From the IMG/VR virus record IMGVR_UViG_3300042307_001070: a stretch of DNA of 64,000 nucleotides; one strand, given 5' to 3'. Each line of letters starts with the position of its first letter. Position 1 is the first letter of the stretch. Source of the DNA: an uncultured virus (IMG/VR IMGVR_UViG_3300042307_001070). Lineage: Duplodnaviria; Heunggongvirae; Uroviricota; Caudoviricetes. The notes below the pieces were generated by a model. It worked only from the letters and a program-made list of their open reading frames with translations. It did no database searches and had not been told where the DNA came from. The translations under genes and the position numbers were made by a program. Below, piece after piece: positions 1 to 64,000 of this stretch.

Positions 1-2
1 CT

Positions 3-704
3 GACCAAATACAGTGTGTTACATACACCGAAAATGTTGGAGGATCACCAAATAGGGTTGTGGTTGAAATAATAGAGTTGATATCAGGTTGTACTGGATG
101 TAATTTACCGACACCAACCCCTACACCAACACCAACCCCTACACCAACACCAACGGCAACCCCCACACCAACATCATATCCAGTCAACACTTCTTTTGTG
201 TTCACGTCGTGTACAAACAATAGTATGATAATACAAGTAGCATACCCACCATCAAATGTGGTGGTTGACGATATACTAAAAACTACTGGTGGAACTTGTT
301 ATCGATATATTGGTAATTTTGTTGGTTATGCACCACCAAGTGGATTTATAATTGCAAACACAAATATATTTACATCATCAGCACAGACGGTTTACGATTC
401 TTGTGTTGAGTGTAATACGCCTGTAATAACAGGAACCACATATAAAACGTGGGAAGCTAAAGGGGAATATTCTGTTTCTTGCCCTGTCTGTCAATTAACT
501 AACTTCGGGGCAGCAATCACATTCTACACTTCATCTGCCAACACAATAATGCAAACGGGAGTTTATATTTATAAAGATATTAATTTAACAAAACCAGTAA
601 CTATTGATTATGTACAATACGGAACTAAAATCTATAGGGTAGATACATATGGTATGGTAACAGAATATTGTACATTAAACGGAAATTGTAAAAAAATAAC
701 ATAA
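3..704 (+). CDS. Virion structural protein, Pro-Thr repeat linker, Cys-rich (5' partial)
   Basis: Frame is open from the window start; (PT)n repeat and Thr/Cys-rich composition; lies among structural-looking genes. Confidence 0.6.
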   Translation, partial: DQIQCVTYTENVGGSPNRVVVEIIELISGCTGCNLPTPTPTPTPTPTPTPTATPTPTSYPVNTSFVFTSCTNNSMIIQVAYPPSNVVVDDILKTTGGTCYRYIGNFVGYAPPSGFIIANTNIFTSSAQTVYDSCVECNTPVITGTTYKTWEAKGEYSVSCPVCQLTNFGAAITFYTSSANTIMQTGVYIYKDINLTKPVTIDYVQYGTKIYRVDTYGMVTEYCTLNGNCKKIT

Positions 705-719
705 AATATTTATTAAATT

Positions 720-1004
720 ATGTCATATCAGATAACAATAAACTCAATAACTAGCGGAACGTCACCATACGATGTATGGATATGTAATAGTTGTTCAGGT
801 ACATGTGTTTATGTTGCAACAACAAATACGGTACCATACACCTTTACGTTACCCACAGTATACGAAACATATCCAACATATGTTGTAAAAATTATTGATA
901 ATAATAATTGTGTTTTTTGTGAGGTTGCATCGACAACATATAAACAATTTGAAGACGGGGAATATTTTGAATTCCAAGACGGAGAAGAATACCAATTTGA
1001 ATAA
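720..1004 (+). CDS. Small putative virion protein
   Basis: ORF preceded by TATTTAT motif; beta-rich, Cys-containing. Confidence 0.55.
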   Translation: MSYQITINSITSGTSPYDVWICNSCSGTCVYVATTNTVPYTFTLPTVYETYPTYVVKIIDNNNCVFCEVASTTYKQFEDGEYFEFQDGEEYQFE

Positions 1005-1023
1005 TATTTAAAAAAATATAAAA

Positions 1024-1545
1024 ATGGCAAGATTAACAGATAAAACATTCGCCCAATCAACGGCAATTACACCAACAACCCTTATACATATTGTGTATAC
1101 GGGAGATCCGTCACAGAATCCGGCTGGATCATCATATAAAGTAGAGTTAAATCAAATTGCACCAACTATTGGTGGATATCAATATTATAGTGAAATTACG
1201 GTATCTGATTCTGAAATTCTCACTTTAAATAGTTTACCCGTTAATATCCTACCAGCACCAGGATCTAATAAATATTATGATTTTAAGGTATATTTTGAAT
1301 ATGTGTACGGAACATCAAGTTACTCAGCAAATCCAATTTTTCTTATTGATAATGCATCAAATACTGTTACCAAACAGTTCGACATACAGGGAACGGCAGA
1401 TGTGATAATGGTGAGTTCTATGGATATATTGAATTATATGCCAGTTAACTCTAATTTACGATTGGCCGATCTTGTATCTAACCCAACTGCAGGTGATGGA
1501 ACTATGAAAATAAAAATATACTATAATATAGTTGATTTTGGATAA
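1024..1545 (+). CDS. Putative virion/tail protein
   Basis: 173-aa ORF in structural cluster. Confidence 0.55.
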   Translation: MARLTDKTFAQSTAITPTTLIHIVYTGDPSQNPAGSSYKVELNQIAPTIGGYQYYSEITVSDSEILTLNSLPVNILPAPGSNKYYDFKVYFEYVYGTSSYSANPIFLIDNASNTVTKQFDIQGTADVIMVSSMDILNYMPVNSNLRLADLVSNPTAGDGTMKIKIYYNIVDFG

Positions 1546-1548
1546 AAT

Positions 1549-3183
1549 ATGGCAGATTTAAGTGGAAATAGTTGTAATATAATAACACTCTTACCTTTAG
1601 GTATAGATTGTGATACCATAAATGCGTCAACACCTGACTCATCAAATGGTTATATGGCCATTTTAATAACAGGTGGGACACCACCTTATAATGTATCTTG
1701 GAGTAACGGAGCACAAGGTACTTACATAACCAATTTAATTCCTGGTAATTACACGGCAACAGTTGTTGATTATTATGGTGATTTTAGTGCGACAACAACA
1801 TGTGAGGTCGGATATGAAAGTTTTTATTTAGAAAAATTTGAAAAATGTGTATTAATATCCGCAGTAACACCACAATACATATATTATATCGCATCCACAC
1901 CATCATTGTTTACCCCTAATAAAGTGTACAAATTAACAACACAAACGGGATGTTGGACAAGTTTAGGTTTGGAGTTAAATACGGGTCAAACGTATAGTAA
2001 TTCAGTTGCCGTTAAATCTTCAGGACCATATAACTCATGTTTTGCTTGTATCGCAAATATACCTGCACCACAACCATATTCCGGACCACTTTGTTTAACA
2101 AGATACATACAACCGACAGCCAGTCTGACGACGTTCTATAGTGGTGATACTATAAATAATTACCCTTCTTGGACAAGTAGTACACAAACAATCTATTACG
2201 ATAACACAAATACAAGATGGACTGTTAGTGGTTGGACAACACCTAACGTACCATACTTACAAAATCCTAATATACCACCTGTTGGGTCTTGGACACTACC
2301 AGGGTCATTCATATCTAACGTTATTGTTGCTACGGGAGTTTGTACGACATCACCTTTACAGATAACAGTTCAAACACAAAATCCGGCATGTTCAACAAGT
2401 TTAGGATCGGCAACTATTAATGTAGTTGGAGGAACACCACCTTACATATATTCGTTAGACAATATTAATTTCACATCAACTAACCTTTTAACGGGTCTGG
2501 CTGCAGGACCAAAAACTGTGTATGTTAAAGATTCTTCACCATTACAAAATGTAGGGAATCAAGGGTTTTCAATAATCCCAGTTCAAAATTACACGAACTA
2601 TCAGATAAATGTTAACTTTACCACTCCAGGACTACAATCAACCACCACAACGAATCAAACCGCCAATTCCACCACATTATCACAAGACACTAATTTCAAT
2701 ATAAGTCTAACACCAAACACCCCGTTTAATCAACCTTCAACAGTTAAGTTTGATTTAATTTTTAATGTTGCTACTACCGCATATACAAATTCCACGGACG
2801 CTCCGATAATTGCAAACACGATAAATGCGAGTGGAAGTGTTGGATCAACTTTACCTGGCGGTATATCATCAATACCTGTTACACAAACAGTAAGTAGACC
2901 GTTGTGTATTGCCGGTGACATAATTACAACAACATATACGATCTCATACTTAAATTGTTTATTGACGGACACAACATCAAATATTACAGGAACGATAAAC
3001 CAATATATAAGTGAAATATGCGCAACTAGTAATTTTTGTATATTAAAGGCGTATTCCGATGTTACATTAACCGTTAAAAAAATATCATTAACCCCGTTAA
3101 ATTGTCAGGGTATTGATTCGACAATAATTAATAGAACCGCAAGTGCGGTAAAATTTGGACCAATTTGTCCGTTACTTTCTTAA
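1549..3183 (+). CDS. Putative tail/adhesin protein with SprB-like repeats
   Basis: Two 'GGTPPY' SprB-type motifs (ITGGTPPYNVSWSNG; VVGGTPPYIYSLD); Thr/Ser/Asn-rich. Confidence 0.6.
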   Translation: MADLSGNSCNIITLLPLGIDCDTINASTPDSSNGYMAILITGGTPPYNVSWSNGAQGTYITNLIPGNYTATVVDYYGDFSATTTCEVGYESFYLEKFEKCVLISAVTPQYIYYIASTPSLFTPNKVYKLTTQTGCWTSLGLELNTGQTYSNSVAVKSSGPYNSCFACIANIPAPQPYSGPLCLTRYIQPTASLTTFYSGDTINNYPSWTSSTQTIYYDNTNTRWTVSGWTTPNVPYLQNPNIPPVGSWTLPGSFISNVIVATGVCTTSPLQITVQTQNPACSTSLGSATINVVGGTPPYIYSLDNINFTSTNLLTGLAAGPKTVYVKDSSPLQNVGNQGFSIIPVQNYTNYQINVNFTTPGLQSTTTTNQTANSTTLSQDTNFNISLTPNTPFNQPSTVKFDLIFNVATTAYTNSTDAPIIANTINASGSVGSTLPGGISSIPVTQTVSRPLCIAGDIITTTYTISYLNCLLTDTTSNITGTINQYISEICATSNFCILKAYSDVTLTVKKISLTPLNCQGIDSTIINRTASAVKFGPICPLLS

Positions 3184-3203
3184 ACCATGAATATTTATAA
3201 AAT

Positions 3204-5396
3204 ATGTCTTACATAATTAAAAATACCTCAGCACTCATTAATACACAATTAACCGATGCTGCAAGAAAAAGGTTATCGCAAGGTAAATTCGATATCGCGT
3301 ATTTCCAAGTTGGAGATAGTGAGGTTTGTTATAACTGTGTTAATGGAATGAATTTGGTTGAGTCCAACGTTCTAAGTCCTCAGTATAACTCTCAAAATAC
3401 GGCACCGATTCCTGACAGAAATAGAATGAACATCAAATATCCACTTTTTGTGGACTCAACATCTGGTAGTACTTTTGGTATTCCGTATGATGATTCTTAT
3501 ATTGATGATGTTTTTAATAGTGCGGCACCAAGGGGATTCTTTACTGGTAGTACGGTATTCACTTCTTCGGCATACACTTTAAATCCTAACTTTATAATTG
3601 ATAATACGACCTTATCATCAGGAACTACAATAACGCTGTCTTCATCTTCTGTTAATTTAACCGTATCTGGTACCGTAAGTGAGGGTGACTTTATCACTAT
3701 ATTTACAAACGGAAACATATCACCAATATCAGGTAACTCACCTATGTTTACCTATAAGATAGTTGGAATAACCGGAGACACCTCAACAGCAACGACGGTA
3801 ACAATACAAGTCGATAGGCAGGTGCCTGATTTTAGTAATATGGGTATTACGGGTAATTCGTCTTGTTTATTTTATCCGCAAAAAATGACGGATTTATACG
3901 ATACGTTCACACCACAACCATATTGGGCAACTGACGTGTTTAATTTTGAAACAAATTGTGACGTATCACAACGTAACGTGGCGATATGGAATATGAATTC
4001 ACCTTGGACCGAATCACCGGCTGGTGTTTTTAACAACTTAAATCAAGATTATAACTTATATGAGTCAACAGGGTATACAGGATCTAAAGAGTATTTTGGA
4101 TATAACCTAAATGGTGGTCAAACTGATACCGACTCAACATATTATTACAACTCACTATCCGATAAGATTACTGTTAATCCTATTGATCAAAAAGCGATTG
4201 GAATCGTACACTACACAAATCAGGCGATAGATAATTTTTATGGTGAAAAATTTGCCTTTCAAGAATACGATCCGACAAATCCCGGAAATACAGGACAAGC
4301 AAGAAACTTCAAAATCAACCTTCCTTGGTTGATGTGGCACAAAAATCAAAATGCGACCATAGGTGAGGAGTTCTATGTTGACCCATCAGGATTTACTTCA
4401 TTAAACCTTTTTGAACCACATTATATGGAATCAACTAGGGATTTAAACTTTAACGCACCTGGTCTTAGATATTACCATTTGTGGGATACACATGCAAACA
4501 CTAACGGAATTCCAAATAGAGTAGGTAAGGTATATCCTGACCAAAAAATGGTTATATTTGATGATGATGAGATTGTTGCAACACTAAACAACAAATCTAA
4601 TAGGTCGTGGACTTTACCGGCACCACAATTAGGTCTGATTTTACCAAACACCTTATGTGGTGGTGATGGTGGAACAACCGGATTATTATCGGGTAATAGT
4701 GAAAGTCTTTTCGTTACTTATAGATTTAACAATAGTGCCTTTACCAATTCGTTACATTGTAATTACTACTCAAGAATAAGTGGTTACGATCAAACAATGG
4801 TACAAGGATCTACAGACGTATTAGTTAGGTTTGGAAACGAATTTCCATTTTTAAGTCCTCAAGTGGGGACCTCACTAAGTGGGTTTAGTGCAAATAACAT
4901 AAAAATATTAGCACAAAAGGTTAGTAGTGGAACAACAAGACCTAACCCTATTGCATGGAAAGAAATAGATATTTCCTCACAATTATCGGCAACGACAGTT
5001 GGTGGGTATTTAACGTCAACAGGATTAACTGCAACCACAATACAATTAACTGAGACAATGTATAATTCTGCGCCTACATATAGATTGGACAATTACATTA
5101 ATTTACCATCATTAAATCAAACAGGAACTACGTTTAATTTTGGTGGAGAGTTTTATTTTTATGGAACGATACAAACAGACATTCAAGCAACAATATACGT
5201 TATGAACTATCTTTGTAATTTAGGACAAACACAGTTCTTCGACTCATCGAACCCTACTTGGAGTAAAACTAAGACGCCACACGTCACGGAAGTTGCTCTT
5301 TACAACGCGGATAAAGAACTTATGGTTATTTCTAAGATACAATCACCCGAAAAAAGACAGGGAATACAACAGTATCCTATTAAATTAGATTTTTAA
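3204..5396 (+). CDS. Putative tail/baseplate structural protein
   Basis: N-term LTDAARKRLSQG and C-term VTEVALYNADKELMVISK resemble phage tail-collar/baseplate proteins. Confidence 0.6.
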   Translation: MSYIIKNTSALINTQLTDAARKRLSQGKFDIAYFQVGDSEVCYNCVNGMNLVESNVLSPQYNSQNTAPIPDRNRMNIKYPLFVDSTSGSTFGIPYDDSYIDDVFNSAAPRGFFTGSTVFTSSAYTLNPNFIIDNTTLSSGTTITLSSSSVNLTVSGTVSEGDFITIFTNGNISPISGNSPMFTYKIVGITGDTSTATTVTIQVDRQVPDFSNMGITGNSSCLFYPQKMTDLYDTFTPQPYWATDVFNFETNCDVSQRNVAIWNMNSPWTESPAGVFNNLNQDYNLYESTGYTGSKEYFGYNLNGGQTDTDSTYYYNSLSDKITVNPIDQKAIGIVHYTNQAIDNFYGEKFAFQEYDPTNPGNTGQARNFKINLPWLMWHKNQNATIGEEFYVDPSGFTSLNLFEPHYMESTRDLNFNAPGLRYYHLWDTHANTNGIPNRVGKVYPDQKMVIFDDDEIVATLNNKSNRSWTLPAPQLGLILPNTLCGGDGGTTGLLSGNSESLFVTYRFNNSAFTNSLHCNYYSRISGYDQTMVQGSTDVLVRFGNEFPFLSPQVGTSLSGFSANNIKILAQKVSSGTTRPNPIAWKEIDISSQLSATTVGGYLTSTGLTATTIQLTETMYNSAPTYRLDNYINLPSLNQTGTTFNFGGEFYFYGTIQTDIQATIYVMNYLCNLGQTQFFDSSNPTWSKTKTPHVTEVALYNADKELMVISKIQSPEKRQGIQQYPIKLDF

Positions 5397-5401
5397 TTTT
5401 T

Positions 5402-6007
5402 ATGGCAAACAAAACTGATTTTAAAAACTCACCAAAGGTGTTAGGGTTAGATATTTCAACAAAAACTATAGGTTGGTGCCTATTTGATATTCAAACACGA
5501 GAATTGTTAGAACTAACACATTTCTCACCCGTTATCAAACCAAAAGTTGAGGATAAAATACAAGAATTATTGATGAAAGTGACCATGTTTGAAGAAAAAT
5601 TGGTTAATTATAAAAATCTTGGAATAACTAGTGTTATAATAGAAGAACCATTATTAAACTCAAACAATGTTTGGACAGTAGGTACTTTATTACGGTATAA
5701 CTCAATGATTACGAAGTCAATTTACGACACTTTAGGTATCGTACCATCATACATATCAACATACAACTCAAGAAAATATGCTTGGCCTGATTTAGTTATG
5801 CCAAACGATAAAGGTAAACACGTATTGTTTGGTGGACTACCAAAAGACATAGATAAAAAAGATTTAATTTGGAGGAAAGTTTCAGATAAAGAACCACAAA
5901 TAACTTGGTTATATACACGGAACAATACACTTAAAAAAGAGTGTTATGATATGTCCGATTCATATACTTGTGTTCTTGGTTATATGAATCAAGAAAAGAT
6001 TTGGTAA
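5402..6007 (+). CDS. RuvC-like Holliday junction resolvase
   Basis: VLGLDISTKTIG, IIEEP and DMSDS acidic motifs of the RNase H/RuvC fold. Confidence 0.8.
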   Translation: MANKTDFKNSPKVLGLDISTKTIGWCLFDIQTRELLELTHFSPVIKPKVEDKIQELLMKVTMFEEKLVNYKNLGITSVIIEEPLLNSNNVWTVGTLLRYNSMITKSIYDTLGIVPSYISTYNSRKYAWPDLVMPNDKGKHVLFGGLPKDIDKKDLIWRKVSDKEPQITWLYTRNNTLKKECYDMSDSYTCVLGYMNQEKIW

Positions 6008-6047
6008 CTTTTTTTAATTAGGTGATATTTATATATAAATTAAAAAT

Positions 6048-6491
6048 ATGAAAAGACTTGTAAGATTATCCGAATCGGATTTAGCGAGAATAGTTAAAAG
6101 AGTTATTAAAGAGTCTAAAATCGAAACACAAGCCGAAGGTATTTTCGATTACTTCAGTAAAGGAAATGAAGATGATGAAGTTGGTAATGAATTACTATCT
6201 GCTATTAAAAATGGTGAAGCGGAAAACATTGAAGAACTAAAACCTACTGGTGATTATGCTAAATTTATTGGGTTTAAATTTGATATTGATGACCATAAAT
6301 TTATTGTGAAAAATATACTTAACCATTTTGATTTTATTAATGAATATTTTTTATCTATTGATGGACAAGAATTAAAGGTAAGTAAAGGTACAATAAAAAA
6401 AATAATCAGAGAATTAGAACCAATTACGGGTAAATACAAATCTGATGTAAAATCGTCAATCATATCATCATTTAAAGGACGAAAAATATAA
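6048..6491 (+). CDS. RLxESDL N-terminal-module protein
   Basis: [22 protein letters not shown] module shared with many ORFs at 47-57 kb. Confidence 0.7.
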   Translation: MKRLVRLSESDLARIVKRVIKESKIETQAEGIFDYFSKGNEDDEVGNELLSAIKNGEAENIEELKPTGDYAKFIGFKFDIDDHKFIVKNILNHFDFINEYFLSIDGQELKVSKGTIKKIIRELEPITGKYKSDVKSSIISSFKGRKI

Positions 6492-6516
6492 AATAAATTC
6501 TATATTAGATCAATAT

Positions 6517-6545
6517 AAACCCACCCCATAAAGGTGGGTTTTTTA
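6517..6545 (+). terminator. Intrinsic terminator
   Basis: AAACCCACC..GGTGGGTTT hairpin plus T tract. Confidence 0.75.
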
Positions 6546-6549
6546 TTGT

Positions 6550-6578
6550 TTGACAAAACCGATTCATATACTTATCTT
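6550..6578 (+). promoter_or_regulatory. Sigma70-consensus promoter upstream of primase
   Basis: TTGACA-N17-TATCTT. Confidence 0.6.
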
Positions 6579-6584
6579 ATGTTT

Positions 6585-7505
6585 ATGGATGATGAATCAC
6601 TTTTGATAGATTTAATAATGACGATGTTTGGTGAACCAAAAAGCATCAACGAATATTCAGGACAAATATCCGTTGATTGTCCGGTTTGTTCGTATGATAT
6701 TAAAGCGTTATCAAAAACTGACGGAAAGGGTAATCTTGAAATAAATTACCAAAACCACGTTTATAAATGTTGGGCATGTTCAGAAACTCACGACACTCAC
6801 GGACACTTAGGTAAGTTAATTGATAAATACGGATCAAAAAAAGACAAAAAAACCTACAAGTTAATCAGACCAGATAAGTTTGAAAAGAAAGAAAAGGTAT
6901 TTAAAGAGTTAGAACTACCAAAAGAGTATAAGAAGTTTGAAGAAATCCACCCCCTACATATACCAAGAAAAGAAGCTTTTAACTACCTCAAAAAACGAGG
7001 AATAACACAAGAAATAATAGATAAATACCAAATCGGAATTTGTATTGAAGGAGAATACTCCGGAAGAATAATAGTCCCATCGTTTAATAAAAAAGGTGAT
7101 CTAAACTTCTTCGTTTCTAGATCTTGGGATCCCAAATCAAGACTTAAATATAAAAACCCCGAAGCTGCGAAGGACTTTTTGATTTTTAATGAAAGTTTGG
7201 TTGATTTTAAAAAAGACATCTATATTGTTGAAGGTGTTTTTGACTCATTCTTTTTGGATAACTCAATAGCATTACTTGGAAAGTACATCAACGACAATAT
7301 GTGGGAAAAACTATATACCAAAGCAAAAAAAGATATTATTATCTGTTTGGATGGTGATGCTTATGATGACGCAAAAAAACTATACGATAAACTAAACGGA
7401 GGTGCTCTCTACAATAGAATAAAACTTGTCAAACTACCAAAAGATAAAGATGTTTGTGATTTAAGAGGTGATATTACTCCGTATTATATACAAGAAAAAA
7501 AATGA
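6585..7505 (+). CDS. DNA primase (Zn finger + TOPRIM)
   Basis: CPVC..CWAC zinc motif; IVEGVFD and LDGD TOPRIM motifs; ATG start at 6579 or 6585. Confidence 0.85.
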   Translation: MDDESLLIDLIMTMFGEPKSINEYSGQISVDCPVCSYDIKALSKTDGKGNLEINYQNHVYKCWACSETHDTHGHLGKLIDKYGSKKDKKTYKLIRPDKFEKKEKVFKELELPKEYKKFEEIHPLHIPRKEAFNYLKKRGITQEIIDKYQIGICIEGEYSGRIIVPSFNKKGDLNFFVSRSWDPKSRLKYKNPEAAKDFLIFNESLVDFKKDIYIVEGVFDSFFLDNSIALLGKYINDNMWEKLYTKAKKDIIICLDGDAYDDAKKLYDKLNGGALYNRIKLVKLPKDKDVCDLRGDITPYYIQEKK

Positions 7506-8377
7506 ATTTAAAAGAAATAGCAAAAGTTGCGGAAGATATAAGGAATGTCTTATCAATAAGACGAAATGAGTTAAATTTATCTTTTGAAGAAGAAGGTCAC
7601 GAATATACTATGATGGATGTTGATGGAAAAATTAAAAAAGATTTTCCATCGGTTTCAAAAGTAATGAAATTATTTTATGATGAATTTCCTACTGAGGAGG
7701 CGGCAAGAGCAAAGGCGAAGGGAGATCCTTATGTGATGCAAACATTACTAGCTGAATGGGAAGAGATGGGTAAGATATCCACAAATATGGGTAGCCGGGT
7801 TCACTACGAATTAGAGATTGAAACCTTAAAAAGGTGTGGACTTAATAAAGAGGTAAGGCAACCGATATATGAGTGCGATATGGAAATGATTATGAAAGGT
7901 GATCGTATGATTAGGGCTGGATATAATTTTTTAAAACTAATGGAAGAAAGGGGTGCGGTGTTAATTGATACGGAAATAGTATTAGGAGACCCCGAACTGG
8001 GTTATGTTGGTCAGGGAGATACTTGTTGGTTAATTATGAATAAAAGTAAAACCGGATATGGATTTATTATTACTGACTATAAATCAAACAAAAAGAAAAA
8101 TATGGAAACCAATAACTACACAAAACCAATGAGAGAACCATTCAAACACTTACCAAACAACGCTCTTGGACACTATAACACACAGTTACCATTATATGGT
8201 AAATTATTATTAAAAATGTTAAGAGGTACAAAGTACGAAAACTTACCGCTTTTAGGTTGTATTATTGTCCACCTTACAGACGAACAAGAATTTATAGAAT
8301 ACCGAGTATCAAAAGAAGATATTGACACAATATTGAAAATGGACATAAAACCAAAGTTGACAACATTAAAAAAATAA
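7502..8377 (+). CDS. PD-(D/E)XK (RecB/Cas4-like) exonuclease
   Basis: GSRVH, GQGD, ITDYKS and QLPLY motifs. Confidence 0.75.
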   Translation: MNLKEIAKVAEDIRNVLSIRRNELNLSFEEEGHEYTMMDVDGKIKKDFPSVSKVMKLFYDEFPTEEAARAKAKGDPYVMQTLLAEWEEMGKISTNMGSRVHYELEIETLKRCGLNKEVRQPIYECDMEMIMKGDRMIRAGYNFLKLMEERGAVLIDTEIVLGDPELGYVGQGDTCWLIMNKSKTGYGFIITDYKSNKKKNMETNNYTKPMREPFKHLPNNALGHYNTQLPLYGKLLLKMLRGTKYENLPLLGCIIVHLTDEQEFIEYRVSKEDIDTILKMDIKPKLTTLKK

Positions 8378-8479
8378 ATTATATTAAACTATGGAAAGTA
8401 CAATAACACCTATATGGTACACCAACACAAGTTGGGACAATACAACAATTAAAATAAACATAAATTATATTATAAAATA

Positions 8480-8692
8480 ATGGACGAAATAATCAAACCA
8501 AAAATCAATCTAAAAGATCAACCAACCGTTGAGTGTGAGAAATGTAAATCAATTTACTTTAAAGAAGTAACGATTTTGAAAAAAGTACCAAAGTTATTGA
8601 CTGGTAGTCACGAAGATACGATAGTACCCTTCCCAACTTATATGTGTAATGATTGTGGTAATATAAACGAAGACTTTAAATTATTTGATTAA
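8480..8692 (+). CDS. Small zinc-ribbon protein
   Basis: CEKC..CNDC. Confidence 0.65.
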   Translation: MDEIIKPKINLKDQPTVECEKCKSIYFKEVTILKKVPKLLTGSHEDTIVPFPTYMCNDCGNINEDFKLFD

Positions 8693-8693
8693 T

Positions 8694-8918
8694 ATGGGAA
8701 AAAAATTAGTATGGTTTGAATCTTACACAACAATTTGTAAGTATTCTGCCGAGTTAACAGATGAAGAAGCGAAACTGTTTGAAGAAGATGAAGACAAGTT
8801 TTATGAAGAAGTTGATTTCAGAGGAGATCAAGAATTGGAGTGGGATAAAATTGAAAATGAGGATGAATACGATTTTAGTATAGAGGAGGATTTTAGTATT
8901 GAGGGGGGTTTACTATGA
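8694..8918 (+). CDS. Hypothetical acidic protein
   Basis: ORF in tightly packed operon. Confidence 0.55.
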   Translation: MGKKLVWFESYTTICKYSAELTDEEAKLFEEDEDKFYEEVDFRGDQELEWDKIENEDEYDFSIEEDFSIEGGLL

Positions 8919-9148
8919 CACACAAAGAATTTTATATTTGGTTGGAGGGGTTTATGACTAATAGATCTTGGGTAACATTTAAAGAAACGGATGTTGAAAG
9001 TATTAAAGAAAAAATGAATGAAGTTAAAGATGTTGATCCATTTTTTCCTAATCCAAGAACGACAGTTCCTTCACCATTTAATCCGGTTATTATGCCGTTA
9101 AAAAATAATGATGACCCACATAAACCACCTTTTGATATTACTTGTTAA
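8915..9148 (+). CDS. Hypothetical protein
   Basis: ATGA-coupled ORF. Confidence 0.55.
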   Translation: MTHKEFYIWLEGFMTNRSWVTFKETDVESIKEKMNEVKDVDPFFPNPRTTVPSPFNPVIMPLKNNDDPHKPPFDITC

Positions 9149-9164
9149 ACAAAATAAAAATTAA

Positions 9165-9944
9165 ATGATAAAAAAACTAGTACATTTTTCGGATCTTCAC
9201 GTAAAATTATTTAAAGATCACGACCAATACAGAAAGATATTGGAGAACGCGATCGACCAATGGAGAGAATTAGAACCTGATAGAATTGTTTTTACTGGTG
9301 ATTTAGTTCACTCTAAAAATCAAATGACACCTGAACTTATTGAGTTTGTTGCTTGGATATTAACTGAATGTGTAAATATTGCAAAAACAATCATTATACC
9401 TGGTAATCACGACTTTCTCACCGGTAATATTGAAAGATTGGACGCATTAACACCTATCATTAATTCGTTAAATGACCGAAACATTCATTATTACAGGGAT
9501 CGTGGTGTTTATGAAGACGATAATATTAGTTGGTGTGTGTATTCTCAATATCAAGGAAATATCCCCCCCGACATTACCGAGGCGAAAGGAAAAAGAATTG
9601 GTTTATTTCACGGACCAATACAAGGGATGAAAACAGATTTAGGTTTTGACTTTGGAGAAGAAGCATATGACATTGAAAAATTTAATGGACTTGAAGTCGT
9701 TTTATGTGGGGATATCCACAAAAGACAAGAATTTAAGTTCAAAACGGGGAAGGGTCATATGGTAGGATCAACAATCCAAAACAACCTTGGTGAAAGTATT
9801 ACAAAACATGGGTATGGTATTTATGATGTTGAAACAAAGGAATATAATTATGTTGATTTATTCAACCCAAAACCGTTCTTAAAATTTTCAATAAAATCTT
9901 TTGAGGATATTGAAAACGGAACTGAAAAATTATTAAATATTTAA
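9165..9944 (+). CDS. SbcD/Mre11/gp47-like metallophosphoesterase nuclease
   Basis: SDLH, GDLVH, GNHD, FHG and GDIH motifs. Confidence 0.85.
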   Translation: MIKKLVHFSDLHVKLFKDHDQYRKILENAIDQWRELEPDRIVFTGDLVHSKNQMTPELIEFVAWILTECVNIAKTIIIPGNHDFLTGNIERLDALTPIINSLNDRNIHYYRDRGVYEDDNISWCVYSQYQGNIPPDITEAKGKRIGLFHGPIQGMKTDLGFDFGEEAYDIEKFNGLEVVLCGDIHKRQEFKFKTGKGHMVGSTIQNNLGESITKHGYGIYDVETKEYNYVDLFNPKPFLKFSIKSFEDIENGTEKLLNI

Positions 9945-9989
9945 TTGATATTATTCACACTTTTTAATTTATTAGGATATTTATATTAT

Positions 9990-10151
9990 ATGGGAAGATT
10001 AAAAATAAAAGATGACGATAAAAAAACTAAAGTATCTGTCGCACTTGAACCGGAATTACTAAAATTTTATCGGTCATTACATATTAATTTATCTTCTTTG
10101 GTTAATAAATTACTTAAAGATTATAAAGATGAAAAATACAAAAATTTGTAA
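9990..10151 (+). CDS. Small ribbon-helix-helix-like protein
   Basis: KVSVALEPELL..INLSSLVNKLL pattern; overlaps the HNH start. Confidence 0.5.
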   Translation: MGRLKIKDDDKKTKVSVALEPELLKFYRSLHINLSSLVNKLLKDYKDEKYKNL

Positions 10152-10755
10152 TGTTTGTGGAAATCAAAAAATGTTAAATGAATTTCATTTAAGACCCGAT
10201 TCAAAAGACGGTTTAAGAAATGAATGTAAAAGTTGTACTAGAAATCGGGTTAACAATTACCGAAAGATAAATAAAGAAAAAACCAATAATTGGAATAAAT
10301 CAACTTATCACAGAAACATTGAAAAACACAAAGAAACTAAAAAAAAATATAGAGATAAAACCAAAGAAGAACAAAAAAAACGAGCTAAAAAATATAGAGA
10401 AAATAATAAAGAAAAAATAAACAATTACTCTAAAAATAGAAAAAAATACGACATTGAATTTAAAATAAGATGTAATGTTAGGAGTAGGGTGAAAAATTTT
10501 TTAAAAAGTAAAAATATAAAAAATAATAATACAACTTTTAAAATTGTTGGATGTGAACCATCAAAATTGAAAGAACATCTTGAAAAACAATTTAAGGATG
10601 GGATGAGTTGGGAAAATTACGGATTGAACGGGTGGCATATTGACCATATAATACCATTAATAAGTGGTATTACCGAAAATGAAATATATCAATTATGTCA
10701 TTTTACAAACTTACAACCTTTATGGTGGTATGAAAATTTAGAAAAAAGATATTGA
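10129..10755 (+). CDS. HNH homing endonuclease
   Basis: CNVC..CKSC, basic repeats, WHIDHIIP..HFTNLQPLW..N. Confidence 0.85.
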   Translation: MKNTKICNVCGNQKMLNEFHLRPDSKDGLRNECKSCTRNRVNNYRKINKEKTNNWNKSTYHRNIEKHKETKKKYRDKTKEEQKKRAKKYRENNKEKINNYSKNRKKYDIEFKIRCNVRSRVKNFLKSKNIKNNNTTFKIVGCEPSKLKEHLEKQFKDGMSWENYGLNGWHIDHIIPLISGITENEIYQLCHFTNLQPLWWYENLEKRY

Positions 10756-10757
10756 AA

Positions 10758-11333
10758 ATGGAACCGAAGTACTCAGAAATATTTAATAAAACCATTTTAA
10801 AATCGGTATCTGAATATTGTAAACTAAACAGTGTTGAAGATGTTGATGGGTTTATTAAAAAATGTTTTGACACCGGATTTAATATTCAGAAATACGGACT
10901 TTTAGGAAAAACGGGTATTGTTGGTGAAAAACAGGTAGAAATTGAGGTAATCCGTGAAATACGGGTGGAAGTACCGGTTGAAGTGATTAAAGAAGTTGAA
11001 AAAATTGTCACAAAAATAGAATATATTAGTGACAAAACAGGTGAAAACGAACTGTTAAGTAAAATTGAACAGTTGGAAGACGAAATGTCTAAAAAGGATA
11101 AAGAATTAGACGAAGTTAGACGTAATTTAGACGTAAACTTAGACATTACCGTAACAAATGATAAGGTAAAAATGTTACAAACAACCATTCAAAACCTTAC
11201 TTCGGAGGTTAGAGAATTAAAAAAGAAAAACGAAGAATTAGAAAAACAATTGTTAGACATACCAAAACAACTTGGCGATATTCCCGCCAAGTTCCACGGT
11301 AGTTCTAACCTAAACGATGATTTATACAAATAA
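10758..11333 (+). CDS. Coiled-coil hypothetical protein
   Basis: VEVIKEVEK low-complexity stretch and coiled coil. Confidence 0.6.
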   Translation: MEPKYSEIFNKTILKSVSEYCKLNSVEDVDGFIKKCFDTGFNIQKYGLLGKTGIVGEKQVEIEVIREIRVEVPVEVIKEVEKIVTKIEYISDKTGENELLSKIEQLEDEMSKKDKELDEVRRNLDVNLDITVTNDKVKMLQTTIQNLTSEVRELKKKNEELEKQLLDIPKQLGDIPAKFHGSSNLNDDLYK

Positions 11334-11334
11334 T

Positions 11335-11685
11335 ATGAACTTAGTAATTTGGGCAATGGTTGCCTACGGAATGACAAACATTTTGGTCTACGGATCAATT
11401 TTTAACGGATTTAGACAATCCATTCACAATTGGGGTAACGACCCATTATCCCCCTTCAACTTCTTAGGTAAGTTCTTATCAGGACTAATCTCTTGTGTTT
11501 TATGTACTGGAACGTGGATTGGTTTTTTCCTATCATTAACTTATTTCTCACCAAATGTTGATATTATTGGACTTAACAAATTTTTATCAGTATTCTTTGA
11601 TGGTATGTTATCTGCCGGTTTAGTATGGGCGATAAATGCGGTGATAGAATGGTTTGAAGAAAATAGACCGAGTAATAATAAATAA
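11335..11685 (+). CDS. Small multi-pass membrane protein (CxxC..W)
   Basis: Three hydrophobic segments; LISCVLCTGTWIG. Confidence 0.6.
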   Translation: MNLVIWAMVAYGMTNILVYGSIFNGFRQSIHNWGNDPLSPFNFLGKFLSGLISCVLCTGTWIGFFLSLTYFSPNVDIIGLNKFLSVFFDGMLSAGLVWAINAVIEWFEENRPSNNK

Positions 11686-11699
11686 AACAAAACAAAAAA

Positions 11700-11954
11700 A
11701 TGGGAAAAGCAGCAAAGGCTCATAGAGCGAAAGTGGCGAAAAGAAACGTCAATGTTAAAGTACAAGAAAAGAGAATGCAAAAAGTTTGGCAAGAGGCTTT
11801 TGAAGAACAAATGAATGTTATGAAAGAGAAATTTGCAGCAATGTCGGGCGATACGATGTCAGGATTAACAGGATTATTTGGAGATGAGCAAGAAGAAACA
11901 ATACAGGAAGAATCCGAACCAGCAGAACCTATTTCAGGAGATCAAACCGTTTAA
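11700..11954 (+). CDS. Hypothetical protein
   Basis: Basic N-terminus, acidic C-terminus. Confidence 0.55.
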   Translation: MGKAAKAHRAKVAKRNVNVKVQEKRMQKVWQEAFEEQMNVMKEKFAAMSGDTMSGLTGLFGDEQEETIQEESEPAEPISGDQTV

Positions 11955-11964
11955 TTATACAACA

Positions 11965-14298
11965 ATGACAAAAGAAATAGACTTTTCAAAGTTTGAAAAC
12001 CCCAACATCCAAGTTGTGTGGGAAGATTACAATGAAAATTTTACTCAAGACAGGATCAAAAGTGTTAAACACTATTTTCAAAAAAAATATAACACAACTA
12101 ATGTAAACGTCATAACAAAGGCTAAAGTTCAGAAAGAAGACGGAGAACAAACGGTAGATGTGTCTGTAAATATTATGGACACAAACTACCAAGTAGAACT
12201 ACTTAAACAGTTTCTAACAAGTAAAAATTACGACAAACACTTGGATGAGATTTTGAATCATAATAAAATGGTTGAAAATAAAATGCAAGAAACTGAAACG
12301 GATAGTGCGGTGTTTAAAAAGTGGTATATTAAAAATATTGAGTTTTCAAACTTCCTTTCATATGGAGAGAACCAAGTCGTTGATTTTGAAAAAAGTAATG
12401 GACTAACGGTTATTGAGTCTAATCCACCAAACTTCGGTGGTAAAACTGTATTGTCAGTGGATCTATTATTGTTTTTATTCTTTAACGAAACAACAAAAAC
12501 AACAAAAGCGGAAGAGATATTTAACCGGTTTACAGATAAAGATAAAGTGACTGTTAAGGGTGAAATCATCATCGACGGTGAGGAATACATCATCGTAAGA
12601 AACATTGAAAGAAAGTTATCCAAAAAAGGTGAATGGAACGTTAAAACGGAATTGGACTTCTTTAAAAAAATGGCTGATGGAACCTTACAAAACTTTACCG
12701 GAGAACAAAGAAGAGAAACGGAAAAATTCATTAAAGATTCGATCGGAACAAAAGAAGACTTCTTAATGACAATCCTTACAACGGCAACGAACCTTGAAGA
12801 ATTAATAGACTCCAAACCAACGGCAAGAGGTCAGGTACTTTCGCGTTTTATGGGTCTTGATTTTTTAAGAAGAAAAGAGGACGCAGCAAAGTCAATCTAT
12901 TCTGATTTTTCAAAATCAATGTTATCAAACATCTATAACACAGAACAGTTAAAAACGGATAACGAAAATAACGAAACAAAAATCACCGAATTGAGAGATA
13001 ATCTCAAAACGTACAAAGATGATCTTAAAACCATCGAAGAAAACATCGTAAAGGGTAAGGACTATCGAGACGATATGTTAAGAAAAAAACATACCGACAT
13101 TGATGTTGAAATAAGTAGATTAAACCCAAGTCAAGTTAGACAAGAAATTGAAAATCACGAGTACCAGGTTGAACAAACAAAAACGAAACTTAATGAACTT
13201 AACGTCGTTGAACCAAAAGAGTACTACAAAGAGGATGAGCACGATAAGGTAAAAGAAGAATATAATGTTGCGTTTAAAGAGAAAGTTCAGTTGGATACAA
13301 AAATCTCTGAGATTGAGAAATTAAGATCTTCTGTTAAAGACGGGATCAAATGTGAGCACTGCGGAATTGACTTGATGAATGCTAGTATTACACAACAAAA
13401 AATATCTGAACTTGATGGTTATATTAGTCAAAAAGGGGAAAAAGAGGGGTTAATGACTGTTTTAACAAGCAAAGAAAAAAGATTTGTTGATATTAAAAGA
13501 CAATTTGATGAGTATGAGAAAAACAAACTAATCAAAGAAAAACACGAAGCAACAATTGAGAACTATCAGTTGAAAATAGGTGGACTTCAGACAAAACTTA
13601 CAGAATATGATAAGATGTTGGATAAAATCAAGGCTAACGAACATATCGATACGATGTTGATCAAAGCGAATATGAGGTTGGAAGATTTGGATAGACAAAA
13701 AACTCAAAAACAAAATCAGATTAATAATGATGAGTATTCAATTAAAACGTTAGAAGAAAAAATCAAAACAAACCTGAATAACATTATTAAAATTGCTGAA
13801 GAACAAGAAAAAGAAAAAATATATAAGATTTTCTTGGAAGCATACGGTAAAAACGGAATCTCAAAGATCATTATGAAAACAATGATTCCACTTATTAATT
13901 CGGAACTTCAAAGATTGATGGAGGAGAGTGCGTATTTCAAACTACAAATACAAATCAACGATAAAAATGAGGTTGAGTTTAATATGATTGATAACGGAAC
14001 GGGTATTGAAAAACTTATGGCTTCGGGATCAGGGTATGAAAGAACAATAGCGTCATTGGCATTAAGATCGGTATTAAGTAAGATATGTAGTTTGCCAAAA
14101 CCAAATATTGTAGTTTTTGATGAAATATTTGGTAAGATCTCAAATGATAATTTGGAGATGGTGCATAGTTTCTTTGTTGCCATTAAAGACTTCTTTCCTA
14201 CCATTTTACTTATCAGTCATAACCCGATAGTGAATAATTGGGGGGATAACACAATAAAAATCGTAAAAGAGGACAATATTTCAAAAGTTTTTCAGTAA
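11965..14298 (+). CDS. SbcC/Rad50/gp46-like SMC ATPase
   Basis: IEFSNFLSYG, NFGGKT Walker A, CEHC zinc hook, SGYE signature, VVFDE Walker B, ISH; likely start MTKEID. Confidence 0.88.
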   Translation: MTKEIDFSKFENPNIQVVWEDYNENFTQDRIKSVKHYFQKKYNTTNVNVITKAKVQKEDGEQTVDVSVNIMDTNYQVELLKQFLTSKNYDKHLDEILNHNKMVENKMQETETDSAVFKKWYIKNIEFSNFLSYGENQVVDFEKSNGLTVIESNPPNFGGKTVLSVDLLLFLFFNETTKTTKAEEIFNRFTDKDKVTVKGEIIIDGEEYIIVRNIERKLSKKGEWNVKTELDFFKKMADGTLQNFTGEQRRETEKFIKDSIGTKEDFLMTILTTATNLEELIDSKPTARGQVLSRFMGLDFLRRKEDAAKSIYSDFSKSMLSNIYNTEQLKTDNENNETKITELRDNLKTYKDDLKTIEENIVKGKDYRDDMLRKKHTDIDVEISRLNPSQVRQEIENHEYQVEQTKTKLNELNVVEPKEYYKEDEHDKVKEEYNVAFKEKVQLDTKISEIEKLRSSVKDGIKCEHCGIDLMNASITQQKISELDGYISQKGEKEGLMTVLTSKEKRFVDIKRQFDEYEKNKLIKEKHEATIENYQLKIGGLQTKLTEYDKMLDKIKANEHIDTMLIKANMRLEDLDRQKTQKQNQINNDEYSIKTLEEKIKTNLNNIIKIAEEQEKEKIYKIFLEAYGKNGISKIIMKTMIPLINSELQRLMEESAYFKLQIQINDKNEVEFNMIDNGTGIEKLMASGSGYERTIASLALRSVLSKICSLPKPNIVVFDEIFGKISNDNLEMVHSFFVAIKDFFPTILLISHNPIVNNWGDNTIKIVKEDNISKVFQ

Positions 14299-14337
14299 AA
14301 GTGAAACCAATTTGAATTTTATACGTATCTTTGTAAT

Positions 14338-14871
14338 ATGAGAACAAAAGAAGAGTGGGAAAACAGATATCAGTGCGTTAAAAGACTTATGTCTGTTATG
14401 GATACACTTTCTGAAGATTTTGAAGGTAACGATAGAATTTTAGAAACATGTGCAACCATGTTAAGAAATCCCGTTATATTTGATAATAATGTTAAGGTAG
14501 TCAAAACAAGGCTACCTTATTCTATTGAAAATATGAATCAAGAAACTGAGGACCATTTAATTGGTATTAGTAACATTGTATTATACATATACAAAAGAAA
14601 GTTACATAATAAGTGGAATAATGTTGAAGACTTTAAAAAAACATTAAAGGCGTTGAATGTATTATTACCGATAGAAAAAAGTTTGAATAATAGTAAAGTT
14701 TTTAAACACCAGTGGAGTTTTAGTTATGATGATATTGAATCATGTATTATGTGGGACAAAAAATTGGAGTCCGTAGGTATAACAGAATTGATATGTGACG
14801 AAACAAATGAAAAGGTTTCTGTAACAAAAATTAGAGAGACTTGGTATAAAGAAAACGAAGAATATTTATAA
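14338..14871 (+). CDS. Hypothetical protein heading the R-M-like island
   Basis: ORF directly after a TATCTTTG promoter element. Confidence 0.6.
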   Translation: MRTKEEWENRYQCVKRLMSVMDTLSEDFEGNDRILETCATMLRNPVIFDNNVKVVKTRLPYSIENMNQETEDHLIGISNIVLYIYKRKLHNKWNNVEDFKKTLKALNVLLPIEKSLNNSKVFKHQWSFSYDDIESCIMWDKKLESVGITELICDETNEKVSVTKIRETWYKENEEYL

Positions 14872-14883
14872 AAAATAATTAGA

Positions 14884-16374
14884 ATGAAAAAATTAACACT
14901 AACAGGACAAACGTTAAATCAATTGTACAAATCTGTAGTTGAAAAAGACGTTGAAAACAGTTATAGACAATTTTTATCTACAAGAATTTCAGATATGGTT
15001 TTTACGTCTCCATATTTGTGTGATGGTTTTGGTGTTTCAGAAAAGTATAAAATAAGAATACTTTGTGAATTTAAAAAAGACGCCGATTTTAGGAAAAAAA
15101 TAGACAGAGTACAGGCACTATGTCAAGTTGTTGGTTACATAAAAAAATTCACAATAGATGCTATAAAAATACCTAATGTTGTTTTAATTGGTGATAGAAA
15201 TGAATGGTTTGTTTTACACGTCAATGAAATATTTAATTACTTAAACTTAGATATTGATTGGAAAATTGCACCATCAGACGCTTACAAAAATCAAGTTTTG
15301 TTTAATGCTTTAATGGAAGACGATAAAATTAATCCATTTGTTTTTGATGTTACTGAAATAGATCAAGTGGTTGATAAAATAAAAGACTTAGCAAAAAACG
15401 TTACAAGATTAATACCTATTACTCCACAAAATATTACTGAAGTATTTTTGTATTTTGAAAAAAACGTCTTAGGAAAAAATAAACTTACAACAAATGAACT
15501 TGCTAATTTATTTGTTCAGATTTTAATTAATCCTGACGATAATTACTTACATCCGGTTAAAAAAAGGAAGACTATTGTCACAAAATCGTTTAATGAAGTT
15601 CCGGTAAAAACAAGGGACTCGTTTAGTTCGTTTTTTAGTCACTTCGCTAATGAGTATAGTCCTACACAAAAAGAAGGTCTTACTGCGGTTGTTGACAGAT
15701 TAATACAAGACGTTACAAGACGTAAACAAGGTGAATTTTTTACACCGACAATATGGGTAGATAAAGCACACGAATATATAGCATCTGTTTATGGTGACGA
15801 TTGGAAAGAAAAATATGTAGTTTGGGATCCAGCTTGGGGTACCGGTAATCTTACTCGTGATTATAAATTTAAGGAGTTATATGTATCGACATTAAATTAT
15901 TCTGACATTCAGACTGCGGACCAAATGAGTTATAATATGGGAGCAACAAAGTTTCAATATGATTTTTTGAATGATGATTATGATTTCTTGCCAAAGGGTT
16001 TGAGGGGGGCTATTGAGAGTGGAAAAGAGATTATTGCGTTGATGAATCCACCATATAAATTTTCGGGTAATGGTACGGGTAAAGGAGGGGTATTTGAATT
16101 ACAAAATGTGACCCAAAAAGAAATGAAAGATAAAAATTTTGGAAAATCAGCAAATCAAATGTATCTCCAATTTTTATATAGGTTAAGTAATATGGGTAAA
16201 ATACATTTATTATTTTTTTCAAATCCCACATTTTTAACTGGTTCAGGGTATTCTGTGTTTCGGGGGTTTTTTTTAAATAAATACGAATTTAAAAAAGGAT
16301 TTATGATGAATGCTAAAGAATTTGAAGGAACTAAAGAATGGGGTTTAACTTTTTCAATTTTTAATAAAAAATAA
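14884..16374 (+). CDS. Type IIG-like restriction-modification protein (nuclease-like N-term + N6-adenine MTase)
   Basis: CDGF..CEFK PD-(D/E)XK-like motif; GEFFTP, WDPAWGTG, NPPY gamma-class MTase motifs. Confidence 0.75.
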   Translation: MKKLTLTGQTLNQLYKSVVEKDVENSYRQFLSTRISDMVFTSPYLCDGFGVSEKYKIRILCEFKKDADFRKKIDRVQALCQVVGYIKKFTIDAIKIPNVVLIGDRNEWFVLHVNEIFNYLNLDIDWKIAPSDAYKNQVLFNALMEDDKINPFVFDVTEIDQVVDKIKDLAKNVTRLIPITPQNITEVFLYFEKNVLGKNKLTTNELANLFVQILINPDDNYLHPVKKRKTIVTKSFNEVPVKTRDSFSSFFSHFANEYSPTQKEGLTAVVDRLIQDVTRRKQGEFFTPTIWVDKAHEYIASVYGDDWKEKYVVWDPAWGTGNLTRDYKFKELYVSTLNYSDIQTADQMSYNMGATKFQYDFLNDDYDFLPKGLRGAIESGKEIIALMNPPYKFSGNGTGKGGVFELQNVTQKEMKDKNFGKSANQMYLQFLYRLSNMGKIHLLFFSNPTFLTGSGYSVFRGFFLNKYEFKKGFMMNAKEFEGTKEWGLTFSIFNKK

Positions 16375-16375
16375 T

Positions 16376-17179
16376 ATGATAAATTTTGATATCTTGAAAT
16401 CAAACGATAAGTTTGAAATTGAAAATTTAGGGGTAATTACATTATACGATACGGATAATCTAAATCCATTATCCGGATTTATTAAAAACACAAATTCTAC
16501 AGAATTTTTTAAAATGAGTTTTGATAGTAATAATGTTTATAATAGTGGTCAAGGGGTCTATTTATTTAATACTATAGATAAAAATAACAAACGCAAAGTT
16601 AAAGTTGGTGGGGACAATTTTGGTGACGCTATGGTTGGATTTACTGCTAGAAAATTAATACCATTTACGTGGGTTAATGAATATTCTGAATATTTAAAAC
16701 CTAACGTTGAAAATAAACAGTATGCGAATTTCAAAAATAATTCTGTTATTTATAGTCTTTTTAATTCTCAAAATTTGTTACAACCTAAAAACGAATTCTT
16801 TTGGATGTCAAAAGAAAAAATGATGGAAATGGCAAATAACATTAACTACACCGAATTATACAACGACGCAAGAACCGATAATAACAGGTACGTACATAAC
16901 CTACTATTCGGTGAAGAAAACATTTATGAACAACTATCACCTGATGCTAAACTTGTATTGGATAAGGCTACAGAATTAACCATAAGGTCAATGACGATGA
17001 GAAGTCACTTCGCTGACAACCACAATCACCTTAATAGTTGGGATGCTGGTTACGCACAACTTAAATTGGTATGGAAAGAATATTTTCCAAATGAGTTTAA
17101 AGAATTTAGACAACTTTATAAGAACTTGGAAGACAGAATGAGACCTTTAGTAAATGAACTTGGATTTTTATTAAAATAA
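16376..17179 (+). CDS. Putative specificity/C-terminal partner of the preceding MTase
   Basis: Starts 1 nt after the MTase stop; the MTase ends soon after its catalytic motifs, leaving no room for a target-recognition domain. Confidence 0.5.
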   Translation: MINFDILKSNDKFEIENLGVITLYDTDNLNPLSGFIKNTNSTEFFKMSFDSNNVYNSGQGVYLFNTIDKNNKRKVKVGGDNFGDAMVGFTARKLIPFTWVNEYSEYLKPNVENKQYANFKNNSVIYSLFNSQNLLQPKNEFFWMSKEKMMEMANNINYTELYNDARTDNNRYVHNLLFGEENIYEQLSPDAKLVLDKATELTIRSMTMRSHFADNHNHLNSWDAGYAQLKLVWKEYFPNEFKEFRQLYKNLEDRMRPLVNELGFLLK

Positions 17180-17237
17180 TATGTACGGAATAACAAAAAA
17201 AATACTTATATTTGTAAAACAATTTAAAAACATATTT

Positions 17238-17822
17238 ATGGCTAGACAGAGAAAAGTAACAAAACCCCAAGATAAGAGGTATATGTTATTTTTATATGGT
17301 GATTTTAGTGATGGTGATGAGTTAACAAACGAGATCAGCATGCAGTTTGTACCAGCAGTATCTTCTGAATTTTTAAAATTCACTTATGGTGAGTTTGGTG
17401 TTGTATTACACTTTAGAACTAAAGAACCGTTTGAGGACCTTAAAGACTATGTTGATATGGTGTTTAACGATATTACCGAACAATATTTCTTGGTTGAAGT
17501 ATCGGGAGATGTTGATATTAAAATGCCAAGAAAACTTAAAAAAGACTTTTTAAATATAGACGGAGACATAAAGAAAGAAGAACCAAAAACAGGAGGGATA
17601 AAAGTAGATGAAGTAAGAGACGATAGAAACCGAGACATTAAGAATATGTCGTTTGATATATTCTTACCAATGTTTGACCCCACCTCACCCTTTAATAAGG
17701 TACAAGAAGAGGTATTACCAACAGTGGATGAAATTTTAGAGAAGATAACAGAGACAGGAATTGAATCATTAACAGAGAAAGAAAGAGAAATATTAGACAA
17801 TTATGGAAAAAACAAAAAGTGA
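17238..17822 (+). CDS. Hypothetical protein with C-terminal DUF6576-like helix pair
   Basis: VDEILEKITETGIESLTEKEREIL. Confidence 0.55.
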   Translation: MARQRKVTKPQDKRYMLFLYGDFSDGDELTNEISMQFVPAVSSEFLKFTYGEFGVVLHFRTKEPFEDLKDYVDMVFNDITEQYFLVEVSGDVDIKMPRKLKKDFLNIDGDIKKEEPKTGGIKVDEVRDDRNRDIKNMSFDIFLPMFDPTSPFNKVQEEVLPTVDEILEKITETGIESLTEKEREILDNYGKNKK

Positions 17823-18618
17823 GAACGTTAAATCGTCAAACCCTTTGAATCAAGATGAGATTCAGATTTATTTAAAAGACATTAGAAAACTAAAGGTTAT
17901 GACACCTGATCGTGAGAAAGTCTTGGCACAAAAAATTGCGTCAGAGGACTGTACCGAACGAGAGAAAGAACAAATCCAAAAGGAGATGTTGGAAGGAAAC
18001 CTTCGTTTTGTTATCACGGTGGCAAAACAATACCAAAATCAAGGGGTTGATTTATCGGACTTAATTGCTGAAGGTAACTTTGGTCTTATGAAAGCAATTA
18101 AAAACTTTGATTGGAGTAAAAATAACCGATTCATATCATATGCTGTATGGTGGATTAAACAATCCATTTTGCAATCCCTTAATGAGCATTCAAGAACAAT
18201 TCGTCTTCCGGTTAATGTTGTTCAGGATATGCAAAGAGAAAAGAAAGAGAATGAAAAGACAAATAAAGAATTGTCTGACAAATTCGCAACCCTACCAAAA
18301 ATGATTGATCTTGATATGCACATCAACGAAGATGGGGACACCTTGATTGATATCATCAAAAATGAAAACGTGGAATCACCTGACGCTATATTCTCAACAA
18401 AAGATCTTTTAAAGGATAAGATGATGAATATTATGGGTGTTTTGGATGAAAGAGAAAGAGTGATCGTTGAAGATTATTATGGAATTACCGGAACACCAAG
18501 AACATTGGAAGATATTGGATCTGACTTTTCTTTAACAAAAGAACGTGTAAGACAAATTAAAGAGAAAGCTCTTCGTAAGTTAAGAAACGAATGTTCGGAT
18601 TTATTTGAATATTTATGA
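17803..18618 (+). CDS. RNA polymerase sigma-70 factor (RpoD-like)
   Basis: NLRFVITVAKQY, DLIAEGNFGLMKA, FISYAVWWIKQ, RTIRLP, TKERVRQIKEKALRKL. Confidence 0.93.
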   Translation: MEKTKSENVKSSNPLNQDEIQIYLKDIRKLKVMTPDREKVLAQKIASEDCTEREKEQIQKEMLEGNLRFVITVAKQYQNQGVDLSDLIAEGNFGLMKAIKNFDWSKNNRFISYAVWWIKQSILQSLNEHSRTIRLPVNVVQDMQREKKENEKTNKELSDKFATLPKMIDLDMHINEDGDTLIDIIKNENVESPDAIFSTKDLLKDKMMNIMGVLDERERVIVEDYYGITGTPRTLEDIGSDFSLTKERVRQIKEKALRKLRNECSDLFEYL

Positions 18619-18705
18619 TAAAAAATTTGGCGGATTGGAATAAACACCATATATTTGTATAACAAACAAAAAGGGTTAAAATTCACCGATTAATTATAGG
18701 TGATG

Positions 18706-18796
18706 GGTTAAGTAGAAGTGATTTAGGAAGAAACGAGCCTAAGTCGATAGGAAGATGGAAGACGATTCAGATACTAATATTCTATCCTACTTAATC
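18706..18796 (+). ncRNA. Candidate small structured RNA (3-way junction)
   Basis: GGTTAAGTAG/CTACTTAATC closing helix with inner helices GATTTAGG/CCTAAGTC and GATAG/CTATC; TATATTTG promoter at ~18650 with no ORF downstream on +. Confidence 0.45.
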
Positions 18797-19168
18797 AACC
18801 CAAATTGTTAGTTGTGGTCTCCCAGAAGTTTCTTTATAGTAAGCCGACTTAACAATCAATAAAAAATTATACGGATCCTCTTCCTTTAATACTACAGGAA
18901 CAAATAAACCTGTTGATCTACTTCTTATAATAATATCCTCATTATCAGAAACCTCATTTAAAATTATCTTACCAGTTAATTCATCAATTGCTAATTCAAT
19001 AAGAGCTTTTATTGTTTTACTTTCAATACCCCTTTCTTTTTGCCTACCTTCAGCATGACTACGATTATCAACTTTAACATCATATGTAATAAAAATTTGA
19101 GAACGTAGTTGGGCAATTCTTTTCTCAAGTAATAAATGTTTTCTAATTGACTCTCTGAGTAGTGACAT
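18791..19168 (-). CDS. Hypothetical protein MSLLRESIRKHLLLE.. (minus strand; track strand is wrong)
   Basis: Reverse complement at 19168 reads ATGTCACTACTCAGAGAG; tta at 18791 is the TAA stop. Confidence 0.75.
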   Translation of the reverse strand: MSLLRESIRKHLLLEKRIAQLRSQIFITYDVKVDNRSHAEGRQKERGIESKTIKALIELAIDELTGKIILNEVSDNEDIIIRSRSTGLFVPVVLKEEDPYNFLLIVKSAYYKETSGRPQLTIWVD

Positions 19169-19215
19169 ATTGATTAATCTTTATTATAAGTATTTATTAA
19201 TTATAGTTTAATAAT

Positions 19216-20409
19216 ATGAAAGAGAAATTTTTACCTTGGTTTTTATTATTTTGTGCTTTAGGGTTGTCAGGGACTGCAGCCTATTATAGTGTTGTCGGAC
19301 TATCAATAGTGTTTGTTGGTGTGGCATTACCCGTTATTATTATGGGAACGTTCCTTGAGATATCAAAGATTGCAATTGCAACATACCTACACGATAAGTG
19401 GAAAGAAACGTATGGTGTGTTAAAGATTTATTTAACCATTGCCCTTGTTACATTATCACTAATAACTTCACTTGGTATATATGGGCTTTTAAGTACTGGA
19501 TTTCAGGGAAACATTGCAAAACTAGAAATCAATGAGAAACAAGTTAAAAATGTTGAGGTCAAAAAGAAACGTTTTGAGGAGATAAAGACCGAATTAACGA
19601 AAGAAAAAACCACACTTGATGGTGATATTACAAAATTAAGAGATGGTCTCTCTAATAACACCACAACACAGTCTGTTGATCGTAAGACAGGTCAATTAAT
19701 CACAAAGGAAAATAATAACAATAGAAAATCATTTGAGTTACAACTAACCCAAGCACAAATAAGAAGAGACACTATAACTAAAAGAATAGATAATATGAAT
19801 GATAGTATAACTAAACTAGATGTTGATATTTTAAATATGGAGTCAGAAGAAATATCAGGAAGTGAGTTAGGTGCTTTAAAATATGTTAGCGAATTACTTG
19901 ATTGGGACGTTAAACGAACCGCAAATCTTTTTATTTTAATTCTGATATTTGTGTTTGATCCATTGGCAATCACATTAGTTATTGCAACAAACCAAGCGTT
20001 TAAAGGAAAAAGAAAAGACAAAAATTCAGAGAGGGACAACAATGTCCCTAACAAAGAAGAGACCATACATGATACAATACATGATACCATACATGATACC
20101 ATACATGATGAGGTTGAAGTAACCGCACAAGATAGTAACCAAGTAAGTGACCAAGTACCGACCAGGTATCGACCAAGTACCGACCAAGTAAAAAGGGTAT
20201 GGGAAAAGGTTAAAAAATTAAAAGAAGAAGGAAAACAAACGAAGGATTACACTCCACAAGAAATGGAGGATTACTTTGAAAGGGAGGATCTGATTGATTT
20301 ACAAAAAATAGAAGAAAAACCAATAGAAGAACCTAAAGTTCAAGTTGAACCTAAACGACTTTCATATTTAAATAGAGATGGTGGATCTTTCAGAATCAAT
20401 AGAATTTAA
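19216..20409 (+). CDS. Membrane protein with long coiled coil
   Basis: Three N-terminal TM segments, coiled coil, TM with FDPLA, IHDT tandem repeat. Confidence 0.7.
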   Translation: MKEKFLPWFLLFCALGLSGTAAYYSVVGLSIVFVGVALPVIIMGTFLEISKIAIATYLHDKWKETYGVLKIYLTIALVTLSLITSLGIYGLLSTGFQGNIAKLEINEKQVKNVEVKKKRFEEIKTELTKEKTTLDGDITKLRDGLSNNTTTQSVDRKTGQLITKENNNNRKSFELQLTQAQIRRDTITKRIDNMNDSITKLDVDILNMESEEISGSELGALKYVSELLDWDVKRTANLFILILIFVFDPLAITLVIATNQAFKGKRKDKNSERDNNVPNKEETIHDTIHDTIHDTIHDEVEVTAQDSNQVSDQVPTRYRPSTDQVKRVWEKVKKLKEEGKQTKDYTPQEMEDYFEREDLIDLQKIEEKPIEEPKVQVEPKRLSYLNRDGGSFRINRI

Positions 20410-20974
20410 ATCAGAAGGGATATCTGAAAAAAAAACACAAATAATACTTTCCGAAACTAAACGGTCAGCTAAAAATTACATAAACTCTTTAAAATATAGG
20501 TATAACAGTAAAAACCCTTATATACCAAACTATGTAATTGATAAAGAAGGTGAAATATATAAGATTTTAGACGATAAAAAGTATTCAAAATACATGGATA
20601 GTGAGGTAGTTAATAAACGGGCCGTTATTGTTGTTTTAGAAAATTACGGTTGGTTATTAAAAAATGCACTTGAAAACACATATGTAAATTATGTTGGTGA
20701 TATTTATAAAAAAGACATATTTAAAAAAAAGTGGAGAGACCACGATTATTGGGATAAATACGAAGAAAAACAAATAAACGTGTTATCCGAACTTTTAAGT
20801 GACATATGTAATAAAATGAATATTGAAAAGGAATGTATTGGAACTAATGTTAGATATAATGAAGTCACAAACTTTAAGGGAATTGTTTCCAAAAGTAACT
20901 ATGATTTCATCTATAAAGACTTAAATCCATCGTTTAACTTTGAATTATTAACAAAACTTTTAAAAAATGAGTAA
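20378..20974 (+). CDS. Amidase_2-like protein, catalytic residues apparently lost
   Basis: IILSET, PNYVIDKEGEI, YEEKQINVLSELL, GIVSKSNY..KDLNP follow the amidase_2 scaffold without the Zn-binding His. Confidence 0.55.
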   Translation: MVDLSESIEFKSEGISEKKTQIILSETKRSAKNYINSLKYRYNSKNPYIPNYVIDKEGEIYKILDDKKYSKYMDSEVVNKRAVIVVLENYGWLLKNALENTYVNYVGDIYKKDIFKKKWRDHDYWDKYEEKQINVLSELLSDICNKMNIEKECIGTNVRYNEVTNFKGIVSKSNYDFIYKDLNPSFNFELLTKLLKNE

Positions 20975-21533
20975 TCAGTACGAAGAAATTAAAAACCTAT
21001 TAAAGAAAACGAGACTTCTTAAAGAACAAGCCGAGAGAATAAACATGGCTAAAAGTATCGAAAATAATATATCTGACGATGAACAAGAATATGAAACCGC
21101 TGACGGTGAAAATGAGGTTGAAGATGTTGTTAAAAAAGATAAAAGCAAATCTTATAGAATTTCGGGAGGACTTTTAACTTTACACGGTAAAGAAAAAAAG
21201 GACATAGAACTTACAAGTGACGAAAAAACAGCATACCAAGAAACTATGGATGAGTTTGTTTCTGAAGTTTCTGATTTGTCTGACTTTGGTGTTCTAAACA
21301 TGTATCCAAATGAAGTACAATGGAGTGGTAAGGTAATTGATTTTGATTTGGAGTTCTTCTTTTCTATCGGAGAAGAGAATGGTGTTTACATCAACGGAGA
21401 TATGATAAAATTAGATGAGAAACTAACAGAACTGGTATCCAAATTAACAAGTTACTATGAAAAGTTTAAATCCAAATGGGCTAAAGTAATCGTCGGAAGA
21501 AAGAAAACTCAATTTAAAAAAGAAGAAGAATGA
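20967..21533 (+). CDS. Hypothetical protein
   Basis: Overlapping operonic ORF. Confidence 0.6.
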   Translation: MSNQYEEIKNLLKKTRLLKEQAERINMAKSIENNISDDEQEYETADGENEVEDVVKKDKSKSYRISGGLLTLHGKEKKDIELTSDEKTAYQETMDEFVSEVSDLSDFGVLNMYPNEVQWSGKVIDFDLEFFFSIGEENGVYINGDMIKLDEKLTELVSKLTSYYEKFKSKWAKVIVGRKKTQFKKEEE

Positions 21534-21883
21534 AAAACTTTGTAAAAAAATATTTTAAAGAAATTTTATTGGTAATTATGGTAATCGCCTTAATTTTTCT
21601 TTTAATTAACATTTTCACACCAAAACCAGAAATGTCTGAGTTGGATAAATATAAGTTAGATCAGTTAAATAAAGACATTCATTTAATTATTGAAAATCAA
21701 AAAAAATTAGATAAACAAATTGAAAGTTATAAAAAGGAACTATCACACATAGACTCAACGATTGCCAAAGTACAAAATCAAAAAACAATAATAAAAGAAT
21801 ATTATAAAGAAAAAGGTGAAAAAATTTCAGGTATGAAACCATCTGAGATTGATAGTCTTTTTCATAAACGATATAACTATTAA
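21530..21883 (+). CDS. N-terminal TM + coiled-coil protein (spanin-like?)
   Basis: Single N-terminal TM helix then coiled coil. Confidence 0.45.
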   Translation: MKNFVKKYFKEILLVIMVIALIFLLINIFTPKPEMSELDKYKLDQLNKDIHLIIENQKKLDKQIESYKKELSHIDSTIAKVQNQKTIIKEYYKEKGEKISGMKPSEIDSLFHKRYNY

Positions 21884-21884
21884 A

Positions 21885-22292
21885 ATGAAAAAAATATTAA
21901 TTATCCTTTTGTTTTTACCTATGATGGTATTATCACAAAAAGTAAAAACAGACACCACCGTTATTTGTATACCTTACAAGGCAGCTAAACAAATGGCTTT
22001 AGACCTTAACCGTTTAGACTCTTTAACTGCCGTACATAATTTAACAGTAACCGAATTATCACAGACACAAAACAAAGTTACTTTTCAAGATAAGATTATT
22101 TCCATTATGGAGCAAAAAGAAAATAACTATGAATTACAAATAGAAAAAGAAAAAGAAAAATTTGTAATAGTTGAGGGGCAAAATGAAGATTTAAGAAACC
22201 AAGTTAAAAAACTAAAAACAAAAAATAGTTTTATTGAAATTATAGGAGGAGCGTTGCTTACGACATTAACAATATTCTCAATTCTTAAATAA
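21885..22292 (+). CDS. Signal peptide + coiled coil + C-terminal TM protein
   Basis: MKKILIILLFLPMMVLSQ signal; hydrophobic C-terminus. Confidence 0.5.
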   Translation: MKKILIILLFLPMMVLSQKVKTDTTVICIPYKAAKQMALDLNRLDSLTAVHNLTVTELSQTQNKVTFQDKIISIMEQKENNYELQIEKEKEKFVIVEGQNEDLRNQVKKLKTKNSFIEIIGGALLTTLTIFSILK

Positions 22293-22540
22293 TGGCACTA
22301 ACACCCTCAGAAAAAAAAGAACTGGAAGCGATGGTGAGAAAAGAAATAAAAGACTTTCTTGGAGAACCAACAGTAAAAAAATTTGAAAGTTCTTTAGTAA
22401 AAAAAATTGGTAAGGAATTAAAAAGTGGTGAATTAAGACCCGATTTTAATGAAATATTTACAAATATGATGGCCGAGTTTTATTACACTATGTGGACTAG
22501 AAAGAATACTTGGCAGAGTAGTTTAAAAAATAAAAAATAA
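22292..22540 (+). CDS. Hypothetical protein
   Basis: TAATG-coupled ORF. Confidence 0.55.
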   Translation: MALTPSEKKELEAMVRKEIKDFLGEPTVKKFESSLVKKIGKELKSGELRPDFNEIFTNMMAEFYYTMWTRKNTWQSSLKNKK

Positions 22541-23055
22541 TGAATAAGTTAATAGACGATTTAATTAAAGAAGCATTAAAAAAACTTAATGATGAACCTA
22601 AAGAAGCAACAGGAACGGGTTCTGCTGGTGGGTTTAATGGTCCTGCGTTTAGTATGTGGTCAGAAGATGATGAGGCAAAGTTGGAATATAAAAAAGGTGA
22701 ACCTGTTGAGGGTGAATTTACTGAAGCCACAGGATCGGGATCTGTTGGTGCTTACGACGCACCTGGATTTGAAGACGTAAACATGAGAGGAAACAATCCT
22801 GTTGGTCGTGGAAGGTCGTTTAAAAAAACACAAATACCTGGCGGAGGATTTGTTAAAATACAAGATAAGTGTGGTAAATATAACAATAAACCTTGGTGTA
22901 GCCAAGGTAATAGTAAAGACAAGCCGGTAAAACTAACCAAAATCGCTAAAGAGTCACCACTAAATGAGGCGATCAACAACGTATCAATGAGGACTGGATT
23001 AAGTGTTGAACGAATAAAAAATATAATAATGAATACAATTAATAGCGATTTATAA
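22540..23055 (+). CDS. Hypothetical protein with EATG(T/S)GS repeats
   Basis: Two EATGxGS motifs. Confidence 0.6.
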   Translation: MNKLIDDLIKEALKKLNDEPKEATGTGSAGGFNGPAFSMWSEDDEAKLEYKKGEPVEGEFTEATGSGSVGAYDAPGFEDVNMRGNNPVGRGRSFKKTQIPGGGFVKIQDKCGKYNNKPWCSQGNSKDKPVKLTKIAKESPLNEAINNVSMRTGLSVERIKNIIMNTINSDL

Positions 23056-23076
23056 GTAAGGCGATATTTATTCTAT

Positions 23077-24273
23077 ATGGAAAGTAATGCGATTAATATT
23101 ATAAATAAAATTGTTTCTGAGGAAATAAAAAATAGGGTTTATTCATTAAAAAATAAAATTTTTGAAAACAAAAATATGAAAAAAGGTATGTGTGAAGAAT
23201 GTGGTTCTGGAAAAATGTACGAAGGTATGTGTTCAGAATGTGGTTATTCTGAAAGTGAAGTTAAAGAAAATACAGAAAAAGGTATGTGTGAAGAATGTGG
23301 TTCTGGAAAAATGTACGAAGGTATGTGTTCAGAATGCGGTTATTCTGAGGGGGAAGTTAAAGAAGGTAAAAGCCTATCTAAAGGACAAAAATATATTGCA
23401 AGACAGGCAAAACCATACGACAAAATAGACGGTGAAGATTTTAAAAAGTTAAGATCAAATAAATCAGAAGTAAAAGAAAGACTTTACGGAAGACAAAGTA
23501 GGATTGATGCTAATAAAAATAATAAAATAGATTCTGAAGATTTTAAAATATTAAGAAGAAAAAGAACGGATGAGAGTGTTACGTATAAATTGGTTTTAGA
23601 TGAGTCAACAAACGAGGTATTCTATTTTAAAGAAAATGAAGTTATAAATATTATTGAAAATATAGTTTTAGAAGAAAAGAAAAAGAAAACATCTAAAATA
23701 CCAAATATAACCAAAGACTCACAAAACAAATCTAAAAAAGAAAATGACGATTATCTTGAAAGTGTTGTTAAAAAAATGAAAGATTATTTAAAGGCAGGAT
23801 CTAAAGGTAATTATGAAACAAACCCTAAACACTTCCCTAAAGGTAACGGTGAGTTAGATAAAATGGAAAAGATGGCTTATATGCCGTCAAATTCTGTTGA
23901 GGAATATATTGATAATTTTACCGCAGCTGGTTTAGAGAACTTAGATTACGATGAGATCCACCCTAATGAAGATTGGGTTAATGATTTGTTAGTTGGATCA
24001 TCAAGAACAGGTAATAACCCTGAATGGGGTAATGCGGTAGAGACACCAGCAAACACAAAAAGAAATAAAATAAGAAAGGATAATTTACTTGCTAAACTAA
24101 AAAGAAAGGCATATAATAAATCACCACAACCTGTTGTTAATGATAATACAGGTAATCAAACGGATAATGCGTCTAAAATCATGATGAAATTAGAGTCTAA
24201 GGAAGAAAAATTGGTTTTAGAAGATATCAAAAAGATAAAAAACCTACTTTCATACGGTAAAAAAACACAATAA
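23077..24273 (+). CDS. Putative head-associated protein with duplicated Cys motif and EF-hand-like motif
   Basis: GMCEECGSGKMYEGMCSECGYSE twice; DANKNNKIDSEDF. Confidence 0.6.
   Translation: MESNAINIINKIVSEEIKNRVYSLKNKIFENKNMKKGMCEECGSGKMYEGMCSECGYSESEVKENTEKGMCEECGSGKMYEGMCSECGYSEGEVKEGKSLSKGQKYIARQAKPYDKIDGEDFKKLRSNKSEVKERLYGRQSRIDANKNNKIDSEDFKILRRKRTDESVTYKLVLDESTNEVFYFKENEVINIIENIVLEEKKKKTSKIPNITKDSQNKSKKENDDYLESVVKKMKDYLKAGSKGNYETNPKHFPKGNGELDKMEKMAYMPSNSVEEYIDNFTAAGLENLDYDEIHPNEDWVNDLLVGSSRTGNNPEWGNAVETPANTKRNKIRKDNLLAKLKRKAYNKSPQPVVNDNTGNQTDNASKIMMKLESKEEKLVLEDIKKIKNLLSYGKKTQ
23181..23365 (+). repeat. In-frame tandem duplication, 96-nt period
   Basis: ggtatgtgtgaagaatgtggttctggaaaaatgtacgaaggtatgtgttcagaatg at 23185 and 23281. 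Confidence 0.85.
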
Positions 24274-24311
24274 GTCTTTTGTTTTAAAAAGGTCCGTATT
24301 ATTATTGTTAC

Positions 24312-24800
24312 ATGATGATTGATAATAATATGGGTCGTTTTTTTGATTGGTTAGCAAAACCAATGGATCAAGAAGATGTAACCTCTTGGTATTTAGCCAA
24401 TAATATAATTCCTGAACTTACAGAACTATTCAGGGATTTTTGTATATCTTTTTTAAGTTTAATTAAAGACACATATTTAGGGGATGATTTTGAAAATACG
24501 GACACTAAAGTCGGAATGACTGAAAAACAAAAGAAAGAACACTTAACATGGTGTATTAATAAAACCCTTGAAAATTTTAAAAAAGAGAACATCTATTTTA
24601 TCTTTAGTGGTGATGATATAACCTTTTTTGAGGGGTTCTTTTTTGAGGTCTGTTACAACCAAAACGATCAAAAACTTAAATTAGCTATGGATGATTTTTT
24701 TGTAAATCTTTTTGATAGACATCAGAAAAAAACAAAATCAGACATTGAAATATTCACAGAAATATATAAAATATTAGAAAGATCGTTGAAAGTTTATTAA
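24312..24800 (+). CDS. Hypothetical protein
   Basis: 162-aa ORF. Confidence 0.6.
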   Translation: MMIDNNMGRFFDWLAKPMDQEDVTSWYLANNIIPELTELFRDFCISFLSLIKDTYLGDDFENTDTKVGMTEKQKKEHLTWCINKTLENFKKENIYFIFSGDDITFFEGFFFEVCYNQNDQKLKLAMDDFFVNLFDRHQKKTKSDIEIFTEIYKILERSLKVY

Positions 24801-24865
24801 ATATCTTTACTATTTGCTAATAGATTTTATTATTTTTTAAAAATAAACATTATATAACACAAAAA

Positions 24866-25045
24866 ATGGAAACATTAGAACAAATTAAAACCTTAGTAGA
24901 AACGTTGTCAGCAGAAACCACAAAATTTTATACTAAAGGTAATCATTCTGCCGGCACAAGAGCTAGAAAAAGTGCTCAAGAATTAAAAGAACTTATGCAA
25001 GTTTTAAGAAAAGAAATTTTAGCACACAATAAAGAAGAAAAGTAA
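24866..25045 (+). CDS. Histone H1-like (Hc1-type) protein, 59 aa, absent from track
   Basis: METLEQIKTLVETLSAETTKFYTKGNHSAGTRARKSAQELKELMQVLRKEI; KGN.SAGTRARK motif. Confidence 0.75.
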   Translation: METLEQIKTLVETLSAETTKFYTKGNHSAGTRARKSAQELKELMQVLRKEILAHNKEEK

Positions 25046-25046
25046 T

Positions 25047-25235
25047 ATGGAATTATTATTCAGAGCATCAACATTTGTACTTGTATTCTCAACATTTGTC
25101 GTTTTAAAGTATATGGTTAACTTTTTAATGGCTATATTCTCAAACCCACCAAAACCAATAGAGTATACAGAAAGACAATTAGTTGTTGTGGGGTCTTTTC
25201 TGTCGTACATTATAACATACTTAATATTTTTTTAA
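25047..25235 (+). CDS. Small two-TM membrane protein
   Basis: Two hydrophobic segments. Confidence 0.55.
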   Translation: MELLFRASTFVLVFSTFVVLKYMVNFLMAIFSNPPKPIEYTERQLVVVGSFLSYIITYLIFF

Positions 25236-25239
25236 AATT

Positions 25240-25668
25240 ATGATTTTTAGCCAATTTATATCAAGAGCAACCAAGTATCTCAAATCAGTTAGAGTACTTA
25301 AAAATTTTATTAGTTTTGACATGATTTTTCCTAAAACATGGATGACACTAAAAAAATATCCAGAGGGTATTGAAGTTATACAGACAGAAACAGAAAATGG
25401 TAATACTATTACGTCTTTTGTTTGTGAAAATAATAAAACACTAATAGACATTATTGAGCAAACATTCGAGACTTACGTTAAAACAAATATTGAAAGAGAA
25501 GAAAAAGAAAAATTATTTAAAACAAAAGTAAGAGAATTACAAACAATTTTTGAAAAAGAAAAATTAGAGAGTTTAAAAAGTCTTAAATTTGACATAGAAG
25601 AGTTGACCAAAATTTTGCAAGATAATGAGCCAGAAGAAATCAATGCCGGAGATACAGAAACTAATTAA
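25240..25668 (+). CDS. Hypothetical protein
   Basis: Operonic ORF. Confidence 0.6.
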   Translation: MIFSQFISRATKYLKSVRVLKNFISFDMIFPKTWMTLKKYPEGIEVIQTETENGNTITSFVCENNKTLIDIIEQTFETYVKTNIEREEKEKLFKTKVRELQTIFEKEKLESLKSLKFDIEELTKILQDNEPEEINAGDTETN

Positions 25669-25837
25669 TGTATTAAGAGAGGACATAGAAGAAAATAAAA
25701 CATCCTTAGAAAAAGATAAAAAAAAGTTTTCAGATGAACTTATTAAGTTCAAAAAAGAAAATATTAAAAATACAATACACAAAGAGGAGAAATACACTTT
25801 ATGGCAAAGAATATTGAGAACTTTAGGGATGAATTAG
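25625..25837 (+). CDS. Hypothetical protein
   Basis: Overlapping operonic ORF. Confidence 0.5.
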   Translation: MSQKKSMPEIQKLINVLREDIEENKTSLEKDKKKFSDELIKFKKENIKNTIHKEEKYTLWQRILRTLGMN

Positions 25838-26019
25838 TCAAGTTCGCAAATATTGTTGAAATACTTGAAAGTACGTTCATAGGTGAAGACTCCACAGAAA
25901 TAATCACATATTTAGAAGATCATGTTTTTGATAGAGTATCGAGAGAACTAAAAACTGACCAAAAAAATAAATGCGTTATATCTATAGGTAGTGTAAATTT
26001 TACCTTTTTGAAAAGGTAG
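25801..26019 (+). CDS. Hypothetical protein
   Basis: Overlapping operonic ORF. Confidence 0.5.
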   Translation: MAKNIENFRDELVKFANIVEILESTFIGEDSTEIITYLEDHVFDRVSRELKTDQKNKCVISIGSVNFTFLKR

Positions 26020-26644
26020 TTTTTAATCTATACAACCTTTTTTTATCAAACCCCTTTTCCGTTAAGACATCATATATCCACTTCCTTTGTGTTGTGGATA
26101 TGTCTTTTACAAACATACCATCAACCCTATTATTATTGAAAAAATAGTATTGAGCACACTCTAAAAACCTAACCGACTCTGATTTATCCTTCAATGAGAA
26201 AACACTTAAATCCGAATCCTTCTGAACACAGATTTTATTATTCAACGTGAATATATTCTTCAATTCGTTACTTCCACAGTAGTTCTTTATAAACTGATTA
26301 AAGGTTATTTTTTTTTGAGTTTGCCAATCAAATATCCTCTCCTCTTGTTTATAATTTTTTAAATCTAAAAAAACGTAATCAGTGTTTTCAATGGTTGCTG
26401 GCACATTCCTACCAAAAACATCTTTTATAAAAATACTTTTTTGTATGTTAGTTGTGTTAGTGAGTAAACCTAACGTATAGGTCGTTTCCTCGGCGTTTTC
26501 TATTAGTTTATCAAAAATAATATTTTCTTGATCCTTAATTAATTGATTAAATTTCTCTAATGCTCGTTTTTCTATAGAATAACGTTTGATAATTTTTCTT
26601 TTTTTTTTATTCTTAAACAGAACGATAATATAGTTACTACTCAT
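26000..26644 (-). CDS. Hypothetical protein
   Basis: 214-aa ORF; start codon overlaps the dnaJ start. Confidence 0.65.
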   Translation of the reverse strand: MSSNYIIVLFKNKKKRKIIKRYSIEKRALEKFNQLIKDQENIIFDKLIENAEETTYTLGLLTNTTNIQKSIFIKDVFGRNVPATIENTDYVFLDLKNYKQEERIFDWQTQKKITFNQFIKNYCGSNELKNIFTLNNKICVQKDSDLSVFSLKDKSESVRFLECAQYYFFNNNRVDGMFVKDISTTQRKWIYDVLTEKGFDKKRLYRLKTTFSKR

Positions 26645-27638
26645 GAAAAATTATTATGAAATTTTAGGTGTTGACGAAACGGCAACACAAGACGATATAA
26701 AAAAGGCATATAGACAATTAAGTAAACAATATCACCCAGATGTAAACCCTGAAGGTGAAGAGCGATTTAAAGAAATTAGTGTTGCTTATGAAAACATCGG
26801 AGAAGAGAATAAAAGGGCTCACTACGATAATGTTAGAAAAAATCCCTTTAATGGAATGGGTGGTGGTAATAACTTTGATTTTGATTCTATTTTTGAACAA
26901 ATGATGGGTGGTAGATCCAATCACAGACCTAAAGCTCCTGATAAAGTATTAAGTTTTGATATTAGTCCTGTTGATTCCTATTTTGGATCAAAAAAAGAGA
27001 TTAGATTACAAAATAACGTTGCTTGTGAGCCGTGTAATGGTAATGGTGGAGATAAAAAAATATGTGATACATGTAGAGGGAATGGGTTTGTGATACAAAC
27101 GTTCGGCACCAATATGTTTAGACAACAAGTCCAAGTACAATGCCCTACATGTAACGGTCAGGGGTCAATATTAATCACTCCTTGTAGAATTTGTAGAGGG
27201 TTAGGTGTTGAACCTAAACTTGAAGCTTTCATGGTAAACTTACCACAAAATACGGATAATGGTCATTTTATGAGATTAAGAGGTAAGGGAGATTACTACC
27301 CTAATATAAAACAAAGAGGTGACCTCATAATTAAGGTTAACGTCGTAAACGATAATGACTTTGAAAAAATGGGAGACGATTTGGTACACAAAGTAAGATT
27401 ATCACCGATGGATTTAATTTTAAATGAGAAACTCCAAATTAACCATCCAGATGGTGCGATATCGATTAATATACCGGATAAAATAGATACTGACATACCG
27501 CTAAGAATACCTAATAAGGGGTATATGTCTGAAAACGGTAGAGGACACTTCTACATAAAAATGTCAGTAGTAAAAGATAAGTCCCTTAATGATGAAGTTA
27601 AGAAAAAGATAAAATTAGCGTTAGACCATACCAACTAA
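26643..27638 (+). CDS. dnaJ: DnaJ chaperone
   Basis: J-domain with HPD, G/F region, four CxxCxGxG repeats, C-terminal domain. Confidence 0.92.
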   Translation: MKNYYEILGVDETATQDDIKKAYRQLSKQYHPDVNPEGEERFKEISVAYENIGEENKRAHYDNVRKNPFNGMGGGNNFDFDSIFEQMMGGRSNHRPKAPDKVLSFDISPVDSYFGSKKEIRLQNNVACEPCNGNGGDKKICDTCRGNGFVIQTFGTNMFRQQVQVQCPTCNGQGSILITPCRICRGLGVEPKLEAFMVNLPQNTDNGHFMRLRGKGDYYPNIKQRGDLIIKVNVVNDNDFEKMGDDLVHKVRLSPMDLILNEKLQINHPDGAISINIPDKIDTDIPLRIPNKGYMSENGRGHFYIKMSVVKDKSLNDEVKKKIKLALDHTN

Positions 27639-27779
27639 ATCCTGTATAATTTTGTAGGTGCCGTATATGGCACTAGCAAAAATATACATTGAAAATATGA
27701 TTAATCCTACCTGCGATTTATTTAATCCTTTTTTACATGTGTTACATCTTGTAACTTCTGTTGCCTTTTTTGTTTCCAT
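27621..27779 (-). CDS. Small CxxC + TM protein (52 aa, absent from track)
   Basis: METKKATEVTRCNTCKKGLNKSQVGLIIFSMYIFASAIYGTYKIIQDLVGMV. Confidence 0.5.
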   Translation of the reverse strand: METKKATEVTRCNTCKKGLNKSQVGLIIFSMYIFASAIYGTYKIIQDLVGMV

Positions 27780-27838
27780 AGTTATATTTTAATTATAAAT
27801 CATTTGAAAATAAATATTTAAAAAACTATATTTGTGTT

Positions 27839-28678
27839 ATGTTAAGTTATATCGGAGGAAAAAGTAAGATAGGAAAGTGGATAGTCCCTTTCTATGATAA
27901 AAATATGGAAACATATGTTGAAACATTTGGAGGTATGTTTTGGTGTTTTTATAATATGGACTTGAAAGAGTACCCCAACCTAAAGAAAGTTGTTTACAAC
28001 GACTTTAATCCACTAAATTACAACCTATTTAAGTGTATTCAAAACCCAACGGAGTTATTACAGGCAATTAATGCAATACCATGCCAACAATTTGGTGAGG
28101 TACCAACCCCACCATTATATAAAGAACAATTTATCAGGTTCCAAGCTGAAATATTTGCTGAAGGTTTCAGCGTAGAACCTGGTGATTACGAAGTTGCTGC
28201 CAAATACGTATATATCCTAACTCAAGTATTCAGTGGATCAAAACCTGAGACAAGTTCTTTTATTGACCTTAAAGGTAAATACAAATCAAAGTATTTGACG
28301 TTTAGAGATAAACTATCAAAACCTGATTGGGTTGAACATTTTTTAAGAATAACACACGTCGAAAATATGGACTTCGATGACGTAATCAAAAAATATGATT
28401 CACCAACAACATACATTTATTTAGATCCTCCTTATTGGAAAACTGAGAACTATTATTCAAACCACGATTTTGATAGAGAAGATCACGAAAGGTTAGCAAA
28501 TGTCTTAAAGACTGTTAAAGGTAAATTCTCATTATCCTACTATGATTTTCCAATTTTATCTGAGTGGTTTCCTAAAAATGAATACACTTGGGTTAAAAAA
28601 GAATTCGCTAAAGCTGCTGCCGCGAAGAAGGGAACCAAACAAAATATGGGTGAAGAGTTATTGATTATGAATTATTAA
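27839..28678 (+). CDS. Dam-family (D12 class) N6-adenine DNA methyltransferase
   Basis: YIGGKS, YVETFGG, YND, YLDPPY. Confidence 0.88.
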   Translation: MLSYIGGKSKIGKWIVPFYDKNMETYVETFGGMFWCFYNMDLKEYPNLKKVVYNDFNPLNYNLFKCIQNPTELLQAINAIPCQQFGEVPTPPLYKEQFIRFQAEIFAEGFSVEPGDYEVAAKYVYILTQVFSGSKPETSSFIDLKGKYKSKYLTFRDKLSKPDWVEHFLRITHVENMDFDDVIKKYDSPTTYIYLDPPYWKTENYYSNHDFDREDHERLANVLKTVKGKFSLSYYDFPILSEWFPKNEYTWVKKEFAKAAAAKKGTKQNMGEELLIMNY

Positions 28679-28724
28679 AATATTTTTCTTATATTTGTGA
28701 TATTTATTAATAAAAACTATAATT

Positions 28725-30107
28725 ATGGCAATTAGATTTACAAGTATATTAAGAGACCTTATCGTTGAAGGTTCAAGACAAGACGCGTTTATTCAAAATT
28801 ATATTAAACCTAAAAAGGGAGAAAAAAAAGGTAAATTACCTTTTCAAGTGATGGTCAAAATTATTGCCGCTGATCCAACAACAAAGAATCTGGAAGGGAT
28901 TGATCTTGAAAATATCACACAAGAAGACTTTAATAAAATCCATATTGGTAAGTACTCTAAGTGGATGATTGAAAATTATATTAAGACTTATGTTAATATG
29001 AGTGGAACTATGGAACCTGATAGTCCGGAAACGAAACGATCTATCGAACGAGCCCAATCACTTTTTATGGAGGACTTATATAAAATTACTGGTGACTTAA
29101 TGAAGTTTGAACGATTTAAAAATAGATTACCACAAGAGGTGAGAGATATTAATAAATTGACACCTGAAACTCTTTATGATCAAGTAAAAAACTTTTCATT
29201 AGAAAAAACTAGAGCGACTAAAGATGAGAAAAAAGAAGCGTCTAAAACTTACGAACATCCTGGTGGTGAGGTAGTTTATCGTGGTAGTGAATGGACTGTT
29301 GTTAGAATTTCAGATCAAGGAGAATTAGGTAAAAACGCGGCTTGTTTCTATGGTGGACAACATAAGGATGTACAAAATGGTGAAACAAGATGGTGTACGT
29401 CGTCTCCAGGTCTTACATACTTCAACACATACATTAAACAAGGACCTTTATATGTTTTAATACCTAACTCACCAAGACCATTCACAGGTTCAATGGATAT
29501 TGGATTGGAATCAGGACTTCCAGCATATAGATTACAATTCCATTTCCCATCTAATCAATATATGACACCTGACGATAGAAATATCAATTTGGTTGAGTTT
29601 TTAAATGAAAACGAACCAGGACTTAAAGAGTTCTTTAAACCTGAGTTTGCTAAAGGACTTGCTAGTCAATCTTTAGTTAGTCAAGACAATTTGGTGTCAA
29701 TTACATATCCAGATAGTAGTGCGGCATCTAAGTTTATCGCTCTTTATGGGTTTGATGATCTTTATACTATGTTACCTAAAAATATTAGAAGATTGAGTTT
29801 TAATAATGTAGGGAAAGAAGTGTTTAATTTACCAATTCCTGACGATATTGGTGATTATACGTCGTTAATTGGTTTACACTTATCTAATTGTGTGACTAAC
29901 CTACCTGATAGTGTTTGTAAGATAAAAAATTTAAAGTTCTTATCTATAACGGATAATCCGAACCTTCAAAGTATACCTGAATGTTTGGCTGATGCACCAC
30001 ATTTAACAATTCTTAATTTGAAGAATAGTAGAACGGAAGGTGTTGTACCAGAATCGTTAAAACAAAGAAATGATACTGATGATCATTTTCATCTTTATCT
30101 GAATTAA
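28725..30107 (+). CDS. Protein with C-terminal leucine-rich repeats
   Basis: IPDDIGDYTSLIGLHLSN, LPDSVCKIKNLKFLSITDN, LTILNL; internal TRWC motif. Confidence 0.7.
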   Translation: MAIRFTSILRDLIVEGSRQDAFIQNYIKPKKGEKKGKLPFQVMVKIIAADPTTKNLEGIDLENITQEDFNKIHIGKYSKWMIENYIKTYVNMSGTMEPDSPETKRSIERAQSLFMEDLYKITGDLMKFERFKNRLPQEVRDINKLTPETLYDQVKNFSLEKTRATKDEKKEASKTYEHPGGEVVYRGSEWTVVRISDQGELGKNAACFYGGQHKDVQNGETRWCTSSPGLTYFNTYIKQGPLYVLIPNSPRPFTGSMDIGLESGLPAYRLQFHFPSNQYMTPDDRNINLVEFLNENEPGLKEFFKPEFAKGLASQSLVSQDNLVSITYPDSSAASKFIALYGFDDLYTMLPKNIRRLSFNNVGKEVFNLPIPDDIGDYTSLIGLHLSNCVTNLPDSVCKIKNLKFLSITDNPNLQSIPECLADAPHLTILNLKNSRTEGVVPESLKQRNDTDDHFHLYLN

Positions 30108-30164
30108 AAAAGGGTAAAAATCAAAAAAATTTCTTATCTTTGATTAATGTAAAAAAATTAAATT

Positions 30165-30446
30165 ATGGGTAACTTAGATATTGAAATTTATATGACGAAC
30201 TTTAAGGGGTTTTTTGATAAAAACCCCGAACAGTTAAAAAAACTCATTGGTGATATAAACCCTGATAAGTTTTTTGGAGGGGTAAGAAAAATTGTTGAAT
30301 CAAATTCTACAGAAGATGAAACACCTTTAGAACCAACAAGAAAACAACTCATATCTTTAATTTTAGAACTAAACGGTACAAGTACCAATGTTGATAAAGT
30401 AATCCCATATATGGAGCACCATATGGGATTAATATGTATGAATTAG
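30165..30446 (+). CDS. Hypothetical protein
   Basis: 93-aa ORF. Confidence 0.55.
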   Translation: MGNLDIEIYMTNFKGFFDKNPEQLKKLIGDINPDKFFGGVRKIVESNSTEDETPLEPTRKQLISLILELNGTSTNVDKVIPYMEHHMGLICMN

Positions 30447-30467
30447 TAACCTTATAATATTATTTTT

Positions 30468-32135
30468 ATGTCTGAAATGACAAGCTTATTTAAAGCACAA
30501 GAGGTAACATATAGAACCGAAGTTTTTGAAAATTTTAATCAAATTGAAAAACATAAAGACGATTTAGAAGATATTTTTGGAGAAATGTCACCTGTTCCAT
30601 ATAGGGTTCAAGGGTCTTTTAAAACAAAATTTAAATCATCCGATGAGAATGTTTTTTTAGAAAACTACGGGAACCAATTTGCTGAATTACATATGAAAAG
30701 AAAGACTTTAGTAGTCGAAGAAAACGAAAATAAAATCGCATTAAAATTTTTTATTTATAATAATTGTAGAGACGTATCCAAAAGGTTTTTTAAAGTTAGA
30801 AAAGAAATACACTATCTTACATTTAATATTAAAAGAAAAACATTTTATTCTGGAGAACTTAGACTTAAAAAAAAGAAAAAAATTGGGTCTAAAATGGTTA
30901 TAAATAAAACAGATTTAAATGGTATATCCGTTTATAATCAAATGATGTATTTTCATTATAACCTTAATGATTCTGATAATTTAAAATTTAAAAACGAAGT
31001 TATAAATATATTTCTAAATAGAGTTGCAGAAAGAATGGAGGTTAAATTTGATAAGGAAGGTTTATCACCAGAAGACAAACTTTACCAACTACACTTAAAA
31101 TTTTCAATCATTAAATATCCGGATGCGTTTTCAAAATTCAAAACTTTTTACACACCTAAAAAAGAAATCAGACAACACGATAATAATTTAGTTACTTGGT
31201 TTATGAATAAACACAATCTTAAAGGAACTAAAATTAGAGAAATTTTAAATAGGTATAATAATATTGATATGAATGGTCTTATTATTTTTTACAATTTATT
31301 TGGAATTGATTTGTTTAACACAATACATAACGATTGTTTTTTAAATATGAATCCTAATAATTTTGTTGGGTATTATGGGTCGTTAATCGAAGATATTAGT
31401 AAAAAAGAAAAAGAAAACATTGCTAAAATTTTAAATACCACGGATTCTGAAACATTATTAAACTCCTTGAATGACCACATACAATATAAAACAACATTAA
31501 AACGATATGGTGAACACGTTAAAATTACAGCAACAAACTATGATGATTACGTAAAAGAACACTCGGAGTGGTCAACTCTAGTACAATCTTATCGTTCAGG
31601 TACTGTGAAAAGATTTTATGGTGACGAGGCGTATTTGATTGAAAAACCGATTGTTAGTAATGGTGATATATATTACCCAGTATTATTAAAAACAACTGAA
31701 CAGTATGAAAACGAGTCTATGGTTCAGAGTAATTGTGTTAGGACTTATAGTGAGAAACCCTATTGTTTTATAATCTCATTAAGAAAGGGTAGTATTGATA
31801 GCGATGTTAGAGCTAGTATTGAGTTTAGATACTCAGATGACGACATCAGAATTGTTCAAAAATTAGGTAAATATAATAAAGGGTTAGATCAAGAGTGGAC
31901 CTCACCAATACACGACTTAGAATTGTTTGGTAAGTTTCTTTACGATAAAGGCATGATTAAATTACCTACAATGGTAAAGAAATACCCAAACGGTAAATCA
32001 TCTAAAGAGGTTGCAATATTTAAAAACGAAGATAATATACATAATATGTACCCCGTATGGGAAAACCAAAATACTGTTAGTGACTATTTACTAGGTGAGT
32101 TAGACAATTATAATCTATTTGATGAACTCTTTTAA
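30468..32135 (+). CDS. PcfJ-like domain protein
   Basis: ENESMVQSNCVRTY followed by IISLR..RASIEF..Q..GKYN. Confidence 0.7.
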   Translation: MSEMTSLFKAQEVTYRTEVFENFNQIEKHKDDLEDIFGEMSPVPYRVQGSFKTKFKSSDENVFLENYGNQFAELHMKRKTLVVEENENKIALKFFIYNNCRDVSKRFFKVRKEIHYLTFNIKRKTFYSGELRLKKKKKIGSKMVINKTDLNGISVYNQMMYFHYNLNDSDNLKFKNEVINIFLNRVAERMEVKFDKEGLSPEDKLYQLHLKFSIIKYPDAFSKFKTFYTPKKEIRQHDNNLVTWFMNKHNLKGTKIREILNRYNNIDMNGLIIFYNLFGIDLFNTIHNDCFLNMNPNNFVGYYGSLIEDISKKEKENIAKILNTTDSETLLNSLNDHIQYKTTLKRYGEHVKITATNYDDYVKEHSEWSTLVQSYRSGTVKRFYGDEAYLIEKPIVSNGDIYYPVLLKTTEQYENESMVQSNCVRTYSEKPYCFIISLRKGSIDSDVRASIEFRYSDDDIRIVQKLGKYNKGLDQEWTSPIHDLELFGKFLYDKGMIKLPTMVKKYPNGKSSKEVAIFKNEDNIHNMYPVWENQNTVSDYLLGELDNYNLFDELF

Positions 32136-32137
32136 TT

Positions 32138-32491
32138 ATGGAAGAAAGAAAAGAATTTAAAATACCTGAACACATTATTGATATTTTTAAAAAAAAATAT
32201 GAGTTGTATCCTTGTTTTATAAAAACCAGAAATGTTGTTGAAGGTGGTATTGATGTCCTAACAAAAAAAAACAAAATAGTTTGGTTTGATAAAATTTTTG
32301 ATGGTAAAAATACACACATAAAAGGGGCTTTAATTGACTATAGTGTGAGTAATAAAATTATGATTTATGTTAAAGCAAAAGAGAGTGAGAAGGTATATGA
32401 ATTAGTGATACTATCGAGCGATGAAAGTGGTGTCAGTGTTGATTTGTTATTGAAAGGTTTAAATAAATATTATACAATAGATTTTATATGA
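32138..32491 (+). CDS. Hypothetical protein
   Basis: Operonic ORF. Confidence 0.55.
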   Translation: MEERKEFKIPEHIIDIFKKKYELYPCFIKTRNVVEGGIDVLTKKNKIVWFDKIFDGKNTHIKGALIDYSVSNKIMIYVKAKESEKVYELVILSSDESGVSVDLLLKGLNKYYTIDFI

Positions 32492-32772
32492 AAGTTGCAG
32501 TTGTTTACACTATGAAAGGTTGTCCGTTTTGTAGTATGATTAAAGAAGAATTAGAAAAGGAAAATGTGTCATTTTTAGAGAGAGACATTTACGAATATGA
32601 GGAAGAATACGACGAGTTTTCAAAAGTCACCGAAAATGAGTATGTTCCAGCACTTATGTTATTAACTTTAGATGATGAGGATAACCCAACTAACGTAAAA
32701 CTTTTAGCCCCCGATAGAGATTTTAACGATATCTATGAGGGCGTAGAGATTGTAAAACAGTATTTGTTATAA
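32488..32772 (+). CDS. Glutaredoxin-like protein
   Basis: VYTMKGCPFC and YVP cis-Pro motif. Confidence 0.85.
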   Translation: MKVAVVYTMKGCPFCSMIKEELEKENVSFLERDIYEYEEEYDEFSKVTENEYVPALMLLTLDDEDNPTNVKLLAPDRDFNDIYEGVEIVKQYLL

Positions 32773-33657
32773 TAAAACCATTTCACTAACCACATCAAGT
32801 TTTTCCCACAACAATCGATCACTCGGAGATAGAACCTCAACAGACGAATCGTAGTTAGAAATATCAAAACTATTAGACAAGTCTTTATGATTGAAAGGGA
32901 ACACATCCAATATAAGCGACCTCAACCAATTGGTTCTAACGGTGTGGTTGTCGTTCAATATCTCAAATTCAGAGTTTAGATTATCTATTTCACACGGCCT
33001 GTATTTACTATATAGTTTCATGTTTAACTCTTTTGAAATCCCTAATGAGAATACATTATATGTGATATAACGTAATAATATATGGTATAATTTTTCAGTA
33101 TCGTTTGATAAACCATAATAACGATCTGAAACATAAGTTTCCTGACTAAGGTCTGTTTTTATAATTTTGTAATTAGGGAATTTATTAAAAATGATTTCTT
33201 TAACCTTCTCTACGTTAGAATCCAAACAATCAAAATATAGATAGTTATTTGTTTTCTCCAATTTAATGTTAAAGTATAGTTTATCTTTAACGTGAGAATT
33301 AACAAATTCTTGAATATCTAACTTTTCTTTTTCGTATAATTTATCTGAATGATACTCAATATCCATATTTCTATTGTCAAATGAGGTGTTATAATTAATC
33401 ACATCAATCACTCGAATGATGTTAAGTAAATCTTCATCATCGTAATTTTTTAAAAATTCTATTAAAATATTAGTTAAGTTTAAAACAACATCAGATGTTG
33501 TTCTACCACGTACAATAAAAAAATTCCTAATGTTTACTACTGTTATTTCAGTATTCGCATTAGGAAATGTTTTATTTATTTCATTCACAATAAGACTTGC
33601 AAAAATATTACATAGATTTTTACCATCTAAGAAGTTGTAAACCTCAATCGTTCCCAT
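32767..33657 (-). CDS. Degenerate S-adenosylmethionine synthetase (MetK)-like protein
   Basis: Collinear resemblance to MetK N-, C-terminal and WEKLD segments, but GHPDK and GGGAFSGKD motifs are absent. Confidence 0.55.
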   Translation of the reverse strand: MGTIEVYNFLDGKNLCNIFASLIVNEINKTFPNANTEITVVNIRNFFIVRGRTTSDVVLNLTNILIEFLKNYDDEDLLNIIRVIDVINYNTSFDNRNMDIEYHSDKLYEKEKLDIQEFVNSHVKDKLYFNIKLEKTNNYLYFDCLDSNVEKVKEIIFNKFPNYKIIKTDLSQETYVSDRYYGLSNDTEKLYHILLRYITYNVFSLGISKELNMKLYSKYRPCEIDNLNSEFEILNDNHTVRTNWLRSLILDVFPFNHKDLSNSFDISNYDSSVEVLSPSDRLLWEKLDVVSEMVLL

Positions 33658-33721
33658 ATTAATTTATTTATTTTTTATTTTAATTAATCTTAAATAAAAT
33701 AAAATATAGGTTAAATAGTTT

Positions 33722-33856
33722 TTATTTTTTGTTATAATATTTTTCTACAACTTTTTGCACACCATTTTTAACTGACTCGGTTTGTTGAGCCTGTTGAGTT
33801 TGTACGGTCTGTACTTGTTGTTGACCATTGTTTTTGTTTTTACATCCACACGACAT
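33722..33856 (-). CDS. Small protein MSCGCK.. (44 aa, absent from track)
   Basis: Open frame MSCGCKNKNNGQQQVQTVQTQQAQQTESVKNGVQKVVEKYYNKK with TATTTAT upstream on - strand. Confidence 0.5.
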   Translation of the reverse strand: MSCGCKNKNNGQQQVQTVQTQQAQQTESVKNGVQKVVEKYYNKK

Positions 33857-33942
33857 AGTTATAATTTTTAATTAGTTTATTATATATATAAATATTTATA
33901 ATTTACGATTATTCATTTGTAAATATAAAGTATTTATAAAAT

Positions 33943-35112
33943 ATGAGAAAAACAATATTAAGAATATTAAAAGAAGAAACGGAAGAATGGGTTGATATCA
34001 GTCCTAATGAGTTTTCTGAACTACTAAGGGATGTTGGTGGTGATAGTAATCGTATAAAAAACATTTCAGAATACAGAGGTAAAAAGATTAAAATTACTGG
34101 TGATTTAAATCTTTCAGATAGAAAAGACATTGAAAATATAGATAGTATTGATTATGTGGAAGGTAAGTTAGATATATCAAACTCAAGCGTAAAATATTTT
34201 GATAAAAATAAAGTTAAAGGTTATTTCTCATATTACAATAGTGAAATGCAAAAAGAGGAAAAAAGGAAAGAACTTGAAGGTCGTCTTGAACAACTAACTG
34301 AACTTAGAAATAACGGTGCGTGGGACATTGAAAACGATGACATTATTTCAAACGAAACCGAAGCGTTGTTTAATCATCTGATGAGTGAAGGTGACGTTGA
34401 GAAAGGTGAGGATAAATATTATATTTTTCCGTCATATAGAAGTACATATGGTGGATATTATATTTGGTTGGGTAACAACGCTTTTGAGCAAGAATATTTT
34501 GTCTGTGATAATGATAAGATTGATGATGCTGCTAAAGAATCTTTACAGAATATTGTTGATGACTTAGGGTATGAAGCATTTAGACCCCAACTATGGGAAA
34601 ACTTTGTGGATGAAAATGAAGCGAGGAAATGGTTATATGATGAGTTTAATGGTATGATATGGGATAGCCCTGAAGATTATGGGGTTAGTAGATCACAATC
34701 CAATGAACAAATGAAATACAATGAGGTATATAGAAAATCCATATCAAATTTAGAAAATAAATTAAATGCGGAAAATCTAACCGAAGAACAGGAGGATGAG
34801 ATAAGAAACCATATTTCTGATTATGAGAGTTTAATAGAACATAATGAAGAAAACCCTGAAGGTGATTACGATGATGATGCGGTTGAGGGAACCATAGAGA
34901 GTTTTGTGGATAATGAAGTGGATGAGTTTCCACAATATTTAAAAAATCATGGTTTCGATTCTAAATATATTTTAGATTTTATAGATATGGACTCTTTGTT
35001 TGATTATTTAATTCGTAGTGATGGTTACGGACAAATTTTAAACATATACGACGGTAGAGATGATGAATATAAGGTAAATGGTAGTTGGTATCACGTAATG
35101 AGAGAAAATTAA
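33943..35112 (+). CDS. Acidic hypothetical protein
   Basis: 389-aa ORF after TATTTAT; N-term ILRILKEE. Confidence 0.65.
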   Translation: MRKTILRILKEETEEWVDISPNEFSELLRDVGGDSNRIKNISEYRGKKIKITGDLNLSDRKDIENIDSIDYVEGKLDISNSSVKYFDKNKVKGYFSYYNSEMQKEEKRKELEGRLEQLTELRNNGAWDIENDDIISNETEALFNHLMSEGDVEKGEDKYYIFPSYRSTYGGYYIWLGNNAFEQEYFVCDNDKIDDAAKESLQNIVDDLGYEAFRPQLWENFVDENEARKWLYDEFNGMIWDSPEDYGVSRSQSNEQMKYNEVYRKSISNLENKLNAENLTEEQEDEIRNHISDYESLIEHNEENPEGDYDDDAVEGTIESFVDNEVDEFPQYLKNHGFDSKYILDFIDMDSLFDYLIRSDGYGQILNIYDGRDDEYKVNGSWYHVMREN

Positions 35113-35150
35113 TAATTTACACCTACAAAATATTTTACTACATTTTATTA

Positions 35151-35900
35151 ATGAAAACTGATTGGTTATTTCAAGAACCCATAGATTTAGAGCACAAACA
35201 ATATGTGCTTTTAGATTATCTACAAAAGTTAGATAAAAATCTAAATAATTTAAAATTATATCCCCAATTCCAAGAGATATCGTTACACCTGGCTAGTATT
35301 AATCTTTTAATTGAAAAAGGTCAATATTTAACAATGAACAGAACGTTAAAGGATCCCGATGATGAGATATTAATATCTGACTTAATACCGGTTGATTGCC
35401 CACTCCTTACAAAAGAAGAGATACTTGAAATTTATCATATCTGTAAATATACAACCGATAAATTAAAAGACTACTTCAACCACGCAAAGGCGATATGGGA
35501 CATCGTTAACGATGCGGTATCAATAGATCCGATACAAAACTCAAAAAATATTGACCCCAAACAAGGGCTTTTCTTTTTAGATTATAAAGATAAAACCTAC
35601 CTATATGAGTTTATGGTTAAATTAATTAAAAAGGGTAATTTAGAAACAAAATGTCACATAAAAAAAATATGTGAATGTCCTAAAGGAGATTTTAATGAAA
35701 AATTAAAAGAAGTAAAAAGACCACTTATCAAAGATCTAAAAGACGATAATATTCATAGTAAGTTAATTGTTTTTAGGGTTAAACACAACAACAATTACCC
35801 CCTTAAAGAAACTTTGCTTCCTATCGCAAAAAGAAAAATAATGAATTATATGATTCAATCAAAAATTATTAGACATAAAAATTTGACTAATATATCTTAG
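35151..35900 (+). CDS. Hypothetical protein
   Basis: Likely start MKTDW; IDLEHKQYVLLDYLQ. Confidence 0.6.
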   Translation: MKTDWLFQEPIDLEHKQYVLLDYLQKLDKNLNNLKLYPQFQEISLHLASINLLIEKGQYLTMNRTLKDPDDEILISDLIPVDCPLLTKEEILEIYHICKYTTDKLKDYFNHAKAIWDIVNDAVSIDPIQNSKNIDPKQGLFFLDYKDKTYLYEFMVKLIKKGNLETKCHIKKICECPKGDFNEKLKEVKRPLIKDLKDDNIHSKLIVFRVKHNNNYPLKETLLPIAKRKIMNYMIQSKIIRHKNLTNIS

Positions 35901-35926
35901 TTTTTTATTATTAAAATAAAAAAGTC

Positions 35927-36121
35927 ATGGTAGTAAAACAAAGATCATTAAACGAGTTAAGACAAGAAAAAGAGTTTGGATACAAACATTCAGACAATCA
36001 AAAGAAAAAAATTAATGTTGACCCACAACACATAATCAATTTGGTTAGAAAATACCCAAATGATATGGATCTTGGAAAAAAAGTAAGAGGTTATTTATTG
36101 GAATTAGGGATTTATGAGTAA
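35927..36121 (+). CDS. Hypothetical protein
   Basis: YPNDMDLGKKVR; follows TTGACT-N17-TATTAT. Confidence 0.55.
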   Translation: MVVKQRSLNELRQEKEFGYKHSDNQKKKINVDPQHIINLVRKYPNDMDLGKKVRGYLLELGIYE

Positions 36122-36335
36122 GGAACAAGTAAACCATCCAGAACATTATGGAGGATCTGAGAACGTATATGAAGCAATAAAGGTGATTGATGCGTGGGAT
36201 TTAGGTTTCTCACTAGGTAATACGGTAAAGTACATCTCAAGGGCAGGTAAAAAAGATCCAGAGAAAGAAATCGAAGATTTAAAGAAGGCAAAATTTTATT
36301 TGGATCATCACATTAAAACATTGGAGAATAAATGA
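36114..36335 (+). CDS. DUF3310 (SaV-like) protein
   Basis: VNHPEHY, GNTVKYISRAGKK, EDLKKAKFYL. Confidence 0.85.
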   Translation: MSKEQVNHPEHYGGSENVYEAIKVIDAWDLGFSLGNTVKYISRAGKKDPEKEIEDLKKAKFYLDHHIKTLENK

Positions 36336-36544
36336 AGATGAAATTAACTGAAGAACAAAAAAGTAATATTCGTGATTTATATGAGGGATTAAAAAGTGAT
36401 GAACAAACACTTGGAGAAACACTAGATATTATTGTGGATTTTTGTCTTGATGAAGGAATTGCTAATTTATCGGATGATCAAGATGAAGACCTAATCGAAG
36501 AATTTTCAAATGAGGTGTGGGATTATTTAGAAACTATAACGTAA
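36332..36544 (+). CDS. Hypothetical protein
   Basis: ATGA-coupled ORF. Confidence 0.55.
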   Translation: MKMKLTEEQKSNIRDLYEGLKSDEQTLGETLDIIVDFCLDEGIANLSDDQDEDLIEEFSNEVWDYLETIT

Positions 36545-36558
36545 TTAATAAAAAAATA

Positions 36559-37209
36559 ATGAGATATCTATATTTTTGTCTAATATTATTTTTGACATCC
36601 TGTATTGAAATAATTGAAGACCTAAAGTTTAATTTGGATGGATCAGGCACCTTTAAATATGTTATAAATCTTAGTGGTAGTAAAACCAAAGTAACATCCA
36701 TACTCGCTTTAGATAGTTTACACGGAGAAAAGGTACCAAAGGTATCAGACATTAGAACTAAGATCGGAGAGTTTAAAAGAACCTTACAAGAGCAAGAAGG
36801 TATTAGTAACGTATTAATAACGGAAGACTATACCAACTTTATCATTAAATTTCAGTGTGATTTTAAAAGTGTTGAGGATTTAGAACAAGCACTAAAAAAC
36901 TCAATTAAAAAACTATACCAAAACAACTATTACGAATATGATTGGGTTTCTTTTAAAGGTAAGGTATTAACAAGAAAAACACCTATTTTTTATTTAGATG
37001 ATATTAGGAAGTTTGGTGATAAGGATATTGATAAACTAAAGACCGGAACCTATACTTCAGTGACTAGGTTTCCAACTAAAATAGATACGTTTGAGAATAA
37101 AAATTCGTTAAGATCAAAAAGTAATATGGCTTTAATGATTAAAACAACACCTGATCTACTTTTAAATGACCAAACCATATTAAACAATAAAATAATATTA
37201 AAAAAATGA
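36559..37209 (+). CDS. Putative lipoprotein
   Basis: MRYLYFCLILFLTSC lipobox. Confidence 0.65.
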   Translation: MRYLYFCLILFLTSCIEIIEDLKFNLDGSGTFKYVINLSGSKTKVTSILALDSLHGEKVPKVSDIRTKIGEFKRTLQEQEGISNVLITEDYTNFIIKFQCDFKSVEDLEQALKNSIKKLYQNNYYEYDWVSFKGKVLTRKTPIFYLDDIRKFGDKDIDKLKTGTYTSVTRFPTKIDTFENKNSLRSKSNMALMIKTTPDLLLNDQTILNNKIILKK

Positions 37210-38057
37210 TAGAAACAGGAAAAATAATAAATGGGGATTGTATTGAGGTAATGAAAACCTTACCGGAAGGGTCTGTGGACTTAATTTGCACATCGCCGCC
37301 ATATGGCGTGGGTATTGCTTATGACACACACGATGATGATGTGGAGTTTGAAGACTACCTTGTGTTTGCAAGAAATTGGTTAACTGAATCGTATAACGTA
37401 TTGAAAGATGATGGGAGAATTGCGTTAAACATACCCTATGAAATCAATAGACAAAAGAAAGGAGGGAGAATTTTCTTTGTTTCAGAGATGTATCAAATAA
37501 TGAAAGAAATTGGTTTTGGATTCTTTGGTATTGTTGATTTGGAAGAACAATCACCACATAGAAGTAAAACCACAGCATGGGGATCTTGGATGAGTCCATC
37601 CAGCCCGTATATCTATAACCCGAAAGAGTGTGTTATTTTGGCCTACAAAAAACTACACATTAAAAAGGTGAAAGGAGAACCACAATGGAAAGGGGTTCCT
37701 ACTGACATAGAACAAGAAGATGGGACATTTAAGAAAAAAGTAGTATACGAGGAACAAGACAAGAAAGAATTTATGGAGTTAGTCTTTGGCCAGTGGAACT
37801 ATTTTGCAGATACAAAGAGTTTAACTAAGGCTACTTTTTCTATGGACATACCAACGAAAGCAATAAAAATATTATCCTACAAGAATGATATAATTTTGGA
37901 TCCATTCGCTGGTAGCGGAACTAGTTTAGTCGCTGCGGAAATCTTGGGTCGTAGATGGATCGGAATAGAACTATCACCAAACTACACTGAAGTGGCAAAA
38001 ACAAGGGTGGAGTATTTTAAAACACTACAAGAAGTATCGGAAGAAAACCAACAGTAA
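37206..38057 (+). CDS. N4-cytosine/N6-adenine DNA methyltransferase (beta class)
   Basis: TSPPY before LDPFAGSGT, GIE. Confidence 0.88.
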   Translation: MIETGKIINGDCIEVMKTLPEGSVDLICTSPPYGVGIAYDTHDDDVEFEDYLVFARNWLTESYNVLKDDGRIALNIPYEINRQKKGGRIFFVSEMYQIMKEIGFGFFGIVDLEEQSPHRSKTTAWGSWMSPSSPYIYNPKECVILAYKKLHIKKVKGEPQWKGVPTDIEQEDGTFKKKVVYEEQDKKEFMELVFGQWNYFADTKSLTKATFSMDIPTKAIKILSYKNDIILDPFAGSGTSLVAAEILGRRWIGIELSPNYTEVAKTRVEYFKTLQEVSEENQQ

Positions 38058-38095
38058 AATGTTGGTTTTTTAGTTTTATGTAGTATTTATTTATT

Positions 38096-40018
38096 ATGAG
38101 AAGAATAATAAATGAATCAGGTATCCGGGATATTAATAATATTGCTAAAAGATACAAAAAAGCAAAAATATACTTTCACCAAGATTTGGACGGTGTAACA
38201 ACCGCATTGGCGATGAAAAACTATCTTGAACAACACGGTATTGAAGTTGTCGATGCTGAAGTAATACAATACGGATCTAAAGAATTCGCCATTAAAAAAC
38301 CTGAAGGTGAAGGTGACGTTATGCCGGTTCTTGTTGATTTTGCTCACGGAAAACCAATGTTTGTTATTCATACCGACCACCACGATACACAAGCTGGTGT
38401 TGAAAAAGACACGGCAACAAGTTTCAAATCATCAAGATCAAACGTGGAAACCATATCACAAGTCGTTTCACCAAAAGAGATTTTCCCATCGGATGATATA
38501 ATGTTAATATCAACGATCGATTCGGCAAACTTCGCGGTAAATCAAATAACACCAGAAATGGTTATGAATTACCTATACAAATACGATAAAGATAGTTCAC
38601 TAAAGAGAAATAAAATGTTAATGGGGTTAGTTGTAAATAAACTATTATTAGCATATAAAAACAAACCAAGATTTTTGGAAAACCTTGTGTTAAACTCACA
38701 ACCATCCCTTTTAAGTATTTTAAATAATATTAAAAAAGAAGCGGTTGAAAAGGGGTATGTCGAACCTGAACAACTAACAAAAAACAAGGAAAATTATATA
38801 CAAAGTAGAAAAGAAAAGGGTGTAGAAACTCTTGGTAATATTATCTCTCAATATGGATTTGGTAGCACAACAAAGTCAGGTGCTTATGATAGATACACAC
38901 CATTTAAAAACAATCCAGATTCCGATTTCCTTGTAACGGGAATGCCGATGGGTATGGTTCAAGCATCCTGCAACCCATTTAAAGAAGATAGAGCACTCAA
39001 AGGGGTAAATTTAGGTGAAATAAAAGATGAGGTATTAGATGTATTTAGAAAAGAATTTGAGGGGTTAAAAATAACCTTTGGTATTATAAAAAGGGTTGCG
39101 GAACAAGAAGCTGATTTTAGTTCAGTTGGTTTTACCTTTAAAGATATGGAGGCGATCTACGGTGAAAGCCCATCTTATAAAATAGACGGAGGAGAAAACT
39201 TAAAAGAGATTTTAAACAACATATCCTCCAAACTTTATAGGGGGTTATCTCAAAAACAAAAAGAATTATTAAATAAAGTTTCTGTTAATGGATTTGACGT
39301 TATAAGAGCAAACTCAGGAGGACACAAATGTATAACCAACATTTCAGGTATAAATTTTTTATATAGGGATAATAAAGGAGGTAAAACAGATAAAATTCCT
39401 AGTGAGTTATTACCAATCGCTAATTATTCAGGAAAAAATTCATTTTTAAACGACATTAAATCAAAATTGTTAACTTACGGTAGATTGTCAGACAAACAAA
39501 TTGAGATGGCAATGAATCAGATTAAAAAGGAAGGGGGATCACCATCACCATCACCATCAACTGAAACAGTTGCTTCACAATCAAACAAAACTTACGTAGA
39601 TGTTGTAAAACAAATCCAACAGGAATTTGTGAATATTTTAAATAATAAAATAAAATCACAATCTGAAGGTATAACTGAAAGTTTTAACAAGGGAGAAAAT
39701 GTGGAGTCATTATTGAAAAGTCACGTTAAAGGACAAAAAGTTCTTTCTGAACGAGAATGGAAATTTATTATGTCAAAACTTAACGCAGTTACTGATAACA
39801 GAGGACAGTGGGATCATCCGGGTAGATGTACCATGATAGAAAGTAATAGAATAACTATGGAGAATGTTAATTTTCCTTTAGTTGGTATAGACAACACTGG
39901 TCACTTAAAATTAATGTTACCTGAAAACGATTATAAATTCCCAGGAAAAAGAGTTTTTGAAATACCATTAAAAGGTAAATATAAAAATTTAGGTATAAAA
40001 TTACTAAAAACGATTTAA
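38096..40018 (+). CDS. DHH-family phosphoesterase
   Basis: HQDLDG, VDFAH, TDHH, SGGH motifs. Confidence 0.8.
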   Translation: MRRIINESGIRDINNIAKRYKKAKIYFHQDLDGVTTALAMKNYLEQHGIEVVDAEVIQYGSKEFAIKKPEGEGDVMPVLVDFAHGKPMFVIHTDHHDTQAGVEKDTATSFKSSRSNVETISQVVSPKEIFPSDDIMLISTIDSANFAVNQITPEMVMNYLYKYDKDSSLKRNKMLMGLVVNKLLLAYKNKPRFLENLVLNSQPSLLSILNNIKKEAVEKGYVEPEQLTKNKENYIQSRKEKGVETLGNIISQYGFGSTTKSGAYDRYTPFKNNPDSDFLVTGMPMGMVQASCNPFKEDRALKGVNLGEIKDEVLDVFRKEFEGLKITFGIIKRVAEQEADFSSVGFTFKDMEAIYGESPSYKIDGGENLKEILNNISSKLYRGLSQKQKELLNKVSVNGFDVIRANSGGHKCITNISGINFLYRDNKGGKTDKIPSELLPIANYSGKNSFLNDIKSKLLTYGRLSDKQIEMAMNQIKKEGGSPSPSPSTETVASQSNKTYVDVVKQIQQEFVNILNNKIKSQSEGITESFNKGENVESLLKSHVKGQKVLSEREWKFIMSKLNAVTDNRGQWDHPGRCTMIESNRITMENVNFPLVGIDNTGHLKLMLPENDYKFPGKRVFEIPLKGKYKNLGIKLLKTI

Positions 40019-40027
40019 TTTTTTTCT

Positions 40028-40465
40028 ATGAACGACCAATTGTATTATTTTAATTATAGTGGAAAAATAAAAGAATGGCCGGGAATTAAATTAATAATTA
40101 ATGAAAAAAAAACACATAAAGAAATAGGACACATCTTTTTAGTTGATGTTGATACCGCATATGATTACGATAGTAAAATAGAAAACGAGATATCAAATAT
40201 TGAAGATTATAATGATTATGATTTTATAAAAGAAAATGAAACTATATTTTTACATAGTTTATTTATTGTTGAGAAATATAGGAATAATGGGTTTGGTAAA
40301 ATAATCAGAAAAAAAACAGAAGACATTGCGATTGAGTATGGATATAAGGTTTTATCGTCTATAACAAATAAAAATAATTTACATTCCAACAGAATAAATG
40401 AGGGGTTAAATTATAAAATCTTAGAAAATTTAAAAGAATATAATTTTTTTTACAAAAAACTGTGA
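40028..40465 (+). CDS. GNAT acetyltransferase
   Basis: LFIVEKYRNNGFGK acetyl-CoA motif A; N..S..INEGLNY. Confidence 0.75.
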   Translation: MNDQLYYFNYSGKIKEWPGIKLIINEKKTHKEIGHIFLVDVDTAYDYDSKIENEISNIEDYNDYDFIKENETIFLHSLFIVEKYRNNGFGKIIRKKTEDIAIEYGYKVLSSITNKNNLHSNRINEGLNYKILENLKEYNFFYKKL

Positions 40466-40615
40466 TTTTACTAAACTAAGTTGTATTTATATATTACCTC
40501 TGACAAAATTTCTATATTTTTTATTAAATCACTTGATTAAACAAAAATAAATTTATAAATTTGTAAAACAATTAGGAAACGTTCTAATTAGTATAAAAAA
40601 TTGATTTATTAATAT

Positions 40616-40759
40616 ATGTCTGAAATTACAAACGAAGTGGTTGAGATCTATGCCTACACTGACGACAAAGGTCAGAAAGTGTACACACCAAACGTAGAGT
40701 TTGCTGAGATAATGGCTAAGAAATACGGAACAAACGATGTTTACGTAGAAAAAAACTAA
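40616..40759 (+). CDS. Small protein (47 aa, absent from track)
   Basis: MSEITNEVVEIYAYTDDKGQKVYTPNVEFAEIMAKKYGTNDVYVEKN. Confidence 0.5.
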   Translation: MSEITNEVVEIYAYTDDKGQKVYTPNVEFAEIMAKKYGTNDVYVEKN

Positions 40760-40777
40760 AAAAAAACAACAAAGGAC

Positions 40778-40808
40778 TTGTCTAATTGAAAAAAAAGACT
40801 TAACTTTG
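40778..40808 (+). promoter_or_regulatory. Bacteroidota-type promoter for the large ncRNA
   Basis: TTG..TAACTTTG (-7 element TAnnTTTG). Confidence 0.65.
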
Positions 40809-40814
40809 TAAAAC

Positions 40815-41749
40815 AAATCAGGAAAAGACCTGAAACGTTCTTTGAAAATCTAAATCCGACCGAAACAGTCGTCACAGTTAAAAAAAGCGAAGTAACACCT
40901 CCCTTTCTTTATATGTGAAACTAAATTAAGTCATTGGGCCGTGTATGGTCCATTAAAATAAACCACGAAAGTGGGATAAAGTGAACCCTTAGTGTGTTGG
41001 GTTTGCGTCTTGGTGAGTCTTCGGACTTGTCGAGATTGAGTACACAAGCGGGATACCGCTTAACCTTTAGTACCGAGGGCAACGCTGTAGGGAAAGTGGT
41101 TAGGTGAATTGGCAATGTGGGTTGTCAGTTTGAGATGGGAACATCGATAGGAATAACTCGTAGGGATATTGCAAAAAATAAGGTTATCCGATTTTATTAT
41201 TGCGTGTTCCATTATGATAGGATACTTAAAACCGAAAGGTATGTTAGTGTACAAGTGGTGTTGTTACTAACCTTGACCGTCCCCTACCAAGGGTTCGATC
41301 TCGAAGTAGTCTTGAAATATTGAGATGGGGACATTTCACGGGGTAGTTTGGTATTTCGTTGTTCAAAAGATAACGAATCTAAAGACGGACCACTACTTCG
41401 ATCAATCCACGACACCAAACTTATGGAGCTTTAATTCCAATTAAAATTACATTAAGCAAAAGTGTTCGTCAGGTGTCAATGAAAGGTGACTACATAGTAA
41501 CGAGCAGTTCGTTGCGTAGTGAGACCGCAAGTTGAACTACATTCTTACCAAAAACCTCTATTCCCGCAAGGAAGAGTTGGGACGGCAGTCTCGAAGAGAG
41601 TTGAGTAATGAGAGAGTAATTGATACCTCAAGGAGTGATTCACCTAAATAATCGTCACTGAGGAATACCATTCAAAAGATGGTGGATACGAAGGGAAACA
41701 ATAATCCTTCAAAAGGTTCTCAATAACAGGTATAATCTCAGCCTTTTTT
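40815..41749 (+). ncRNA. Large highly structured ncRNA (~930 nt), GOLLD-like candidate
   Basis: No credible ORF; raised GC; many hairpins with GAAA/GCAA/UUCG loops; 10-bp long-range helix 41301-41310/41392-41401; ends in a T tract. Confidence 0.75.
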
Positions 41750-41842
41750 AAAAAACTACTTACTGGTAAAAAAAATTGATGGATGATAAAAAATTATTGT
41801 CCATTTTTTTGTGAGTTAAATTTTTTTGCATATCTTTGTTGT

Positions 41843-42253
41843 ATGAAAAATGATAACAAAATAGGTAAAGCGATTACGGACAAACATATTAAGATCGTTA
41901 AAAAAATTACTAAAGATATGGTAATTAGTGCATATAAAAATTACAAATATTATGTGGATTCTGACCTATTAGATTCAGCAATTAAAATCTCATCAATTAG
42001 AAAATATAAACACGAAAAATCTGTGTGGTTGGATAATAAAGAACTATATACCTATGAGATAGATGTTATTGTTGATATGCGTTCTGGACGGAGTTGGAAA
42101 AATAACAATTATTGCCAACGAAATGCAACAAGATATAATAGATATTATAGGAATAGTATTTATAATTCAGTTTTAGAATATTTAAAATATTTTGGAATTG
42201 ATGAATCAGATAACCCCACTATTTCAAAAATACAATACAAAGAAATTGTTTAA
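41843..42253 (+). CDS. Hypothetical protein
   Basis: ATG right after a TATCTTTG promoter element. Confidence 0.55.
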   Translation: MKNDNKIGKAITDKHIKIVKKITKDMVISAYKNYKYYVDSDLLDSAIKISSIRKYKHEKSVWLDNKELYTYEIDVIVDMRSGRSWKNNNYCQRNATRYNRYYRNSIYNSVLEYLKYFGIDESDNPTISKIQYKEIV

Positions 42254-42290
42254 TTAAAAAAAAAGTATTACATTTGTATAAATAAAAGAT

Positions 42291-42557
42291 ATGGCAACAC
42301 TAAAACACATAATGATCGTCCACCCTAAGTTTGGTGAAGTTTTAAATGAAACTTTTATGGATGAGGTACAGTTTAAAATATTTTTGAATATGGTCCACTC
42401 ATCTATTGAGTTGAATCAAAACCTATCAACGTTTAATGGTAAAGACTTTTTAGTTCACGTACCAAGTTCAATATTAAAGGAATGTTTAGTTATTGGTAAT
42501 AGTAAAGAGATGTCAATAGCTGAGGTTGTTATAGCAAAATCTAAGTTGGAGGGATAG
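42291..42557 (+). CDS. Hypothetical protein
   Basis: ORF after a TACATTTG element. Confidence 0.6.
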   Translation: MATLKHIMIVHPKFGEVLNETFMDEVQFKIFLNMVHSSIELNQNLSTFNGKDFLVHVPSSILKECLVIGNSKEMSIAEVVIAKSKLEG

Positions 42558-42624
42558 TTTCTTTGTTTCTCTTTAAAACAAAGTGGTGGCAGTTTGTATC
42601 ACAATCCGTGATCGACCCGAAATT

Positions 42625-42651
42625 AGGTGAGGTTTTCCTCACCTTTTTTTA
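42625..42651 (+). terminator. Intrinsic terminator
   Basis: AGGTGAGG-TTTT-CCTCACCT plus T tract. Confidence 0.8.
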
Positions 42652-42672
42652 TTATATGATATATTTATTAGT

Positions 42673-44034
42673 ATGGATCTAAAAAGAATTATTAGAAAGG
42701 TAATAAAAGAGGCTCACGAAAAGAGGCAAATTAACGAAGCCACATGGGTACCTAAAAATACTGGAAGTAAATATGGTATGAGACTTCACCCCGTACAGAA
42801 AGTTTATAAACTTCATGCTGGTCAGGATTATCCTGAACCACAAGGTACTGCTATTATTGTAATTAAACCAGGTAAGGTATTAAGATCTGAATTTGGTAAA
42901 GCCAATGGTAATTTTGTTGAAATTTTACATAATGATGGTTCGGTTACGATGTATTTACATCTATCTAAGAGAATGGTAAGTGCTGGTGACATTGTAAATA
43001 GTGGTAAAGTAATTGGGTTGGTTGGATCTACAGGTCTTTCTACGGGGCCACATCTACATTTTGTTTATAAAAAGGATGGTAAAATGATAAATCCTGAAAC
43101 TTATGCTCCACAGGTATTTAGATTTAGTAATAGTTCGTCACCAGACGTTAGTGAGTTTGTTAAACCGGTTGCAAAAGGTAAAACAAAAGAATATATGGTG
43201 TATGCCATCTCAAGTGGAAAAGTGCATAACCCAACCGGTAATTATATTGGTAGTTTAGGTACATTAATATCAAAAAGAAATGGTGAACCGATATATGGAT
43301 CACAAAGAAAACGAGATGGTAGAATATTTTTATTCACATTTGATAACAGTAATGATGTATTATACATTGAAATGTCTAATGAGGACTTTTTAAATTATGA
43401 TGTTAAAAAACAAAGAATAGAAGGGACGTGGGAAAAATTAACGGAAACTTCTGTTGTTAGAGATTCTAAAAGTAAAAACCAAGAAAAATCTTCTGAAACA
43501 AAAAATAAAGAAACTCAAAAATCAGGAGATTTAAAAGACGATAGACTTTCAGAACCAATTTTAAAGGCAATTAATGACTTAATAAAAAAAGGTGTTAACA
43601 TTACAAAAAAAAATATAGATAAAGAATTTGAACAGGAAGGGTCAACAAGACCTGATTTGGGAAAAAATAAAATTGCAGAAAAGAAAATACTAGAACTTAT
43701 AAATGATTGTAATAAAAAATTTGGTATAAGTGGAGGGGTAGTCTCCGGATATAGAAGTTATGATGATCAAGTGAATAATTTTGCAAAAAAAGTTTTAAAT
43801 AATAAAAGAACAATAGATAATGTTCAAGCATCAAACACATTACCTGGTTTTAGTCAACACCACACAGGAAAGGCGTTTGATATATATTCAACAGAAACTA
43901 GTTGGTGGGATGCGAAACCTAAGATTAAAAAATGGGTTGCGGATAACGCTAAAGATTACGGTTTTGAAATAACATATAAAACACAAGGACCATTAAGGGT
44001 TGCTGAACCTTGGCATTTAAATTATATAGGATGA
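42673..44034 (+). CDS. M23 peptidase + VanY/M15B D,D-carboxypeptidase fusion
   Basis: HAGQD..YLHL..STGPHLHF (M23); SGYRS..SQHHTGKAFD..EPWH (M15B). Confidence 0.85.
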   Translation: MDLKRIIRKVIKEAHEKRQINEATWVPKNTGSKYGMRLHPVQKVYKLHAGQDYPEPQGTAIIVIKPGKVLRSEFGKANGNFVEILHNDGSVTMYLHLSKRMVSAGDIVNSGKVIGLVGSTGLSTGPHLHFVYKKDGKMINPETYAPQVFRFSNSSSPDVSEFVKPVAKGKTKEYMVYAISSGKVHNPTGNYIGSLGTLISKRNGEPIYGSQRKRDGRIFLFTFDNSNDVLYIEMSNEDFLNYDVKKQRIEGTWEKLTETSVVRDSKSKNQEKSSETKNKETQKSGDLKDDRLSEPILKAINDLIKKGVNITKKNIDKEFEQEGSTRPDLGKNKIAEKKILELINDCNKKFGISGGVVSGYRSYDDQVNNFAKKVLNNKRTIDNVQASNTLPGFSQHHTGKAFDIYSTETSWWDAKPKIKKWVADNAKDYGFEITYKTQGPLRVAEPWHLNYIG

Positions 44035-44402
44035 AAATAGATCATATCATAAGAAAAGTTTTAATTGAAGAATTCACAACTAAAGAATTTTTATATGAAG
44101 ACATATACGGATCAGTAGAAAGTGTTGATGAATTTTTAAACGAAGCAGAATACCAAGGAAGAAAAGTCCAACTTGGAAAAATAATGCAAGGAGACATTAA
44201 AAAGTCCAAAGTTTATGTTAAAAACGATAAAGGAAAGGTTGTTAAGGTAAATTTTGGTTTTGGTGGTAAATCGGCAAAAGGTAAAAGAATGGTTATTAAG
44301 AAAAATAACCCTGAAAGAAGAAGGTCTTTTAGAGCAAGACATAATTGTGATAATCCAGGTCCAAGATGGAAACCTAGATATTGGGCATGTAGAACATGGT
44401 AA
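44031..44402 (+). CDS. Basic hypothetical phage protein
   Basis: EAEYQGRKVQLGK..RRSFRARHNC..RYWACRTW. Confidence 0.65.
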   Translation: MKIDHIIRKVLIEEFTTKEFLYEDIYGSVESVDEFLNEAEYQGRKVQLGKIMQGDIKKSKVYVKNDKGKVVKVNFGFGGKSAKGKRMVIKKNNPERRRSFRARHNCDNPGPRWKPRYWACRTW

Positions 44403-44425
44403 TAAAAAAAATAAAATAAAAAAAA

Positions 44426-44860
44426 ATGAACAGAAGTTACAGTAAAATCAGACATATTCAAGAATCTAACAGAAGACTTGAAGAAACATTATTAAACGAA
44501 CAAAATCCAGCATTAGCAGGACTTGCTGCTAGAGTTGGTAGTGTGATTGGTAATTTATTTAGAAAAAAAGAAAATGAAACCTCACCGGCACTTCAAGCGG
44601 CACAGGCAAGAGTAGAAGCAAAAACAGAACAATTAAGAAATTCACTTAGAGAGTTTCATGATGAGTTTGAAAAACTTTATAGAGATAGAGCAAAAGAAAT
44701 TAGTGACTCAATAAAAAAATTAGAAGCCGAAAAGGCACCAAACTTAGAAAAAGTAAAAGAACAAAGTACCACATTGAATACTGAATATGAAAGTCTTTTA
44801 TCTAAAATAACCGATTTTGAAACTGAAATACAAACAATTTTAGGTAACTATAATAGTTAA
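44426..44860 (+). CDS. MNRSYSKIRHIQE-module protein
   Basis: N-terminus shared with 51879..52724. Confidence 0.65.
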   Translation: MNRSYSKIRHIQESNRRLEETLLNEQNPALAGLAARVGSVIGNLFRKKENETSPALQAAQARVEAKTEQLRNSLREFHDEFEKLYRDRAKEISDSIKKLEAEKAPNLEKVKEQSTTLNTEYESLLSKITDFETEIQTILGNYNS

Positions 44861-44866
44861 GATAAT

Positions 44867-45166
44867 ATGAGTAAAATTATTATAACAGAAGACCAACTAA
44901 AAAAAGTTGTTAAATCACTTAAAGAAAGTGATGAGGAAGGGTCTTACATGGCAAAACAACAGTTGTTTACCATCGCAACATTGGCTTACAAAATGTGGGA
45001 AATGATGGAAGAAGGAGACCAACTCGAAGATTGGATGGAAACAAAAATCGCTCAATCAGAACAATCTATCACTGCGGTAGTTAAGTCGTTTATGTACGAT
45101 GAGTTTGAAGACGGTATTAAAGGAACCAATGGTTTGGATTTTGATGAATTAATCATTGGTAGATAA
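44867..45166 (+). CDS. Hypothetical protein (ITEDQL module)
   Basis: MSKIIITEDQLKKVVKSLKE. Confidence 0.6.
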   Translation: MSKIIITEDQLKKVVKSLKESDEEGSYMAKQQLFTIATLAYKMWEMMEEGDQLEDWMETKIAQSEQSITAVVKSFMYDEFEDGIKGTNGLDFDELIIGR

Positions 45167-45241
45167 AAAAACAAAACATAAATAAACCCCCTTTCTTAGT
45201 TGACTGGGGGATTTTTATTTTATATAATTATTAAAAAAGTC

Positions 45242-45418
45242 ATGTACGTAATAGTTAAACAAATCAAAACGGAATCCAAAAAAAGATTACCAGTTATATT
45301 ATTAAACTCTGAAAGTGAAATTTGGGAATTTGATAGTATTGAAGACGCTGAAGAAATGAAAGAAATATTTCAAACAAACTCAGACTCAGGACACATTTAC
45401 GAGGTTAAGAAGATATAA
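45242..45418 (+). CDS. Hypothetical protein
   Basis: Follows TTGACT-N17-TATAAT at 45200-45228. Confidence 0.55.
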   Translation: MYVIVKQIKTESKKRLPVILLNSESEIWEFDSIEDAEEMKEIFQTNSDSGHIYEVKKI

Positions 45419-45424
45419 TAATAT

Positions 45425-45496
45425 GGTTCCGTGGTGAAAGGGATATCACAGTAGATTTCTAATCTTCTATTCCTGGTTCGAGTCCAGGCGGGACTA
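45425..45496 (+). tRNA. tRNA-Arg(TCT)
   Basis: Cloverleaf; loop TT-TCT-AA; T-arm CCTGG-TTCGAGT-CCAGG. Confidence 0.9.
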
Positions 45497-45630
45497 CACC
45501 AAACAAAAACAATGGAAAACACCTTAGAACAATTACACCAAGAATTTATTAATTCAGAAGAATTTATAAAATATCTTAAAGAACTTGACGAATATTCAGA
45601 AAAATATGTATCTTTGTAAAAACAATACAT

Positions 45631-45930
45631 ATGAACAAAGAACTTGTCTCCCTATTTTTCTCAATGACTCACGAAGTGGAAGAACTACTTGAAGTATTCA
45701 ATAAGAAACAATTATTAGATTTTTACATCAATGGGTGTGAGTTAAGACTTCGTATGGAAGGACGTTTGGAGAATTTTGAAAAGTTCAATAAAGAAACGGG
45801 AGTTGAGTTCAGCACTTTGATCTCAAACAAATTTCACTTGGCGAAACAACTTCACGTATTAAAAATGGCCTTAGAAAAACTTGGAGTTAAAGGATTAGAA
45901 GAAGACCAATACATTATCTTTAACAATTAA
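45631..45930 (+). CDS. Hypothetical protein
   Basis: ORF after TATCTTTG. Confidence 0.55.
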   Translation: MNKELVSLFFSMTHEVEELLEVFNKKQLLDFYINGCELRLRMEGRLENFEKFNKETGVEFSTLISNKFHLAKQLHVLKMALEKLGVKGLEEDQYIIFNN

Positions 45931-46220
45931 TGAAATCATTCAAAGACATAGAATTTAAACCACATTCTTTTGGTGAAGGTGTACACGGACTATTATTTTT
46001 TCCTAATGGTTATGGGGTGTCTGTTGTTAGGTATAAAAATCCAATAAGCAAAATTTATGGTTCATATACATCTAACGATAACGAATGGGAAGTTGCGGTG
46101 TTATATGGTGATGAAAAAAAGTGGGAGATCACTTATAACACATACATAACGGACGATGTTATCGGTCACTTATCAGAAGGTGGTGTTGAATGGATAATTA
46201 TGTTAGTTCAGGATCTATAA
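45930..46220 (+). CDS. Hypothetical phage protein
   Basis: FPNGYGVSVV..WEVAVL..DVIGHL. Confidence 0.6.
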   Translation: MKSFKDIEFKPHSFGEGVHGLLFFPNGYGVSVVRYKNPISKIYGSYTSNDNEWEVAVLYGDEKKWEITYNTYITDDVIGHLSEGGVEWIIMLVQDL

Positions 46221-46336
46221 ATTAAGATATTTATAAGTAACCTCTCAGGGATTTTGATATTTTTACCCTTTTGTCTAATACTCGGCCGTAAAAGCAATAA
46301 AGAAAAAATAGATCGGTAGTTGAGAACAACAAAGGA

Positions 46337-46396
46337 ATCCGTGTGGTGTAATTGGTTAGCATAATTTTGGTGTGGGTTTGATTCCCGCCACGGTTT
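46337..46396 (+). ncRNA. tRNA-like RNA lacking an anticodon arm
   Basis: Acceptor CCGTG/CACGG, D-arm GTGT-AATTGGTTA-GCAT, T-arm GTGGG-TTTGATT-CCCGC, only AATTTTGGT between D and T arms. Confidence 0.6.
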
Positions 46397-46427
46397 CTTT
46401 TTTTAGTCTTTGATGTATTTATTATGT

Positions 46428-47387
46428 ATGGGATTAGAGTTTAAACAAATATGGAAGACCTCAAGGACATTAGCGGACTTAGTCAAAGAAGAGTCTGGAG
46501 ATAAAGTAATTACGAGAACTAAAATTAAATCAATTGCAACCTCTGACCATTTTGGTCAAGTCCTATTATCTGCGGCCACAACTTTATCTGATAAAATAAA
46601 AATCATACAAACAACTTGGTTTATAATTAATAAACCGAATTACACGCCAGAAAAAATATATAAAATCATAAACGACTTCTATATTTTAGTGGTTGATTTT
46701 TATGTTGAACAAACAACAAAAACTGAAACGTGTGGTGAATGTGATAATGGGTATGTTGAATGTAATAGTTGTGACGGGGATGGTAAACAAGATTGTAGGT
46801 ATTGTGATGGTGAAGGAACTCATGAGTGCGATACTTGCTATGGTGAAGGAACCCAAGACTGTAGGTATTGTAATGGTAAAGGAACTGAAACTGAAACAGA
46901 AGAAGATGATGAAGGTGAAGAAGTTGAAGTTGAAGTGGAGTGCGTTCATTGTGATGGTGGAGGTAAGGAATCCTGTCGTGATTGTGGTGGAGAAGGAAAT
47001 TTTGAATGTGATACTTGTGACGGTGAAGGAACCGAAGGATGTGATCATTGTGGAAGTACAGGGTCCGAAGGATGTGGTGAATGTGGTGGAAGTGGAGACG
47101 TTGAAAGTTATGAATCATATTATAGTATTGAAAGAACCTTTATGGTTGTGAATGGAGATTCTATGCAGAAATACATAGACAAACCATTAACAAAAGATGT
47201 GTTTGATGATATTGAAGGCGAAGATCCTGCCTTTGATTTTTATATGATATTAAAAAGACAAGATTATATGAGTGATAATACGGCAGAAGATGAAAGGGAG
47301 AACAACGAAATGGAAGATGATTTTGTAATAGTACAAGATTTGATAAAACTTGAAGATTCAAATCTAAGAGTACCCGGACTTTCCTAA
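46428..47387 (+). CDS. Protein with expanded DnaJ-type CxxCxGxG zinc-finger repeats
   Basis: About ten CxxC(xGxG) repeats, no J-domain. Confidence 0.75.
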   Translation: MGLEFKQIWKTSRTLADLVKEESGDKVITRTKIKSIATSDHFGQVLLSAATTLSDKIKIIQTTWFIINKPNYTPEKIYKIINDFYILVVDFYVEQTTKTETCGECDNGYVECNSCDGDGKQDCRYCDGEGTHECDTCYGEGTQDCRYCNGKGTETETEEDDEGEEVEVEVECVHCDGGGKESCRDCGGEGNFECDTCDGEGTEGCDHCGSTGSEGCGECGGSGDVESYESYYSIERTFMVVNGDSMQKYIDKPLTKDVFDDIEGEDPAFDFYMILKRQDYMSDNTAEDERENNEMEDDFVIVQDLIKLEDSNLRVPGLS

Positions 47388-47417
47388 CCATTAACATATT
47401 TATTAATAAAAACAATA

Positions 47418-47915
47418 ATGAAAAGAATAATTAGACTTACAGAATCAGATTTAGCAAGAATTGTTAGACGTGTGATTAAAGAAAACGAAGAAGACTTTGA
47501 CACACAAAGTTTTTTTGATGCTCAGTTTATAATTTTAAAAGAGTTTTTAACAAATTTGGGTTATATTTACATGGATGGTGAAAAACCACCTTATTCTAAA
47601 AAAGGAAGATTAGGTGTTTTTGAAAAAATTTCACATACGGAATCCGGCGAAAATGAACCTGGAACAAGTGGGTTAAAAGATGACTATTTATTTAGGGTAA
47701 AAATAGAGTTGGATTATAATATTTACGGAACAAGAGAAAATAAGTCGTCTATTTCTATATCTAAGTTTACATATGGTGATTCTGATTGGAAAGTTTTAGT
47801 CAATTCAAATGTACCTTGGGTATTAGGTAAACCTAATTATACAAAAATATTACAAGAGTTCAAAAAAATGGGTGAAGAAGCGCCAGGACTTTATTGTGAA
47901 TTTAATAAATGTTAA
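47418..47915 (+). CDS. RLTESDL-module protein
   Basis: [22 protein letters not shown]. Confidence 0.75.
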
Positions 47916-47925
47916 TAAAAAAATA

Positions 47926-48684
47926 ATGAAAAGAATAATAAGACTAACAGAATCGGATTTAGCAAGAATTGTTAGACGTGTGATTAAAGAAAACGAATAT
48001 GAAGAAGATGAATATGATGAAGACGACGACGACGACGAAGATTATAAAGCATTTATAGATTCATATAGTGATGAACCTATAAATACCCCTAAAACACGAA
48101 TGGCCGATCCTAATGAACCGTACGATTCAATTGGAGGACATTCCGTAAACGATTTAAAAAGAGCGTTTAATAAGACGAAGAGGGAAGATGAAGAGTGGGG
48201 ACAAACAGACGCAGGTAAACATCAATCACAGGACTTAATTAATATGGCGATAGATATATTAGAAGACGAATACGGTTATGATGGGGATGAACTTAACGAA
48301 ATGAATGAGATGGATATTGTTGAATCTTTATATGAAGAGGGCGAAGACGATTTGGCATCACAAATAGAATACCTATTAGATGAAGAAGGTATTGGTGAAA
48401 GAAGTGGAGGTGAATTAGGTGAAGGTTTTGATGATTTTATTACCAAAAAAAGATTCAAAGACTACAACCCAAGAGAATTTAGAACAATTAAAAAAGATGA
48501 TTACAAAAGAAATTTAAGACCAGGAATGAGAGACTTTGAAGGAACGGAGTTAATGGGTGCTGAAGAAGAACCATTTGACGACTATAAAGATCTAAGTATG
48601 TATAACCCATATTATGGTACAAATGATGATGATTTTGATGATGATTTTGAAGAGGAAGACTTTGATGATGAAGAATTTATATAA
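47926..48684 (+). CDS. RLTESDL-module protein, very acidic
   Basis: Start at ATG 47926; identical N-terminal module. Confidence 0.75.
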
Positions 48685-48690
48685 TTAAAA

Positions 48691-51048
48691 ATGATAGTTA
48701 ATTTAAAAGAAAGCCAGATAGATGGTTTAATTAAATTGGTTCTTGCGGAAGAAAGAACCAAAAAAGGTTTAATTGAGCAGTGGGAAAGGGCACCTGCGGG
48801 AAAACCAAAAGATGCGTTAGGGTATTGGAAAATATTATTTACAAACCTTACCGCTGGTGGAATTGGTGTTAAATGGCAAGTACCTAACGATCCGGTAAAA
48901 TCTACTTTTATGTATTGGGGTGGTTGGATCATATGGAAAGACATAAAAAAGAATGGGGGTTATCCTGTGTCTTTTGGTACGGGAAAAGATGGTCTAACCT
49001 TTGCTTTTTACCCTAAAGGTAAATATGCCGGTCAGCCACTTAACAATATTGAATTGATGGCTTCTAAAAAAAATATACCGGTTTTTAAATTAGACAAGTA
49101 CGCAAAAAAATCAACAAAAGAAGTTACCGATGAGTTTAAAAAACTATTAGGAAATAGTAAAATAAAAAATTTTGTTGGTAATATAGGTAAAGAATTATCC
49201 GCCGTTTGGTCAGATCTATATACTAAACTAAATCAATACAAACCTAGTACAGTAAAGTTAGTTAAATCGAATAGTGGAGACGCATATTTTTTAACCAATT
49301 ATTTTGGAAGCACTCAACTTGGTTTTTACACGAATGGCGATATTAAATTATATGATGGAACTCGTTGGACAAGTATTGGTAAATGGGACTCATCAATGCA
49401 AAAAGACGGTAAACTATCAGGTGGATGGTTAAGTCGAAATAACGGTGAAAAAGTTTCTTTGGGTCCTGCACTTAATGAACCAAATTTAATGCCAATCTCT
49501 TGGATGTTAGCGTCTAGTTGGAATAAAAAATCTACAACAACAACAACAAAAAGTAAAAATTATCCATACGAGGAATTAAAAAATAATCCGACACCGGAAT
49601 TTATTGCTAAAGTAATAAAAGAATCAAGAGGTACTGTTCAAGATAATGAGGCTTGGGCTGAGTCCGCATTTATGGCAATTAAAAATATGGCTATGTATGA
49701 TAAAGTCGCTAAAGCTTTAGGTACCGACCCATATAAATTTGTTAAATCGTTTATTACCGTATCAATTAAGTATCACGTTCAGGCTATACAGGTATCATAC
49801 TTACAATTACTTAATGATGAAAAACCAATTACTGTAACTAAATTTTCCACACAATGTCCATTAACTTTTACTGAACAAAATCCTGGTGGTGGTAAAACAA
49901 ATAAAAGTGGACAAGTACCTTACGCTCTTTGGAATACAAATAAAGATCCATATTTAAAGGTAGTGGGTGCCTTTAGTGAATATAAAGGAGTAGTGCCTGG
50001 AGATTTTGGATGGAAACTTAATAATAATATTTACCCATACCCTACTTTATATAGTAAATCATGTACGCTCGGAACAAATCTTAACGAGTCTAAGATTTAC
50101 GAACAGGTAAATTTTGATAGATTCAATAAATCACCCCAACTGCAGACAATTGATATTCGCCAGGTGAATCCTTCGGCAAGAAAGGTTAGTATTAATACTA
50201 AAAATCAAAAAAAGATGATTGAGTTTAATAATGCGTTGGTACAACAAAATAAATTAATACCACAATATTGTCAAAAACCATTAAGGAGGGAGAAACGAGT
50301 AGCAAGAGGTGGTAATGACCCTAAAATTATTGATGCGTATTTAAGTATGTATACCCTATGTAAGGATTTTGGAGGTTTATGGGTACGTGGAGCCAACACC
50401 GCAAACTTTACATGTGGATGTAGAGATATGAATGCTATTGATTTAAATGTTGCGGTTGATGATGGTAGTGGATTCAAAAATCGTATGGGTCAAACAATAT
50501 CACAATCAGTAGATAAAACACAAACATCAAAAAATTGGTCGGACGCGGAAAACCAACAGTTGGCACTTAATGCACTTGCATTGGCATCGGCATTTATACC
50601 TGTTGTTGGACCTGCAATATCTGCAGGTATTAGTCTTGCAGGGGCTTATGGTCAATATAGACAAGGTAATAATAAAGCCGCGGCTATTGAATTATTTTTT
50701 GCCGTTTTACCGTTTATAGGGAAAATACCTGGTATGGCCAAAGTAAGTAAAACAATGGCTGGAAGTCTAAAGGTAAAATTAGTTAGAGGTGGTACTATGA
50801 CATTGACAGAATTTAACACAGTAAAACAAATAATTGCGTACGATACTTACATTTCCTCAAAAGTTGGACAATATTTAAAAAAACAAGCGATGAGTGACGT
50901 GTCAAAAACATTATTAACAACCGCAGTTAAAAAGGTTGAACAAAAGGTGGTTGGATTGGCCGGTACACCAACCTATGGAGATCTTAAAAAGAAAGCCACA
51001 GGAGAAACCTTGGCGGTAACTACAGGTGTTGAGGATAAAAACACATAA
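48691..51048 (+). CDS. Large protein with C-terminal hydrophobic helical hairpin
   Basis: LKESQI module; AFIPVVGPAISAGISLAGA..LPFIGK segment. Confidence 0.65.
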   Translation: MIVNLKESQIDGLIKLVLAEERTKKGLIEQWERAPAGKPKDALGYWKILFTNLTAGGIGVKWQVPNDPVKSTFMYWGGWIIWKDIKKNGGYPVSFGTGKDGLTFAFYPKGKYAGQPLNNIELMASKKNIPVFKLDKYAKKSTKEVTDEFKKLLGNSKIKNFVGNIGKELSAVWSDLYTKLNQYKPSTVKLVKSNSGDAYFLTNYFGSTQLGFYTNGDIKLYDGTRWTSIGKWDSSMQKDGKLSGGWLSRNNGEKVSLGPALNEPNLMPISWMLASSWNKKSTTTTTKSKNYPYEELKNNPTPEFIAKVIKESRGTVQDNEAWAESAFMAIKNMAMYDKVAKALGTDPYKFVKSFITVSIKYHVQAIQVSYLQLLNDEKPITVTKFSTQCPLTFTEQNPGGGKTNKSGQVPYALWNTNKDPYLKVVGAFSEYKGVVPGDFGWKLNNNIYPYPTLYSKSCTLGTNLNESKIYEQVNFDRFNKSPQLQTIDIRQVNPSARKVSINTKNQKKMIEFNNALVQQNKLIPQYCQKPLRREKRVARGGNDPKIIDAYLSMYTLCKDFGGLWVRGANTANFTCGCRDMNAIDLNVAVDDGSGFKNRMGQTISQSVDKTQTSKNWSDAENQQLALNALALASAFIPVVGPAISAGISLAGAYGQYRQGNNKAAAIELFFAVLPFIGKIPGMAKVSKTMAGSLKVKLVRGGTMTLTEFNTVKQIIAYDTYISSKVGQYLKKQAMSDVSKTLLTTAVKKVEQKVVGLAGTPTYGDLKKKATGETLAVTTGVEDKNT

Positions 51049-51073
51049 ATAAAAAATTAAGATATTTATTAAA

Positions 51074-51484
51074 ATGAAAAAAATTATTAGACTAACAGAA
51101 TCCGATTTAGCAAGAATTGTTAAAATGGTTATTTTTGAAACGTCTATGACAAAAGAACAAGTTAAAAGTTCAATATCTAATTTTATTAGTTCTTGTGTTA
51201 AAAATATGAAAGAACTTGATAATATTATGAGAGCAAGTGGTTATAGTGCTATTGCGATATTTTTAGGTGTGTGTAGTTTTTTAACTGTTGAAATTCCTGG
51301 AATCGCATTGATGTTCGGAGCATCCGCAATTAATTTTGGTACACAAGCATATAAGGAAATAAGTGGAATATACACATCACTAAAAACAGAAGAAAAAAAA
51401 TCACAATTTAAAAATAAATGTAATAATGTTTTTACTTGTGTATCTAATAAAATAGAAAACCAAGGGTTGTTAGATTTGTTATAA
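51074..51484 (+). CDS. RLTESDL-module protein with hydrophobic segment
   Basis: [22 protein letters not shown]. Confidence 0.7.
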   Translation: MKKIIRLTESDLARIVKMVIFETSMTKEQVKSSISNFISSCVKNMKELDNIMRASGYSAIAIFLGVCSFLTVEIPGIALMFGASAINFGTQAYKEISGIYTSLKTEEKKSQFKNKCNNVFTCVSNKIENQGLLDLL

Positions 51485-51504
51485 TAAAAAATAAAATAAA
51501 TAAA

Positions 51505-51855
51505 ATGAAAAAAATTATTAGACTTACAGAATCCGATTTAGCAAGAATTGTTAGACGGGTTATTAGAGAAGAAGAAAATAAACTACCTTGTGATACTTGG
51601 GAAGGTGCGATAAAATTCATTAAAGATAATCCATTAGGTGTACAGGGGTTTAAATTTGAAAGATTTGTTGAGGGTATTAAAACCAACCCAATGGTTTTAA
51701 AACACCCAACAATAAAAGGTGAGTTACAAATCGAAAAAGATAATACATGGAACTTATTCGATATCAAAGGAAAAAGTACCAACTCAGGTAAATGGTCATG
51801 CAAATCAATGCCAGGTGGAGGAACTCGAATTAGTCTTGGTGTTGATTTAAAATAA
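51505..51855 (+). CDS. RLTESDL-module protein
   Basis: [23 protein letters not shown]. Confidence 0.7.
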   Translation: MKKIIRLTESDLARIVRRVIREEENKLPCDTWEGAIKFIKDNPLGVQGFKFERFVEGIKTNPMVLKHPTIKGELQIEKDNTWNLFDIKGKSTNSGKWSCKSMPGGGTRISLGVDLK

Positions 51856-51878
51856 AAACACTTTTTAAATAAAAAAAA

Positions 51879-52724
51879 ATGAATAGAAGTTATAGTAAAA
51901 TCAGACACATTCAGGAAGCAAATCTATTAATAGAAAAAAGATTACTTGAATCTAAATCCGACAATTTAAAACCATTAATATCAGAACAAGATGTTAAACA
52001 AGGCGCTGCCGGTGATCCATACCAATATAAAAAAGAAGGTGGAAAGTATTTTTATGCTAAAAAGGCTGAAGGGACAAATGCAAAGTGGGTTGAACAAACA
52101 AAAGACGAAGGTATTAAAGCTATTGCAACTAAAATATTTGGTGATCCTGCACCATCAAAAAATCAAACAAGCACTAAACCTGTAGATCCAAATATACCAA
52201 CTAAAGAAAATACACCATTAACAACACCAGCACCGACTAAATCACCAACTAATACGAACACGACAACGAATACAACAATACCAACCAAAACACCAACGAA
52301 TACGAACACGACAACGAATACTAATACGAATACAACAACGAATACTAATACGAATACACCAACCACAAATAATCAACAATCTACCGTTCAGTGGGGAAAT
52401 ATACCAATAGTTGGGGGAACCTTTGCTGCTGATAAATGTAATGGGGGTAATACAATCAATGATCAACAAGTTAGAGGATTTTTAAGTGACGGTGGAGATA
52501 ATTTTTGGTCTAAATCTACAATAGACACAAAAAACAAAACTTATTATTTTTATTATCAAGAACCAATAAAGAAAAATAGTTCATCAGGTAAAAAATATTG
52601 TAAAATAACCGATATTAAAACATACGATTTAACGGGATATACAGACAAAAGAGACAATACTAAAGTCAATACTAAGTATTTTGGTTATCTTGTTACTTCT
52701 GTAGAAATACCCCAAACAACATAA
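51879..52724 (+). CDS. MNRSYSKIRHIQE-module protein with Thr/Asn repeat linker
   Basis: Shared N-terminus; TNTNTTT repeats. Confidence 0.7.
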   Translation: MNRSYSKIRHIQEANLLIEKRLLESKSDNLKPLISEQDVKQGAAGDPYQYKKEGGKYFYAKKAEGTNAKWVEQTKDEGIKAIATKIFGDPAPSKNQTSTKPVDPNIPTKENTPLTTPAPTKSPTNTNTTTNTTIPTKTPTNTNTTTNTNTNTTTNTNTNTPTTNNQQSTVQWGNIPIVGGTFAADKCNGGNTINDQQVRGFLSDGGDNFWSKSTIDTKNKTYYFYYQEPIKKNSSSGKKYCKITDIKTYDLTGYTDKRDNTKVNTKYFGYLVTSVEIPQTT

Positions 52725-52816
52725 AAAAATAATAAAAACACTTGTCAATTAAAAAAAAATACCTATATTTGTAGTGTAATTAAAACTTTTAGAAAAAACT
52801 ATATATTTATAACAAG

Positions 52817-52927
52817 ATGAGAACAACTAATAAACATATGAACATTTGTAACCCGAGCATTCAGTGGTCGTTTAACGTGTATCGTACGCTTAAGTCGCAT
52901 ATTAGGGCATTTTCATTTATGAGTTGA
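52817..52927 (+). CDS. Putative attenuator leader peptide 1 (36 aa)
   Basis: MRTTNKHMNICNPSIQWSFNVYRTLKSHIRAFSFMS* between promoter elements (TATATTTG 52764; TATTTAT 52804) and a terminator ahead of tRNA array 1. Confidence 0.65.
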   Translation: MRTTNKHMNICNPSIQWSFNVYRTLKSHIRAFSFMS

Positions 52928-52958
52928 TAAAGATTAACTAAAAATATAAAAGAAATAT

Positions 52959-52991
52959 AAGACCCGAACTCAAAACAGTTCGGGTTTTTTT
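52959..52991 (+). terminator. Intrinsic terminator/attenuator before tRNA array 1
   Basis: GACCCGAACT-CAAAAC-AGTTCGGGTT plus T tract. Confidence 0.85.
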
Positions 52992-53005
52992 ATACCCAAA
53001 AATTT

Positions 53006-53078
53006 GGTTCCTTAGTATAGTTTGGTAATATCCCGGCTTTGTAACCCGGAGTCATCAGTTCGAACCTGATAGGAACCT
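53006..53078 (+). tRNA. tRNA-Thr(TGT)
   Basis: GGTTCCT/AGGAACC acceptor; TT-TGT-AA; TTCGAAC. Confidence 0.85.
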
Positions 53079-53094
53079 CAAACAAAAAGAAAAA

Positions 53095-53111
53095 GTTCTT
53101 TGACATATTGG
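53095..53111 (+). promoter_or_regulatory. boxA-like antitermination element
   Basis: GTTCTTTGACATATTGG, identical at 57178. Confidence 0.65.
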
Positions 53112-53121
53112 CTTCATAAAA

Positions 53122-53205
53122 GGAGAGATAATCACAACGGCTTGTGACTCCGTCTTGAAAACGGCAGGTACTGAAAGGTATGGGGGTCGGCACCTCATCT
53201 CTCCT
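53122..53205 (+). tRNA. tRNA-Ser(TGA)
   Basis: GGAGAGA/TCTCTCC; CT-TGA-AA; long variable arm; atypical T-loop. Confidence 0.75.
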
Positions 53206-53213
53206 CTGTAAAT

Positions 53214-53298
53214 TGCGGGGTAGACGAATTAGGCAAAGTCACCAGATTTTGACTCTGGAGGTAAATTACCATTGGAGGTTCGATCCCTCCCCCCGTAG
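53214..53298 (+). tRNA. tRNA-Gln(TTG) with extended variable arm
   Basis: TGCGGGG/CCCCGTA; CCAGA-TT-TTG-AC-TCTGG; 15-nt variable region. Confidence 0.85.
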
Positions 53299-53312
53299 CT
53301 AAAAAACAATAT

Positions 53313-53386
53313 CTAGGTGTAGCTCAGTTTGGTAGAGCGGGGAGTTTGGGACTCTCAGGTCGCAGGTTCGATCCCTGTCACTTAGA
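53313..53386 (+). tRNA. tRNA-Pro(TGG)
   Basis: Canonical cloverleaf, TT-TGG-GA. Confidence 0.9.
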
Positions 53387-53390
53387 CAAC

Positions 53391-53466
53391 GTCTTCGTAG
53401 CTCAGTTGGTTTTAGAGCACTCCACTTTTAATGGAGGGGTCACAGGTTCGATTCCTGTCGGGGACA
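53391..53466 (+). tRNA. tRNA-Lys(TTT)
   Basis: CTCCA-CT-TTT-AA-TGGAG. Confidence 0.9.
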
Positions 53467-53535
53467 CAAAAAAATTTAGTAAAAAAGAACGATAGTTACC
53501 AAAAAATGGTTATCTTCGTTCCAAGAAACTAAAAT

Positions 53536-53609
53536 ACACTCTTAGCTCAGATGGTAGTAGCGGTTGTTTTACATACAACAGGTCACAGGTTCAAACCCTG
53601 TAGAGTGTA
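53536..53609 (+). tRNA. tRNA-Val(TAC)
   Basis: GTTGT-TT-TAC-AT-ACAAC. Confidence 0.88.
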
Positions 53610-53619
53610 CAAAAAATAA

Positions 53620-53700
53620 GGAAGTGTTGAGCATTTGGCTGGCTCGCTTGACTGTAGATCAAGTCCGAAAGGCGTGTAGGTTCGACCCCTACCACTTCCA
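53620..53700 (+). tRNA. tRNA-Tyr(GTA)
   Basis: CTTGA-CT-GTA-GA-TCAAG; variable arm. Confidence 0.88.
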
Positions 53701-53708
53701 CAACAAAT

Positions 53709-53797
53709 TGATGGGTGTCCCGAGATGGCCGAAGGGTCCGGCCTGTTAAGCCGATGAGAAATATTCTCCACCGTGGGTTCGAATCCCACCCCATCAG
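53709..53797 (+). tRNA. tRNA-Asn(GTT) with long variable arm
   Basis: TGATGGG/CCCATCA; CT-GTT-AA; variable stem GAGAA/TTCTC. Confidence 0.85.
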
Positions 53798-53847
53798 CTG
53801 ATTTTTTCCGAACTATCAGATATTTATTAATATAAAATGTTAATATT

Positions 53848-54390
53848 ATGGAAAGGTATTCGGAAAAAATTATATCTTTGAGGAAAGAAGGGAAAACCTA
53901 CAAAGAGATTACTAAAATTTTAGGTTGTGCAATGTCAACAGTGTCGTATCATTGTCAGATACATAAATTGGGGGATAACAACCAAAAAGTGACGGAAGAA
54001 GAGAAAGATAAACTTCAAAAATTATACGATGAAGTAGGATCCTTAAAAAAAGTTGCAAGGATAACAGGTAGGTCTTTTGAAACTGTTAAAAAACACGTTA
54101 ATAGTGTGGTTAGAGTTAAAAAGATTAGTGGTTCCCAATCGGTTATATTGTGGAGAAAGAGAACTAAAAAGAAATTAATTGAATATAAGGGGGGAGGATG
54201 TGAATTGTGTGGGTATAGTAAATGTGATTCAGCATTACAATTTCACCATAAAAACCCTGACGAAAAAGATTTCTCAATTTCTGGTAGAAGTTTGTCTTTT
54301 GACAGATTAAAAGAAGAAGTTGATAAATGTATGTTGGTGTGTTCTAACTGTCACGCCGAAATACACGAAAAAAATACCACCGAGAAGTGA
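53848..54390 (+). CDS. HTH + HNH homing endonuclease within the tRNA array
   Basis: Two HTH-like segments; CELCGY..LQFHH..CMLVCSNCHAEIH. Confidence 0.85.
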   Translation: MERYSEKIISLRKEGKTYKEITKILGCAMSTVSYHCQIHKLGDNNQKVTEEEKDKLQKLYDEVGSLKKVARITGRSFETVKKHVNSVVRVKKISGSQSVILWRKRTKKKLIEYKGGGCELCGYSKCDSALQFHHKNPDEKDFSISGRSLSFDRLKEEVDKCMLVCSNCHAEIHEKNTTEK

Positions 54391-54449
54391 CTGACGAGTC
54401 CGATGACGAGCTGAGGGGGTGGTTAAGAAATACCCCTAAATACGTACCA

Positions 54450-54522
54450 GTTCACGTAGCTCAATTGGTAGAGCGCCGATCTGATACGTCGGAGGTAATG
54501 GGATCGTAACCCGTCGTGAACA
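54450..54522 (+). tRNA. tRNA-Ile(GAT)
   Basis: CCGAT-CT-GAT-AC-GTCGG. Confidence 0.88.
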
Positions 54523-54580
54523 CAAAAAGGGGGATAACTTGTGTGGGTGCCCCAACTACTGCAGTAGTACCACACTCTAT

Positions 54581-54669
54581 GGAAAGTAAACCCTGAAGGC
54601 GACGGGACATGCCTGCTAAGCATTGTGATCGGTGAAAATCCGATTGTGGATCGTTACCACTGCTTTCCG
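54581..54669 (+). tRNA. tRNA-Ser(GCT)
   Basis: CT-GCT-AA loop; long variable arm; G discriminator. Confidence 0.8.
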
Positions 54670-54673
54670 CAAC

Positions 54674-54743
54674 TCCCGTATGATCAGGGATCAAAGTTGG
54701 CTCATATCCTACTTGAGGTTGGTTCAAGTCCAACATACGGGAC
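54674..54743 (+). tRNA. Atypical tRNA with CAT anticodon (Met/Ile2)
   Basis: TCCCGTAT/ATACGGGA, minimal D-arm GATC-AGG-GATC, CT-CAT-AT, T-arm GTTGG-TTCAAGT-CCAAC. Confidence 0.65.
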
Positions 54744-54749
54744 TTATAT

Positions 54750-54823
54750 GGTGTATGTAGCTCAGTTGGTAGAGTGTCGGTTTGTGGAACCGAAGGTCGT
54801 GGGATCGTGACCCATCATACACA
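54750..54823 (+). tRNA. tRNA-His(GTG)
   Basis: Encoded G-1; TCGGT-TT-GTG-GA-ACCGA. Confidence 0.88.
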
Positions 54824-54824
54824 C

Positions 54825-54992
54825 AAAAGATGATAAGAAGCGTAGAATGACAGACGTGGAGAGACGTGTCGCAAGGGTACAAACTAAGGATAGGTATTCA
54901 ATCTTAATTGTATTGATGTAATAACCCAACTCTCTAATGGTGTGTGAAGGTTTCCAAACCAAGATTCCTGATAAAGTCATTCATCATCTTTT
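54825..54992 (+). ncRNA. Candidate structured RNA between tRNA-His and tRNA-Trp
   Basis: AAAAGATGAT/ATCATCTTTT and GAATGAC/GTCATTC closing helices. Confidence 0.5.
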
Positions 54993-55033
54993 TTTGACAT
55001 CCGATGTCGGTCCCGAGCTAGGTCGGGCAATTT

Positions 55034-55104
55034 GCGTGGTACAGACAAGGTGTCGGTCAGGTCTCCAAAACCTCGACGGGTTAGTTCGATTCTAACACCA
55101 CGCG
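55034..55104 (+). tRNA. tRNA-Trp(CCA)
   Basis: GCGTGGT/ACCACGC; AGGT-CT-CCA-AA-ACCT; compact D-arm. Confidence 0.8.
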
Positions 55105-55114
55105 CAAATAACAA

Positions 55115-55187
55115 GGACTCGTAGCTCAGTTGGTAGAGCACAGGACTGAAAATCCTGGTGTGGTCGGTTCGATTCCGTCCGAGTCCA
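55115..55187 (+). tRNA. tRNA-Phe(GAA)
   Basis: CAGGA-CT-GAA-AA-TCCTG. Confidence 0.92.
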
Positions 55188-55204
55188 CAAAACAAATAGA
55201 AATA

Positions 55205-55660
55205 ATGAACAGAGTATTTAGAACGGTTAACGGTGAAACAATTCCTGATGTGGTAAAACATACCTTAGATGTTCTGAAAGAATGTCCATGGGTGGAAGTA
55301 CACATCGGTACAGACTCACAAAACCACAGAAGAAGTACCGTGTATGTTACGGTAATAGCTTATAGGTATGGGAATAGGGGTGTCCATTATATTCTTCACA
55401 AACAGAAAGTGAAAAAAATAAGAGATAAATGGACACGTCTTTGGAATGAGGCCGATTATTCAATTGAGGTTGCCGAATGGTTAACCAAAAAAGTAAAGGT
55501 GCAAGTTGAGATTGACTTAGATTATAATAGTCAGGAAAAACATTTCAGTTCAAAACTTGTTCCTCCTGTTGTTGGGTGGGCAACATCGTTGGGTTATAAA
55601 ACAAATATTAAACCTGACAACCAAATTGCAACAAAAGCGGCAGATCACCACTGCCGTTAA
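55205..55660 (+). CDS. RNase H-like YkuK (DUF458) family protein
   Basis: HIGTDSQ, RLWNEA, EIDLDYN, AADH; real start MNRVFR (the track start lies inside tRNA-Phe). Confidence 0.8.
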   Translation: MNRVFRTVNGETIPDVVKHTLDVLKECPWVEVHIGTDSQNHRRSTVYVTVIAYRYGNRGVHYILHKQKVKKIRDKWTRLWNEADYSIEVAEWLTKKVKVQVEIDLDYNSQEKHFSSKLVPPVVGWATSLGYKTNIKPDNQIATKAADHHCR

Positions 55661-55665
55661 TATAA

Positions 55666-55737
55666 GGACCTATGACCGAGAGATTTAGGTGCCGGTCTGC
55701 AAAACCGGTTAGATTGGTTTGATTCCAATTAGGTCCT
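55666..55737 (+). tRNA. tRNA-Cys(GCA)
   Basis: CCGGT-CT-GCA-AA-ACCGG; U discriminator. Confidence 0.88.
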
Positions 55738-55744
55738 CAATAAT

Positions 55745-55825
55745 ACCTTCGTGGTGGAACGGTAGACACGTCAGATTTAGGATCTGATGCCGTAAGGTGT
55801 GAGAGTTCGAGTCTCTCCGAAGGTA
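55745..55825 (+). tRNA. tRNA-Leu(TAG)
   Basis: TCAGA-TT-TAG-GA-TCTGA; variable arm. Confidence 0.9.
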
Positions 55826-55836
55826 CAAAAAAGATT

Positions 55837-55875
55837 GATCCGTTATCTGTTGTGAAACACGTAACGGATTTTTTT
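55837..55875 (+). terminator. Terminator ending tRNA array 1
   Basis: ATCCGTTA..TAACGGAT plus T tract. Confidence 0.7.
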
Positions 55876-55910
55876 GTATATTGATATATTTATATATAAA
55901 ATAAAATATT

Positions 55911-56180
55911 ATGAATAGATTAACAGAAAGAGATTTGTCAAGAATTGTTAGACAAGTTATTAAAGAAGACAAAGAAGATAAGAAAAAAACTATGAATGAC
56001 ATACCTGATAGTTTCTTTAAAAGTTTTTTATCAAAAACTAGTAGCATAATGACAAGCGAGGAGTTTTCTGATATTGAATCAATTTTAGGAAAAAGAGTTG
56101 GATCAAATGGTGAAGGTATGGGTGATGTTTTTGAAAAAATATTTATGGAAGCAAGAACAAGAAGAAGAAAAAACGATTAA
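55911..56180 (+). CDS. RLTExDL-module protein
   Basis: MNRLTERDLSRIVRQVIKE. Confidence 0.7.
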   Translation: MNRLTERDLSRIVRQVIKEDKEDKKKTMNDIPDSFFKSFLSKTSSIMTSEEFSDIESILGKRVGSNGEGMGDVFEKIFMEARTRRRKND

Positions 56181-56181
56181 T

Positions 56182-56625
56182 ATGAAAAAAATAATAAGAC
56201 TTACAGAATCAGATTTAACAAGGATAGTAAAAAAGGCGATTAACGAATCCAAATCACTAACTAAAAAACAATTGGATCAGATGGTTAAAGATAGTCTAAT
56301 CACCCCAAGAGATAGTGAAATCTTAAAACTATATTATATTGATAATATGAGTTTTGATGATATAGCTAATAAGTTTGATAGAACCGTATCAAGTACTAAA
56401 CAACTAATTAAAAAGTTATATAATGATATTTCAGATGTTGATGGGTTAAAAAATAAAAGACAAAGTAAAGATGACTCACAAAAAGAAAACCATATAAATA
56501 AAGTTAAAAAAGAAATGAAAAGGGTTAAATTTTATCTTGATAATGGTTATTTAACTAAAAATGAAATTATGTCTTTATTTAAAGAAGTTTTAAATGGTGA
56601 AGAAAAATTAACAACATTAAGATAA
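56182..56625 (+). CDS. RLTESDL-module protein with sigma region 4-like HTH
   Basis: ITPRDSEILKLYYIDNMSFDDIANKFDRTVSSTKQ. Confidence 0.7.
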   Translation: MKKIIRLTESDLTRIVKKAINESKSLTKKQLDQMVKDSLITPRDSEILKLYYIDNMSFDDIANKFDRTVSSTKQLIKKLYNDISDVDGLKNKRQSKDDSQKENHINKVKKEMKRVKFYLDNGYLTKNEIMSLFKEVLNGEEKLTTLR

Positions 56626-56629
56626 ATTT

Positions 56630-57009
56630 TTAAATAAAACTTGACACTTTTGAAAAGAGTGAATATTTATAATTAAAATAATATTATGAGAAAAACTATA
56701 AAATTAACGGAAGGTGATTTATCACGTATTGTTAGACGAGTTATTAAAGAAGATAAAGAAGAAGATGAAATGGAAGGTATGGGTATGTCCATTACAGTAA
56801 AAGATATATTTGAGGCGGTTATAGATGCTCTTCACGATCTTGGTACGTATGATGATGCATCTATGGGTGAAAAGGCAATGAATTTGGCTAAAATGATTAT
56901 GAGTAACATGCAAGATGACTTGGCTTACGTTACTGAGAATTATGAGGATCAACTTTATGATATTCTTGGTGATGAAAATTATTAAATAAAACTTGACACT
57001 TTTGAAAAG
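56630..57009 (+). repeat. 28-nt direct repeat flanking gene 56686..56985
   Basis: TTAAATAAAACTTGACACTTTTGAAAAG at 56630-56657 and 56982-57009. Confidence 0.85.
56686..56985 (+). CDS. KLTEGDL-module protein
   Basis: [22 protein letters not shown]. Confidence 0.7.
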   Translation: MRKTIKLTEGDLSRIVRRVIKEDKEEDEMEGMGMSITVKDIFEAVIDALHDLGTYDDASMGEKAMNLAKMIMSNMQDDLAYVTENYEDQLYDILGDENY

Positions 57010-57045
57010 TATCATATATTTATAACAAAACAAATAAAAACGCAA

Positions 57046-57120
57046 ATGAAAAATTTACATATCATATTATTAGGCGGATTGGCGATAGCTGAGGATCGTT
57101 CCTATAAGGAGATGGTATGA
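57046..57120 (+). CDS. Putative attenuator leader peptide 2 (24 aa)
   Basis: MKNLHIILLGGLAIAEDRSYKEMV*; GAGATGG (57109-57115) is complementary to the terminator arm CCATCTC (57150-57156). Confidence 0.65.
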   Translation: MKNLHIILLGGLAIAEDRSYKEMV

Positions 57121-57145
57121 TAAATTAATTATATAATAAATTTTG

Positions 57146-57177
57146 AAACCCATCTCAATTACGAGGTGGGTTTTTTT
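57146..57177 (+). terminator. Intrinsic terminator/attenuator before tRNA array 2
   Basis: AAACCCATCTC-AATTAC-GAGGTGGGTTT plus T tract, directly followed by a boxA-like element. Confidence 0.85.
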
Positions 57178-57290
57178 GTTCTTTGACATATTGGTAAAAA
57201 AAAGTTTAAAAAAGATTTGGTAGATCAAAATAGATTACATATCTTTGTAAAACAAATAAGGAAAAAAGGTTCTTTGAAATATTAAAAATA

Positions 57291-57383
57291 TTGTGGTTGT
57301 AAGAAACGGGAAACTCGTAAAGTGCATTAACCTGTTGACTCAAGATGGTGAAACGAGAGTTTGAGTCAACTACTAAACTACAA
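57291..57383 (+). ncRNA. Candidate structured RNA
   Basis: TTGTGGTT/AACTACAA closing helix; perfect GTTGACTCAA/TTGAGTCAAC stem. Confidence 0.5.
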
Positions 57384-57392
57384 ATGGTATAT

Positions 57393-57464
57393 CGCAGGAT
57401 AGAGCAGTGGTAGCTCGCAAGGCTCATAACCTTGAGGTCGGAGGTTCGAACCCTTCTCCTGCAA
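57393..57464 (+). tRNA. Initiator-type tRNA-Met(CAT)
   Basis: C1:A72 mismatch; CAAGG-CT-CAT-AA-CCTTG. Confidence 0.88.
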
Positions 57465-57547
57465 CAACTAATAGCCAACCAAGCTTTACTACGATACGGG
57501 TAATACCTGTGGGTTAGGGGTGACGGTCAGGAGAGACTGACGATTAT

Positions 57548-57627
57548 GCTGACGTACCGGTGGATGCTTATATCATCTATGCCCGTAGAGGAAGTTTTAA
57601 ACGTTGGTTCGATCCCAACCGTCAGTA
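57548..57627 (+). tRNA. D-armless tRNA-like RNA with TAT (Ile) anticodon
   Basis: GCTGACG/CGTCAGT; TGGATG-CT-TAT-AT-CATCTA directly after the acceptor; normal T-arm. Confidence 0.55.
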
Positions 57628-57633
57628 CAATAA

Positions 57634-57705
57634 GCGGGTATCGTATAATGGTTATTACTCCACACTTCCAATGTGGAGATGAGTGTTCGATTCATTCTAC
57701 CCGCA
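57634..57705 (+). tRNA. tRNA-Gly(TCC)
   Basis: CCACA-CT-TCC-AA-TGTGG. Confidence 0.88.
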
Positions 57706-57710
57706 CAAAT

Positions 57711-57780
57711 GGGCCTGATGCCGACGGCAGGTCAACTGATTTGCAATCAGATTGTTTGGGTTCGATTCCCACAGTGTCCA
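57711..57780 (+). tRNA. tRNA-Ala(TGC), atypical
   Basis: G3-U70 pair, bulged acceptor, CTGA-TT-TGC-AA-TCAG, tiny D-loop. Confidence 0.7.
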
Positions 57781-57852
57781 CAAAAAAAGTTTGAAAAAGA
57801 TTTGGCAGATTGAAATAGATTACATATCTTTGTAGAACAAAAATAAAGAACT

Positions 57853-58134
57853 ATGACAAACACAGAGACAATTAAAACCGTAGGTTTAAAAATTACAAAA
57901 ATTGAAGGATACGATTATTGTTTGACAGGATACCCAAACAAAAACACAATCCGTAATTGGGAAGATGCGTATGAGTTTGAAAGTTTTGTACAAGATGTTT
58001 TAAAGATTGAAGGTGAGTTTGATTCTGAAAGTGGTCAGTTCTACGTGTACTTCAAAACTAAACAAAAGGCAACTGCGGCTTTGAATAAGATTGAAAAACA
58101 TTTCAAAAAAGTTGGTGAAATGTTAGGTTTGTAA
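57853..58134 (+). CDS. Hypothetical protein
   Basis: ORF after a TTTG..TATCTTTG promoter. Confidence 0.6.
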   Translation: MTNTETIKTVGLKITKIEGYDYCLTGYPNKNTIRNWEDAYEFESFVQDVLKIEGEFDSESGQFYVYFKTKQKATAALNKIEKHFKKVGEMLGL

Positions 58135-58142
58135 GAGTTAAT

Positions 58143-58216
58143 CGCCCGTTGGACAAGTGATTGAAGTCGCTTCCCTTTCACGGAAGAGATCATGGGTTTG
58201 AATCCCATACGGGTGA
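58143..58216 (+). tRNA. tRNA-Glu(TTC)
   Basis: CTTCC-CT-TTC-AC-GGAAG. Confidence 0.85.
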
Positions 58217-58217
58217 C

Positions 58218-58408
58218 AATGAGTGAGAGATACTCAAGATGTTTTTAAGTTCATACAAAACTTAACGGTAGAAGTTACACCTACGTTACGGGTACTCGTT
58301 GGGAATAAGGAAGGAAGGTTCTCCTCGCCCCCAAGTAAGAACTGACTTTTAAGTGGTAAGACACGTTGGGTTTTCAAATAGAAAAACTGTGAATATCTAC
58401 TCACCATT
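58218..58408 (+). ncRNA. Candidate ~190-nt structured RNA
   Basis: Termini pair: AATG-GTGAG-AGATA / TATCT-CTCAC-CATT. Confidence 0.5.
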
Positions 58409-58429
58409 AATCTCAGGTGGGGAAACTTT

Positions 58430-58500
58430 GGTCCATTGGTGAAATATTATCATATCTGACTGTCTATCAGAAGTCCTCGGAGAGTAACCGGGATGAACCG
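58430..58500 (+). tRNA. tRNA-Asp(GTC)
   Basis: TCTGA-CT-GTC-TA-TCAGA; G discriminator; atypical T-loop. Confidence 0.75.
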
Positions 58501-58522
58501 CACAAAGTGTTCTTTTAAAATA

Positions 58523-58663
58523 TTGATAGTGGTTTTCCCCACCTCAACGGATGTCGACAATCCAGAGTGGATCAGGAATTCAGCACCCTTTCTGCCGGGG
58601 CCCTGATAAAAGTCAGAAGAAGCAGTTAAGATTGGAGCGAGACGGGTACTCCATCACTATCAA
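58523..58663 (+). ncRNA. Candidate ~140-nt structured RNA
   Basis: TTGATAGTG/CACTATCAA closing helix right after a boxA-like site. Confidence 0.5.
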
Positions 58664-58670
58664 CATATTT

Positions 58671-58733
58671 AGTCAGGTGGCGGAAGGGTAAACGCACTAC
58701 AATCAGCAACAGGTTCGAGTCCTGTCCTGACTA
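58671..58733 (+). ncRNA. tRNA-like RNA (AGTCAGG acceptor), vestigial anticodon arm
   Basis: AGTCAGG/CCTGACT, D-arm, ACAGG-TTCGAGT-CCTGT. Confidence 0.6.
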
Positions 58734-58772
58734 CGTGGGAAAGATCTATCCCGAAAACAGAACATGGATCAC

Positions 58773-58868
58773 AAACACGTAAACCTAAGTACCTGTACAG
58801 CGGTGAGTAACGGGCTAAGTTATATACAATTCCTCGGAGCTGGGAGTAGAATGCTTAGGAGCGTGTTT
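58773..58868 (+). ncRNA. Candidate structured RNA
   Basis: AAACACG/CGTGTTT and CCTAAGTA/TGCTTAGG helices. Confidence 0.45.
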
Positions 58869-58959
58869 TTAAAATATAAAAAACTATGACACCATTATTG
58901 TTGATATTATTTATTATGTTTATCTTTGTAGTAAGAAAAAGAAGATAAAATTATTGGTT

Positions 58960-59075
58960 GGTCAGGAGTGTAATGAGGCACGGTGCCGAGTCCCCAAGAC
59001 CAATAGTCCCAGACACTTGTGGGTTCTATGGAGTCGTAAGGTTGCTCATTGTGGGTTCGACTCCCACCCTGACAT
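58960..59075 (+). ncRNA. tRNA-like RNA (GTCAGG acceptor) with enlarged central domain
   Basis: GTCAGG/CCTGAC; GTGGG-TTCGACT-CCCAC T-arm; ~65-nt insert where the anticodon arm would be. Confidence 0.55.
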
Positions 59076-59240
59076 CACCGGTTACTTGATTCCTGGTAGT
59101 AGAGTAACAACCATTGGGGAATTCGGGATGTCCCGCGAATGGTGGTGTAAGATAAGAGGAACTTACAACGGTAGAGTACCATAAACAAAAGAAACAAGAC
59201 GTAGAGGTGACTCTGCGTTGGCGCAAATCTCTACCAACTT

Positions 59241-59332
59241 AGTCAGGTTGGTACAAGGTCGGTTCGAGTCCGATGGAAGGTCATGGATGTCGGGTAGCTC
59301 CCTGTAGAGAGGTTCGATTCCTCTCCTGACTA
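59241..59332 (+). ncRNA. tRNA-like RNA (AGTCAGG acceptor) with two T-loop hairpins
   Basis: AGTCAGG/CCTGACT; TCGG-TTCGAGT-CCGA and AGAGG-TTCGATT-CCTCT. Confidence 0.55.
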
Positions 59333-59371
59333 CACTTGACATTATTAAATTAATGTCTTATTATTATACAA

Positions 59372-59445
59372 AACCGGGTAGCTCAGCTGGTAGAGCAATC
59401 CTTTTTAAACAGGACGTGTCATTGGTTCAATCCCTTTCCCGGTTT
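59372..59445 (+). tRNA. Pseudo/atypical tRNA with 8-nt anticodon loop TTTTAAAC
   Basis: AACCGGG/CCCGGTT, canonical D-arm, weak T-stem; own TTGACA-N17-TATTAT promoter (59336-59364). Confidence 0.55.
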
Positions 59446-59469
59446 TTTTATTTATAAAATTAAAATATT

Positions 59470-59676
59470 ATGAAAAAGTTTCTTTTATTGGTTTTGTCTT
59501 ATGTTCTGTCATTCAGTATTGTTTGGGTTGGTTTGGGGTTGTTCAAATACTATTTGGAATCAGAATCATCAATCGGAACTTTTTTAATTGGATTAGTTGG
59601 TTTTTTCGTTGCCATTAATCCTGCTATGGATGTTTGGGAAAAATTATTCAAACGCTGGTTTAAAATCAAAGAATAA
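59470..59676 (+). CDS. Small two-TM membrane protein
   Basis: Two hydrophobic segments. Confidence 0.6.
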   Translation: MKKFLLLVLSYVLSFSIVWVGLGLFKYYLESESSIGTFLIGLVGFFVAINPAMDVWEKLFKRWFKIKE

Positions 59677-59860
59677 TAATTTAATAGTATGATCCACTCA
59701 AGAGGAGTGTTGGAACGGAGTTTGTTAATCTATTTATAAAAAAAAAACACTATGGAAGTAATTATCGCATGTTTAGTACCGATCGCGTTGATAGGTATTA
59801 TGGTAGTATCTTATTTGACCTACAAGGGGAGATAAAAAAAGGGACCGAAGTCCCTTTATG

Positions 59861-60469
59861 TTATTTAATGTCTGTTGACTCTATTAGAGTATATGAAAAC
59901 TTGTTTCCGTGAATTTTAGATGCCTTCTTACATAAAGACATAAACACATCAAAGTCTTTTACTCTTTTAAATACTTGACAACCCTCACTCCAATTTTCAA
60001 CCCACTGTGAGTCTTGACCTGCTTTGTGGATGTTAATACCAAAAATACCAGTATCGGTTTTTGTTTCTTCAAAAATAAGATCTTTGTTTGCATCTCTCCA
60101 TACAGTTACATTTCCTAATCTTTGACAAAGAGCTTCATATTTTCCTTGATGTAAATCAATTTTCCATACACCTCTGTACTGACCCGGTACTAATCTTGCA
60201 ACACCATTTTTGTTATGGAATTGTTGAACACCCTTTTTACCTGGATCACATGTTGCCATCCAACAATAGTATTGCCAAGCACCTTTTTCATCTTTAAATG
60301 ATAATGTTAGATGATCGTCAAACACATTGGTCACTTTTTTATAAACCGCTGGTGACGTGTTTCTTACTCCTACGATATTCACATCGTAACTTTTGTTGTT
60401 TGCGTCTTCAAACCAAACATACCCTTTGGCTTTTACGGCAGCCTCAACCTGTTCTCTTGTGTAACTCAT
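59861..60469 (-). CDS. Putative peptidoglycan-active enzyme (YkuD/L,D-transpeptidase-like)
   Basis: FGINIH..WSEGCQV His/Cys motif. Confidence 0.6.
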   Translation of the reverse strand: MSYTREQVEAAVKAKGYVWFEDANNKSYDVNIVGVRNTSPAVYKKVTNVFDDHLTLSFKDEKGAWQYYCWMATCDPGKKGVQQFHNKNGVARLVPGQYRGVWKIDLHQGKYEALCQRLGNVTVWRDANKDLIFEETKTDTGIFGINIHKAGQDSQWVENWSEGCQVFKRVKDFDVFMSLCKKASKIHGNKFSYTLIESTDIK

Positions 60470-60547
60470 AATAATTAATTTTGATTATAAATATTGTGAT
60501 TTTTGAAAAGTAAATAGGTTTTTTAAGGTATTGTCATATTTATTAAT

Positions 60548-62167
60548 ATGAAATATCGTTTAAGAATAAAAATAACATTAGTTATCGCCGCTTTACTAAT
60601 GATTGCATTTATGTGTGTTAAAATTGCGGTTCTTATTGGGTTACGAGAATCTACAGAAACAACTAGATGGCTAGAATTTTTTGGGGTTATTTCTCTCATC
60701 CCTATATCTGCGTTATTAATTAAAGACTTTATCAATTCCACTAAAGATACTGTATCTAAAGAATCGGTGGATAAATTGGTAGAATTAAAACATTTCTTAG
60801 ATTCTTCTTCCATCATATCTAAAGCTGATGCAAAAGGAAAGATTACATACGTTAATCAAAAATTTACCGAAATCTCAGGTTATTCATTAGAAGATGTTCT
60901 TGGTAAAGACCACAATATTGTAAATTCTGGAACACACCCAAAAGAGTTTTGGTCTAATATGTATAAAACTGTTGTTGTGAATAAGGGTCTTTGGAATGAG
61001 GTTTGTGTCAATAGGGCAAAAGATGGAAGTCTTTATTATGTGGATACTTTTATTAAATGTAGTTTTGATGAAAACGGTAAATTGTTAGAGTTTATGTCAA
61101 TTCGTCAAGACTTAACTTCTTTAAAAAAGACTGAACAAGAAATATCAAATAGAATGAATGCGATTAACAGATCAAATGCCGTTATTGAATTTGATTTAGA
61201 TGGTAACATAAAATTTGCAAATGATTTATTTTTAAGTACTTTAGGTTATGATTCGCACGATGAACTTGTTGGAAAACATCATAGTATATTTGTTGAAGAT
61301 GTGGTAAAAGACTCTGAAGAATATTCAAACTTTTGGAAAACTTTAAAAGGTGGTCAATTCTTTATGGGTGAAATCATTAGAAAGAAAAAAAACGGATCTT
61401 TAATTTATCTCCAAGCGACATATAACCCCATCATAGGAACCGATGGGAAACCATATAGAGTAATGAAAATCGCCACTGACATCACCCAAAGTATTAATCA
61501 ACAAATGGAGATTGAAAAGAAAAATACCTATTTAGAGCATGCCGCAAAGATATTAAGACACGATATGCACTCTGGTATTAATACATATATGCCAAGAGGA
61601 TTAAGCTCTTTAGAACGAAGATTAACTCCTGAAGATATAAAAAATTTAAAAATAGAATCCCCACTTAGAATGATTAAAGAAGGTTTAAAACATTCTCAAA
61701 AAGTATATAAAGGGGTTTACGAATTTACCAATTTGGTTAAAAGAGATGTTGTTTTAAATAAAGCGGAATGTGATTTAAAATTAATCCTATCTGATTATCT
61801 ATCATCTACTGCATATATTAGTCAAGTTATTATAGATGAGTTACCAACTATTGAGGTAAACGAAGCACTATTTTGTACTGCGGTTGATAACTTGATTAGA
61901 AACGGTTTAAAGTATAATGATTCGGATTCTAAATTTGTTAAAATAACTTCAGACGAGAATTATGTTTACATTCAAGATAATGGTAGAGGAATCACACAAG
62001 AAGATTTTGATCACCTATGTAAACCATATACCAGAAAAGAAGGACAAAAAGAATCTGGCACTGGTTTGGGTTTAAATATTTGTGTTGCTATATTAGAAGA
62101 ACACGGGTTTAATATTACCTGTGAGAAAAATGAAATAGGAACAAAAATGAAAATAAAAATAAAATAA
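60548..62167 (+). CDS. Membrane-anchored PAS-PAS sensor histidine kinase
   Basis: Two N-terminal TMs; two PAS/PAC domains; H-box LRHDMHS; NLIRNGLKYN, DNGRGI, GTGLGL. Confidence 0.92.
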   Translation: MKYRLRIKITLVIAALLMIAFMCVKIAVLIGLRESTETTRWLEFFGVISLIPISALLIKDFINSTKDTVSKESVDKLVELKHFLDSSSIISKADAKGKITYVNQKFTEISGYSLEDVLGKDHNIVNSGTHPKEFWSNMYKTVVVNKGLWNEVCVNRAKDGSLYYVDTFIKCSFDENGKLLEFMSIRQDLTSLKKTEQEISNRMNAINRSNAVIEFDLDGNIKFANDLFLSTLGYDSHDELVGKHHSIFVEDVVKDSEEYSNFWKTLKGGQFFMGEIIRKKKNGSLIYLQATYNPIIGTDGKPYRVMKIATDITQSINQQMEIEKKNTYLEHAAKILRHDMHSGINTYMPRGLSSLERRLTPEDIKNLKIESPLRMIKEGLKHSQKVYKGVYEFTNLVKRDVVLNKAECDLKLILSDYLSSTAYISQVIIDELPTIEVNEALFCTAVDNLIRNGLKYNDSDSKFVKITSDENYVYIQDNGRGITQEDFDHLCKPYTRKEGQKESGTGLGLNICVAILEEHGFNITCEKNEIGTKMKIKIK

Positions 62168-62185
62168 AAAACAAAAAAGAAAAAA

Positions 62186-62623
62186 ATGATTGATTCAATT
62201 TTATTAGTAGATGATGAGGATTTATTCCATTTGGTATTTGAAGACGCTTGTTCGTTACTTGACATAAGTTTGTCTTTAAATGCGTTAAATAGTTCTGACG
62301 AGGCAGCAAAACTATTTCAAAAATGGTTCCAGGATGGTGACAATAATGATAAACCTGAATGTGTGTTTGTTGACTTAAACATAATTGGTAGTTCTTTTGA
62401 TGGTATAGAGTTAATTAGAAAAGTTAATTTTGAATATGGTAATCACGTAGTTATTGGTATCATATCATCATCAAACGAACCGGAAGAACAAGCAAAAGCG
62501 CTCCAGGCTGGTGCTCAATTCTGGATTATTAAATCAGATGATATTGAACCTCGTTTAGAAGAGTTTAGAAAAGATTATGACGGTTACAAAAATAGAACCT
62601 TACCTTTTAAAGTATATAAATGA
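62186..62623 (+). CDS. Single-domain response regulator (receiver)
   Basis: LLVDDE, FVDLN phosphoacceptor, ISSS, IIKS. Confidence 0.9.
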   Translation: MIDSILLVDDEDLFHLVFEDACSLLDISLSLNALNSSDEAAKLFQKWFQDGDNNDKPECVFVDLNIIGSSFDGIELIRKVNFEYGNHVVIGIISSSNEPEEQAKALQAGAQFWIIKSDDIEPRLEEFRKDYDGYKNRTLPFKVYK

Positions 62624-63294
62624 TAAAGTTAGATAAAAATAGTGAAGAAAAGTTAATAAACCTACTTGAGTCCAAGAACATTGGACTTGAGGGGAATGTT
62701 ATAAAGTTGATTGAATCGGACAACGATTCGTTTAAAGACTATTTAAAAAAATGTACGGATAAAGATAAAGATTCTAGACGAAAACGATTAGAGATTACTA
62801 AAAAAATACAATTACAAAACAATGAATTATCTGATCTAAACGAACAGAATCAAAAAATGATGGAAGATCTTCAGTCCACACTAAAAGAGGCTGAAGAACA
62901 AAAAGTAAAGATTGAAGGGCAAAACGGAGAGTTGATTAATTGGAGAGAAGAGAACGAAAAGATTCAACAGGAACTACAAAAGGAGATGATTAAATCTGAA
63001 ACCGCAAGAATACGTGCGGAGGAAGCAAAAACAAACGCAATCAACGATCTTGACATACTTCAAAAGAAAAACCAAACAGAACTTATATCAACAATTGTTA
63101 GAGTTGCTCTTTATATTATTGTTGGTGTTGGTATTGTTACTACCGGAGTTTATGTATTCACTCTTGTTATGGGTAAAGACACACAAGTTATTAGTGCTGC
63201 TTGGTCTAACATATTTGGTATACTTCTAACAAACGCATTCTCAATAGTAGGAACCATTATGGGTATTAAATACGCAACAGAAAATAAACAATAA
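62620..63294 (+). CDS. Coiled-coil protein with two C-terminal TM helices
   Basis: ATGA-coupled to the receiver gene; long coiled coil, two TMs. Confidence 0.7.
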   Translation: MIKLDKNSEEKLINLLESKNIGLEGNVIKLIESDNDSFKDYLKKCTDKDKDSRRKRLEITKKIQLQNNELSDLNEQNQKMMEDLQSTLKEAEEQKVKIEGQNGELINWREENEKIQQELQKEMIKSETARIRAEEAKTNAINDLDILQKKNQTELISTIVRVALYIIVGVGIVTTGVYVFTLVMGKDTQVISAAWSNIFGILLTNAFSIVGTIMGIKYATENKQ

Positions 63295-63305
63295 AACAAA
63301 AACGT

Positions 63306-64000
63306 ATGTTATTAAAAGTAGGATCTACAGGAGAAGATGTAAAAAAACTCCAAACAAAATTAGGATTAACCGCTGATGGTTCTTTTGGACCTAAAACTGA
63401 AACGGTGGTAAAAGAATGGCAAACTAAAAACGGATTAACCGCTGATGGTATTGTTGGTGACGGTACTTGGTCTAAAATGTTCGGGACAACTCAAGTAGTA
63501 AAAGAAGATGTTGTGATTACACCGGTAACAGGATTGAATATTGAAAAACTAAAAGGTCACATTCCTGATGTTGTTATCGCACAGATTCCTGAAACCGCAA
63601 AAAAATTTAATATCACAACTAACTTGAGACTTGCTCACTTCTTATCACAATGCGGTCACGAGTCAGGAGGTTTTAAGGCGGTATCAGAAAATTTAAATTA
63701 TTCTGCCGACGGATTAAAAAGAACGTTTGGTAAATACTTTCCTGGTAACTTGGCTGAATCATACGCAAAACAACCTGAAAAGATCGCATCAAGAGTCTAT
63801 GCTGACCGTATGAGTAACGGAAACGAAGCGTCAAAAGAAGGATATAAATTTAGAGGTAGAGGATACATCCAATTAACAGGTAAAGGAAACTACACCAGTT
63901 TTACAAAATTTATCGGTGAAGATTGTGTTGCGAACCCTGACTTAGTTGCAACTAAATACCCATTGGCATCTGCGGCATTTTTCTTTGACTCAAACAAACT
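63306..64000 (+). CDS. Endolysin: PG-binding domain + GH19 (3' partial, absent from track)
   Basis: LLKVGSTGEDVKKLQ..ADGSFGPKT..ADGIVGDGT; AHFLSQCGHESGGF..ENLNYS..FRGRGYIQLTG. Confidence 0.9.
   Translation, partial: MLLKVGSTGEDVKKLQTKLGLTADGSFGPKTETVVKEWQTKNGLTADGIVGDGTWSKMFGTTQVVKEDVVITPVTGLNIEKLKGHIPDVVIAQIPETAKKFNITTNLRLAHFLSQCGHESGGFKAVSENLNYSADGLKRTFGKYFPGNLAESYAKQPEKIASRVYADRMSNGNEASKEGYKFRGRGYIQLTGKGNYTSFTKFIGEDCVANPDLVATKYPLASAAFFFDSNK

Follow-up and report, generated by a model that had tools for sequence, protein, structure and literature searches.

What controls the tRNA genes of this phage, and could their expression answer to the supply of tRNA itself? The window, the whole 64,000-nucleotide stretch of DNA analysed here, derives from an uncultured virus of the Caudoviricetes and carries two tRNA arrays. 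A sequence-only reading had proposed that both share one layout (promoter, short open reading frame, intrinsic terminator, tRNAs) and that the short frames are leaders which sense tRNA depletion. This layout is found at both arrays. Both elements are quite likely ribosome-mediated (trp/ilv-type) transcription attenuators controlling the arrays. As the leaders use the codons of their own array and a terminator precedes each array, the phage would probably raise its output of a given tRNA set when that set becomes scarce for the ribosomes.

Organization of the two arrays

The promoter-like sites, leaders, helices, terminators, arrays and exact boxA-like copies described below all lie on the + strand. 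Upstream of leader 1, a motif scan and a sigma-70-type scan detected a promoter-like site, P1 (52742..52771; TTG, 19 nt, TAnnTTTG), whose two boxes TTG and TAnnTTTG are retained among aligned relatives and which we take to be of the Bacteroidota promoter type. Leader 1 (52817-52927) encodes 36 amino acids, MRTTNKHMNICNPSIQWSFNVYRTLKSHIRAFSFMS, and its stop codon TGA is directly abutted by TAA (52817..52930 with the tandem stops). Among related viral contigs 28 distinct versions occur, and the frame is intact in 38/38 loci holding the region, with a length of 34-37 codons. An A/U-rich spacer of roughly 30 nt separates leader 1 from intrinsic terminator 1 (52961..52991), a candidate attenuator with a 10-bp stem, a 6-nt loop and a T-run (-14.6 kcal/mol), whose arms show compensatory changes between subgroups. 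In all 38 loci, 11-15 nt separate terminator 1 from the first tRNA.

Array 1 (53006..55826) opens with the start of tRNA-Thr at 53006 and comprises 16 tRNAs (Thr, Ser-tga, Gln, Pro, Lys, Val, Tyr, Asn, Ile-gat, Ser-gct, Met, His, Trp, Phe, Cys and Leu-tag), an HNH/HTH gene (53848-54390) and an RNaseH-like gene (55205-55660). It thus serves 15 amino acids, as had been claimed. ARAGORN at default settings reports 12 of the tRNAs in 53006-55826; lowered thresholds add Ser-tga (53122-53206), Ser-gct (54581-54670), Met (54673-54743) and Trp (55034-55105). These four calls are weaker, the Rfam score for the Trp gene being only 33.6 bits. A tRNA-Arg is present in array 1 of 28 of the 38 loci and absent from that of the window, despite three Arg codons in the window's leader 1. 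The array is closed by a terminator (55845..55876; 10 pairs, T-run). Because the motif scan found no promoter-like motif within array 1 and the gap ahead of it measures 11-15 nt, its expression would depend on read-through of terminator 1.

The second promoter-like site, P2 (56993..57022; 11/12 matches), is conserved in the alignment and stands 5′ of leader 2; its sequence also precedes, as a predicted promoter, a neighbouring protein gene. Leader 2 (57046-57120; 57046..57123 with the tandem stops TGA TAA) encodes 24 amino acids, MKNLHIILLGGLAIAEDRSYKEMV; its frame is unbroken in 44 loci, which represent 24 distinct sequences. Intrinsic terminator 2 (57145..57177), again a candidate attenuator, has 12 pairs and is 95.1% paired across relatives, with covariation. 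Array 2 (57393..58501) has the content first read from it: Met, Ile-tat, Gly and Glu at default ARAGORN settings, together with Ala (57711-57779) and Asp (58430-58501) at lowered thresholds only. Relatives additionally carry Leu-taa in first position, a tRNA that ARAGORN did not detect in the window's own array 2. The internal promoters said to bypass attenuator 2 were recovered by the motif scan as promoter-like sites 3′ of it, at 57217..57247 and 57802-57832.

Near both arrays lies the same 17-nt element, GTTCTTTGACATATTGG, which presumably resembles boxA. Exact copies were found where the earlier reading placed them, at 53095..53111 and 57178..57194, and a third copy with 3 mismatches at 57269-57285. 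The expected count is 0.39, and three matches were reached in 1/100 shuffles. In relatives the element is retained before the first or second tRNA.

Codon content of the leaders

After the start codon, 34/35 codons of the window's leader 1 belong to array 1, as do 34/34 in a relative (L012); with an array-1 codon share of 0.687 in the genome, this gives P = 3e-5 and P = 3e-6, respectively. Only 4/35 match array 2. Across the 28 distinct sequences, which are related so that counts are not independent events, 29 of 968 codons fall outside the array-1 set, 27 of them within the last nine codons. The window's leader 1 contains 17 of the amino-acid types, the missing ones being exactly D, E and G, in agreement with the earlier reading, and all amino acids served by array 1 are present in leader 1 of 31/31 complete arrays. 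Leader composition also departs from chance: for codons drawn at random according to genome usage, the probability that 35 of them cover all 16 array-1 boxes is P = 9e-4, and the probability that 34 of them include no A, D, E or G is P = 1.5e-4.

Synonymous codons are divided between the leaders. For Leu, leader 1 uses CTN 45 times, TTG once and TTA never (array 1 tRNA, Leu-tag), and leader 2 uses TTA 59 times, TTG 26 times and CTA once (matching array 2 tRNA, Leu-taa), compared with 57% TTA, 13% TTG and 30% CTN in the genome. For Ile, the counts are ATT 48, ATC 1 and ATA 1 in leader 1 (Ile-gat), and ATA 43, ATC 12 and ATT 2 in leader 2 (Ile-tat). In the core of leader 2, array-2-type codons make up 266/338 across relatives versus 33% expected, and 12/15 in the window; the boundaries of the ‘sensor’ and ‘core’ parts were chosen after the data had been seen. 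The window's complete leader 2 matches its own array 2 in only 10/23 codons (P = 0.07), because no Leu-taa tRNA was detected there. The proposed absence of C, F, P, Q, T and W from leader 2 holds in the window, but F, C and T do occur in the 3′ part of the leader in relatives. Leader-array codon matching at the level of codon boxes, reciprocal between the two arrays, is supported.

The co-variation of leader and array that had been suggested as a check is found both among distant relatives and in a phage unrelated to them. In L081/L082, a single merged array, whose 26 tRNAs serve 20 amino acids, follows a leader of 41 codons containing all 20 amino acids and covering 23/23 boxes (P = 1.2e-4). 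The leader of L067/L068 matches its array (Thr, Gly, Ser, Leu, Leu, Arg, Met, Ile-tat) in 17/27 codons (P = 2.5e-3) and covers 8/8 boxes. In the unrelated GenBank phage LR745206.1, the tRNAs are spread over seven small arrays, each preceded by a leader in which the cognate codons are abundant; one such leader has 23/24 cognate codons (P about 1e-9), and among the six small arrays the best match of each leader is its own. Recent losses of tRNAs are not tracked in L009/L010 (8 tRNAs) and L015/L016 (10 tRNAs), which keep a full leader. Other arrays, related and unrelated, have a plain promoter without a leader (L084-L087, L054-L057, L044 and IAS virus). Contigs from RNA libraries are fragmentary.

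Alternative pairings and the proposed switch

In leader 2, region 1 (57057-57065) pairs with 57112-57121 (the two regions spanning 57057..57121), a 1:2 hairpin that appears in the minimum free energy (MFE) fold of 28/28 distinct sequences in two registers. Region 2 (57108-57115; GGAGATGG) is predicted to pair alternatively with the 5′ arm of terminator 2. This 2:3 interaction shows 95.5% pairing, including 4 pairs in which both sides have changed, and 0/500 shuffles equal it; judged on sequence, leader 2 is the carrier of a covarying trp-type antiterminator.

For leader 1 the picture differs between subgroups. Its helix 1:2 (52815..52918), which joins the start-codon region (52815-52823) to 52910-52918 (codons 32-34), is predicted in the consensus folds of 3/3 subgroups and in the MFE fold, with no informative covariation save two G-U changes in the window. 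A small hairpin over the stop codons (52923..52938) likewise occurs in all three consensus folds, its sequence differing in each subgroup. The 2:3 duplex of five divergent sequences reaches -18.5 to -23.3 kcal/mol, and 0/300 shuffles are as good for both representatives tested (L020 and L045). Antiterminator pairing is a perfect 8 bp in L067, -16.1 in L081 and -13.5 to -21.4 in 6/7 leaders of LR745206.1. The best duplex of the window's leader 1 is -7.5 kcal/mol, which 42% of 300 shuffles equal, and the antiterminator is absent from the consensus fold of 12 window-like sequences. The leader-attenuator idea is supported by the conserved frames, the codon match, the co-variation with array content and the antiterminator of leader 2, but not by the best leader 1 duplex of the window, which is no better than shuffles.

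As proposed, transcription would begin at the host-type promoter, and a ribosome would translate the short leader as RNA polymerase nears the terminator, which stands 11-15 nt before the first tRNA in array 1, and in array 2 of some relatives about 30 nt plus the boxA-like element ahead of it. The middle part of each leader presents codons that its own array's tRNAs read. With fast decoding, the ribosome would reach the end of the frame and cover region 2, and the terminator would form. A scarce aminoacyl-tRNA would slow a sampled codon and stall the ribosome upstream; region 2 could then pair with the 5′ arm of the terminator, and polymerase would read into the array. Without a ribosome, the 1:2 hairpin would hold region 2 and termination would follow. 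Newly made tRNAs would restore decoding and shut the switch, constituting a feedback. We infer leader translation, stalling, the read-through decision and the cause of tRNA depletion.

One alternative, unlikely but the most credible of those considered, is that decay has left attenuator 1 of this phage as an unregulated, partly leaky terminator and that only the ancestral design was a switch. The window-like subgroup lacks a 2:3 pairing that beats shuffles, compared with about -20 kcal/mol in the divergent subgroup, and the window's array 1 is missing Arg tRNAs. However, leader frame and codon set are fully retained in the 12 window-like sequences. The antiterminators of trp-type attenuators are also weaker than the terminator and act kinetically.

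It is somewhat less likely again that the attenuators, though genuine, respond to overall translation activity or amino-acid starvation, for instance as an infection timer, and neither report the level of particular tRNAs nor act as a counter-measure to tRNA-cleaving defence. In trp/his-type attenuators a stalled ribosome cannot distinguish a missing from an uncharged tRNA, no sequence feature indicates nucleases, and the common A-rich start (MKT, MTT, MKN) resembles a general initiation ramp. Yet for a general sensor the division of codon boxes between two leaders would be needless, as would one leader per amino-acid group in LR745206.1. The suggested role in counter-defence against anticodon nucleases is speculation, and the data agree just as well with a plain feedback of supply and demand.

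The leaders are very improbably independent small-protein genes with their own promoter and terminator, with leaky read-through or other promoters supplying the tRNAs and a match in composition that is coincidental. The peptide of leader 1 is basic without acidic residues, like some small nucleic-acid-binding peptides, the window's array 2 has promoter-like sites of its own, and leaders are unchanged where arrays lost tRNAs. Against this, variable columns number 23, 27 and 24 of 36 by codon position, and the absence of a third-position excess argues against selection on peptide sequence; neither leader matches a Pfam family. The codon match recurs in five further leader types of quite different composition, the last codons of the frame covary with the terminator arm, and before array 1 the space is too short for a promoter.

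Just as improbable is that the regions are untranslated RNA elements (a processing 5′ leader, a small RNA or a plain terminator) with incidental open frames: conserved helices are present and several stretches are nucleotide-conserved, third positions included, but all 28 (leader 1) and 24 (leader 2) distinct versions retain the start codon and an open frame, stop codons are common in this DNA of 32% G+C, gap runs are 3 nt within the frames (5/6 in leader 1, 2/2 in leader 2) and a mixed 1-7 nt outside them, and neither codon-box composition nor the reciprocal split of the leaders has an RNA-only explanation.

Relation to known regulatory systems

A literature search found no published description of leader-peptide attenuators gating phage tRNA arrays. 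The closest parallel to the proposed attenuators is offered by those of amino-acid operons (ilvGMEDA and thr leaders of E. coli/Salmonella; trpL, hisL, leuL, pheL), which likewise have a promoter-proximal short ORF with regulatory codons, mutually exclusive pairings 1:2, 2:3 and 3:4, and an intrinsic terminator ahead of the controlled genes. Multivalent leaders (ilvGMEDA, thr) also sample several amino acids each. However, those attenuators control enzymes and rely on runs of one to three amino acids, whereas the elements described here would control tRNA genes, are phage-encoded in a Bacteroidota-type promoter context, and sample 7 to 23 codon boxes, mostly once or twice. In the pheST attenuator (pheM leader), a leader controls a translation-apparatus gene cognate to its codons, but that gene encodes phenylalanyl-tRNA synthetase and the leader samples a single amino acid, whereas the genes here yield the tRNAs themselves. 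A pheST-like leader precedes AsnRS and ArgRS-like genes in LR745206.1.

T-box riboswitches similarly let tRNA status set terminator versus antiterminator 5′ of translation-related genes. They bind uncharged tRNA directly, without an ORF, whereas the proposed reader here is the ribosome; an Rfam scan gave no T-box match. With boxA/Nus antitermination of rRNA operons, the arrays appear to share a short U-rich box, at their heads and 3′ of the attenuator. As there, the element could harden polymerase against the many hairpins of an array, but it cannot explain the attenuator decision because it is positioned behind the terminator.

In studies on T5 tRNAs and PARIS, phage tRNA sets are reported to counter tRNA-targeting defences (PMC10264068, PMC11464382). 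Phage tRNA arrays would likewise be the genes controlled here, which makes host tRNA depletion a plausible trigger. The T5 and PARIS studies reportedly concern what the tRNAs do, whereas the question here is the regulation of their genes.

Layout of the leaders and arrays

The viral record that contains the window is 109 kb long, is estimated to be 37% complete and has a G+C content of 32%. Its promoters in the window take the form TTG, about 19 nt, TAnnTTTG, which is presumably of Bacteroidota type, and a script motif scan found 16 strict sites on the gene strand and 3 on the other. The sequence-only reading had described a shared layout of promoter, short ORF, terminator and tRNA array, and this layout was recovered at both arrays by scans for ORFs, hairpins, tRNAs and promoter motifs. 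Leader 1 (52817-52927), which precedes array 1 (53006..55826), has 36 codons and tandem stops, and starts 46 nt downstream of a promoter-like site. An A/U-rich spacer separates it from terminator 1 (52961-52991), a hairpin with a T-run and compensatory changes, and tRNA-Thr begins 14 nt past this terminator in the window. Leader 2 (57046-57120), which precedes array 2 (57393..58501), has 24 codons and tandem stops, with its start 24 nt downstream of a promoter-like site. Terminator 2 (57145-57177) is likewise a hairpin with a T-run and compensatory changes. Directly behind it lies a second exact copy of the 17-nt element GTTCTTTGACATATTGG, in agreement with the claim that the same boxA-like element occurs near both arrays; copies are found at 53095-53111, 57178-57194 and 57269-57285.

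Array 1 contains 12 tRNAs under default ARAGORN settings, and Ser-tga, Ser-gct, Met and Trp were added at lowered thresholds. These 16 tRNAs serve the 15 amino acids that had been listed for the array. Leader 1 contains 17 amino acid types and, as had been stated, lacks exactly Asp, Glu and Gly. The tRNAs of array 2 are Met, Ile-tat, Gly, Ala, Glu and Asp. Array 1 also has two embedded genes, encoding an HNH endonuclease with helix-turn-helix domains (53848-54390) and an RNaseH-like protein (PF04308; 55205-55660). The latter gene, which every relative retains, was the marker used to identify these relatives.

At 59371-59446 in the window, ARAGORN calls a tRNA whose anticodon loop has eight bases (anticodon read as ttaa), and in array 1 of two related loci (L009/L010) it calls a tRNA with anticodon tta instead of tRNA-Lys. 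Both may be suppressor or frameshift tRNAs. The tRNA-Arg gene at 45425 was rejected as an attenuated gene, being preceded by an ordinary 58-codon ORF with neither leader nor terminator.

A blastn search against GenBank phages matched 461 records by tRNA or HNH pieces only. With no record spanning 80% of the query, this collection contains no close relative. Searching with the RNaseH-like protein from array 1 yielded 66 viral contigs with 67-100% identity, and a profile search added 16 further loci; a second scan for related loci, seeded with the protein of L067, found nothing new. Around the leaders, the window also encodes small proteins with a common N-terminus (51074-51484, 51505-51855, 55911-56180, 56184-56625 and 56686-56985). 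Several of these lie downstream of copies of the leader 2 promoter, and none of those scanned belongs to a Pfam family.

The leader 1 region occurs in 38 loci, one of them the window (28 distinct sequences), and the leader 2 region in 44 loci (24 distinct ORFs). The start codon and open frame are intact in every copy, with 34-37 codons in leader 1 and 22-24 in leader 2, which bears out the expectation that the leaders would be conserved frames in related phages. Gap runs within the ORF are 3 nt long in five of six cases for leader 1 and in both cases for leader 2, compared with 1-7 nt in the flanks; the one exceptional run falls where the 3′ ends of five divergent sequences align poorly. Variation is even across codon positions. 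The Cys of leader 1 stands at three different positions in three subgroups of sequences, and a Pfam search with three leaders gave no family match. Judging from these alignments, it is the frame and the codon set that are conserved, and not the peptide sequence.

Codon matching between leaders and arrays

In complete arrays, every array amino acid is present in leader 1 (31 of 31). The match is exact in L012, L026, L027 and L070, where the 16 amino acid types of the leader are the 16 types served by the array. For 34 random codons drawn at genome usage, the probability of avoiding Ala, Asp, Glu and Gly is 1.5e-4, and that of including the 15 other types is 2.4e-3. The Arg codons of the window leader, of which there are three, have no counterpart in the window's own array, as no tRNA was detected between tRNA-His and tRNA-Trp (54825-55033). 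They are explained by the relatives, since a tRNA-Arg (acg and/or tct) occupies this interval in 28 of 38 loci.

At the level of codon boxes, 34/35 leader 1 codons are of array 1 type in the window and 34/34 in L012, while 4/35 are of array 2 type. Across the 28 distinct leader 1 sequences, 29 of 968 codons fall outside the set; 27 of these 29 lie within the last nine codons, in or adjoining region 2 of the trp-type pairing scheme. Leucine and isoleucine are divided between the two leaders. Leader 1 uses CTN for Leu (45/46) and ATT for Ile (48/50), whereas leader 2 uses TTA or TTG for Leu (85/86) and mostly ATA for Ile (43/57). This split parallels the tRNAs: array 1 has Leu-tag and Ile-gat, and array 2 has Leu-taa and Ile-tat. 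Genome-wide, TTA is preferred for Leu, and ATA makes up 41% of Ile codons. In the leader 2 core, 266 of 338 codons (79%) are of array 2 type compared with 33% expected, and in the window 12 of 15. The bias of the leaders towards rare codons is modest, with a GC3 of 35-40% against 22% and a mean synonymous share of 0.37-0.44 against 0.48.

It had been proposed that leader composition would co-vary with array content in related phages, and this was found in several loci. In L081/L082, where marker identity is 65%, the 26 tRNAs form one array that serves the full set of 20 amino acids. The 41 codons of its leader include every amino acid and both Leu, Ser and Arg boxes (23 of 23 boxes, P = 1.2e-4), and the antiterminator of this leader has a predicted energy of -16.1 kcal/mol. 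In L067/L068, the array carries Thr, Gly, Ser, Leu-tag, Leu-taa, Arg-tct, Met and Ile-tat. Here 17 of 27 leader codons match the leader's own array (P = 2.5e-3), and the 5′ arm of the terminator is perfectly complementary (8 bp) to the last four leader codons.

Two unrelated GenBank phages were examined for the leader element. None was found at the tRNA array of IAS virus. LR745206.1, from an uncultured phage, is 635 kb long with 61 tRNA matches in the whole record, and has seven arrays: His/Phe/Trp/Lys; Arg/Ser; Glu/Tyr; Ile/Gly/Ala/Met; Pro/Asp; Gln; and Asn/Arg/Leu/Val/Ile/Thr/Met. Each is preceded by its own promoter, a cognate leader ORF and a terminator. The leaders hold clusters of own-array codons (for example, seven Gln in 16 codons, or 23 of 24 codons matching with P ~ 1e-9), and in a comparison among six small arrays the best match of each leader was its own array. 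The predicted antiterminator duplexes (2:3) have energies of -13.5 to -21.4 kcal/mol in six of the seven leaders.

The same phage also has a 16-codon leader (L091, 8153-10676) with three Asn and two Arg codons. Behind it lie a gene for an asparagine-tRNA ligase (414 bits, at the NCBIfam cut-off) and one with weak similarity to ArgRS. The 3′ end of this leader is complementary to the 5′ arm of the downstream terminator, and the unit has the appearance of a pheM-type attenuator controlling synthetases encoded by the phage.

Some candidates were set aside. Short ORFs before tRNA-Arg (L063/L066) and before Arg/Trp (L080) have an unconvincing codon match. A leader-1-like copy in L063 with a changed start codon has Glu codons inside and tRNA-Glu in its array, but Gly, Ala and TTA codons are present as well, making it suggestive but untidy rather than a clean case. 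The leaders of the window, L081, L067 and LR745206.1 start alike (MKT, MTT, MKN and MNT), with A-rich codons that are often outside the codon set of their own array. Such starts may be an initiation ramp for hosts without Shine-Dalgarno pairing.

Predicted antitermination and read-through

Leader 2 carries a predicted RNA switch. Its closing codons, GGAGATGG, form the 2:3 antiterminator with the 5′ arm of the terminator. This duplex, which excludes the terminator and would be masked by a ribosome at the end of the ORF, is 95.5% paired; four of its pairs are altered on both sides, and no shuffle out of 500 was as good. One column triple covaries across region 2 and both terminator arms. The 1:2 hairpin, which would hold region 2 in an untranslated leader, joins codons 4-7 to the stop-codon region. 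It is part of the minimum free energy fold of every one of the 28 sequences and takes two registers. The predicted pairings of leader 2 are those of the trp layout.

For leader 1, the antiterminator differs between subgroups. In the five divergent sequences it reaches -18.5 to -23.3 kcal/mol, and in the representatives tested, L020 and L045, 0 of 300 shuffles were as good. The consensus fold of the L012/L032-like sequences has a weaker one, and that of the window-like group has none. In the window, the best 2:3 duplex reaches -7.5 kcal/mol, which 42% of 300 shuffles equal or better. Attenuator 1 of the window may be a weakened copy. Two other pairings in the window leader, codons 12-14 (CCCGAGC) with the 3′ arm and CAGTGGTCG with the 5′ arm (-6.7 kcal/mol), were rejected as they do not covary with changes in the arm. 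In all three consensus folds, the start-codon region pairs with codons 32-34 in a helix of 9 bp that lacks informative covariation, and all groups have a small hairpin over the stop codon.

The first tRNA begins 11-15 nt past terminator 1 in 38 of 38 loci, and the motif scan found no promoter motif inside array 1. With so short a gap and no internal promoter motif, array 1 should be transcribable only via its attenuator. In array 2, only the 17-nt element lies between the terminator and the first tRNA in 10 of 43 loci (26-32 nt); in the remaining loci, including the window, a promoter is inserted there. The motif scan thereby upheld the caveat that internal promoters circumvent attenuator 2, which in the window is, on this evidence, partly bypassed.

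The 17-nt element recurs at the heads of tRNA arrays in the window and its relatives, usually about 10-15 nt upstream of a tRNA. Counted here as a repeat, it is a candidate counterpart of the boxA of rRNA operons, which is bound by NusB/NusE. Its position behind the attenuators raises the possibility that it may protect polymerase inside the array. Between a copy of this element and the first tRNA of array 2, about 100 nt of conserved sequence include a long hairpin (window 57290-57390; also L054 7460-7560 and L044 7760-7870). ARAGORN does not call this sequence as a tRNA, and Rfam gave no match to it at E up to 1.

Among RNA libraries, four runs contained small shares of query words, as contigs only and in fragments. 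In one lake metatranscriptome, contigs cover 52725-52909 with little depth downstream. As tRNAs are poorly recovered in such libraries, the drop behind 52909 is uninformative on termination.

Probable supply on demand and relation to known attenuators

Taken together, sequence comparison makes it quite probable that these elements are ribosome-mediated attenuators that sample the decoding of the codon boxes served by their arrays, placing tRNA supply under feedback control. We lean, less firmly, towards a broader reading, in which many large phages of Bacteroidota-type hosts would keep their tRNA genes on a self-measuring supply circuit. The leader ORF would sample the exact codon boxes of its array, any limiting tRNA would induce the circuit and restored decoding would shut it, with the leader pair of the window splitting the genetic code between two circuits. 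Cleavage by defence nucleases, host shut-off or codon demand, such as that of late genes, could be what depletes the tRNAs, and a counter-defence role of the arrays is possible.

The purpose of phage tRNA genes has been debated for decades, and their regulation indicates what they are for. A leader sampling the codons of its own array implies supply on demand, and the question of function becomes testable through the response of an array to the depletion or cleavage of one tRNA. The leaders would be compact natural sensors of decoding capacity, with potential uses as reporters of tRNA-targeting defence systems and as codon-specific biosensors.

An Rfam scan of 44000-64000 gave no match at E up to 1 to the T-box family, which is characterized by a specifier loop and T-box sequence. 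The hit to the Threonine operon leader (RF00506) at 52907-52994 was dismissed as chance level (24.7 bits, where the gathering score is 55; E = 0.74). In a full-text search of literature outside subscription journals, no publication turned up that describes control of tRNA genes, or of phage tRNA arrays, by leader peptides. Attenuator-like leaders were reportedly suggested long ago to precede the tRNA-Phe genes of Escherichia coli. The traits found here are those of leader-peptide attenuators: a promoter-proximal ORF, cognate codons, an intervening terminator and, in leader 2, a 2:3 antiterminator and 1:2 hairpin. The elements would extend attenuation to a new class of controlled genes, the tRNA genes themselves, through a new form of leader in which up to 23 codon boxes are sampled once or twice each.

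Follow-up and report, generated by a model that had tools for sequence, protein, structure and literature searches.

Leader 1, a short open reading frame standing before a phage array of 16 tRNA genes, and the intrinsic terminator that lies between them probably act as a ribosome-dependent transcription attenuator, gating the array and sensing the supply of the tRNAs that it encodes. We read the ORF, the terminator, a rival helix and a match between leader codons and downstream anticodons, as well as the conservation of each, from aligned sequences and predicted folds. The window, by which we mean the whole 64,000-nucleotide stretch analysed, belongs to a virus record of 73 kb, whose completeness is estimated at 25%.

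A short leader ORF and a terminator precede tRNA array 1

52764..52771, plus strand: possible host-type promoter element, a weak match to TAnnTTTG
52804..52811, plus strand: TATTTATA motif, a possible phage promoter directly 5′ of the start codon
52817..52927, plus strand: leader 1 ORF of 36 codons, heading the 16-tRNA array 1
52959..52991, plus strand: intrinsic terminator of −16.3 kcal (hairpin 52959-52988, U7 tract 52985-52991)
53006..55826, plus strand: tRNA array 1 (12 tRNAs at the default ARAGORN threshold, 16 at a lowered threshold)
53848..54390, plus strand: HTH and HNH endonuclease gene inserted in array 1
55205..55660, plus strand: RNase H-like (PF04308) gene inside array 1

Array 1 runs in the order Thr, Ser-TGA, Gln, Pro, Lys, Val, Tyr, Asn, Ile-GAT, Ser-GCT, Met-CAT, His, Trp, Phe, Cys and Leu-TAG, with the Ser-TGA (53122) and Ser-GCT (54581) tRNAs called at the lowered ARAGORN threshold only and missing at the default. 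A consensus terminator scan listed the 52959-52988 hairpin on the minus strand only; folds place the U tract on the plus strand. Among 40 aligned leaders, 48 alignment cells in the terminator were changed on both sides, a count reached in 0 of 500 shuffles. A short conserved leader ORF upstream of the genes to be regulated, and an intrinsic terminator between that leader and the tRNA genes, are both features expected of an attenuator.

The Bacteroidota −7 promoter consensus is TAnnTTTG, and because this pattern matches window-wide at 66 sites on the plus strand and 54 on the minus strand, its occurrence at 52764..52771 is weak evidence for a promoter. The TATTTATA motif occurs 19 times on the plus strand and 10 times on the minus strand of the window and precedes most leaders examined, and may thus serve as a phage promoter. 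A search for RNA evidence listed 8 runs, each with fewer than half of the sequence words, and assembled contigs covering the leader in run X7 begin 5′ of the putative promoter and may represent DNA.

A degenerate pattern built on codons 1-10 and searched against viral sequences returned 74 stretches, 71 with ORF and terminator and 3 cut by a contig end, which together with earlier loci gave 48 distinct sequences. At least 120 metagenome stretches matched the pattern. Eighty had long flanks (64 with ORF and terminator, 15 cut by contig ends, 1 an unrelated long ORF), and a tRNA lay no more than 200 bases away in 59 of those 64 leaders; the other 40 stretches included 35 with a terminator and 33 with a tRNA in view. 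The analysed set, drawn from the viral and long-flank metagenome stretches, holds 87 distinct leader-terminator sequences and 78 distinct ORFs. No second copy of leader 1 was found in any of four large relatives searched, 0 of 8 pattern matches in bacterial genomes had leader, terminator and tRNA together, and the best 30 of 1165 GenBank phage records all matched at tRNA positions and none over the leader. The RNase H-like protein matched 6 GenBank phage records, all below 60% identity.

Gaps in the aligned leader ORFs are triplets, both other frames carry a stop in all 78 distinct ORFs, and the ORFs share invariant Trp and an invariant N-terminus, the search pattern itself accounting for part of the N-terminal constancy. 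The conserved ORF, its triplet gaps and its invariant residues would also suit a small protein with its own function, in which case the terminator would merely end that protein's transcript and the tRNAs would use a separate promoter. We regard this explanation as very improbable: only about 14 bases separate the U tract from tRNA-Thr, residue order differs between relatives while the residue set stays, the end of the ORF covaries with a terminator arm, and non-homologous leaders have the same layout.

Leader codons match the tRNAs of the array

52826..52894, plus strand: sensor codons 4-26, covering 16 of the 16 codon boxes of array 1

The earlier note had stressed the amino-acid diversity of leader 1, and codons 8-28 do hold 16 distinct residues, with both Ser boxes, Leu as CTT and Ile as ATT only. 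At least 16 residues per 63 bases occurred in 2.1% of 100,000 stop-free shuffles, in 9.2% of 30,000 shuffled ORFs when each was scored on its most diverse 21-codon window, and in 0.7% of 15,358 windows from 60 long ORFs. Residue diversity alone is therefore modest, mildly unusual and not decisive, and too weak as proof; the key is instead the exact codon boxes of the downstream tRNAs.

We split the code into 24 boxes, dividing Leu, Ser, Arg and Ile by anticodon, and found that 22 of the 23 sensor codons fall inside array 1 boxes, compared to an expected share of 0.65. The single off-array codon is CGT, and an Arg-ACG tRNA, missing here, is present in 16 of 26 related arrays. Codons for D, E, G and A, which belong to the second array, make up 0 of 858 sensor codons in 38 leaders (background 23%), and G appears in 2 of 63 leader ORFs in a larger set. 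The match tracks the anticodon and not the amino acid, with AGA before Arg-TCT, CGN before Arg-ACG and ATA before Ile-TAT. The putative regulatory codons are cognate to the product of the operon, as in an attenuator, the product here being tRNA and not an amino acid.

G-ending codons are frequent, as had been claimed: codons 8-26 have 6 of 7, where the long ORFs of the window would predict 0.93. Across relatives they account for 177/249 in lineage A, 27/41 in lineage B and 11/18 in lineage D, but 12/41 in lineage C, the rows of this comparison being related. Read by U34 tRNAs, such codons may be the slowest and hence the most sensitive.

We then compared nine module types, and each leader fit its own array best (9/9 by sensor codons; 8/9 by whole ORFs, a version free of the choice of sensor ends, which were set after the folds had been seen). 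An equally high score was given by 1 of 362,880 leader-array assignments, which is not a true P value because several leaders are homologous and arrays within one genome are complementary. Left out of this match were three modules repeating a type, unassigned or doubtful tRNA calls (at 59371 in the window; in L022, Pyl, Cys and an unassigned call; in L063, Lys-CTT), and the L159 Arg-ACG and Ser-TGA tRNAs, which are not in the Rfam list; Ala, likewise not there, was retained.

Leaders follow rearranged arrays

57046..57177, plus strand: leader 2, 24 codons (G, A, E, D, Ile-ATA, Leu-TTR), with antiterminator and terminator
57393..58501, plus strand: tRNA array 2 (Met-CAT, Ile-TAT, Gly, Ala, Glu, Asp)
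L162:4718-9860, L159:5090-9650 and L063:2262-2398: non-homologous leaders of the same layout before other tRNA blocks

Leader 2, found in 37 distinct copies, repeats the design of leader 1 before the second array with a stronger switch, and its rival helix has 17 cells changed on both sides (0/500 shuffles as high). The earlier expectation that leader 1 would have the weaker switch held (−1.4 versus −7.6 kcal). In lineage C, the tRNAs form three blocks (Pro/Asn/Asp/Gly/Thr/Ala; Leu/Arg/Leu; and one beginning Glu/Val/Phe), each with its own leader ORF and terminator; one leader is rich in P, N, D, G, T and A, one is rich in Leu and AGA-Arg, and the leader 1 homologue gained E and lost P, N and L in step with its array, with T kept. 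No ORF was found before the terminator of the Leu/Arg block in a lineage C subgroup (L161, L132, L101). In lineage D, Thr and Leu-TAG moved to array 2, and leader 1 is without both while leader 2 has T and CTT. In the more distant phage L063, the block of Thr, Gly, Ser, Leu, Leu, Arg, Met and Ile is preceded by a leader with T/G/S/L/R/I.

Some leaders fit poorly. The L059 match is poor (5 of 12, P=0.23), window leader 2 matches in 8 of 14, its Leu-TTR codons lacking a Leu-TAA call, and L076 has an intact full leader before Trp, Cys and Leu only; the lineage C leader 1 homologue retains Thr in 8/8. Leaders lag behind tRNA loss in L076, in the window's CGT without Arg-ACG and in leader 2's Leu-TTR without Leu-TAA, and this lag, like the poor L059 match and the Thr retained in lineage C, counts against the attenuator reading.

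We also observed leader variants with other residue sets in L260 and L111. Two loci, L050:8700-8760 and L059:11580-11640, have a leader-2-like terminator where a long gene, and not a short ORF, ends; the final few codons there resemble those of leader 2, possibly reflecting fusion or loss of a leader. A promoter-like match at 57240, 3′ of the leader 2 terminator, could bypass that terminator. Directly before tRNA-Met lies a conserved structured RNA of about 95 bases (57292-57385, plus strand) that is not a tRNA; it had no Rfam match, 3 of its 26 predicted pairs were changed on both sides in 8 aligned copies, and a pseudoknot is possible. The plus strand further carries an atypical tRNA read as Ile-TAT (57536-57628), a tRNA with an 8-base anticodon loop (59371-59446), and, within 58200-59340, several stretches that are tRNA-like or rich in hairpins, have no gene call and are covered by contigs of related phages. 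Relatives L004 and L011 have tRNAs with a TTA (stop) anticodon.

A predicted rival helix to the terminator

52905..52965, plus strand: antiterminator, a long hairpin suggested by covariation and folds and weak in the window copy (5′ strand at 52905-52921, 3′ strand at 52945-52965 and, between them, an inner hairpin at 52922-52939 that spans the stop codon)

The 3′ strand of this antiterminator extends into the 5′ arm of the terminator, and at the base of the helix GGG at 52905-07 pairs with CCC at 52963-65 of that arm, pairs that are retained in 36-38 of 40 sequences. Across the 40 aligned leaders, 32 cells of the rival helix were changed on both sides (0/500 shuffles as high), counts that lean towards the helix because it was derived from the same alignment, and as with all our covariation controls the shuffles ignore relatedness. 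Both-side changes fell in 5 of its 22 pairs, a number that 93 of 500 shuffles also reached, and most sequences break four of the pairs.

The earlier note had proposed a different antiterminator, in which bases 52916-52925 pair with 52967-52975 of the terminator. The two strands are present and complementary (−2.2 kcal as an intramolecular helix), but their pairing is not conserved: 1 cell was changed on both sides, 484 of 500 shuffles scored as high, and the three central pairs are broken in 17, 23 and 20 of the 40 sequences. This pairing had P≤0.003 in 64 of 64 masked folds, being nearly absent because its 5′ strand pairs in the local hairpin across the stop codon.

In the masked folds, which assume a ribosome footprint of −17/+12, a transcript ended before the terminator 3′ arm formed the rival pair with P of 0.76-0.99 for A-site codons 12-26 and lost it from codon 27. 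This switch point, between codons 26 and 27, coincides with the end of the sensor codons. Off-array codons cluster after the predicted switch, as expected if stall positions match regulatory codons and given the assumed footprint. In 63 distinct ORFs of lineages A and B, 4 of 1149 codons from codon 8 to the switch were off-array versus 61 of 652 after it; the corresponding counts were 7/127 versus 31/80 in lineage C and 0/119 versus 23/70 in lineage D. With the ribosome at the stop codon, the rival pair returned to P of 0.27 in the window and to more in some relatives, and a second, upstream pairing around 52866 was produced by a stall at codon 8 alone (P of 0.71).

The earlier note had named two results that would speak against its model, a terminator that forms regardless of masking and homologues devoid of compensatory changes. 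The former was observed for the window copy at equilibrium, where each of the 8 masks left the terminator of the full transcript forming with P=1.00; if this copy switches at all, it must therefore do so kinetically. The latter was not observed, as compensatory changes exist in both the terminator and the rival helix. The central proposal, a leader peptide and terminator with ribosome position deciding between outcomes, draws support from conservation, covariation and the codon-array match, but with another antiterminator strand and with a window terminator that folds irrespective of the mask.

The rival helix of the window gained −1.4 kcal, a value that 87 of 200 shuffles matched in one test and 71 of 150 in another, and folding at 15°C made it no stronger relative to shuffles (99/150). 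Thirteen other modules gained between −3.7 and −16.8 kcal, strengths reached in 0-15 of 200 shuffles. The median gain was −2.15 kcal in 22 window-type leaders (best −7.2 kcal), and −6.0 (41 leaders), −17.7 (9), −8.0 (8) and −10.6 kcal (7) in other lineages, where it was lost with the ribosome at the stop and where unrelated strands serve as the rival helix. Most lineage B copies are predicted to switch at equilibrium as well. A predicted antiterminator that would exclude the terminator and overlaps the ORF end is thus present family-wide, while that of the window copy is no stronger than in shuffles.

These folds bear on an alternative that we consider unlikely, in which the family are attenuators but the window copy has decayed to a nearly fixed, leaky terminator, its codons kept by descent and its array fed by leak or internal promoters. 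A window rival helix no better than shuffles and a terminator that wins at equilibrium fit such decay, as do the unchanged L076 leader before a shrunken array and matches to the TAnnTTTG consensus inside array 1 (53511, 53677 and 53873). Against it, the architecture is intact in 22 distinct window-type leaders, which gain as much as −7.2 kcal, the GGG:CCC pairs are retained in nearly all aligned sequences, and the rival pair reaches P of 0.8-0.99 before the 3′ arm exists. We conclude that the leader 1 observation is real and strongly patterned and that leader 1 is probably a codon-matched attenuator, with a real chance that the window copy is weakened.

The phage and its relatives

Protein matches in the window include a primase, an SbcCD-like protein, a sigma factor and an endolysin, and relatives with the same leader 1 reach 257-304 kb. 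A bS21 match was present in 3/3 near-complete relatives, 2 of them over the cut-off, and none was found in the window's own record, a fragment. Bacteroidota lake phages that encode bS21 have genomes of 290-330 kb, about 32% G+C and many tRNAs (PMC9723584). The phage studied here resembles them in size class, in G+C content, in its many tRNAs and in the bS21 of its near-complete relatives, and from this likeness we infer a lake jumbo phage with a Bacteroidota host. The main text of PMC9723584 has 0 occurrences of 'attenuat', 'leader' and 'terminator', and the window's record, a fragment without a bS21 match, is a candidate member of this phage group.

Elsewhere in the window we noted a GOLLD RNA (41339-41744, plus strand, 330 bits), many plus-strand ORFs between 47418 and 56985 that have in common a motif of about 20 residues at the N-terminus, starting MKKIIRLTES, and a PAS-PAS histidine kinase (60548-62623, plus strand) followed by a response-regulator-like ORF, unusual phage cargo.

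Proposed mechanism

We propose that RNA polymerase would transcribe the leader with a ribosome following behind, so that codons 4-26 sample each box read by the downstream tRNAs. When decoding is fast, the ribosome would cover GGG 52905-07, the terminator would fold and transcription would end before tRNA-Thr. When a cognate tRNA is scarce, the ribosome would lag at or before codon 26, allowing the long hairpin to hold the CCC of the terminator arm; with this rival hairpin in place while the polymerase crosses the U tract, the tRNA genes would be transcribed. We infer leader translation, its coupling to transcription, read-through and tRNA supply as the signal from this arrangement. No consensus helix was found in the 5′ part of the aligned leaders that could act as a protector (1:2) helix, and since the rival helix also forms without a ribosome, translation failure should open the switch as well. 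The regulatory range of the window copy may be small because its rival helix is weak. A model of attenuation predicts low sensitivity from few regulatory codons (PMC1183508), and low sensitivity would therefore be expected of leader 1, which has one or two codons per tRNA.

The leader might instead sense, in a general way, how fast translation runs or whether amino acids are short, its diversity serving only to sample many residues. Its 16 residues in 21 codons would suit such a role, as would a rival helix that any translation block would free, and a missing and an uncharged tRNA look alike from sequence. We nevertheless think a general sensor quite improbable, since none of the sensor codons encodes D, E, G or A against a background of 23%, Arg, Leu and Ile are divided between leaders at the level of isoacceptors, and leaders track array rearrangements. 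Within the attenuator reading, the anticodon-level split argues for tRNA supply over amino-acid supply as the signal, and extra tRNA presumably would not cure amino-acid starvation.

More tentatively, the leader of each tRNA block may be an evolving table of its anticodons and an alarm for tRNA-cutting host nucleases, in which loss of a listed tRNA would stall the ribosome and switch on replacement genes, an inducible counter-defence by attenuation; that host defences are the trigger is conjecture. The purpose of phage tRNA arrays is an old question, and a sensor listing an array's anticodons would imply tRNAs made on demand and point to shortage as the trigger, such that help with codon usage, replacement of cut host tRNA and response to starvation become testable alternatives. 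Attenuation would extend to non-coding RNA genes with product feedback, and leaders would predict present or former tRNAs of their arrays, including genes that tRNA finders miss.

Comparison with known systems

Rfam models of the Thr, Trp and Phe leaders scored 24.7 of 55, 20.6 of 41 and 20.7 of 55 bits over this region, below their gathering scores, and Rfam scans gave no covariance-model match to a T-box. In the E. coli pheST leader and in whiB7-type uORF attenuators, a ribosome stall within the uORF raises transcription of translation-related genes. Those systems respond to a single charged tRNA or to stalling in general, and the genes under their control encode proteins, whereas leader 1 precedes a matched set of tRNA genes. 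T-box riboswitches are likewise tRNA-responsive and act by antitermination, but sensing by leader 1 would need an ORF.

Phage tRNAs rescue against tRNA-cutting defences in an expression-dependent manner (PMC11555353) and have been described as counter-defence (PMC11464382), and the arrays studied here resemble them as phage tRNA arrays able to offset host tRNA loss. In PMC11555353, however, the level of expression is set by a strong promoter, and 'attenuat' and 'leader' have 0 occurrences in its main text. Full-text literature searches, covering few subscription journals, returned no paper that describes attenuation acting on tRNA genes of phages.

The closest likeness is to the attenuators controlling amino-acid operons (trp, his, leu, thr, ilvGMEDA and ilvBN, as well as pheA; PMC1183508), which share with leader 1 a leader ORF, product-linked codons, mutually exclusive antiterminator and terminator, and biased synonymous codons. 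The account in PMC1183508 describes such synonymous bias in regulatory codons and stresses a polymerase pause site. Leader 1 differs in preceding phage tRNA genes, in codons that follow anticodons, and in spreading one or two codons over each of 16 boxes where amino-acid attenuators carry a run for one to three amino acids (PMC1183508); no conserved protector or pause helix like those of trp and his was found in the aligned leaders. Although it stands outside the Rfam leader and T-box families, leader 1 shows at the family level the sequence features of an attenuator and would appear to work like one of the trp or ilv type.

Follow-up and report, generated by a model that had tools for sequence, protein, structure and literature searches.

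A compact unit composed of a promoter, a short leader ORF, a terminator and a boxA stands ahead of tRNA genes in the DNA of an uncultured phage and recurs in at least 48 distinct phage sequences. We propose, tentatively and with slightly less than even confidence, that this unit is a translation-coupled transcription attenuator that would sense the progress of the ribosome and not particular amino acids. The proposal is built on the sequence elements, on their conservation and on the energetics and statistics of RNA pairing; from these we infer translation of the ORF, termination, the switch together with its direction, and the function of boxA.

The window (the whole analysed stretch of 64,000 nucleotides) is contained in a 109-kb IMG/VR virus record, which is ~37% complete by estimate. 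It carries 18 tRNA genes and one GOLLD RNA, the latter in full length at 41339-41744 (330 bits). Because Shine-Dalgarno motifs are found at just 3 of 61 gene starts of the phage (background 13.5%), gene starts are A-rich at positions -3, -6 and -11/-12, intergenic repeats of the window fit the form TTTG...TAnnTTTG, which is that of the Bacteroidota promoter, and the DNA of the window is contained in lake-water metagenomes, the source is a large freshwater phage with a Bacteroidota host. An annotated relative of the phage was not found, the search of a phage-genome collection having matched tRNA genes only. Among the tRNA genes of the window there is an RNase H-like protein (PF04308, 88 bits; 55202-55657) and an HTH protein with a Cys/His-rich C-terminal part (53848-54387).

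The unit and the elements that follow it are arranged in this way:

56993..57022, + strand: predicted promoter of the unit, TTG (56993-56995), 19 nt and TATATTTA (57015-57022)
57046..57120, + strand: leader ORF of 24 codons, MKNLHIILLGGLAIAEDRSYKEMV, from ATG at 57046 to TGA at 57118-57120, with an in-frame TAA next
57052..57065, + strand: region 1, the 5' strand of helix P1 (codons 3-7), present in the minimum-energy fold and in the RNAalifold core
57108..57127, + strand: region 2, which includes the stop codon and can pair alternatively with the terminator 5' arm or with region 1
57146..57177, + strand: predicted intrinsic terminator with an 11-bp stem, a 6-nt loop and a T run (57171-57177)
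57178..57194, + strand: rrn-type boxA, GTTCTTTGACATATTGG, starting directly after the T run
57216..57247, + strand: predicted Bacteroidota-type promoter, TTTG (57216-57219), 20 nt and TATCTTTG (57240-57247)
57269..57283, + strand: second boxA-like element, GTTCTTTGAAATATT, ~15-30 nt past the predicted start of the tRNA transcript
57393..57465, + strand: tRNA-Met(CAT), the first tRNA downstream
57536..57628, + strand: 'tRNA-Ile(TAT)', predicted by ARAGORN only
57634..57706, + strand: tRNA-Gly(TCC)

The promoter of the unit is an 11/12 sigma-70 match (TTGACA-16-TATATT) with a predicted start near 57029; it can also be read as TTG-N19-TAnnTTTG, the Bacteroidota form. Its sequence is kept in nearly all variants. 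Copies of this promoter type are located at ~56630-56680, the second one of the window, and at 56985-57030. The type precedes at least the third (ORF from 56686) of three tandem genes at 55911-56985, which have a common N-terminal motif (LTE.DL.RIV...) and the middle one of which (56182-56622) bears a sigma-70 region 4 domain (26.2 bits, cut-off 24.1). Short contigs from RNA libraries of four runs cover 56986-57126 and 57005-57113, promoter included, and may originate from DNA; that their cover stops short of the terminator carries no weight for transcript ends or read-through. The terminator stem is formed by AAACCCATCTC (57146-57156) and GAGGTGGGTTT (57163-57173) around the loop AATTAC; the hairpin 57146-57173 is also listed by a terminator scan of the window, and a gap of 25 nt separates its stem from the end of the leader ORF. 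The inner part of its 5' arm, CCATCTC (57150-57156), is referred to here as region 3.

An earlier, sequence-only reading of this DNA had noticed that GAGATGG in the last codons (57109-57115; codons E and M plus the first V base) matches exactly the reverse complement of CCATCTC in region 3, and that the terminator has a G-U in its own stem (T57153/G57166). It further placed the block GGC..GAT (codons 10-17, 57073-57096) 12-36 nt upstream of 57109, and a boxA-like 17-mer directly after the U tract, from 57178. Re-checked against the sequence, all of these coordinates are correct. The attenuator geometry which it proposed stands insofar as three mutually exclusive pairings can be drawn: P1 (57052-57065 with 57112-57126), a 7-bp antiterminator (57109-57115 with region 3) and the terminator. 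As isolated helices, the antiterminator of the window has -8.0 kcal/mol against -16.4 kcal/mol for the terminator.

A perfect complement of at least 7 nt to the 11-nt arm appears in the 100 nt upstream in 4.1% of 20,000 dinucleotide-preserving shuffles, and a duplex as good as that of the window (-11.7 kcal/mol) in 3.8% of 3,000 random 100-nt stretches of the window. Among the eight terminator-like hairpins of the window, one has such a complement of at least 7 nt; the other seven have 5 nt or less. Because one case among eight terminators is expected by chance in ~28%, the pairing in the window alone is not beyond chance and represents weak evidence (p ~0.04 per terminator).

Relatives of the unit were searched for in IMG/VR and metagenome contigs with the first 20 nt of the leader ORF or its degenerate form, and further with a terminator pattern, with a promoter-plus-terminator pattern that left the leader free, and with a peptide pattern. 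Combined, the searches provided 96 terminator-bearing copies in 49 distinct downstream contexts; 48 distinct unit sequences chosen from the copies form the alignment. Two sequences are excluded from it, L141, in which the terminator is replaced by unrelated DNA (probably a chimera), and L142, with an unrelated 22-codon ORF; L238, L299 and L443-L445 were found later, are outside the alignment and are treated separately. The common layout is a promoter, a 17-nt leader rich in A, an ORF with 22-25 codons, an A/T-rich spacer of 21-30 nt and a terminator of the AAACCCATCTC type. Diversity is low, with an effective sequence number of 1.79 and about six leader types. Every aligned row came from a pattern fixing the 5' strand of P1, and invariance of that strand is therefore a matter of ascertainment.

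An ORF length other than 24 codons was seen in 71 of 112 metagenome and viral groups, most of them being unrelated genes starting with MK.(L/I/V)HII and a few being 23- or 25-codon variants of the unit. The peptide-pattern scan contained 25 relatives among 344 matches and gave three new contigs, all of the L299 type. In the more distant contigs L013-L017 the unit was not found, and hits fell only within a protein-coding ORF (reading HFSDLHIRLYKDHD...). A covariance model run on five large related contigs and the phage's own record returned a single copy in each record together with generic terminators, and it brought no new variation; another unit of the window was matched by it (52825-53003) through the terminator only. 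In L020 and L021, a homologous terminator lies directly 3' of a neighbouring 99-aa gene, without a leader ORF, which speaks against the attenuator; a MAFFT alignment of the 3' ends is the basis for an idea that the leader ORF may be a decayed paralogue of this gene.

The unit changes its surroundings: what follows it may be a promoter, a tRNA or a protein gene (MITFDD...), and in L029 and L039 the unit itself is without a promoter. Such mobility favors the main rival explanation, which we regard as less probable than the attenuator, namely that we deal with a self-contained, moron-like micro-gene. It would consist of a promoter, a gene for a peptide of 22-25 residues and an ordinary terminator, it would be placed at the recombination-prone border of tRNA arrays, and the complementarity between its last codons and its terminator would have no regulatory meaning. 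The pairing of the window, being within chance for eight terminators, agrees with this, as do several natural variants in which the pairing is weakened.

Conservation of the pairing bears directly on the question. An alignment of homologous loci had been named as a check of the original claim, and its outcome is two-sided: the antiterminator is paired in 96.7% of 336 cells (33-58% when slid) and one compensatory event is present, while 11 of the 336 cells hold uncompensated mismatches (8 at A57110, 1 at G57111 and 2 at T57113). The compensatory event belongs to the L022 group, where A replaces G57109 in the leader (the only change at this site) and both terminator arms change with it, the 5' arm from C to T and the 3' arm from G to A. 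In L238, the center of the pairing holds a G/A mismatch. By our own count, the antiterminator pairing is preserved by ~5 events and broken by 5-6.

The pairing of relatives usually reaches 8-9 bp, typically TGGAGATGG/CCATCTCCA, to which it is lengthened by CA at the loop start in most of them; a duplex of this kind (-15.1 kcal/mol or better) is reached by 0.4% of random 100-nt stretches (p ~0.004). Duplex energies of leader and arm span -9.1 to -16.8 kcal/mol across relatives. For the 28 combinations, matched leaders and arms have a mean of -14.14 kcal/mol against -13.50 +/- 0.17 when permuted, and 4 of 5000 permutations reach the matched value; most of this signal comes from two lineages, L022 and L044/L095, in the latter of which the CCCCTCTC arm occurs solely with the GGGAGGTGG leader. 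Both the rarity of 8-9-bp pairing and the advantage of matched pairs argue against a micro-gene with non-regulatory complementarity. At the level of the family the pairing is more than chance, on a low diversity (effective number 1.79).

When the nascent RNA is cut off within the terminator loop, the antiterminator-containing fold is more stable than that with P1 in 43 of the 48 variants, with a median difference of -4.8 kcal/mol; for the window the difference is just -0.4 kcal/mol. Medians for isolated helices are -3.7 (P1), -7.6 (antiterminator) and -15.5 kcal/mol (terminator); in 10 of 48 variants the antiterminator has -3.6 kcal/mol or weaker.

Folding of the full RNA (57029-57181) gives a long hairpin in the leader followed by the terminator, with -37 kcal/mol (z = -3.8; 0 of 200 shuffles are as good). 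The core of P1 and the terminator are retained by RNAalifold, and together they have 95.7% of cells paired and 5 pairs changed on both sides, a level reached by 0 of 500 shuffles. The terminator is paired in 97.9% of its cells and contributes 3 of the two-sided changes in the 48 variants. P1 contributes two outer pairs changed in L049/L208, its 5' strand being fixed by the search pattern. In L238, found without the bias toward P1, only the middle of P1 is retained and the inner part is lost; another two-sided change is apparent there by inspection.

One could conclude from this that the unit is a structured small RNA without coding function, ~150 nt in length, in which a long imperfect hairpin is joined to the terminator hairpin and the open frame is incidental. 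Besides the folding and the two-sided changes in P1, nucleotide-level conservation at both ends of the ORF, which pair together, and the lack of amino-acid constraint in its middle speak for such an RNA. We nevertheless find it improbable. The start codon lies in an A-rich unstructured leader, and in Rfam no family matches the leader (57029-57177) at gathering thresholds or at E up to 5, the nearest match being a weak DUF2693 RNA at 57178-57226 (E 0.78). The frame stays open throughout the 32 distinct ORF sequences, their four length classes (22, 23, 24 and 25 codons) differ by whole codons, with changes that are all multiples of 3, and the position of the stop is fixed, with a second in-frame stop after it in most variants.

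The open frame is not matched by conservation of the peptide. At codons 8-24, alternative codons are 8 synonymous versus 44 non-synonymous, while shifted frames give 7/47 and 8/44, and variable sites are spread 12/13/13 over the three codon positions. Conserved stretches are MK(N/T)(L/I)HI..GG, with which the peptide begins, and (x)(M/V/R)V-stop, with which it ends. Near the stop, G57108 (third codon position) is invariant in 48 of 48 variants, and both G57109 and G57111 are kept in 47 of 48; each of the four bases occurs at the second position of the same two codons, and the residues are M/K/V/R/T and E/K/V/G/A/D. Judged from the alignment, conservation of the ORF end is clearly at the nucleotide level, and the constraint on region 2 would act on RNA, because the Gs are fixed while second positions and residues vary. 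Since the frame stays open while codons 8-24 evolve without amino-acid constraint, the pattern fits an ORF in which translation would count for more than the peptide and both ends would be constrained as RNA. A micro-gene explains part of this picture, because the N-terminal motif is conserved and L238 keeps it despite 5 synonymous changes in 7 codons. For a functional peptide, however, evolution of codons 8-24 as in shifted frames is odd, and fixed Gs at first and third positions beside free second positions are unexplained.

It is unlikely that the purine-rich region 2 serves as a ribosome-binding site, because such a motif stands at just the above-mentioned 3 of 61 gene starts. We considered GGAG in region 2 as a Shine-Dalgarno sequence of a 3-codon mini-ORF (ATG ATA AAT TAA), after the model of the bar minigenes of phage lambda, and rejected it: the phage is without Shine-Dalgarno use, and the mini-ORF is lost in L049 and L238.

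The leader ORF is rich in rare codons. Its CAI-like score is 0.48, at the 1.7th percentile of random 24-codon windows taken from the long ORFs of the phage (0.70 +/- 0.10), codons 8-22 are at the 0.5th percentile for preferred codons, and codons 10-19 have 60% G+C in a genome of 32% G+C. GGC, for example, is used by the phage at 0.9 per 1000 codons. The sequence-only reading had attributed a specific role to the GGC..GAT block, in the sense of a classical multivalent attenuator that responds to the charging of tRNAs for Gly, Ala, Ile, Glu, Asp and Met and controls exactly these tRNA genes. The fitting geometry, several rare codons in the block, and tRNAs for Met, Gly and Glu plus a weak Ala-like tRNA downstream can be put forward in its favor. 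We consider this version very improbable. The block is not conserved, being swapped for unrelated residues in at least four leader types (relatives read LGADLEAGD, GGTDRTEAT, GGTEADTRF or GGDLAETTF there), and no amino acid or codon is repeated in tandem in the leader. Control of the listed tRNAs is likewise unsupported, since leader codons are unrelated to the tRNA downstream (Leu(TAA) in 17 of 24 cases, whatever the leader) and a tRNA for Asp was not found downstream in the window. By the rules of decoding, the window holds no phage tRNA for GGC, GCG, GCT, GAT, CGT or TCC.

Genes downstream of the terminator provide a further view. A same-strand tRNA is present in the available flank in 24 of the 49 contexts (Leu-TAA 17, Glu 3, Met 2, Asp 1, Phe 1). 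TAnnTTTG lies between the terminator and the tRNA in 19 of these 24 and is absent in 5, where tRNA-Leu follows without an intervening promoter motif (L027, L031, L040, L045 and L146). Most tRNAs thus have a predicted promoter of their own, as a micro-gene would lead us to expect. In the window it is TTTG-20-TATCTTTG at 57216-57247, which fits the motif of Bacteroidota promoters and has a copy at 57783-57840 (60 nt, 92% identical). Given this predicted promoter, the tRNAs of the window are independent of read-through, which could only add to it.

Two marks of the classical type, tandem codons and downstream genes without their own promoter, were both tested. Of the classical attenuator, the open ORF with its frame-preserving lengths and the intrinsic terminator are present; codon runs are missing and a promoter usually intervenes. 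For these two reasons the unit is not a classical amino-acid attenuator, but it may work like one.

The boxA-like 17-mer is, by sequence and position, a true rrn-type boxA. Together with a leading G it forms an 18-mer with exact copies in 64 genome loci, mostly of Bacteroidota, and the same 18-mer stands before Bacteroidota 23S rRNA: among 20 tested loci, the 5' end of 23S rRNA follows 27-51 nt downstream in 8 and tmRNA directly downstream in 2. The latter adjacency concerns the 5' end of the tmRNA gene in L338 and L344 (Fodinibius genomes). At the rRNA loci of those genomes, boxA is often preceded by a hairpin. The window contains three exact copies, versus 0.45 expected, and all of them lie inside or at the head of tRNA arrays (53095-53109, 57178-57194 and 57269-57283). 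The phage tRNA arrays may borrow the rRNA antitermination system of the host.

In 48 of 49 downstream contexts boxA is within 63 nt of the terminator, and in 23 of 49 it abuts the T run directly, which does not follow from a micro-gene with an ordinary terminator. On the other hand, inspection of some contexts (-7 box at +36) suggests that part of the boxA-like sequence supplies TTTG to the next promoter. For this reason boxA after the terminator is no proof that read-through matters, and for a micro-gene its presence need not imply read-through at all.

Several observations were made along the tRNA arrays. A second unit of the same layout precedes the first array (52742-53005). Its promoter is TTG-19-TATATTTG at 52742-52772 plus a second TATATATTTATAAC box, a 36-codon ORF (52817-52927) ends with TGA TAA, and a terminator at 52960-52987 with a T run is followed after ~19 nt by tRNA-Thr, with no promoter in between. 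In this second unit (52817-52987) the end of the ORF was found to lack a complement in the arm of the terminator, which speaks against the attenuator; the best duplex has -6.6 kcal/mol, the 50th percentile. ARAGORN did not assign identity to a tRNA with the four-base anticodon 'ttaa' at 59371-59446 (Rfam tRNA, 42 bits), which is possibly a Leu(TAA) with an unusual loop or a tRNA that reads quadruplets. The 93-nt 'tRNA-Ile(TAT)' of ARAGORN was not found by Rfam at E up to 5; conversely, a weak Rfam tRNA at 57711-57780 (22.3 bits; anticodon TGC, i.e. Ala, by eye) was missed by ARAGORN. Two blocks flanking tRNA-Met, 57299-57384 (with a 10-bp hairpin, GTTGACTCAA...TTGAGTCAAC) and 57472-57540, recur in contigs of four RNA libraries in unrelated surroundings; they are possibly RNA elements of tRNA arrays, either conserved and structured or mobile. 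The region 58220-59370 (~1.15 kb, from tRNA-Glu to the odd tRNA) has no ORF longer than 76 aa and no Rfam family at or near the gathering score.

A possible model of the translation-coupled attenuator is as follows. Transcription from the strong promoter would produce an RNA with an A-rich unstructured 5' end, followed by the ORF of 22-25 codons. Region 2, which comprises the last codons and the stop, might pair either with region 1 (P1) or with region 3 (antiterminator). When the ribosome reaches the stop codon, it would cover region 2, the terminator would form and the RNA would end at 57171-57177. If the ribosome lags or stalls in the middle of the ORF, rich in rare codons, region 2 would be left free and the ribosome itself would prevent closing of P1. 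Regions 2 and 3 could then pair, and the polymerase would read into boxA and subsequently into the tRNA genes where another promoter is absent. The signal sensed would be the speed of the ribosome through the ORF and no specific amino acid. More broadly, and with somewhat lower confidence than for the attenuator itself, we suggest that tRNA arrays of large Bacteroidota phages might be rRNA-like operons antiterminated through boxA and gated by a leader ORF that measures elongation speed.

The proposed attenuator resembles several known systems. With leader-peptide attenuators of amino-acid operons of enterobacteria (trpL, hisL, pheL, thrL, ilvL) it shares a short ORF, an intrinsic terminator, a predicted antiterminator that uses region 3, a predicted competing 1:2 helix and the stop codon within region 2. 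Unlike in the trpL type, there are no tandem cognate codons and the peptide can vary freely in its middle part, tRNAs and not biosynthetic enzymes lie downstream, the antiterminator has just 7-9 bp, the terminator is usually followed by a separate promoter, and the element is found in a Bacteroidota phage. The pyrBI and pyrE attenuators of E. coli are similar in that the signal would be the distance between ribosome and polymerase, not charging of one tRNA. The pyrBI leader ORF extends through the terminator, and a closely following ribosome blocks termination; the phage ORF, in contrast, leaves 25 nt between its end and the stem, and termination would be favored by a ribosome that does not fall behind.

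As for boxA, rrn antitermination sites consist of boxB-boxA-boxC and bind NusB/S10, and phage lambda has its nut sites. The phage 17-mer is the boxA present before Bacteroidota 23S rRNA, and there, too, a hairpin is often ahead of it; unlike at rrn sites, the phage hairpin is a full intrinsic terminator with 7 T, and a phage tRNA array follows. Morons of phages are cassettes of promoter, gene and terminator, and the unit is like them in having a small gene between its own promoter and terminator in varying contexts. No moron is known that keeps RNA complementarity between last codons and terminator or an association with boxA. Among the papers returned by full-text searches, titles and opening parts of abstracts mention neither control of phage tRNA genes by a leader ORF nor boxA in phage tRNA arrays.

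Arrays of tRNA genes are common in phages, and control of their expression is poorly known. Use of the host rRNA boxA by phage tRNA operons would be of interest independently of the switch. If our assumption of a ribosome-operated switch is true, then translation speed would feed back on the synthesis of tRNAs, so that their supply is tied to demand, and leader-peptide attenuation would extend past amino-acid operons to stable-RNA genes and to phages of Bacteroidota.

Follow-up and report, generated by a model that had tools for sequence, protein, structure and literature searches.

A contig of a large, uncultured lake phage carries, directly ahead of its endolysin gene, an optional and swappable block of three genes encoding a PAS-PAS histidine kinase, a stand-alone receiver and a membrane hairpin protein that is likely the output of the relay. 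The novelty lies in the output protein and in the pathway being viral and complete, the folds of kinase and receiver being ordinary. The block probably has some role in lysis, and the reading that we tentatively prefer is that it forms a signal-gated membrane bundle tuning the timing of host lysis. We analysed 64,000 nt of this contig (the window). Between 86 and 96% of its words were present in 20 lake-water runs (20 studies), and all 30 window bins were covered by contigs of four runs; thus, the window is not an assembly artefact. All open reading frames named in the original prediction were found where it had placed them.

Components and output of the relay

The kinase gene (60548..62167, + strand) encodes a 539-aa protein with two N-terminal transmembrane (TM) helices, PAS-A, PAS-B, an H-box and HATPase_c. 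The boxes are intact, as had been claimed (H338, N box 447-453, G1 477-481 and G2 504-509). Both PAS domains and HATPase_c scored above Pfam cut-offs (60 bits for PF02518), and the Pfam HisKA profile gave no match to the kinase, although the H-box with H338 is present. Of 159 distinct kinase sequences, 149 matched the H-box and the others were cut short or unmatched; DNGxG and GxGLGL were found in 149/149 and 130/149 kinases, respectively. Judged by its sequence, with a His in the DHp helix and an HATPase_c domain bearing N, G1 and G2 boxes, this is a class I histidine kinase. Its core has a dN/dS of 0.13.

The solved sequences closest to the PAS-A/PAS-B pair are those of the FAD-binding PAS redox sensors MmoS (3ewk), NifL (2gj3) and Aer (8dik), with E from 2e-28 to 9e-14; we take 3ewk to be MmoS and FAD to be the ligand of these sensors. 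The phage protein differs from them in its output and in PAS-A, which has Tyr in place of a conserved Trp (32/32 matched sequences; 112 PAS kinases examined). In NifL and MmoS this Trp stacks on the flavin, so FAD binding by the phage domain is not assured. LOV photoreceptors, which carry the cysteine motif NCRFLQ, were ruled out, since the motif occurred in 0/112 PAS kinases. Many related kinases sense through GAF or periplasmic domains or lack a soluble sensor, and therefore no single cue is common to all.

The receiver (62186..62623, + strand; 145 aa) matches PF00072 at 33.7 bits, above the cut-off, and has no output domain, in agreement with its first description. D9, D10, D63, S94 and K116 are invariant in 90/90 diverse homologues, and with this acidic pocket, phospho-Asp, Ser/Thr switch and Lys the protein classifies as a single-domain response regulator. 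Its best natural PDB match is 3ilh, and its dN/dS is 0.06.

The next gene (62620..63294, + strand) overlaps the receiver stop by ATGA, and its product is, as predicted, a translationally coupled coiled-coil/2-TM protein, with hydrophobic stretches at ~152-186 and 190-219. The AlphaFold2 model (pLDDT 87) has an N-terminal knob (1-36), a single long helix (36-184) running into TM1, a 4-residue turn and a near-invariant TM2 (189-221). In TM1 just one face is conserved; in TM2 all sides are, and this helix has a small/polar face (G200, T204, N205, S208, G211, T212 and G215), a pattern of conservation that suggests a pore. The protein had no family match among Pfam, PHROGs or NCBIfam profiles, holin families included. 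A fold search with the model returned nothing in the PDB at E ≤ 0.001 and one match in BFVD, an uncharacterised phage homologue, and no homologue with a known function was found. Spanin identity was rejected on the length of the turn, which is the predicted inter-helix loop. The architecture resembles that of CorA/Mrs2 2-TM-GxN channels, in which a cytoplasmic head is joined to a long stalk helix that continues into TM1 and is followed by a short loop, TM2 and a basic tail, and which are gated by a lever. In those channels TM1 ends in a GMN motif; here GMN is absent (loop consensus GKDTQ), the head is much smaller, TM2 is the conserved helix and there is no fold match.

In other phages, PAS or GAF sensors are fused straight to the hairpin. 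The fused PAS-A and PAS-B are 72% and 49% identical to those of the window's kinase, and a fused GAF sensor is 62% identical to the GAF of a relative's kinase. All 80 PAS-PAS-hairpin loci are without a kinase or receiver at the locus, 69/80 have a lysin ≤2 kb away, and the receiver is absent from 5/5 PAS-PAS-hairpin genomes. Since sensors are joined directly to the hairpin in phages that have no receiver, the hairpin protein is likely the output of the relay. That much of the earlier proposal that the receiver acts on the membrane protein is supported by the fusions; for their direct contact, the predicted complex of the receiver with the hairpin N-domain lends weak support. This complex scored 0.36, against 0.00 for the best control, with at least 96% of contacts shared between runs and a partner pLDDT of at least 86. 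The mark for the score was reached by 116/157 solved pairs and 2/215 mismatched pairs, and at ≤0.60 there were only 18 solved pairs alongside both of these mismatched ones.

Lysis genes and distribution of the block

Downstream of the hairpin gene, a gene starting at 63306 (+ strand) is cut at the window end (64000) and complete at 64130 in contig G000. By domain content its 274-aa product is the GH19 endolysin originally proposed, with a PG-binding domain (PG_binding_1), catalytic glutamates E119 and E128 and a motif, HE[ST]x7EN, found in 61/63 homologues. Divergent from the kinase lies a gene for a likely peptidoglycan enzyme (59861..60469, − strand; 202 aa), closed by a terminator-like hairpin (59838..59857, both strands; consensus match only). 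This enzyme had been read as YkuD-like. YkuD L,D-transpeptidases (LDTs) have the catalytic motif His...Ser-x-Gly-Cys, and the product has a corresponding His148...Ser161-x-Gly-Cys164, present in 36/36 homologues and invariant in the alignment; it matched no Pfam family and no PDB sequence, so that the label stands on the motif. PHROG 3000 and 33083 ('endolysin') matched it, and homologues elsewhere are fused to PG-binding domains or to a gp5-like baseplate hub. HHalign found no match between this LDT-like family and three DUF5675 proteins.

Past the window end, and thus unseen in the first reading, the contig continues with a gene of unknown function (contig 64140-64994; 284 aa), a Pfam holin of the Phage_holin_10 family 0.9 kb past the endolysin gene (contig 65030-65197; PF23987, 63 bits against a cut-off of 27), a terminator-like hairpin (contig 65217-65239) and a gene for a 1-TM GAF-like protein (contig 65270-65878; GAF-named Atlas clusters).

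Promoter-like TATTTAT motifs precede both divergent genes, as noted earlier, at 60537..60543 (+ strand, 4 nt ahead of the kinase ATG) and 60487..60493 (− strand, 17 nt ahead of the divergent gene). Over the whole window TATTTAT is barely enriched (66 vs. 51.3 ± 7.3), but its enrichment just before start codons is strong, with 23/115 ORFs against 4.8 in shuffles (maximum 14 in 1000). Thus, it is a genome-wide phage motif and not special to the kinase or lysis locus. At the kinase site it is present in 21/25 distinct upstream sequences of relatives, and the genes that it precedes suggest late timing. T4-type late promoters, in which TATAAATA stands on the sense strand ahead of late genes, were rejected, since that strand carries TATTTAT here. 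A scan for Sigma-70 promoters did not exceed chance (26 vs. 35).

The kinase-receiver-hairpin trio was intact in 104/105 loci with room upstream. The predicted synteny of kinase and receiver with lysins held far above background and across unrelated enzyme families, but it is not obligatory, with no lysin detected nearby at about 40% of loci. Among loci with a 2 kb flank on both sides, a cell-wall enzyme lay ≤2 kb from the trio in 48/78 (32/49 clusters at 90% identity), against a background of 5.8-6.5% of genes in four relatives. At 70% clustering, ~11.5 of 21 lineages were lysin-linked, and held-out loci gave 15/27, with none detected in 12/27. Cell-wall enzymes fell from 68 of 142 flanks at 0-2 kb to 2 at 3-5 kb. 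Neighbours of the trio included GH19, Amidase_2, Peptidase_M15, phage lysozyme, DUF5675, glucosaminidase and holins 4_1 and 10, and the enzyme families are mutually unrelated and interleaved on a quick tree. With profiles limited to enzyme families seen near the trio, no lysin was detected ≤2 kb away in 30/78 loci, nor at the deepest branches (L063, L066, L070, L071, L073 and L097) under a midpoint root that serves for drawing only, nor on three GTDB contigs; in two genomes GH19 was ~55 kb from the trio.

The hairpin protein was absent from 5/5 relatives that are 96-100% complete, in a search that was positive in other genomes. One relative with flanks 91-97% identical has an amidase in place of the block, and in another (L386) a 92-aa TM/coiled-coil gene occupies the slot between the LDT-like gene and GH19. 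The hairpin protein has so far been found only in virus-like DNA: 185,579 GTDB species genomes gave 3 matches, all on phage-like MAG contigs, and Atlas clusters were 96-100% viral. The system is common, with about 1100 stored IMG/VR stretches. No cultured model phage was found, since 50,697 GenBank phage records held no match to hairpin or receiver and only 43 weak, partial HATPase matches to the kinase core.

Models for the function of the block

Late in infection, the membrane-anchored kinase would use PAS-A to sense a signal in the cytoplasm, which is probably flavin redox or the energy state, and would phosphorylate Asp63 of the receiver. The receiver would then dock on the N-terminal knob of the hairpin protein, the long helix would relay the change to the hairpin, and TM2, likely at the centre of a homo-oligomer with its polar stripe, would open or close a small leak. 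Loss of proton-motive force triggers holins prematurely, so a gated leak would make any holin act earlier or later, in keeping with the presence of the same hairpin beside unrelated holins and endolysins. The idea that the hairpin protein is itself the phage's holin was not supported: none of the holin families matched it, a separate Phage_holin_10 gene is part of the operon, and the five near-complete relatives do without it.

A somewhat unlikely alternative is that the relay runs a late membrane function other than lysis, for example by binding a conserved host membrane complex to block superinfection, to halt motility or secretion, or to manage membrane energy. Gene swaps are concentrated in the lysis region, where a promoter motif is shared, and late membrane genes could gather there without timing lysis. 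The loci lacking a nearby lysin, deep lineages among them, are in line with this, as are the many unrelated genes behind TATTTAT and the insertion of YceI, rhodopsin-like and YgaP-like membrane genes into the block; the all-round invariance of TM2 would also suit a conserved host partner. However, both the trio and the fused forms are mostly no more than a few genes away from lysins, which belong to several non-homologous families and may lie on either side, and one relative (L371) has exchanged block and endolysin together. Moreover, trio loci span DNA of 28% to 67% GC, so that the hosts probably differ widely, a poor fit with one conserved host partner.

We consider it unlikely that the hairpin acts directly as an antiholin or brake, binding the phage holin in the membrane as T4 RI/RIII bind holin T, and that the relay releases or tightens it. 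The synteny of the trio with cell-wall enzymes and the separate holin in the block would agree with such a role, and a Pfam holin lies ≤3 kb away in 16/48 lysin-linked loci (29/48 counting two small 2-TM families). The hairpin gene is dispensable, as antiholins are. Antiholins are usually holin-specific, though, and a near-invariant hairpin beside holins of unrelated families fits poorly with a holin-specific form of the antiholin that had been suggested. In one genome (G006) the trio remains with GH19 even though the holin_10 gene is ~35 kb distant.

Quite improbable is a reversed flow of signal, in which the hairpin senses membrane state and its N-domain modulates the receiver, for example by dephosphorylation, with the receiver's target elsewhere in host or phage. 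Conservation is indeed higher in the receiver than in the hairpin protein (column identity averages 80% and 50%, respectively), and the receiver's helices 1 and 5 and its C-terminal tail form an invariant surface. In the PAS-PAS-hairpin proteins, by contrast, there is neither another output nor a receiver in the genome, which leaves only the hairpin to serve as output there. Other proteins, one of them labelled as coming from a Bacteroidota MAG, join the N-domain to HisKA-HATPase and thus place it at the input position of HisKA kinases; metagenome and viral scans did not recover the genomic context of these fusions. That the block is a recently captured host two-component operon, inert or cross-talking with host regulators, is very improbable: the kinase and receiver folds are bacterial and the N-domain occurs in that Bacteroidota kinase, but the GTDB and Atlas matches are viral or phage-like, 143/149 kinases share a private H-box (HDMHSGINTY), and the trio is under purifying selection (dN/dS 0.06-0.18), the inert version being already largely refuted.

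Comparison with known systems

Two-component systems include single-domain receivers of the CheY/Rcp1 type, with which the phage relay shares His-Asp chemistry and a receiver that, lacking an output domain, must act by partner binding. Here, in contrast, the whole system is virus-encoded, the partner is an undescribed membrane hairpin, and one-component equivalents exist. For the agr locus of phiCDHM1, passages of PMC3901668 describe a phage histidine kinase with no response regulator, thought to signal through the host; our phage, in contrast, itself encodes the kinase, the receiver and the likely target. The cREC of jumbo phages is likewise a receiver-fold domain in large phages, described in sections of PMC7824862 as never linked to histidine kinases, whereas the present receiver matches PF00072 and follows a kinase in 104/105 loci. 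In Chen et al., 2022 (PMC9723584), 'kinase' occurs 0 times in the main text, and table S6 contains, from automatic annotation and without comment, a single GAF histidine kinase and a single PAS protein. No description of the kinase-receiver-hairpin system was found in the literature searched, which leaves out most subscription journals.

Lysis time sets burst size and carbon release in lakes and seas, and the adjustable lysis control known so far consists of antiholins reacting to superinfection. It is quite conceivable, with doubt on a par with that over the signal-gated bundle itself, that hundreds of large aquatic phages share a new, virus-specific class of hairpin effectors, gated through phosphorelay or directly by PAS/GAF, that set lysis by host redox, energy or envelope state with any holin. 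If true, viruses would be making decisions in a different way, through a His-Asp relay of their own that acts at the membrane and has exchangeable sensors. This is directly testable in laboratory bacteria, given the one-gene PAS-PAS-hairpin and the naturally occurring pairs of relatives of which one carries the block and the other does not.

T4 lysis inhibition, in which, according to passages of PMC11413866, the antiholins RI and RIII bind holin T in response to superinfection, is likewise encoded by the phage, responds to a signal and, as an accessory system, adjusts the timing of lysis at its membrane step. Unlike the phage relay, it works by direct antiholin binding, without kinase, receiver or PAS. 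No link of T4 T, RI and RIII to the hairpin was found by sequence or fold, and none by Pfam or PDB sequence to the 1-TM GAF-like protein past the window end. Homology of the latter (model pLDDT 44, too poor for a fold search) to T found no support, with no significant PDB or Pfam match. Basic residues after its TM helix suggest that its domain is cytoplasmic, whereas that of T is periplasmic.

Layout and conservation of the kinase, receiver and hairpin genes

The five genes named in the original prediction are all real and intact. The histidine kinase (60548-62167, + strand) carries two N-terminal hydrophobic segments, two PAS domains, H338 and complete N, G1 and G2 boxes, and the stand-alone receiver (62186-62623, +) has D9, D10, D63, S94 and K116, which are retained in 90/90 diverse homologues. 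The gene for the hairpin protein (62620-63294, +), a coiled-coil protein with two membrane helices, overlaps the receiver stop codon (ATGA), and the GH19 endolysin gene (63306 to contig base 64130) starts 11 nt after it; the L,D-transpeptidase (LDT)-like gene (59861-60469, −) is divergent. In the AlphaFold2 model of the hairpin protein (pLDDT 87, pTM 0.35), a small knob precedes a ~150-residue helix that extends into the first membrane segment, and a 4-residue turn leads from there to the second helix. Just past the window, at 64140-65878 of its contig G000 (L001:6141-7879), lie a 284-aa gene of no known function, a Phage_holin_10 gene, a terminator-like hairpin and a 1-TM GAF-like gene. Since no + strand terminator was called between kinase and holin, the genes from kinase to holin would form one operon.

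The motif TATTTAT precedes 23/115 ORFs (4.8 by chance) and is a general phage promoter-like motif, resembling the reverse complement of the T4 late promoter core; the kinds of genes behind it suggest late timing. Across the window it mostly lies 4-6 nt or 14-18 nt upstream of ATG, and the class with short spacing may give leaderless mRNAs.

The trio of kinase, receiver and hairpin genes forms a fixed viral unit. With the hairpin protein as query, scans recovered 60 close loci, 80 divergent loci from ~1100 stored stretches and 3 GTDB contigs. Kinase and receiver lie directly upstream of the hairpin gene in 104/105 loci with enough room, a count that excludes loci cut near their start, the PAS fusion L057, and L060, L061 and L064 (hairpin ORF uncalled). 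By comparison, jumbo-phage cREC has no kinase link in the available part of its description (PMC7824862), and phiCDHM1, as far as the accessible text states (PMC3901668), has a kinase without a regulator, whereas both partners are phage-encoded here. ESM Atlas clusters are 96-100% viral, and GenBank phage records contained no match to the trio's hairpin or receiver. The three GTDB matches, from a pattern-based scan that distant cellular forms could escape, are MAG contigs bearing phage-like genes. These contigs (L062, L063 and L064, labelled Verrucomicrobia, Gemmatimonadota and Alphaproteobacteria), with the trio amid the phage-like genes, are probably binned phage DNA. Pairwise dN/dS against the window, in non-independent comparisons, was 0.06 for the receiver, 0.07 for the hairpin, 0.14 for the N-terminal domain of the hairpin protein (N-domain) and 0.13 for the kinase core. 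Targeted searches of openly accessible papers yielded no description of a kinase-receiver-hairpin system.

Sensors, receiver and a likely shared membrane output

Judging by their domain content, kinase sensors are freely exchanged: of the 138 distinct kinases that retain their start codon, PAS is found in 38, PAS-PAS in 26, GAF-PAS in 24, GAF-PAS-PAS in 14 and neither domain in 36, a group that contains periplasmic sensors and second kinases. The nearest relatives of PAS-A are MmoS, NifL and Aer, a likeness that makes flavin redox or energy state a possible cue; a Trp-to-Tyr change in PAS-A and the variety of sensors speak against taking this as settled. Five loci (L026, L030, L037, L053 and L062) have two kinases per single receiver; the second kinase begins with a signal-peptide-like stretch and probably has a periplasmic domain, and a coiled-coil protein that is likely secreted often separates the pair. 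Directly ahead of many kinases, including those without a soluble sensor, is a membrane protein of 62-66 aa that contains a Cys-Pro motif (L135:5132-5317 and relatives); it has weak YgaP-like_TM/DUF4395 matches and is a possible accessory redox sensor.

A profile search with 250 representatives showed that the two ends of the hairpin protein recombine among homologues. Fusions join the hairpin to PAS, PAS-PAS or GAF domains, which share 72%, 49% and 62% identity with sensors of the trio kinases (the PAS fusion occurs once, on a short contig; the GAF fusion has 7 members). Kinase and receiver are absent from all 80 PAS-PAS-hairpin loci, and five such genomes, three of them ≥90% complete, contain the hairpin and no receiver. 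The N-domain, conversely, is joined to HisKA-HATPase in other proteins, one of which is named as coming from a Bacteroidota MAG. These fusions therefore mark the N-domain as a putative input module paired with the receiver and the hairpin as the likely output of both architectures; signal flow in the opposite direction is improbable. Direct action of the receiver on the membrane protein, as originally proposed, gained weak-grade backing from structure prediction: the receiver/N-domain complex scored 0.36 (best control 0.00), with runs agreeing in ≥96% of contacts and partner pLDDT ≥86. The mark was reached by 116/157 solved and 2/215 mismatched pairs, and at ≤0.60 there were only 18 of the solved pairs and both mismatches.

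Association with lysis genes and possible role

Pfam annotation covered 229 proteins, neighbours and controls together, and passed over some short or shadow ORFs of the 262 clusters; every locus was then scored with profiles built from the cell-wall enzymes and holins thus identified. The trio has a cell-wall enzyme within 2 kb in 86/133 full-length loci, 48/78 loci with 2 kb of flank on both sides, 32/49 clusters at 90% identity and ~11.5/21 at 70%. Because the profiles derived from the scored loci, held-out loci were tested via an independent N-domain query, giving 32/62 new loci, 22/45 distinct proteins and 15/27 with full flanks. With the same profiles, genes with such a neighbour numbered 25/384, 20/345, 19/327 and 13/215 in four relatives and 19/113 in the window's own fragment. 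Among the 142 flanks that reach 5 kb or more, the enzyme was at 0-2 kb in 68 and at 3-5 kb in 2. The partner, on either side of the trio, is of the GH19, amidase, M15 peptidase, lysozyme, DUF5675, glucosaminidase or LDT-like family, and these types interleave on the tree. For PAS-PAS-hairpin genes the counts are 69/80 loci and 44/50 with full flanks. Against this linkage, in ~40% of loci, including the most divergent lineages (L063, L066, L070, L071, L073 and L097), no cell-wall enzyme was detected within 2 kb, and in genomes G002 and G005 GH19 is ~55 kb from the trio. The gp5-like baseplate hub encoded at G005:109276-111381 (L272) has an LDT-like domain fused to it; in T4, this protein bears lysozyme.

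The hairpin block is accessory. With the GAF-like gene as anchor, holin_10 was present in 34 of the 39 distinct loci that extend 5 kb upstream, GH19 in 13 and the hairpin in only 9; the GAF-like gene is a constant neighbour of the holin (34/39). In L371, with flanks 91-97% identical to the window's genome, one PG-binding amidase gene replaces contig bases 60515-64992, that is the trio, GH19 and the 284-aa gene. In L386 the trio's slot between the LDT-like gene and GH19 is occupied by a TM/coiled-coil gene (92 aa) that belongs to no known family. The separate holin_10, and five relatives (96-100% complete) from which the hairpin is altogether absent, speak against the proposal that the 62620 protein is itself the holin.

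TM1 has one conserved face and a variable one opposite. In TM2, conservation extends around the whole helix, which has a small/polar face, a pattern that would fit the inner helix of an oligomer or a tight partner interface. Loss of proton-motive force triggers holins. Our leading reading, held tentatively, is that the block times lysis as a gated leak, the hairpin acting independently of the holin. A non-lysis membrane role is appreciably less probable. The same hairpin type occurs next to different holin families, which argues for holin-independent action and against a holin-specific antiholin; a direct antiholin is accordingly unlikely. Host cross-talk or inert capture is very improbable. 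Compared with such a lysis timer, T4 lysis inhibition (PMC11413866) is alike in purpose, and no component common to both was detected.

In L134, a bacteriorhodopsin-like gene (6412-6990; PF01036, E 4e-12) is inserted between the receiver and hairpin genes, adjoining a multi-TM/coiled-coil gene that has the same position in L113, L139, L143 and L144; 2.7 kb beyond the hairpin gene, a separate PAS/coiled-coil gene is followed by a coiled-coil/TM gene (L134:10336-11185).

Source genome and host

The parent virus record has 73,405 bases, of which the window covers 1-64000; window GC is 27-40% per 2-kb bin, and 18 tRNAs were called in its DNA. It shares 63/91 proteins with the complete 304-kb record G006 (median identity 53%), and the stretch is present in 20 lake-water runs from 20 studies. 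Ribosomal protein bS21, found in 4/5 related records tested, also occurs in freshwater myoviruses predicted to infect Bacteroidetes, according to the available part of Chen et al., 2022 (PMC9723584), and on this basis we infer a Bacteroidota host.

ARAGORN called a tRNA with a 4-base anticodon (ttaa) at 59371-59446, just before the 59470 ORF. Dissimilar proteins (window 6048, 47418-51855 and 55911-56985; contig 72008-73075) have a common 16-residue N-terminal leader, possibly a capsid-targeting signal, and L063 has another, different repeated leader. At 21530-22292 a TM/coiled-coil gene with weak Rz-like spanin PHROG matches adjoins a signal-peptide/coiled-coil gene; together with a nearby Amidase_2 gene (20378-20974), the pair possibly forms a second, distant lysis cluster.
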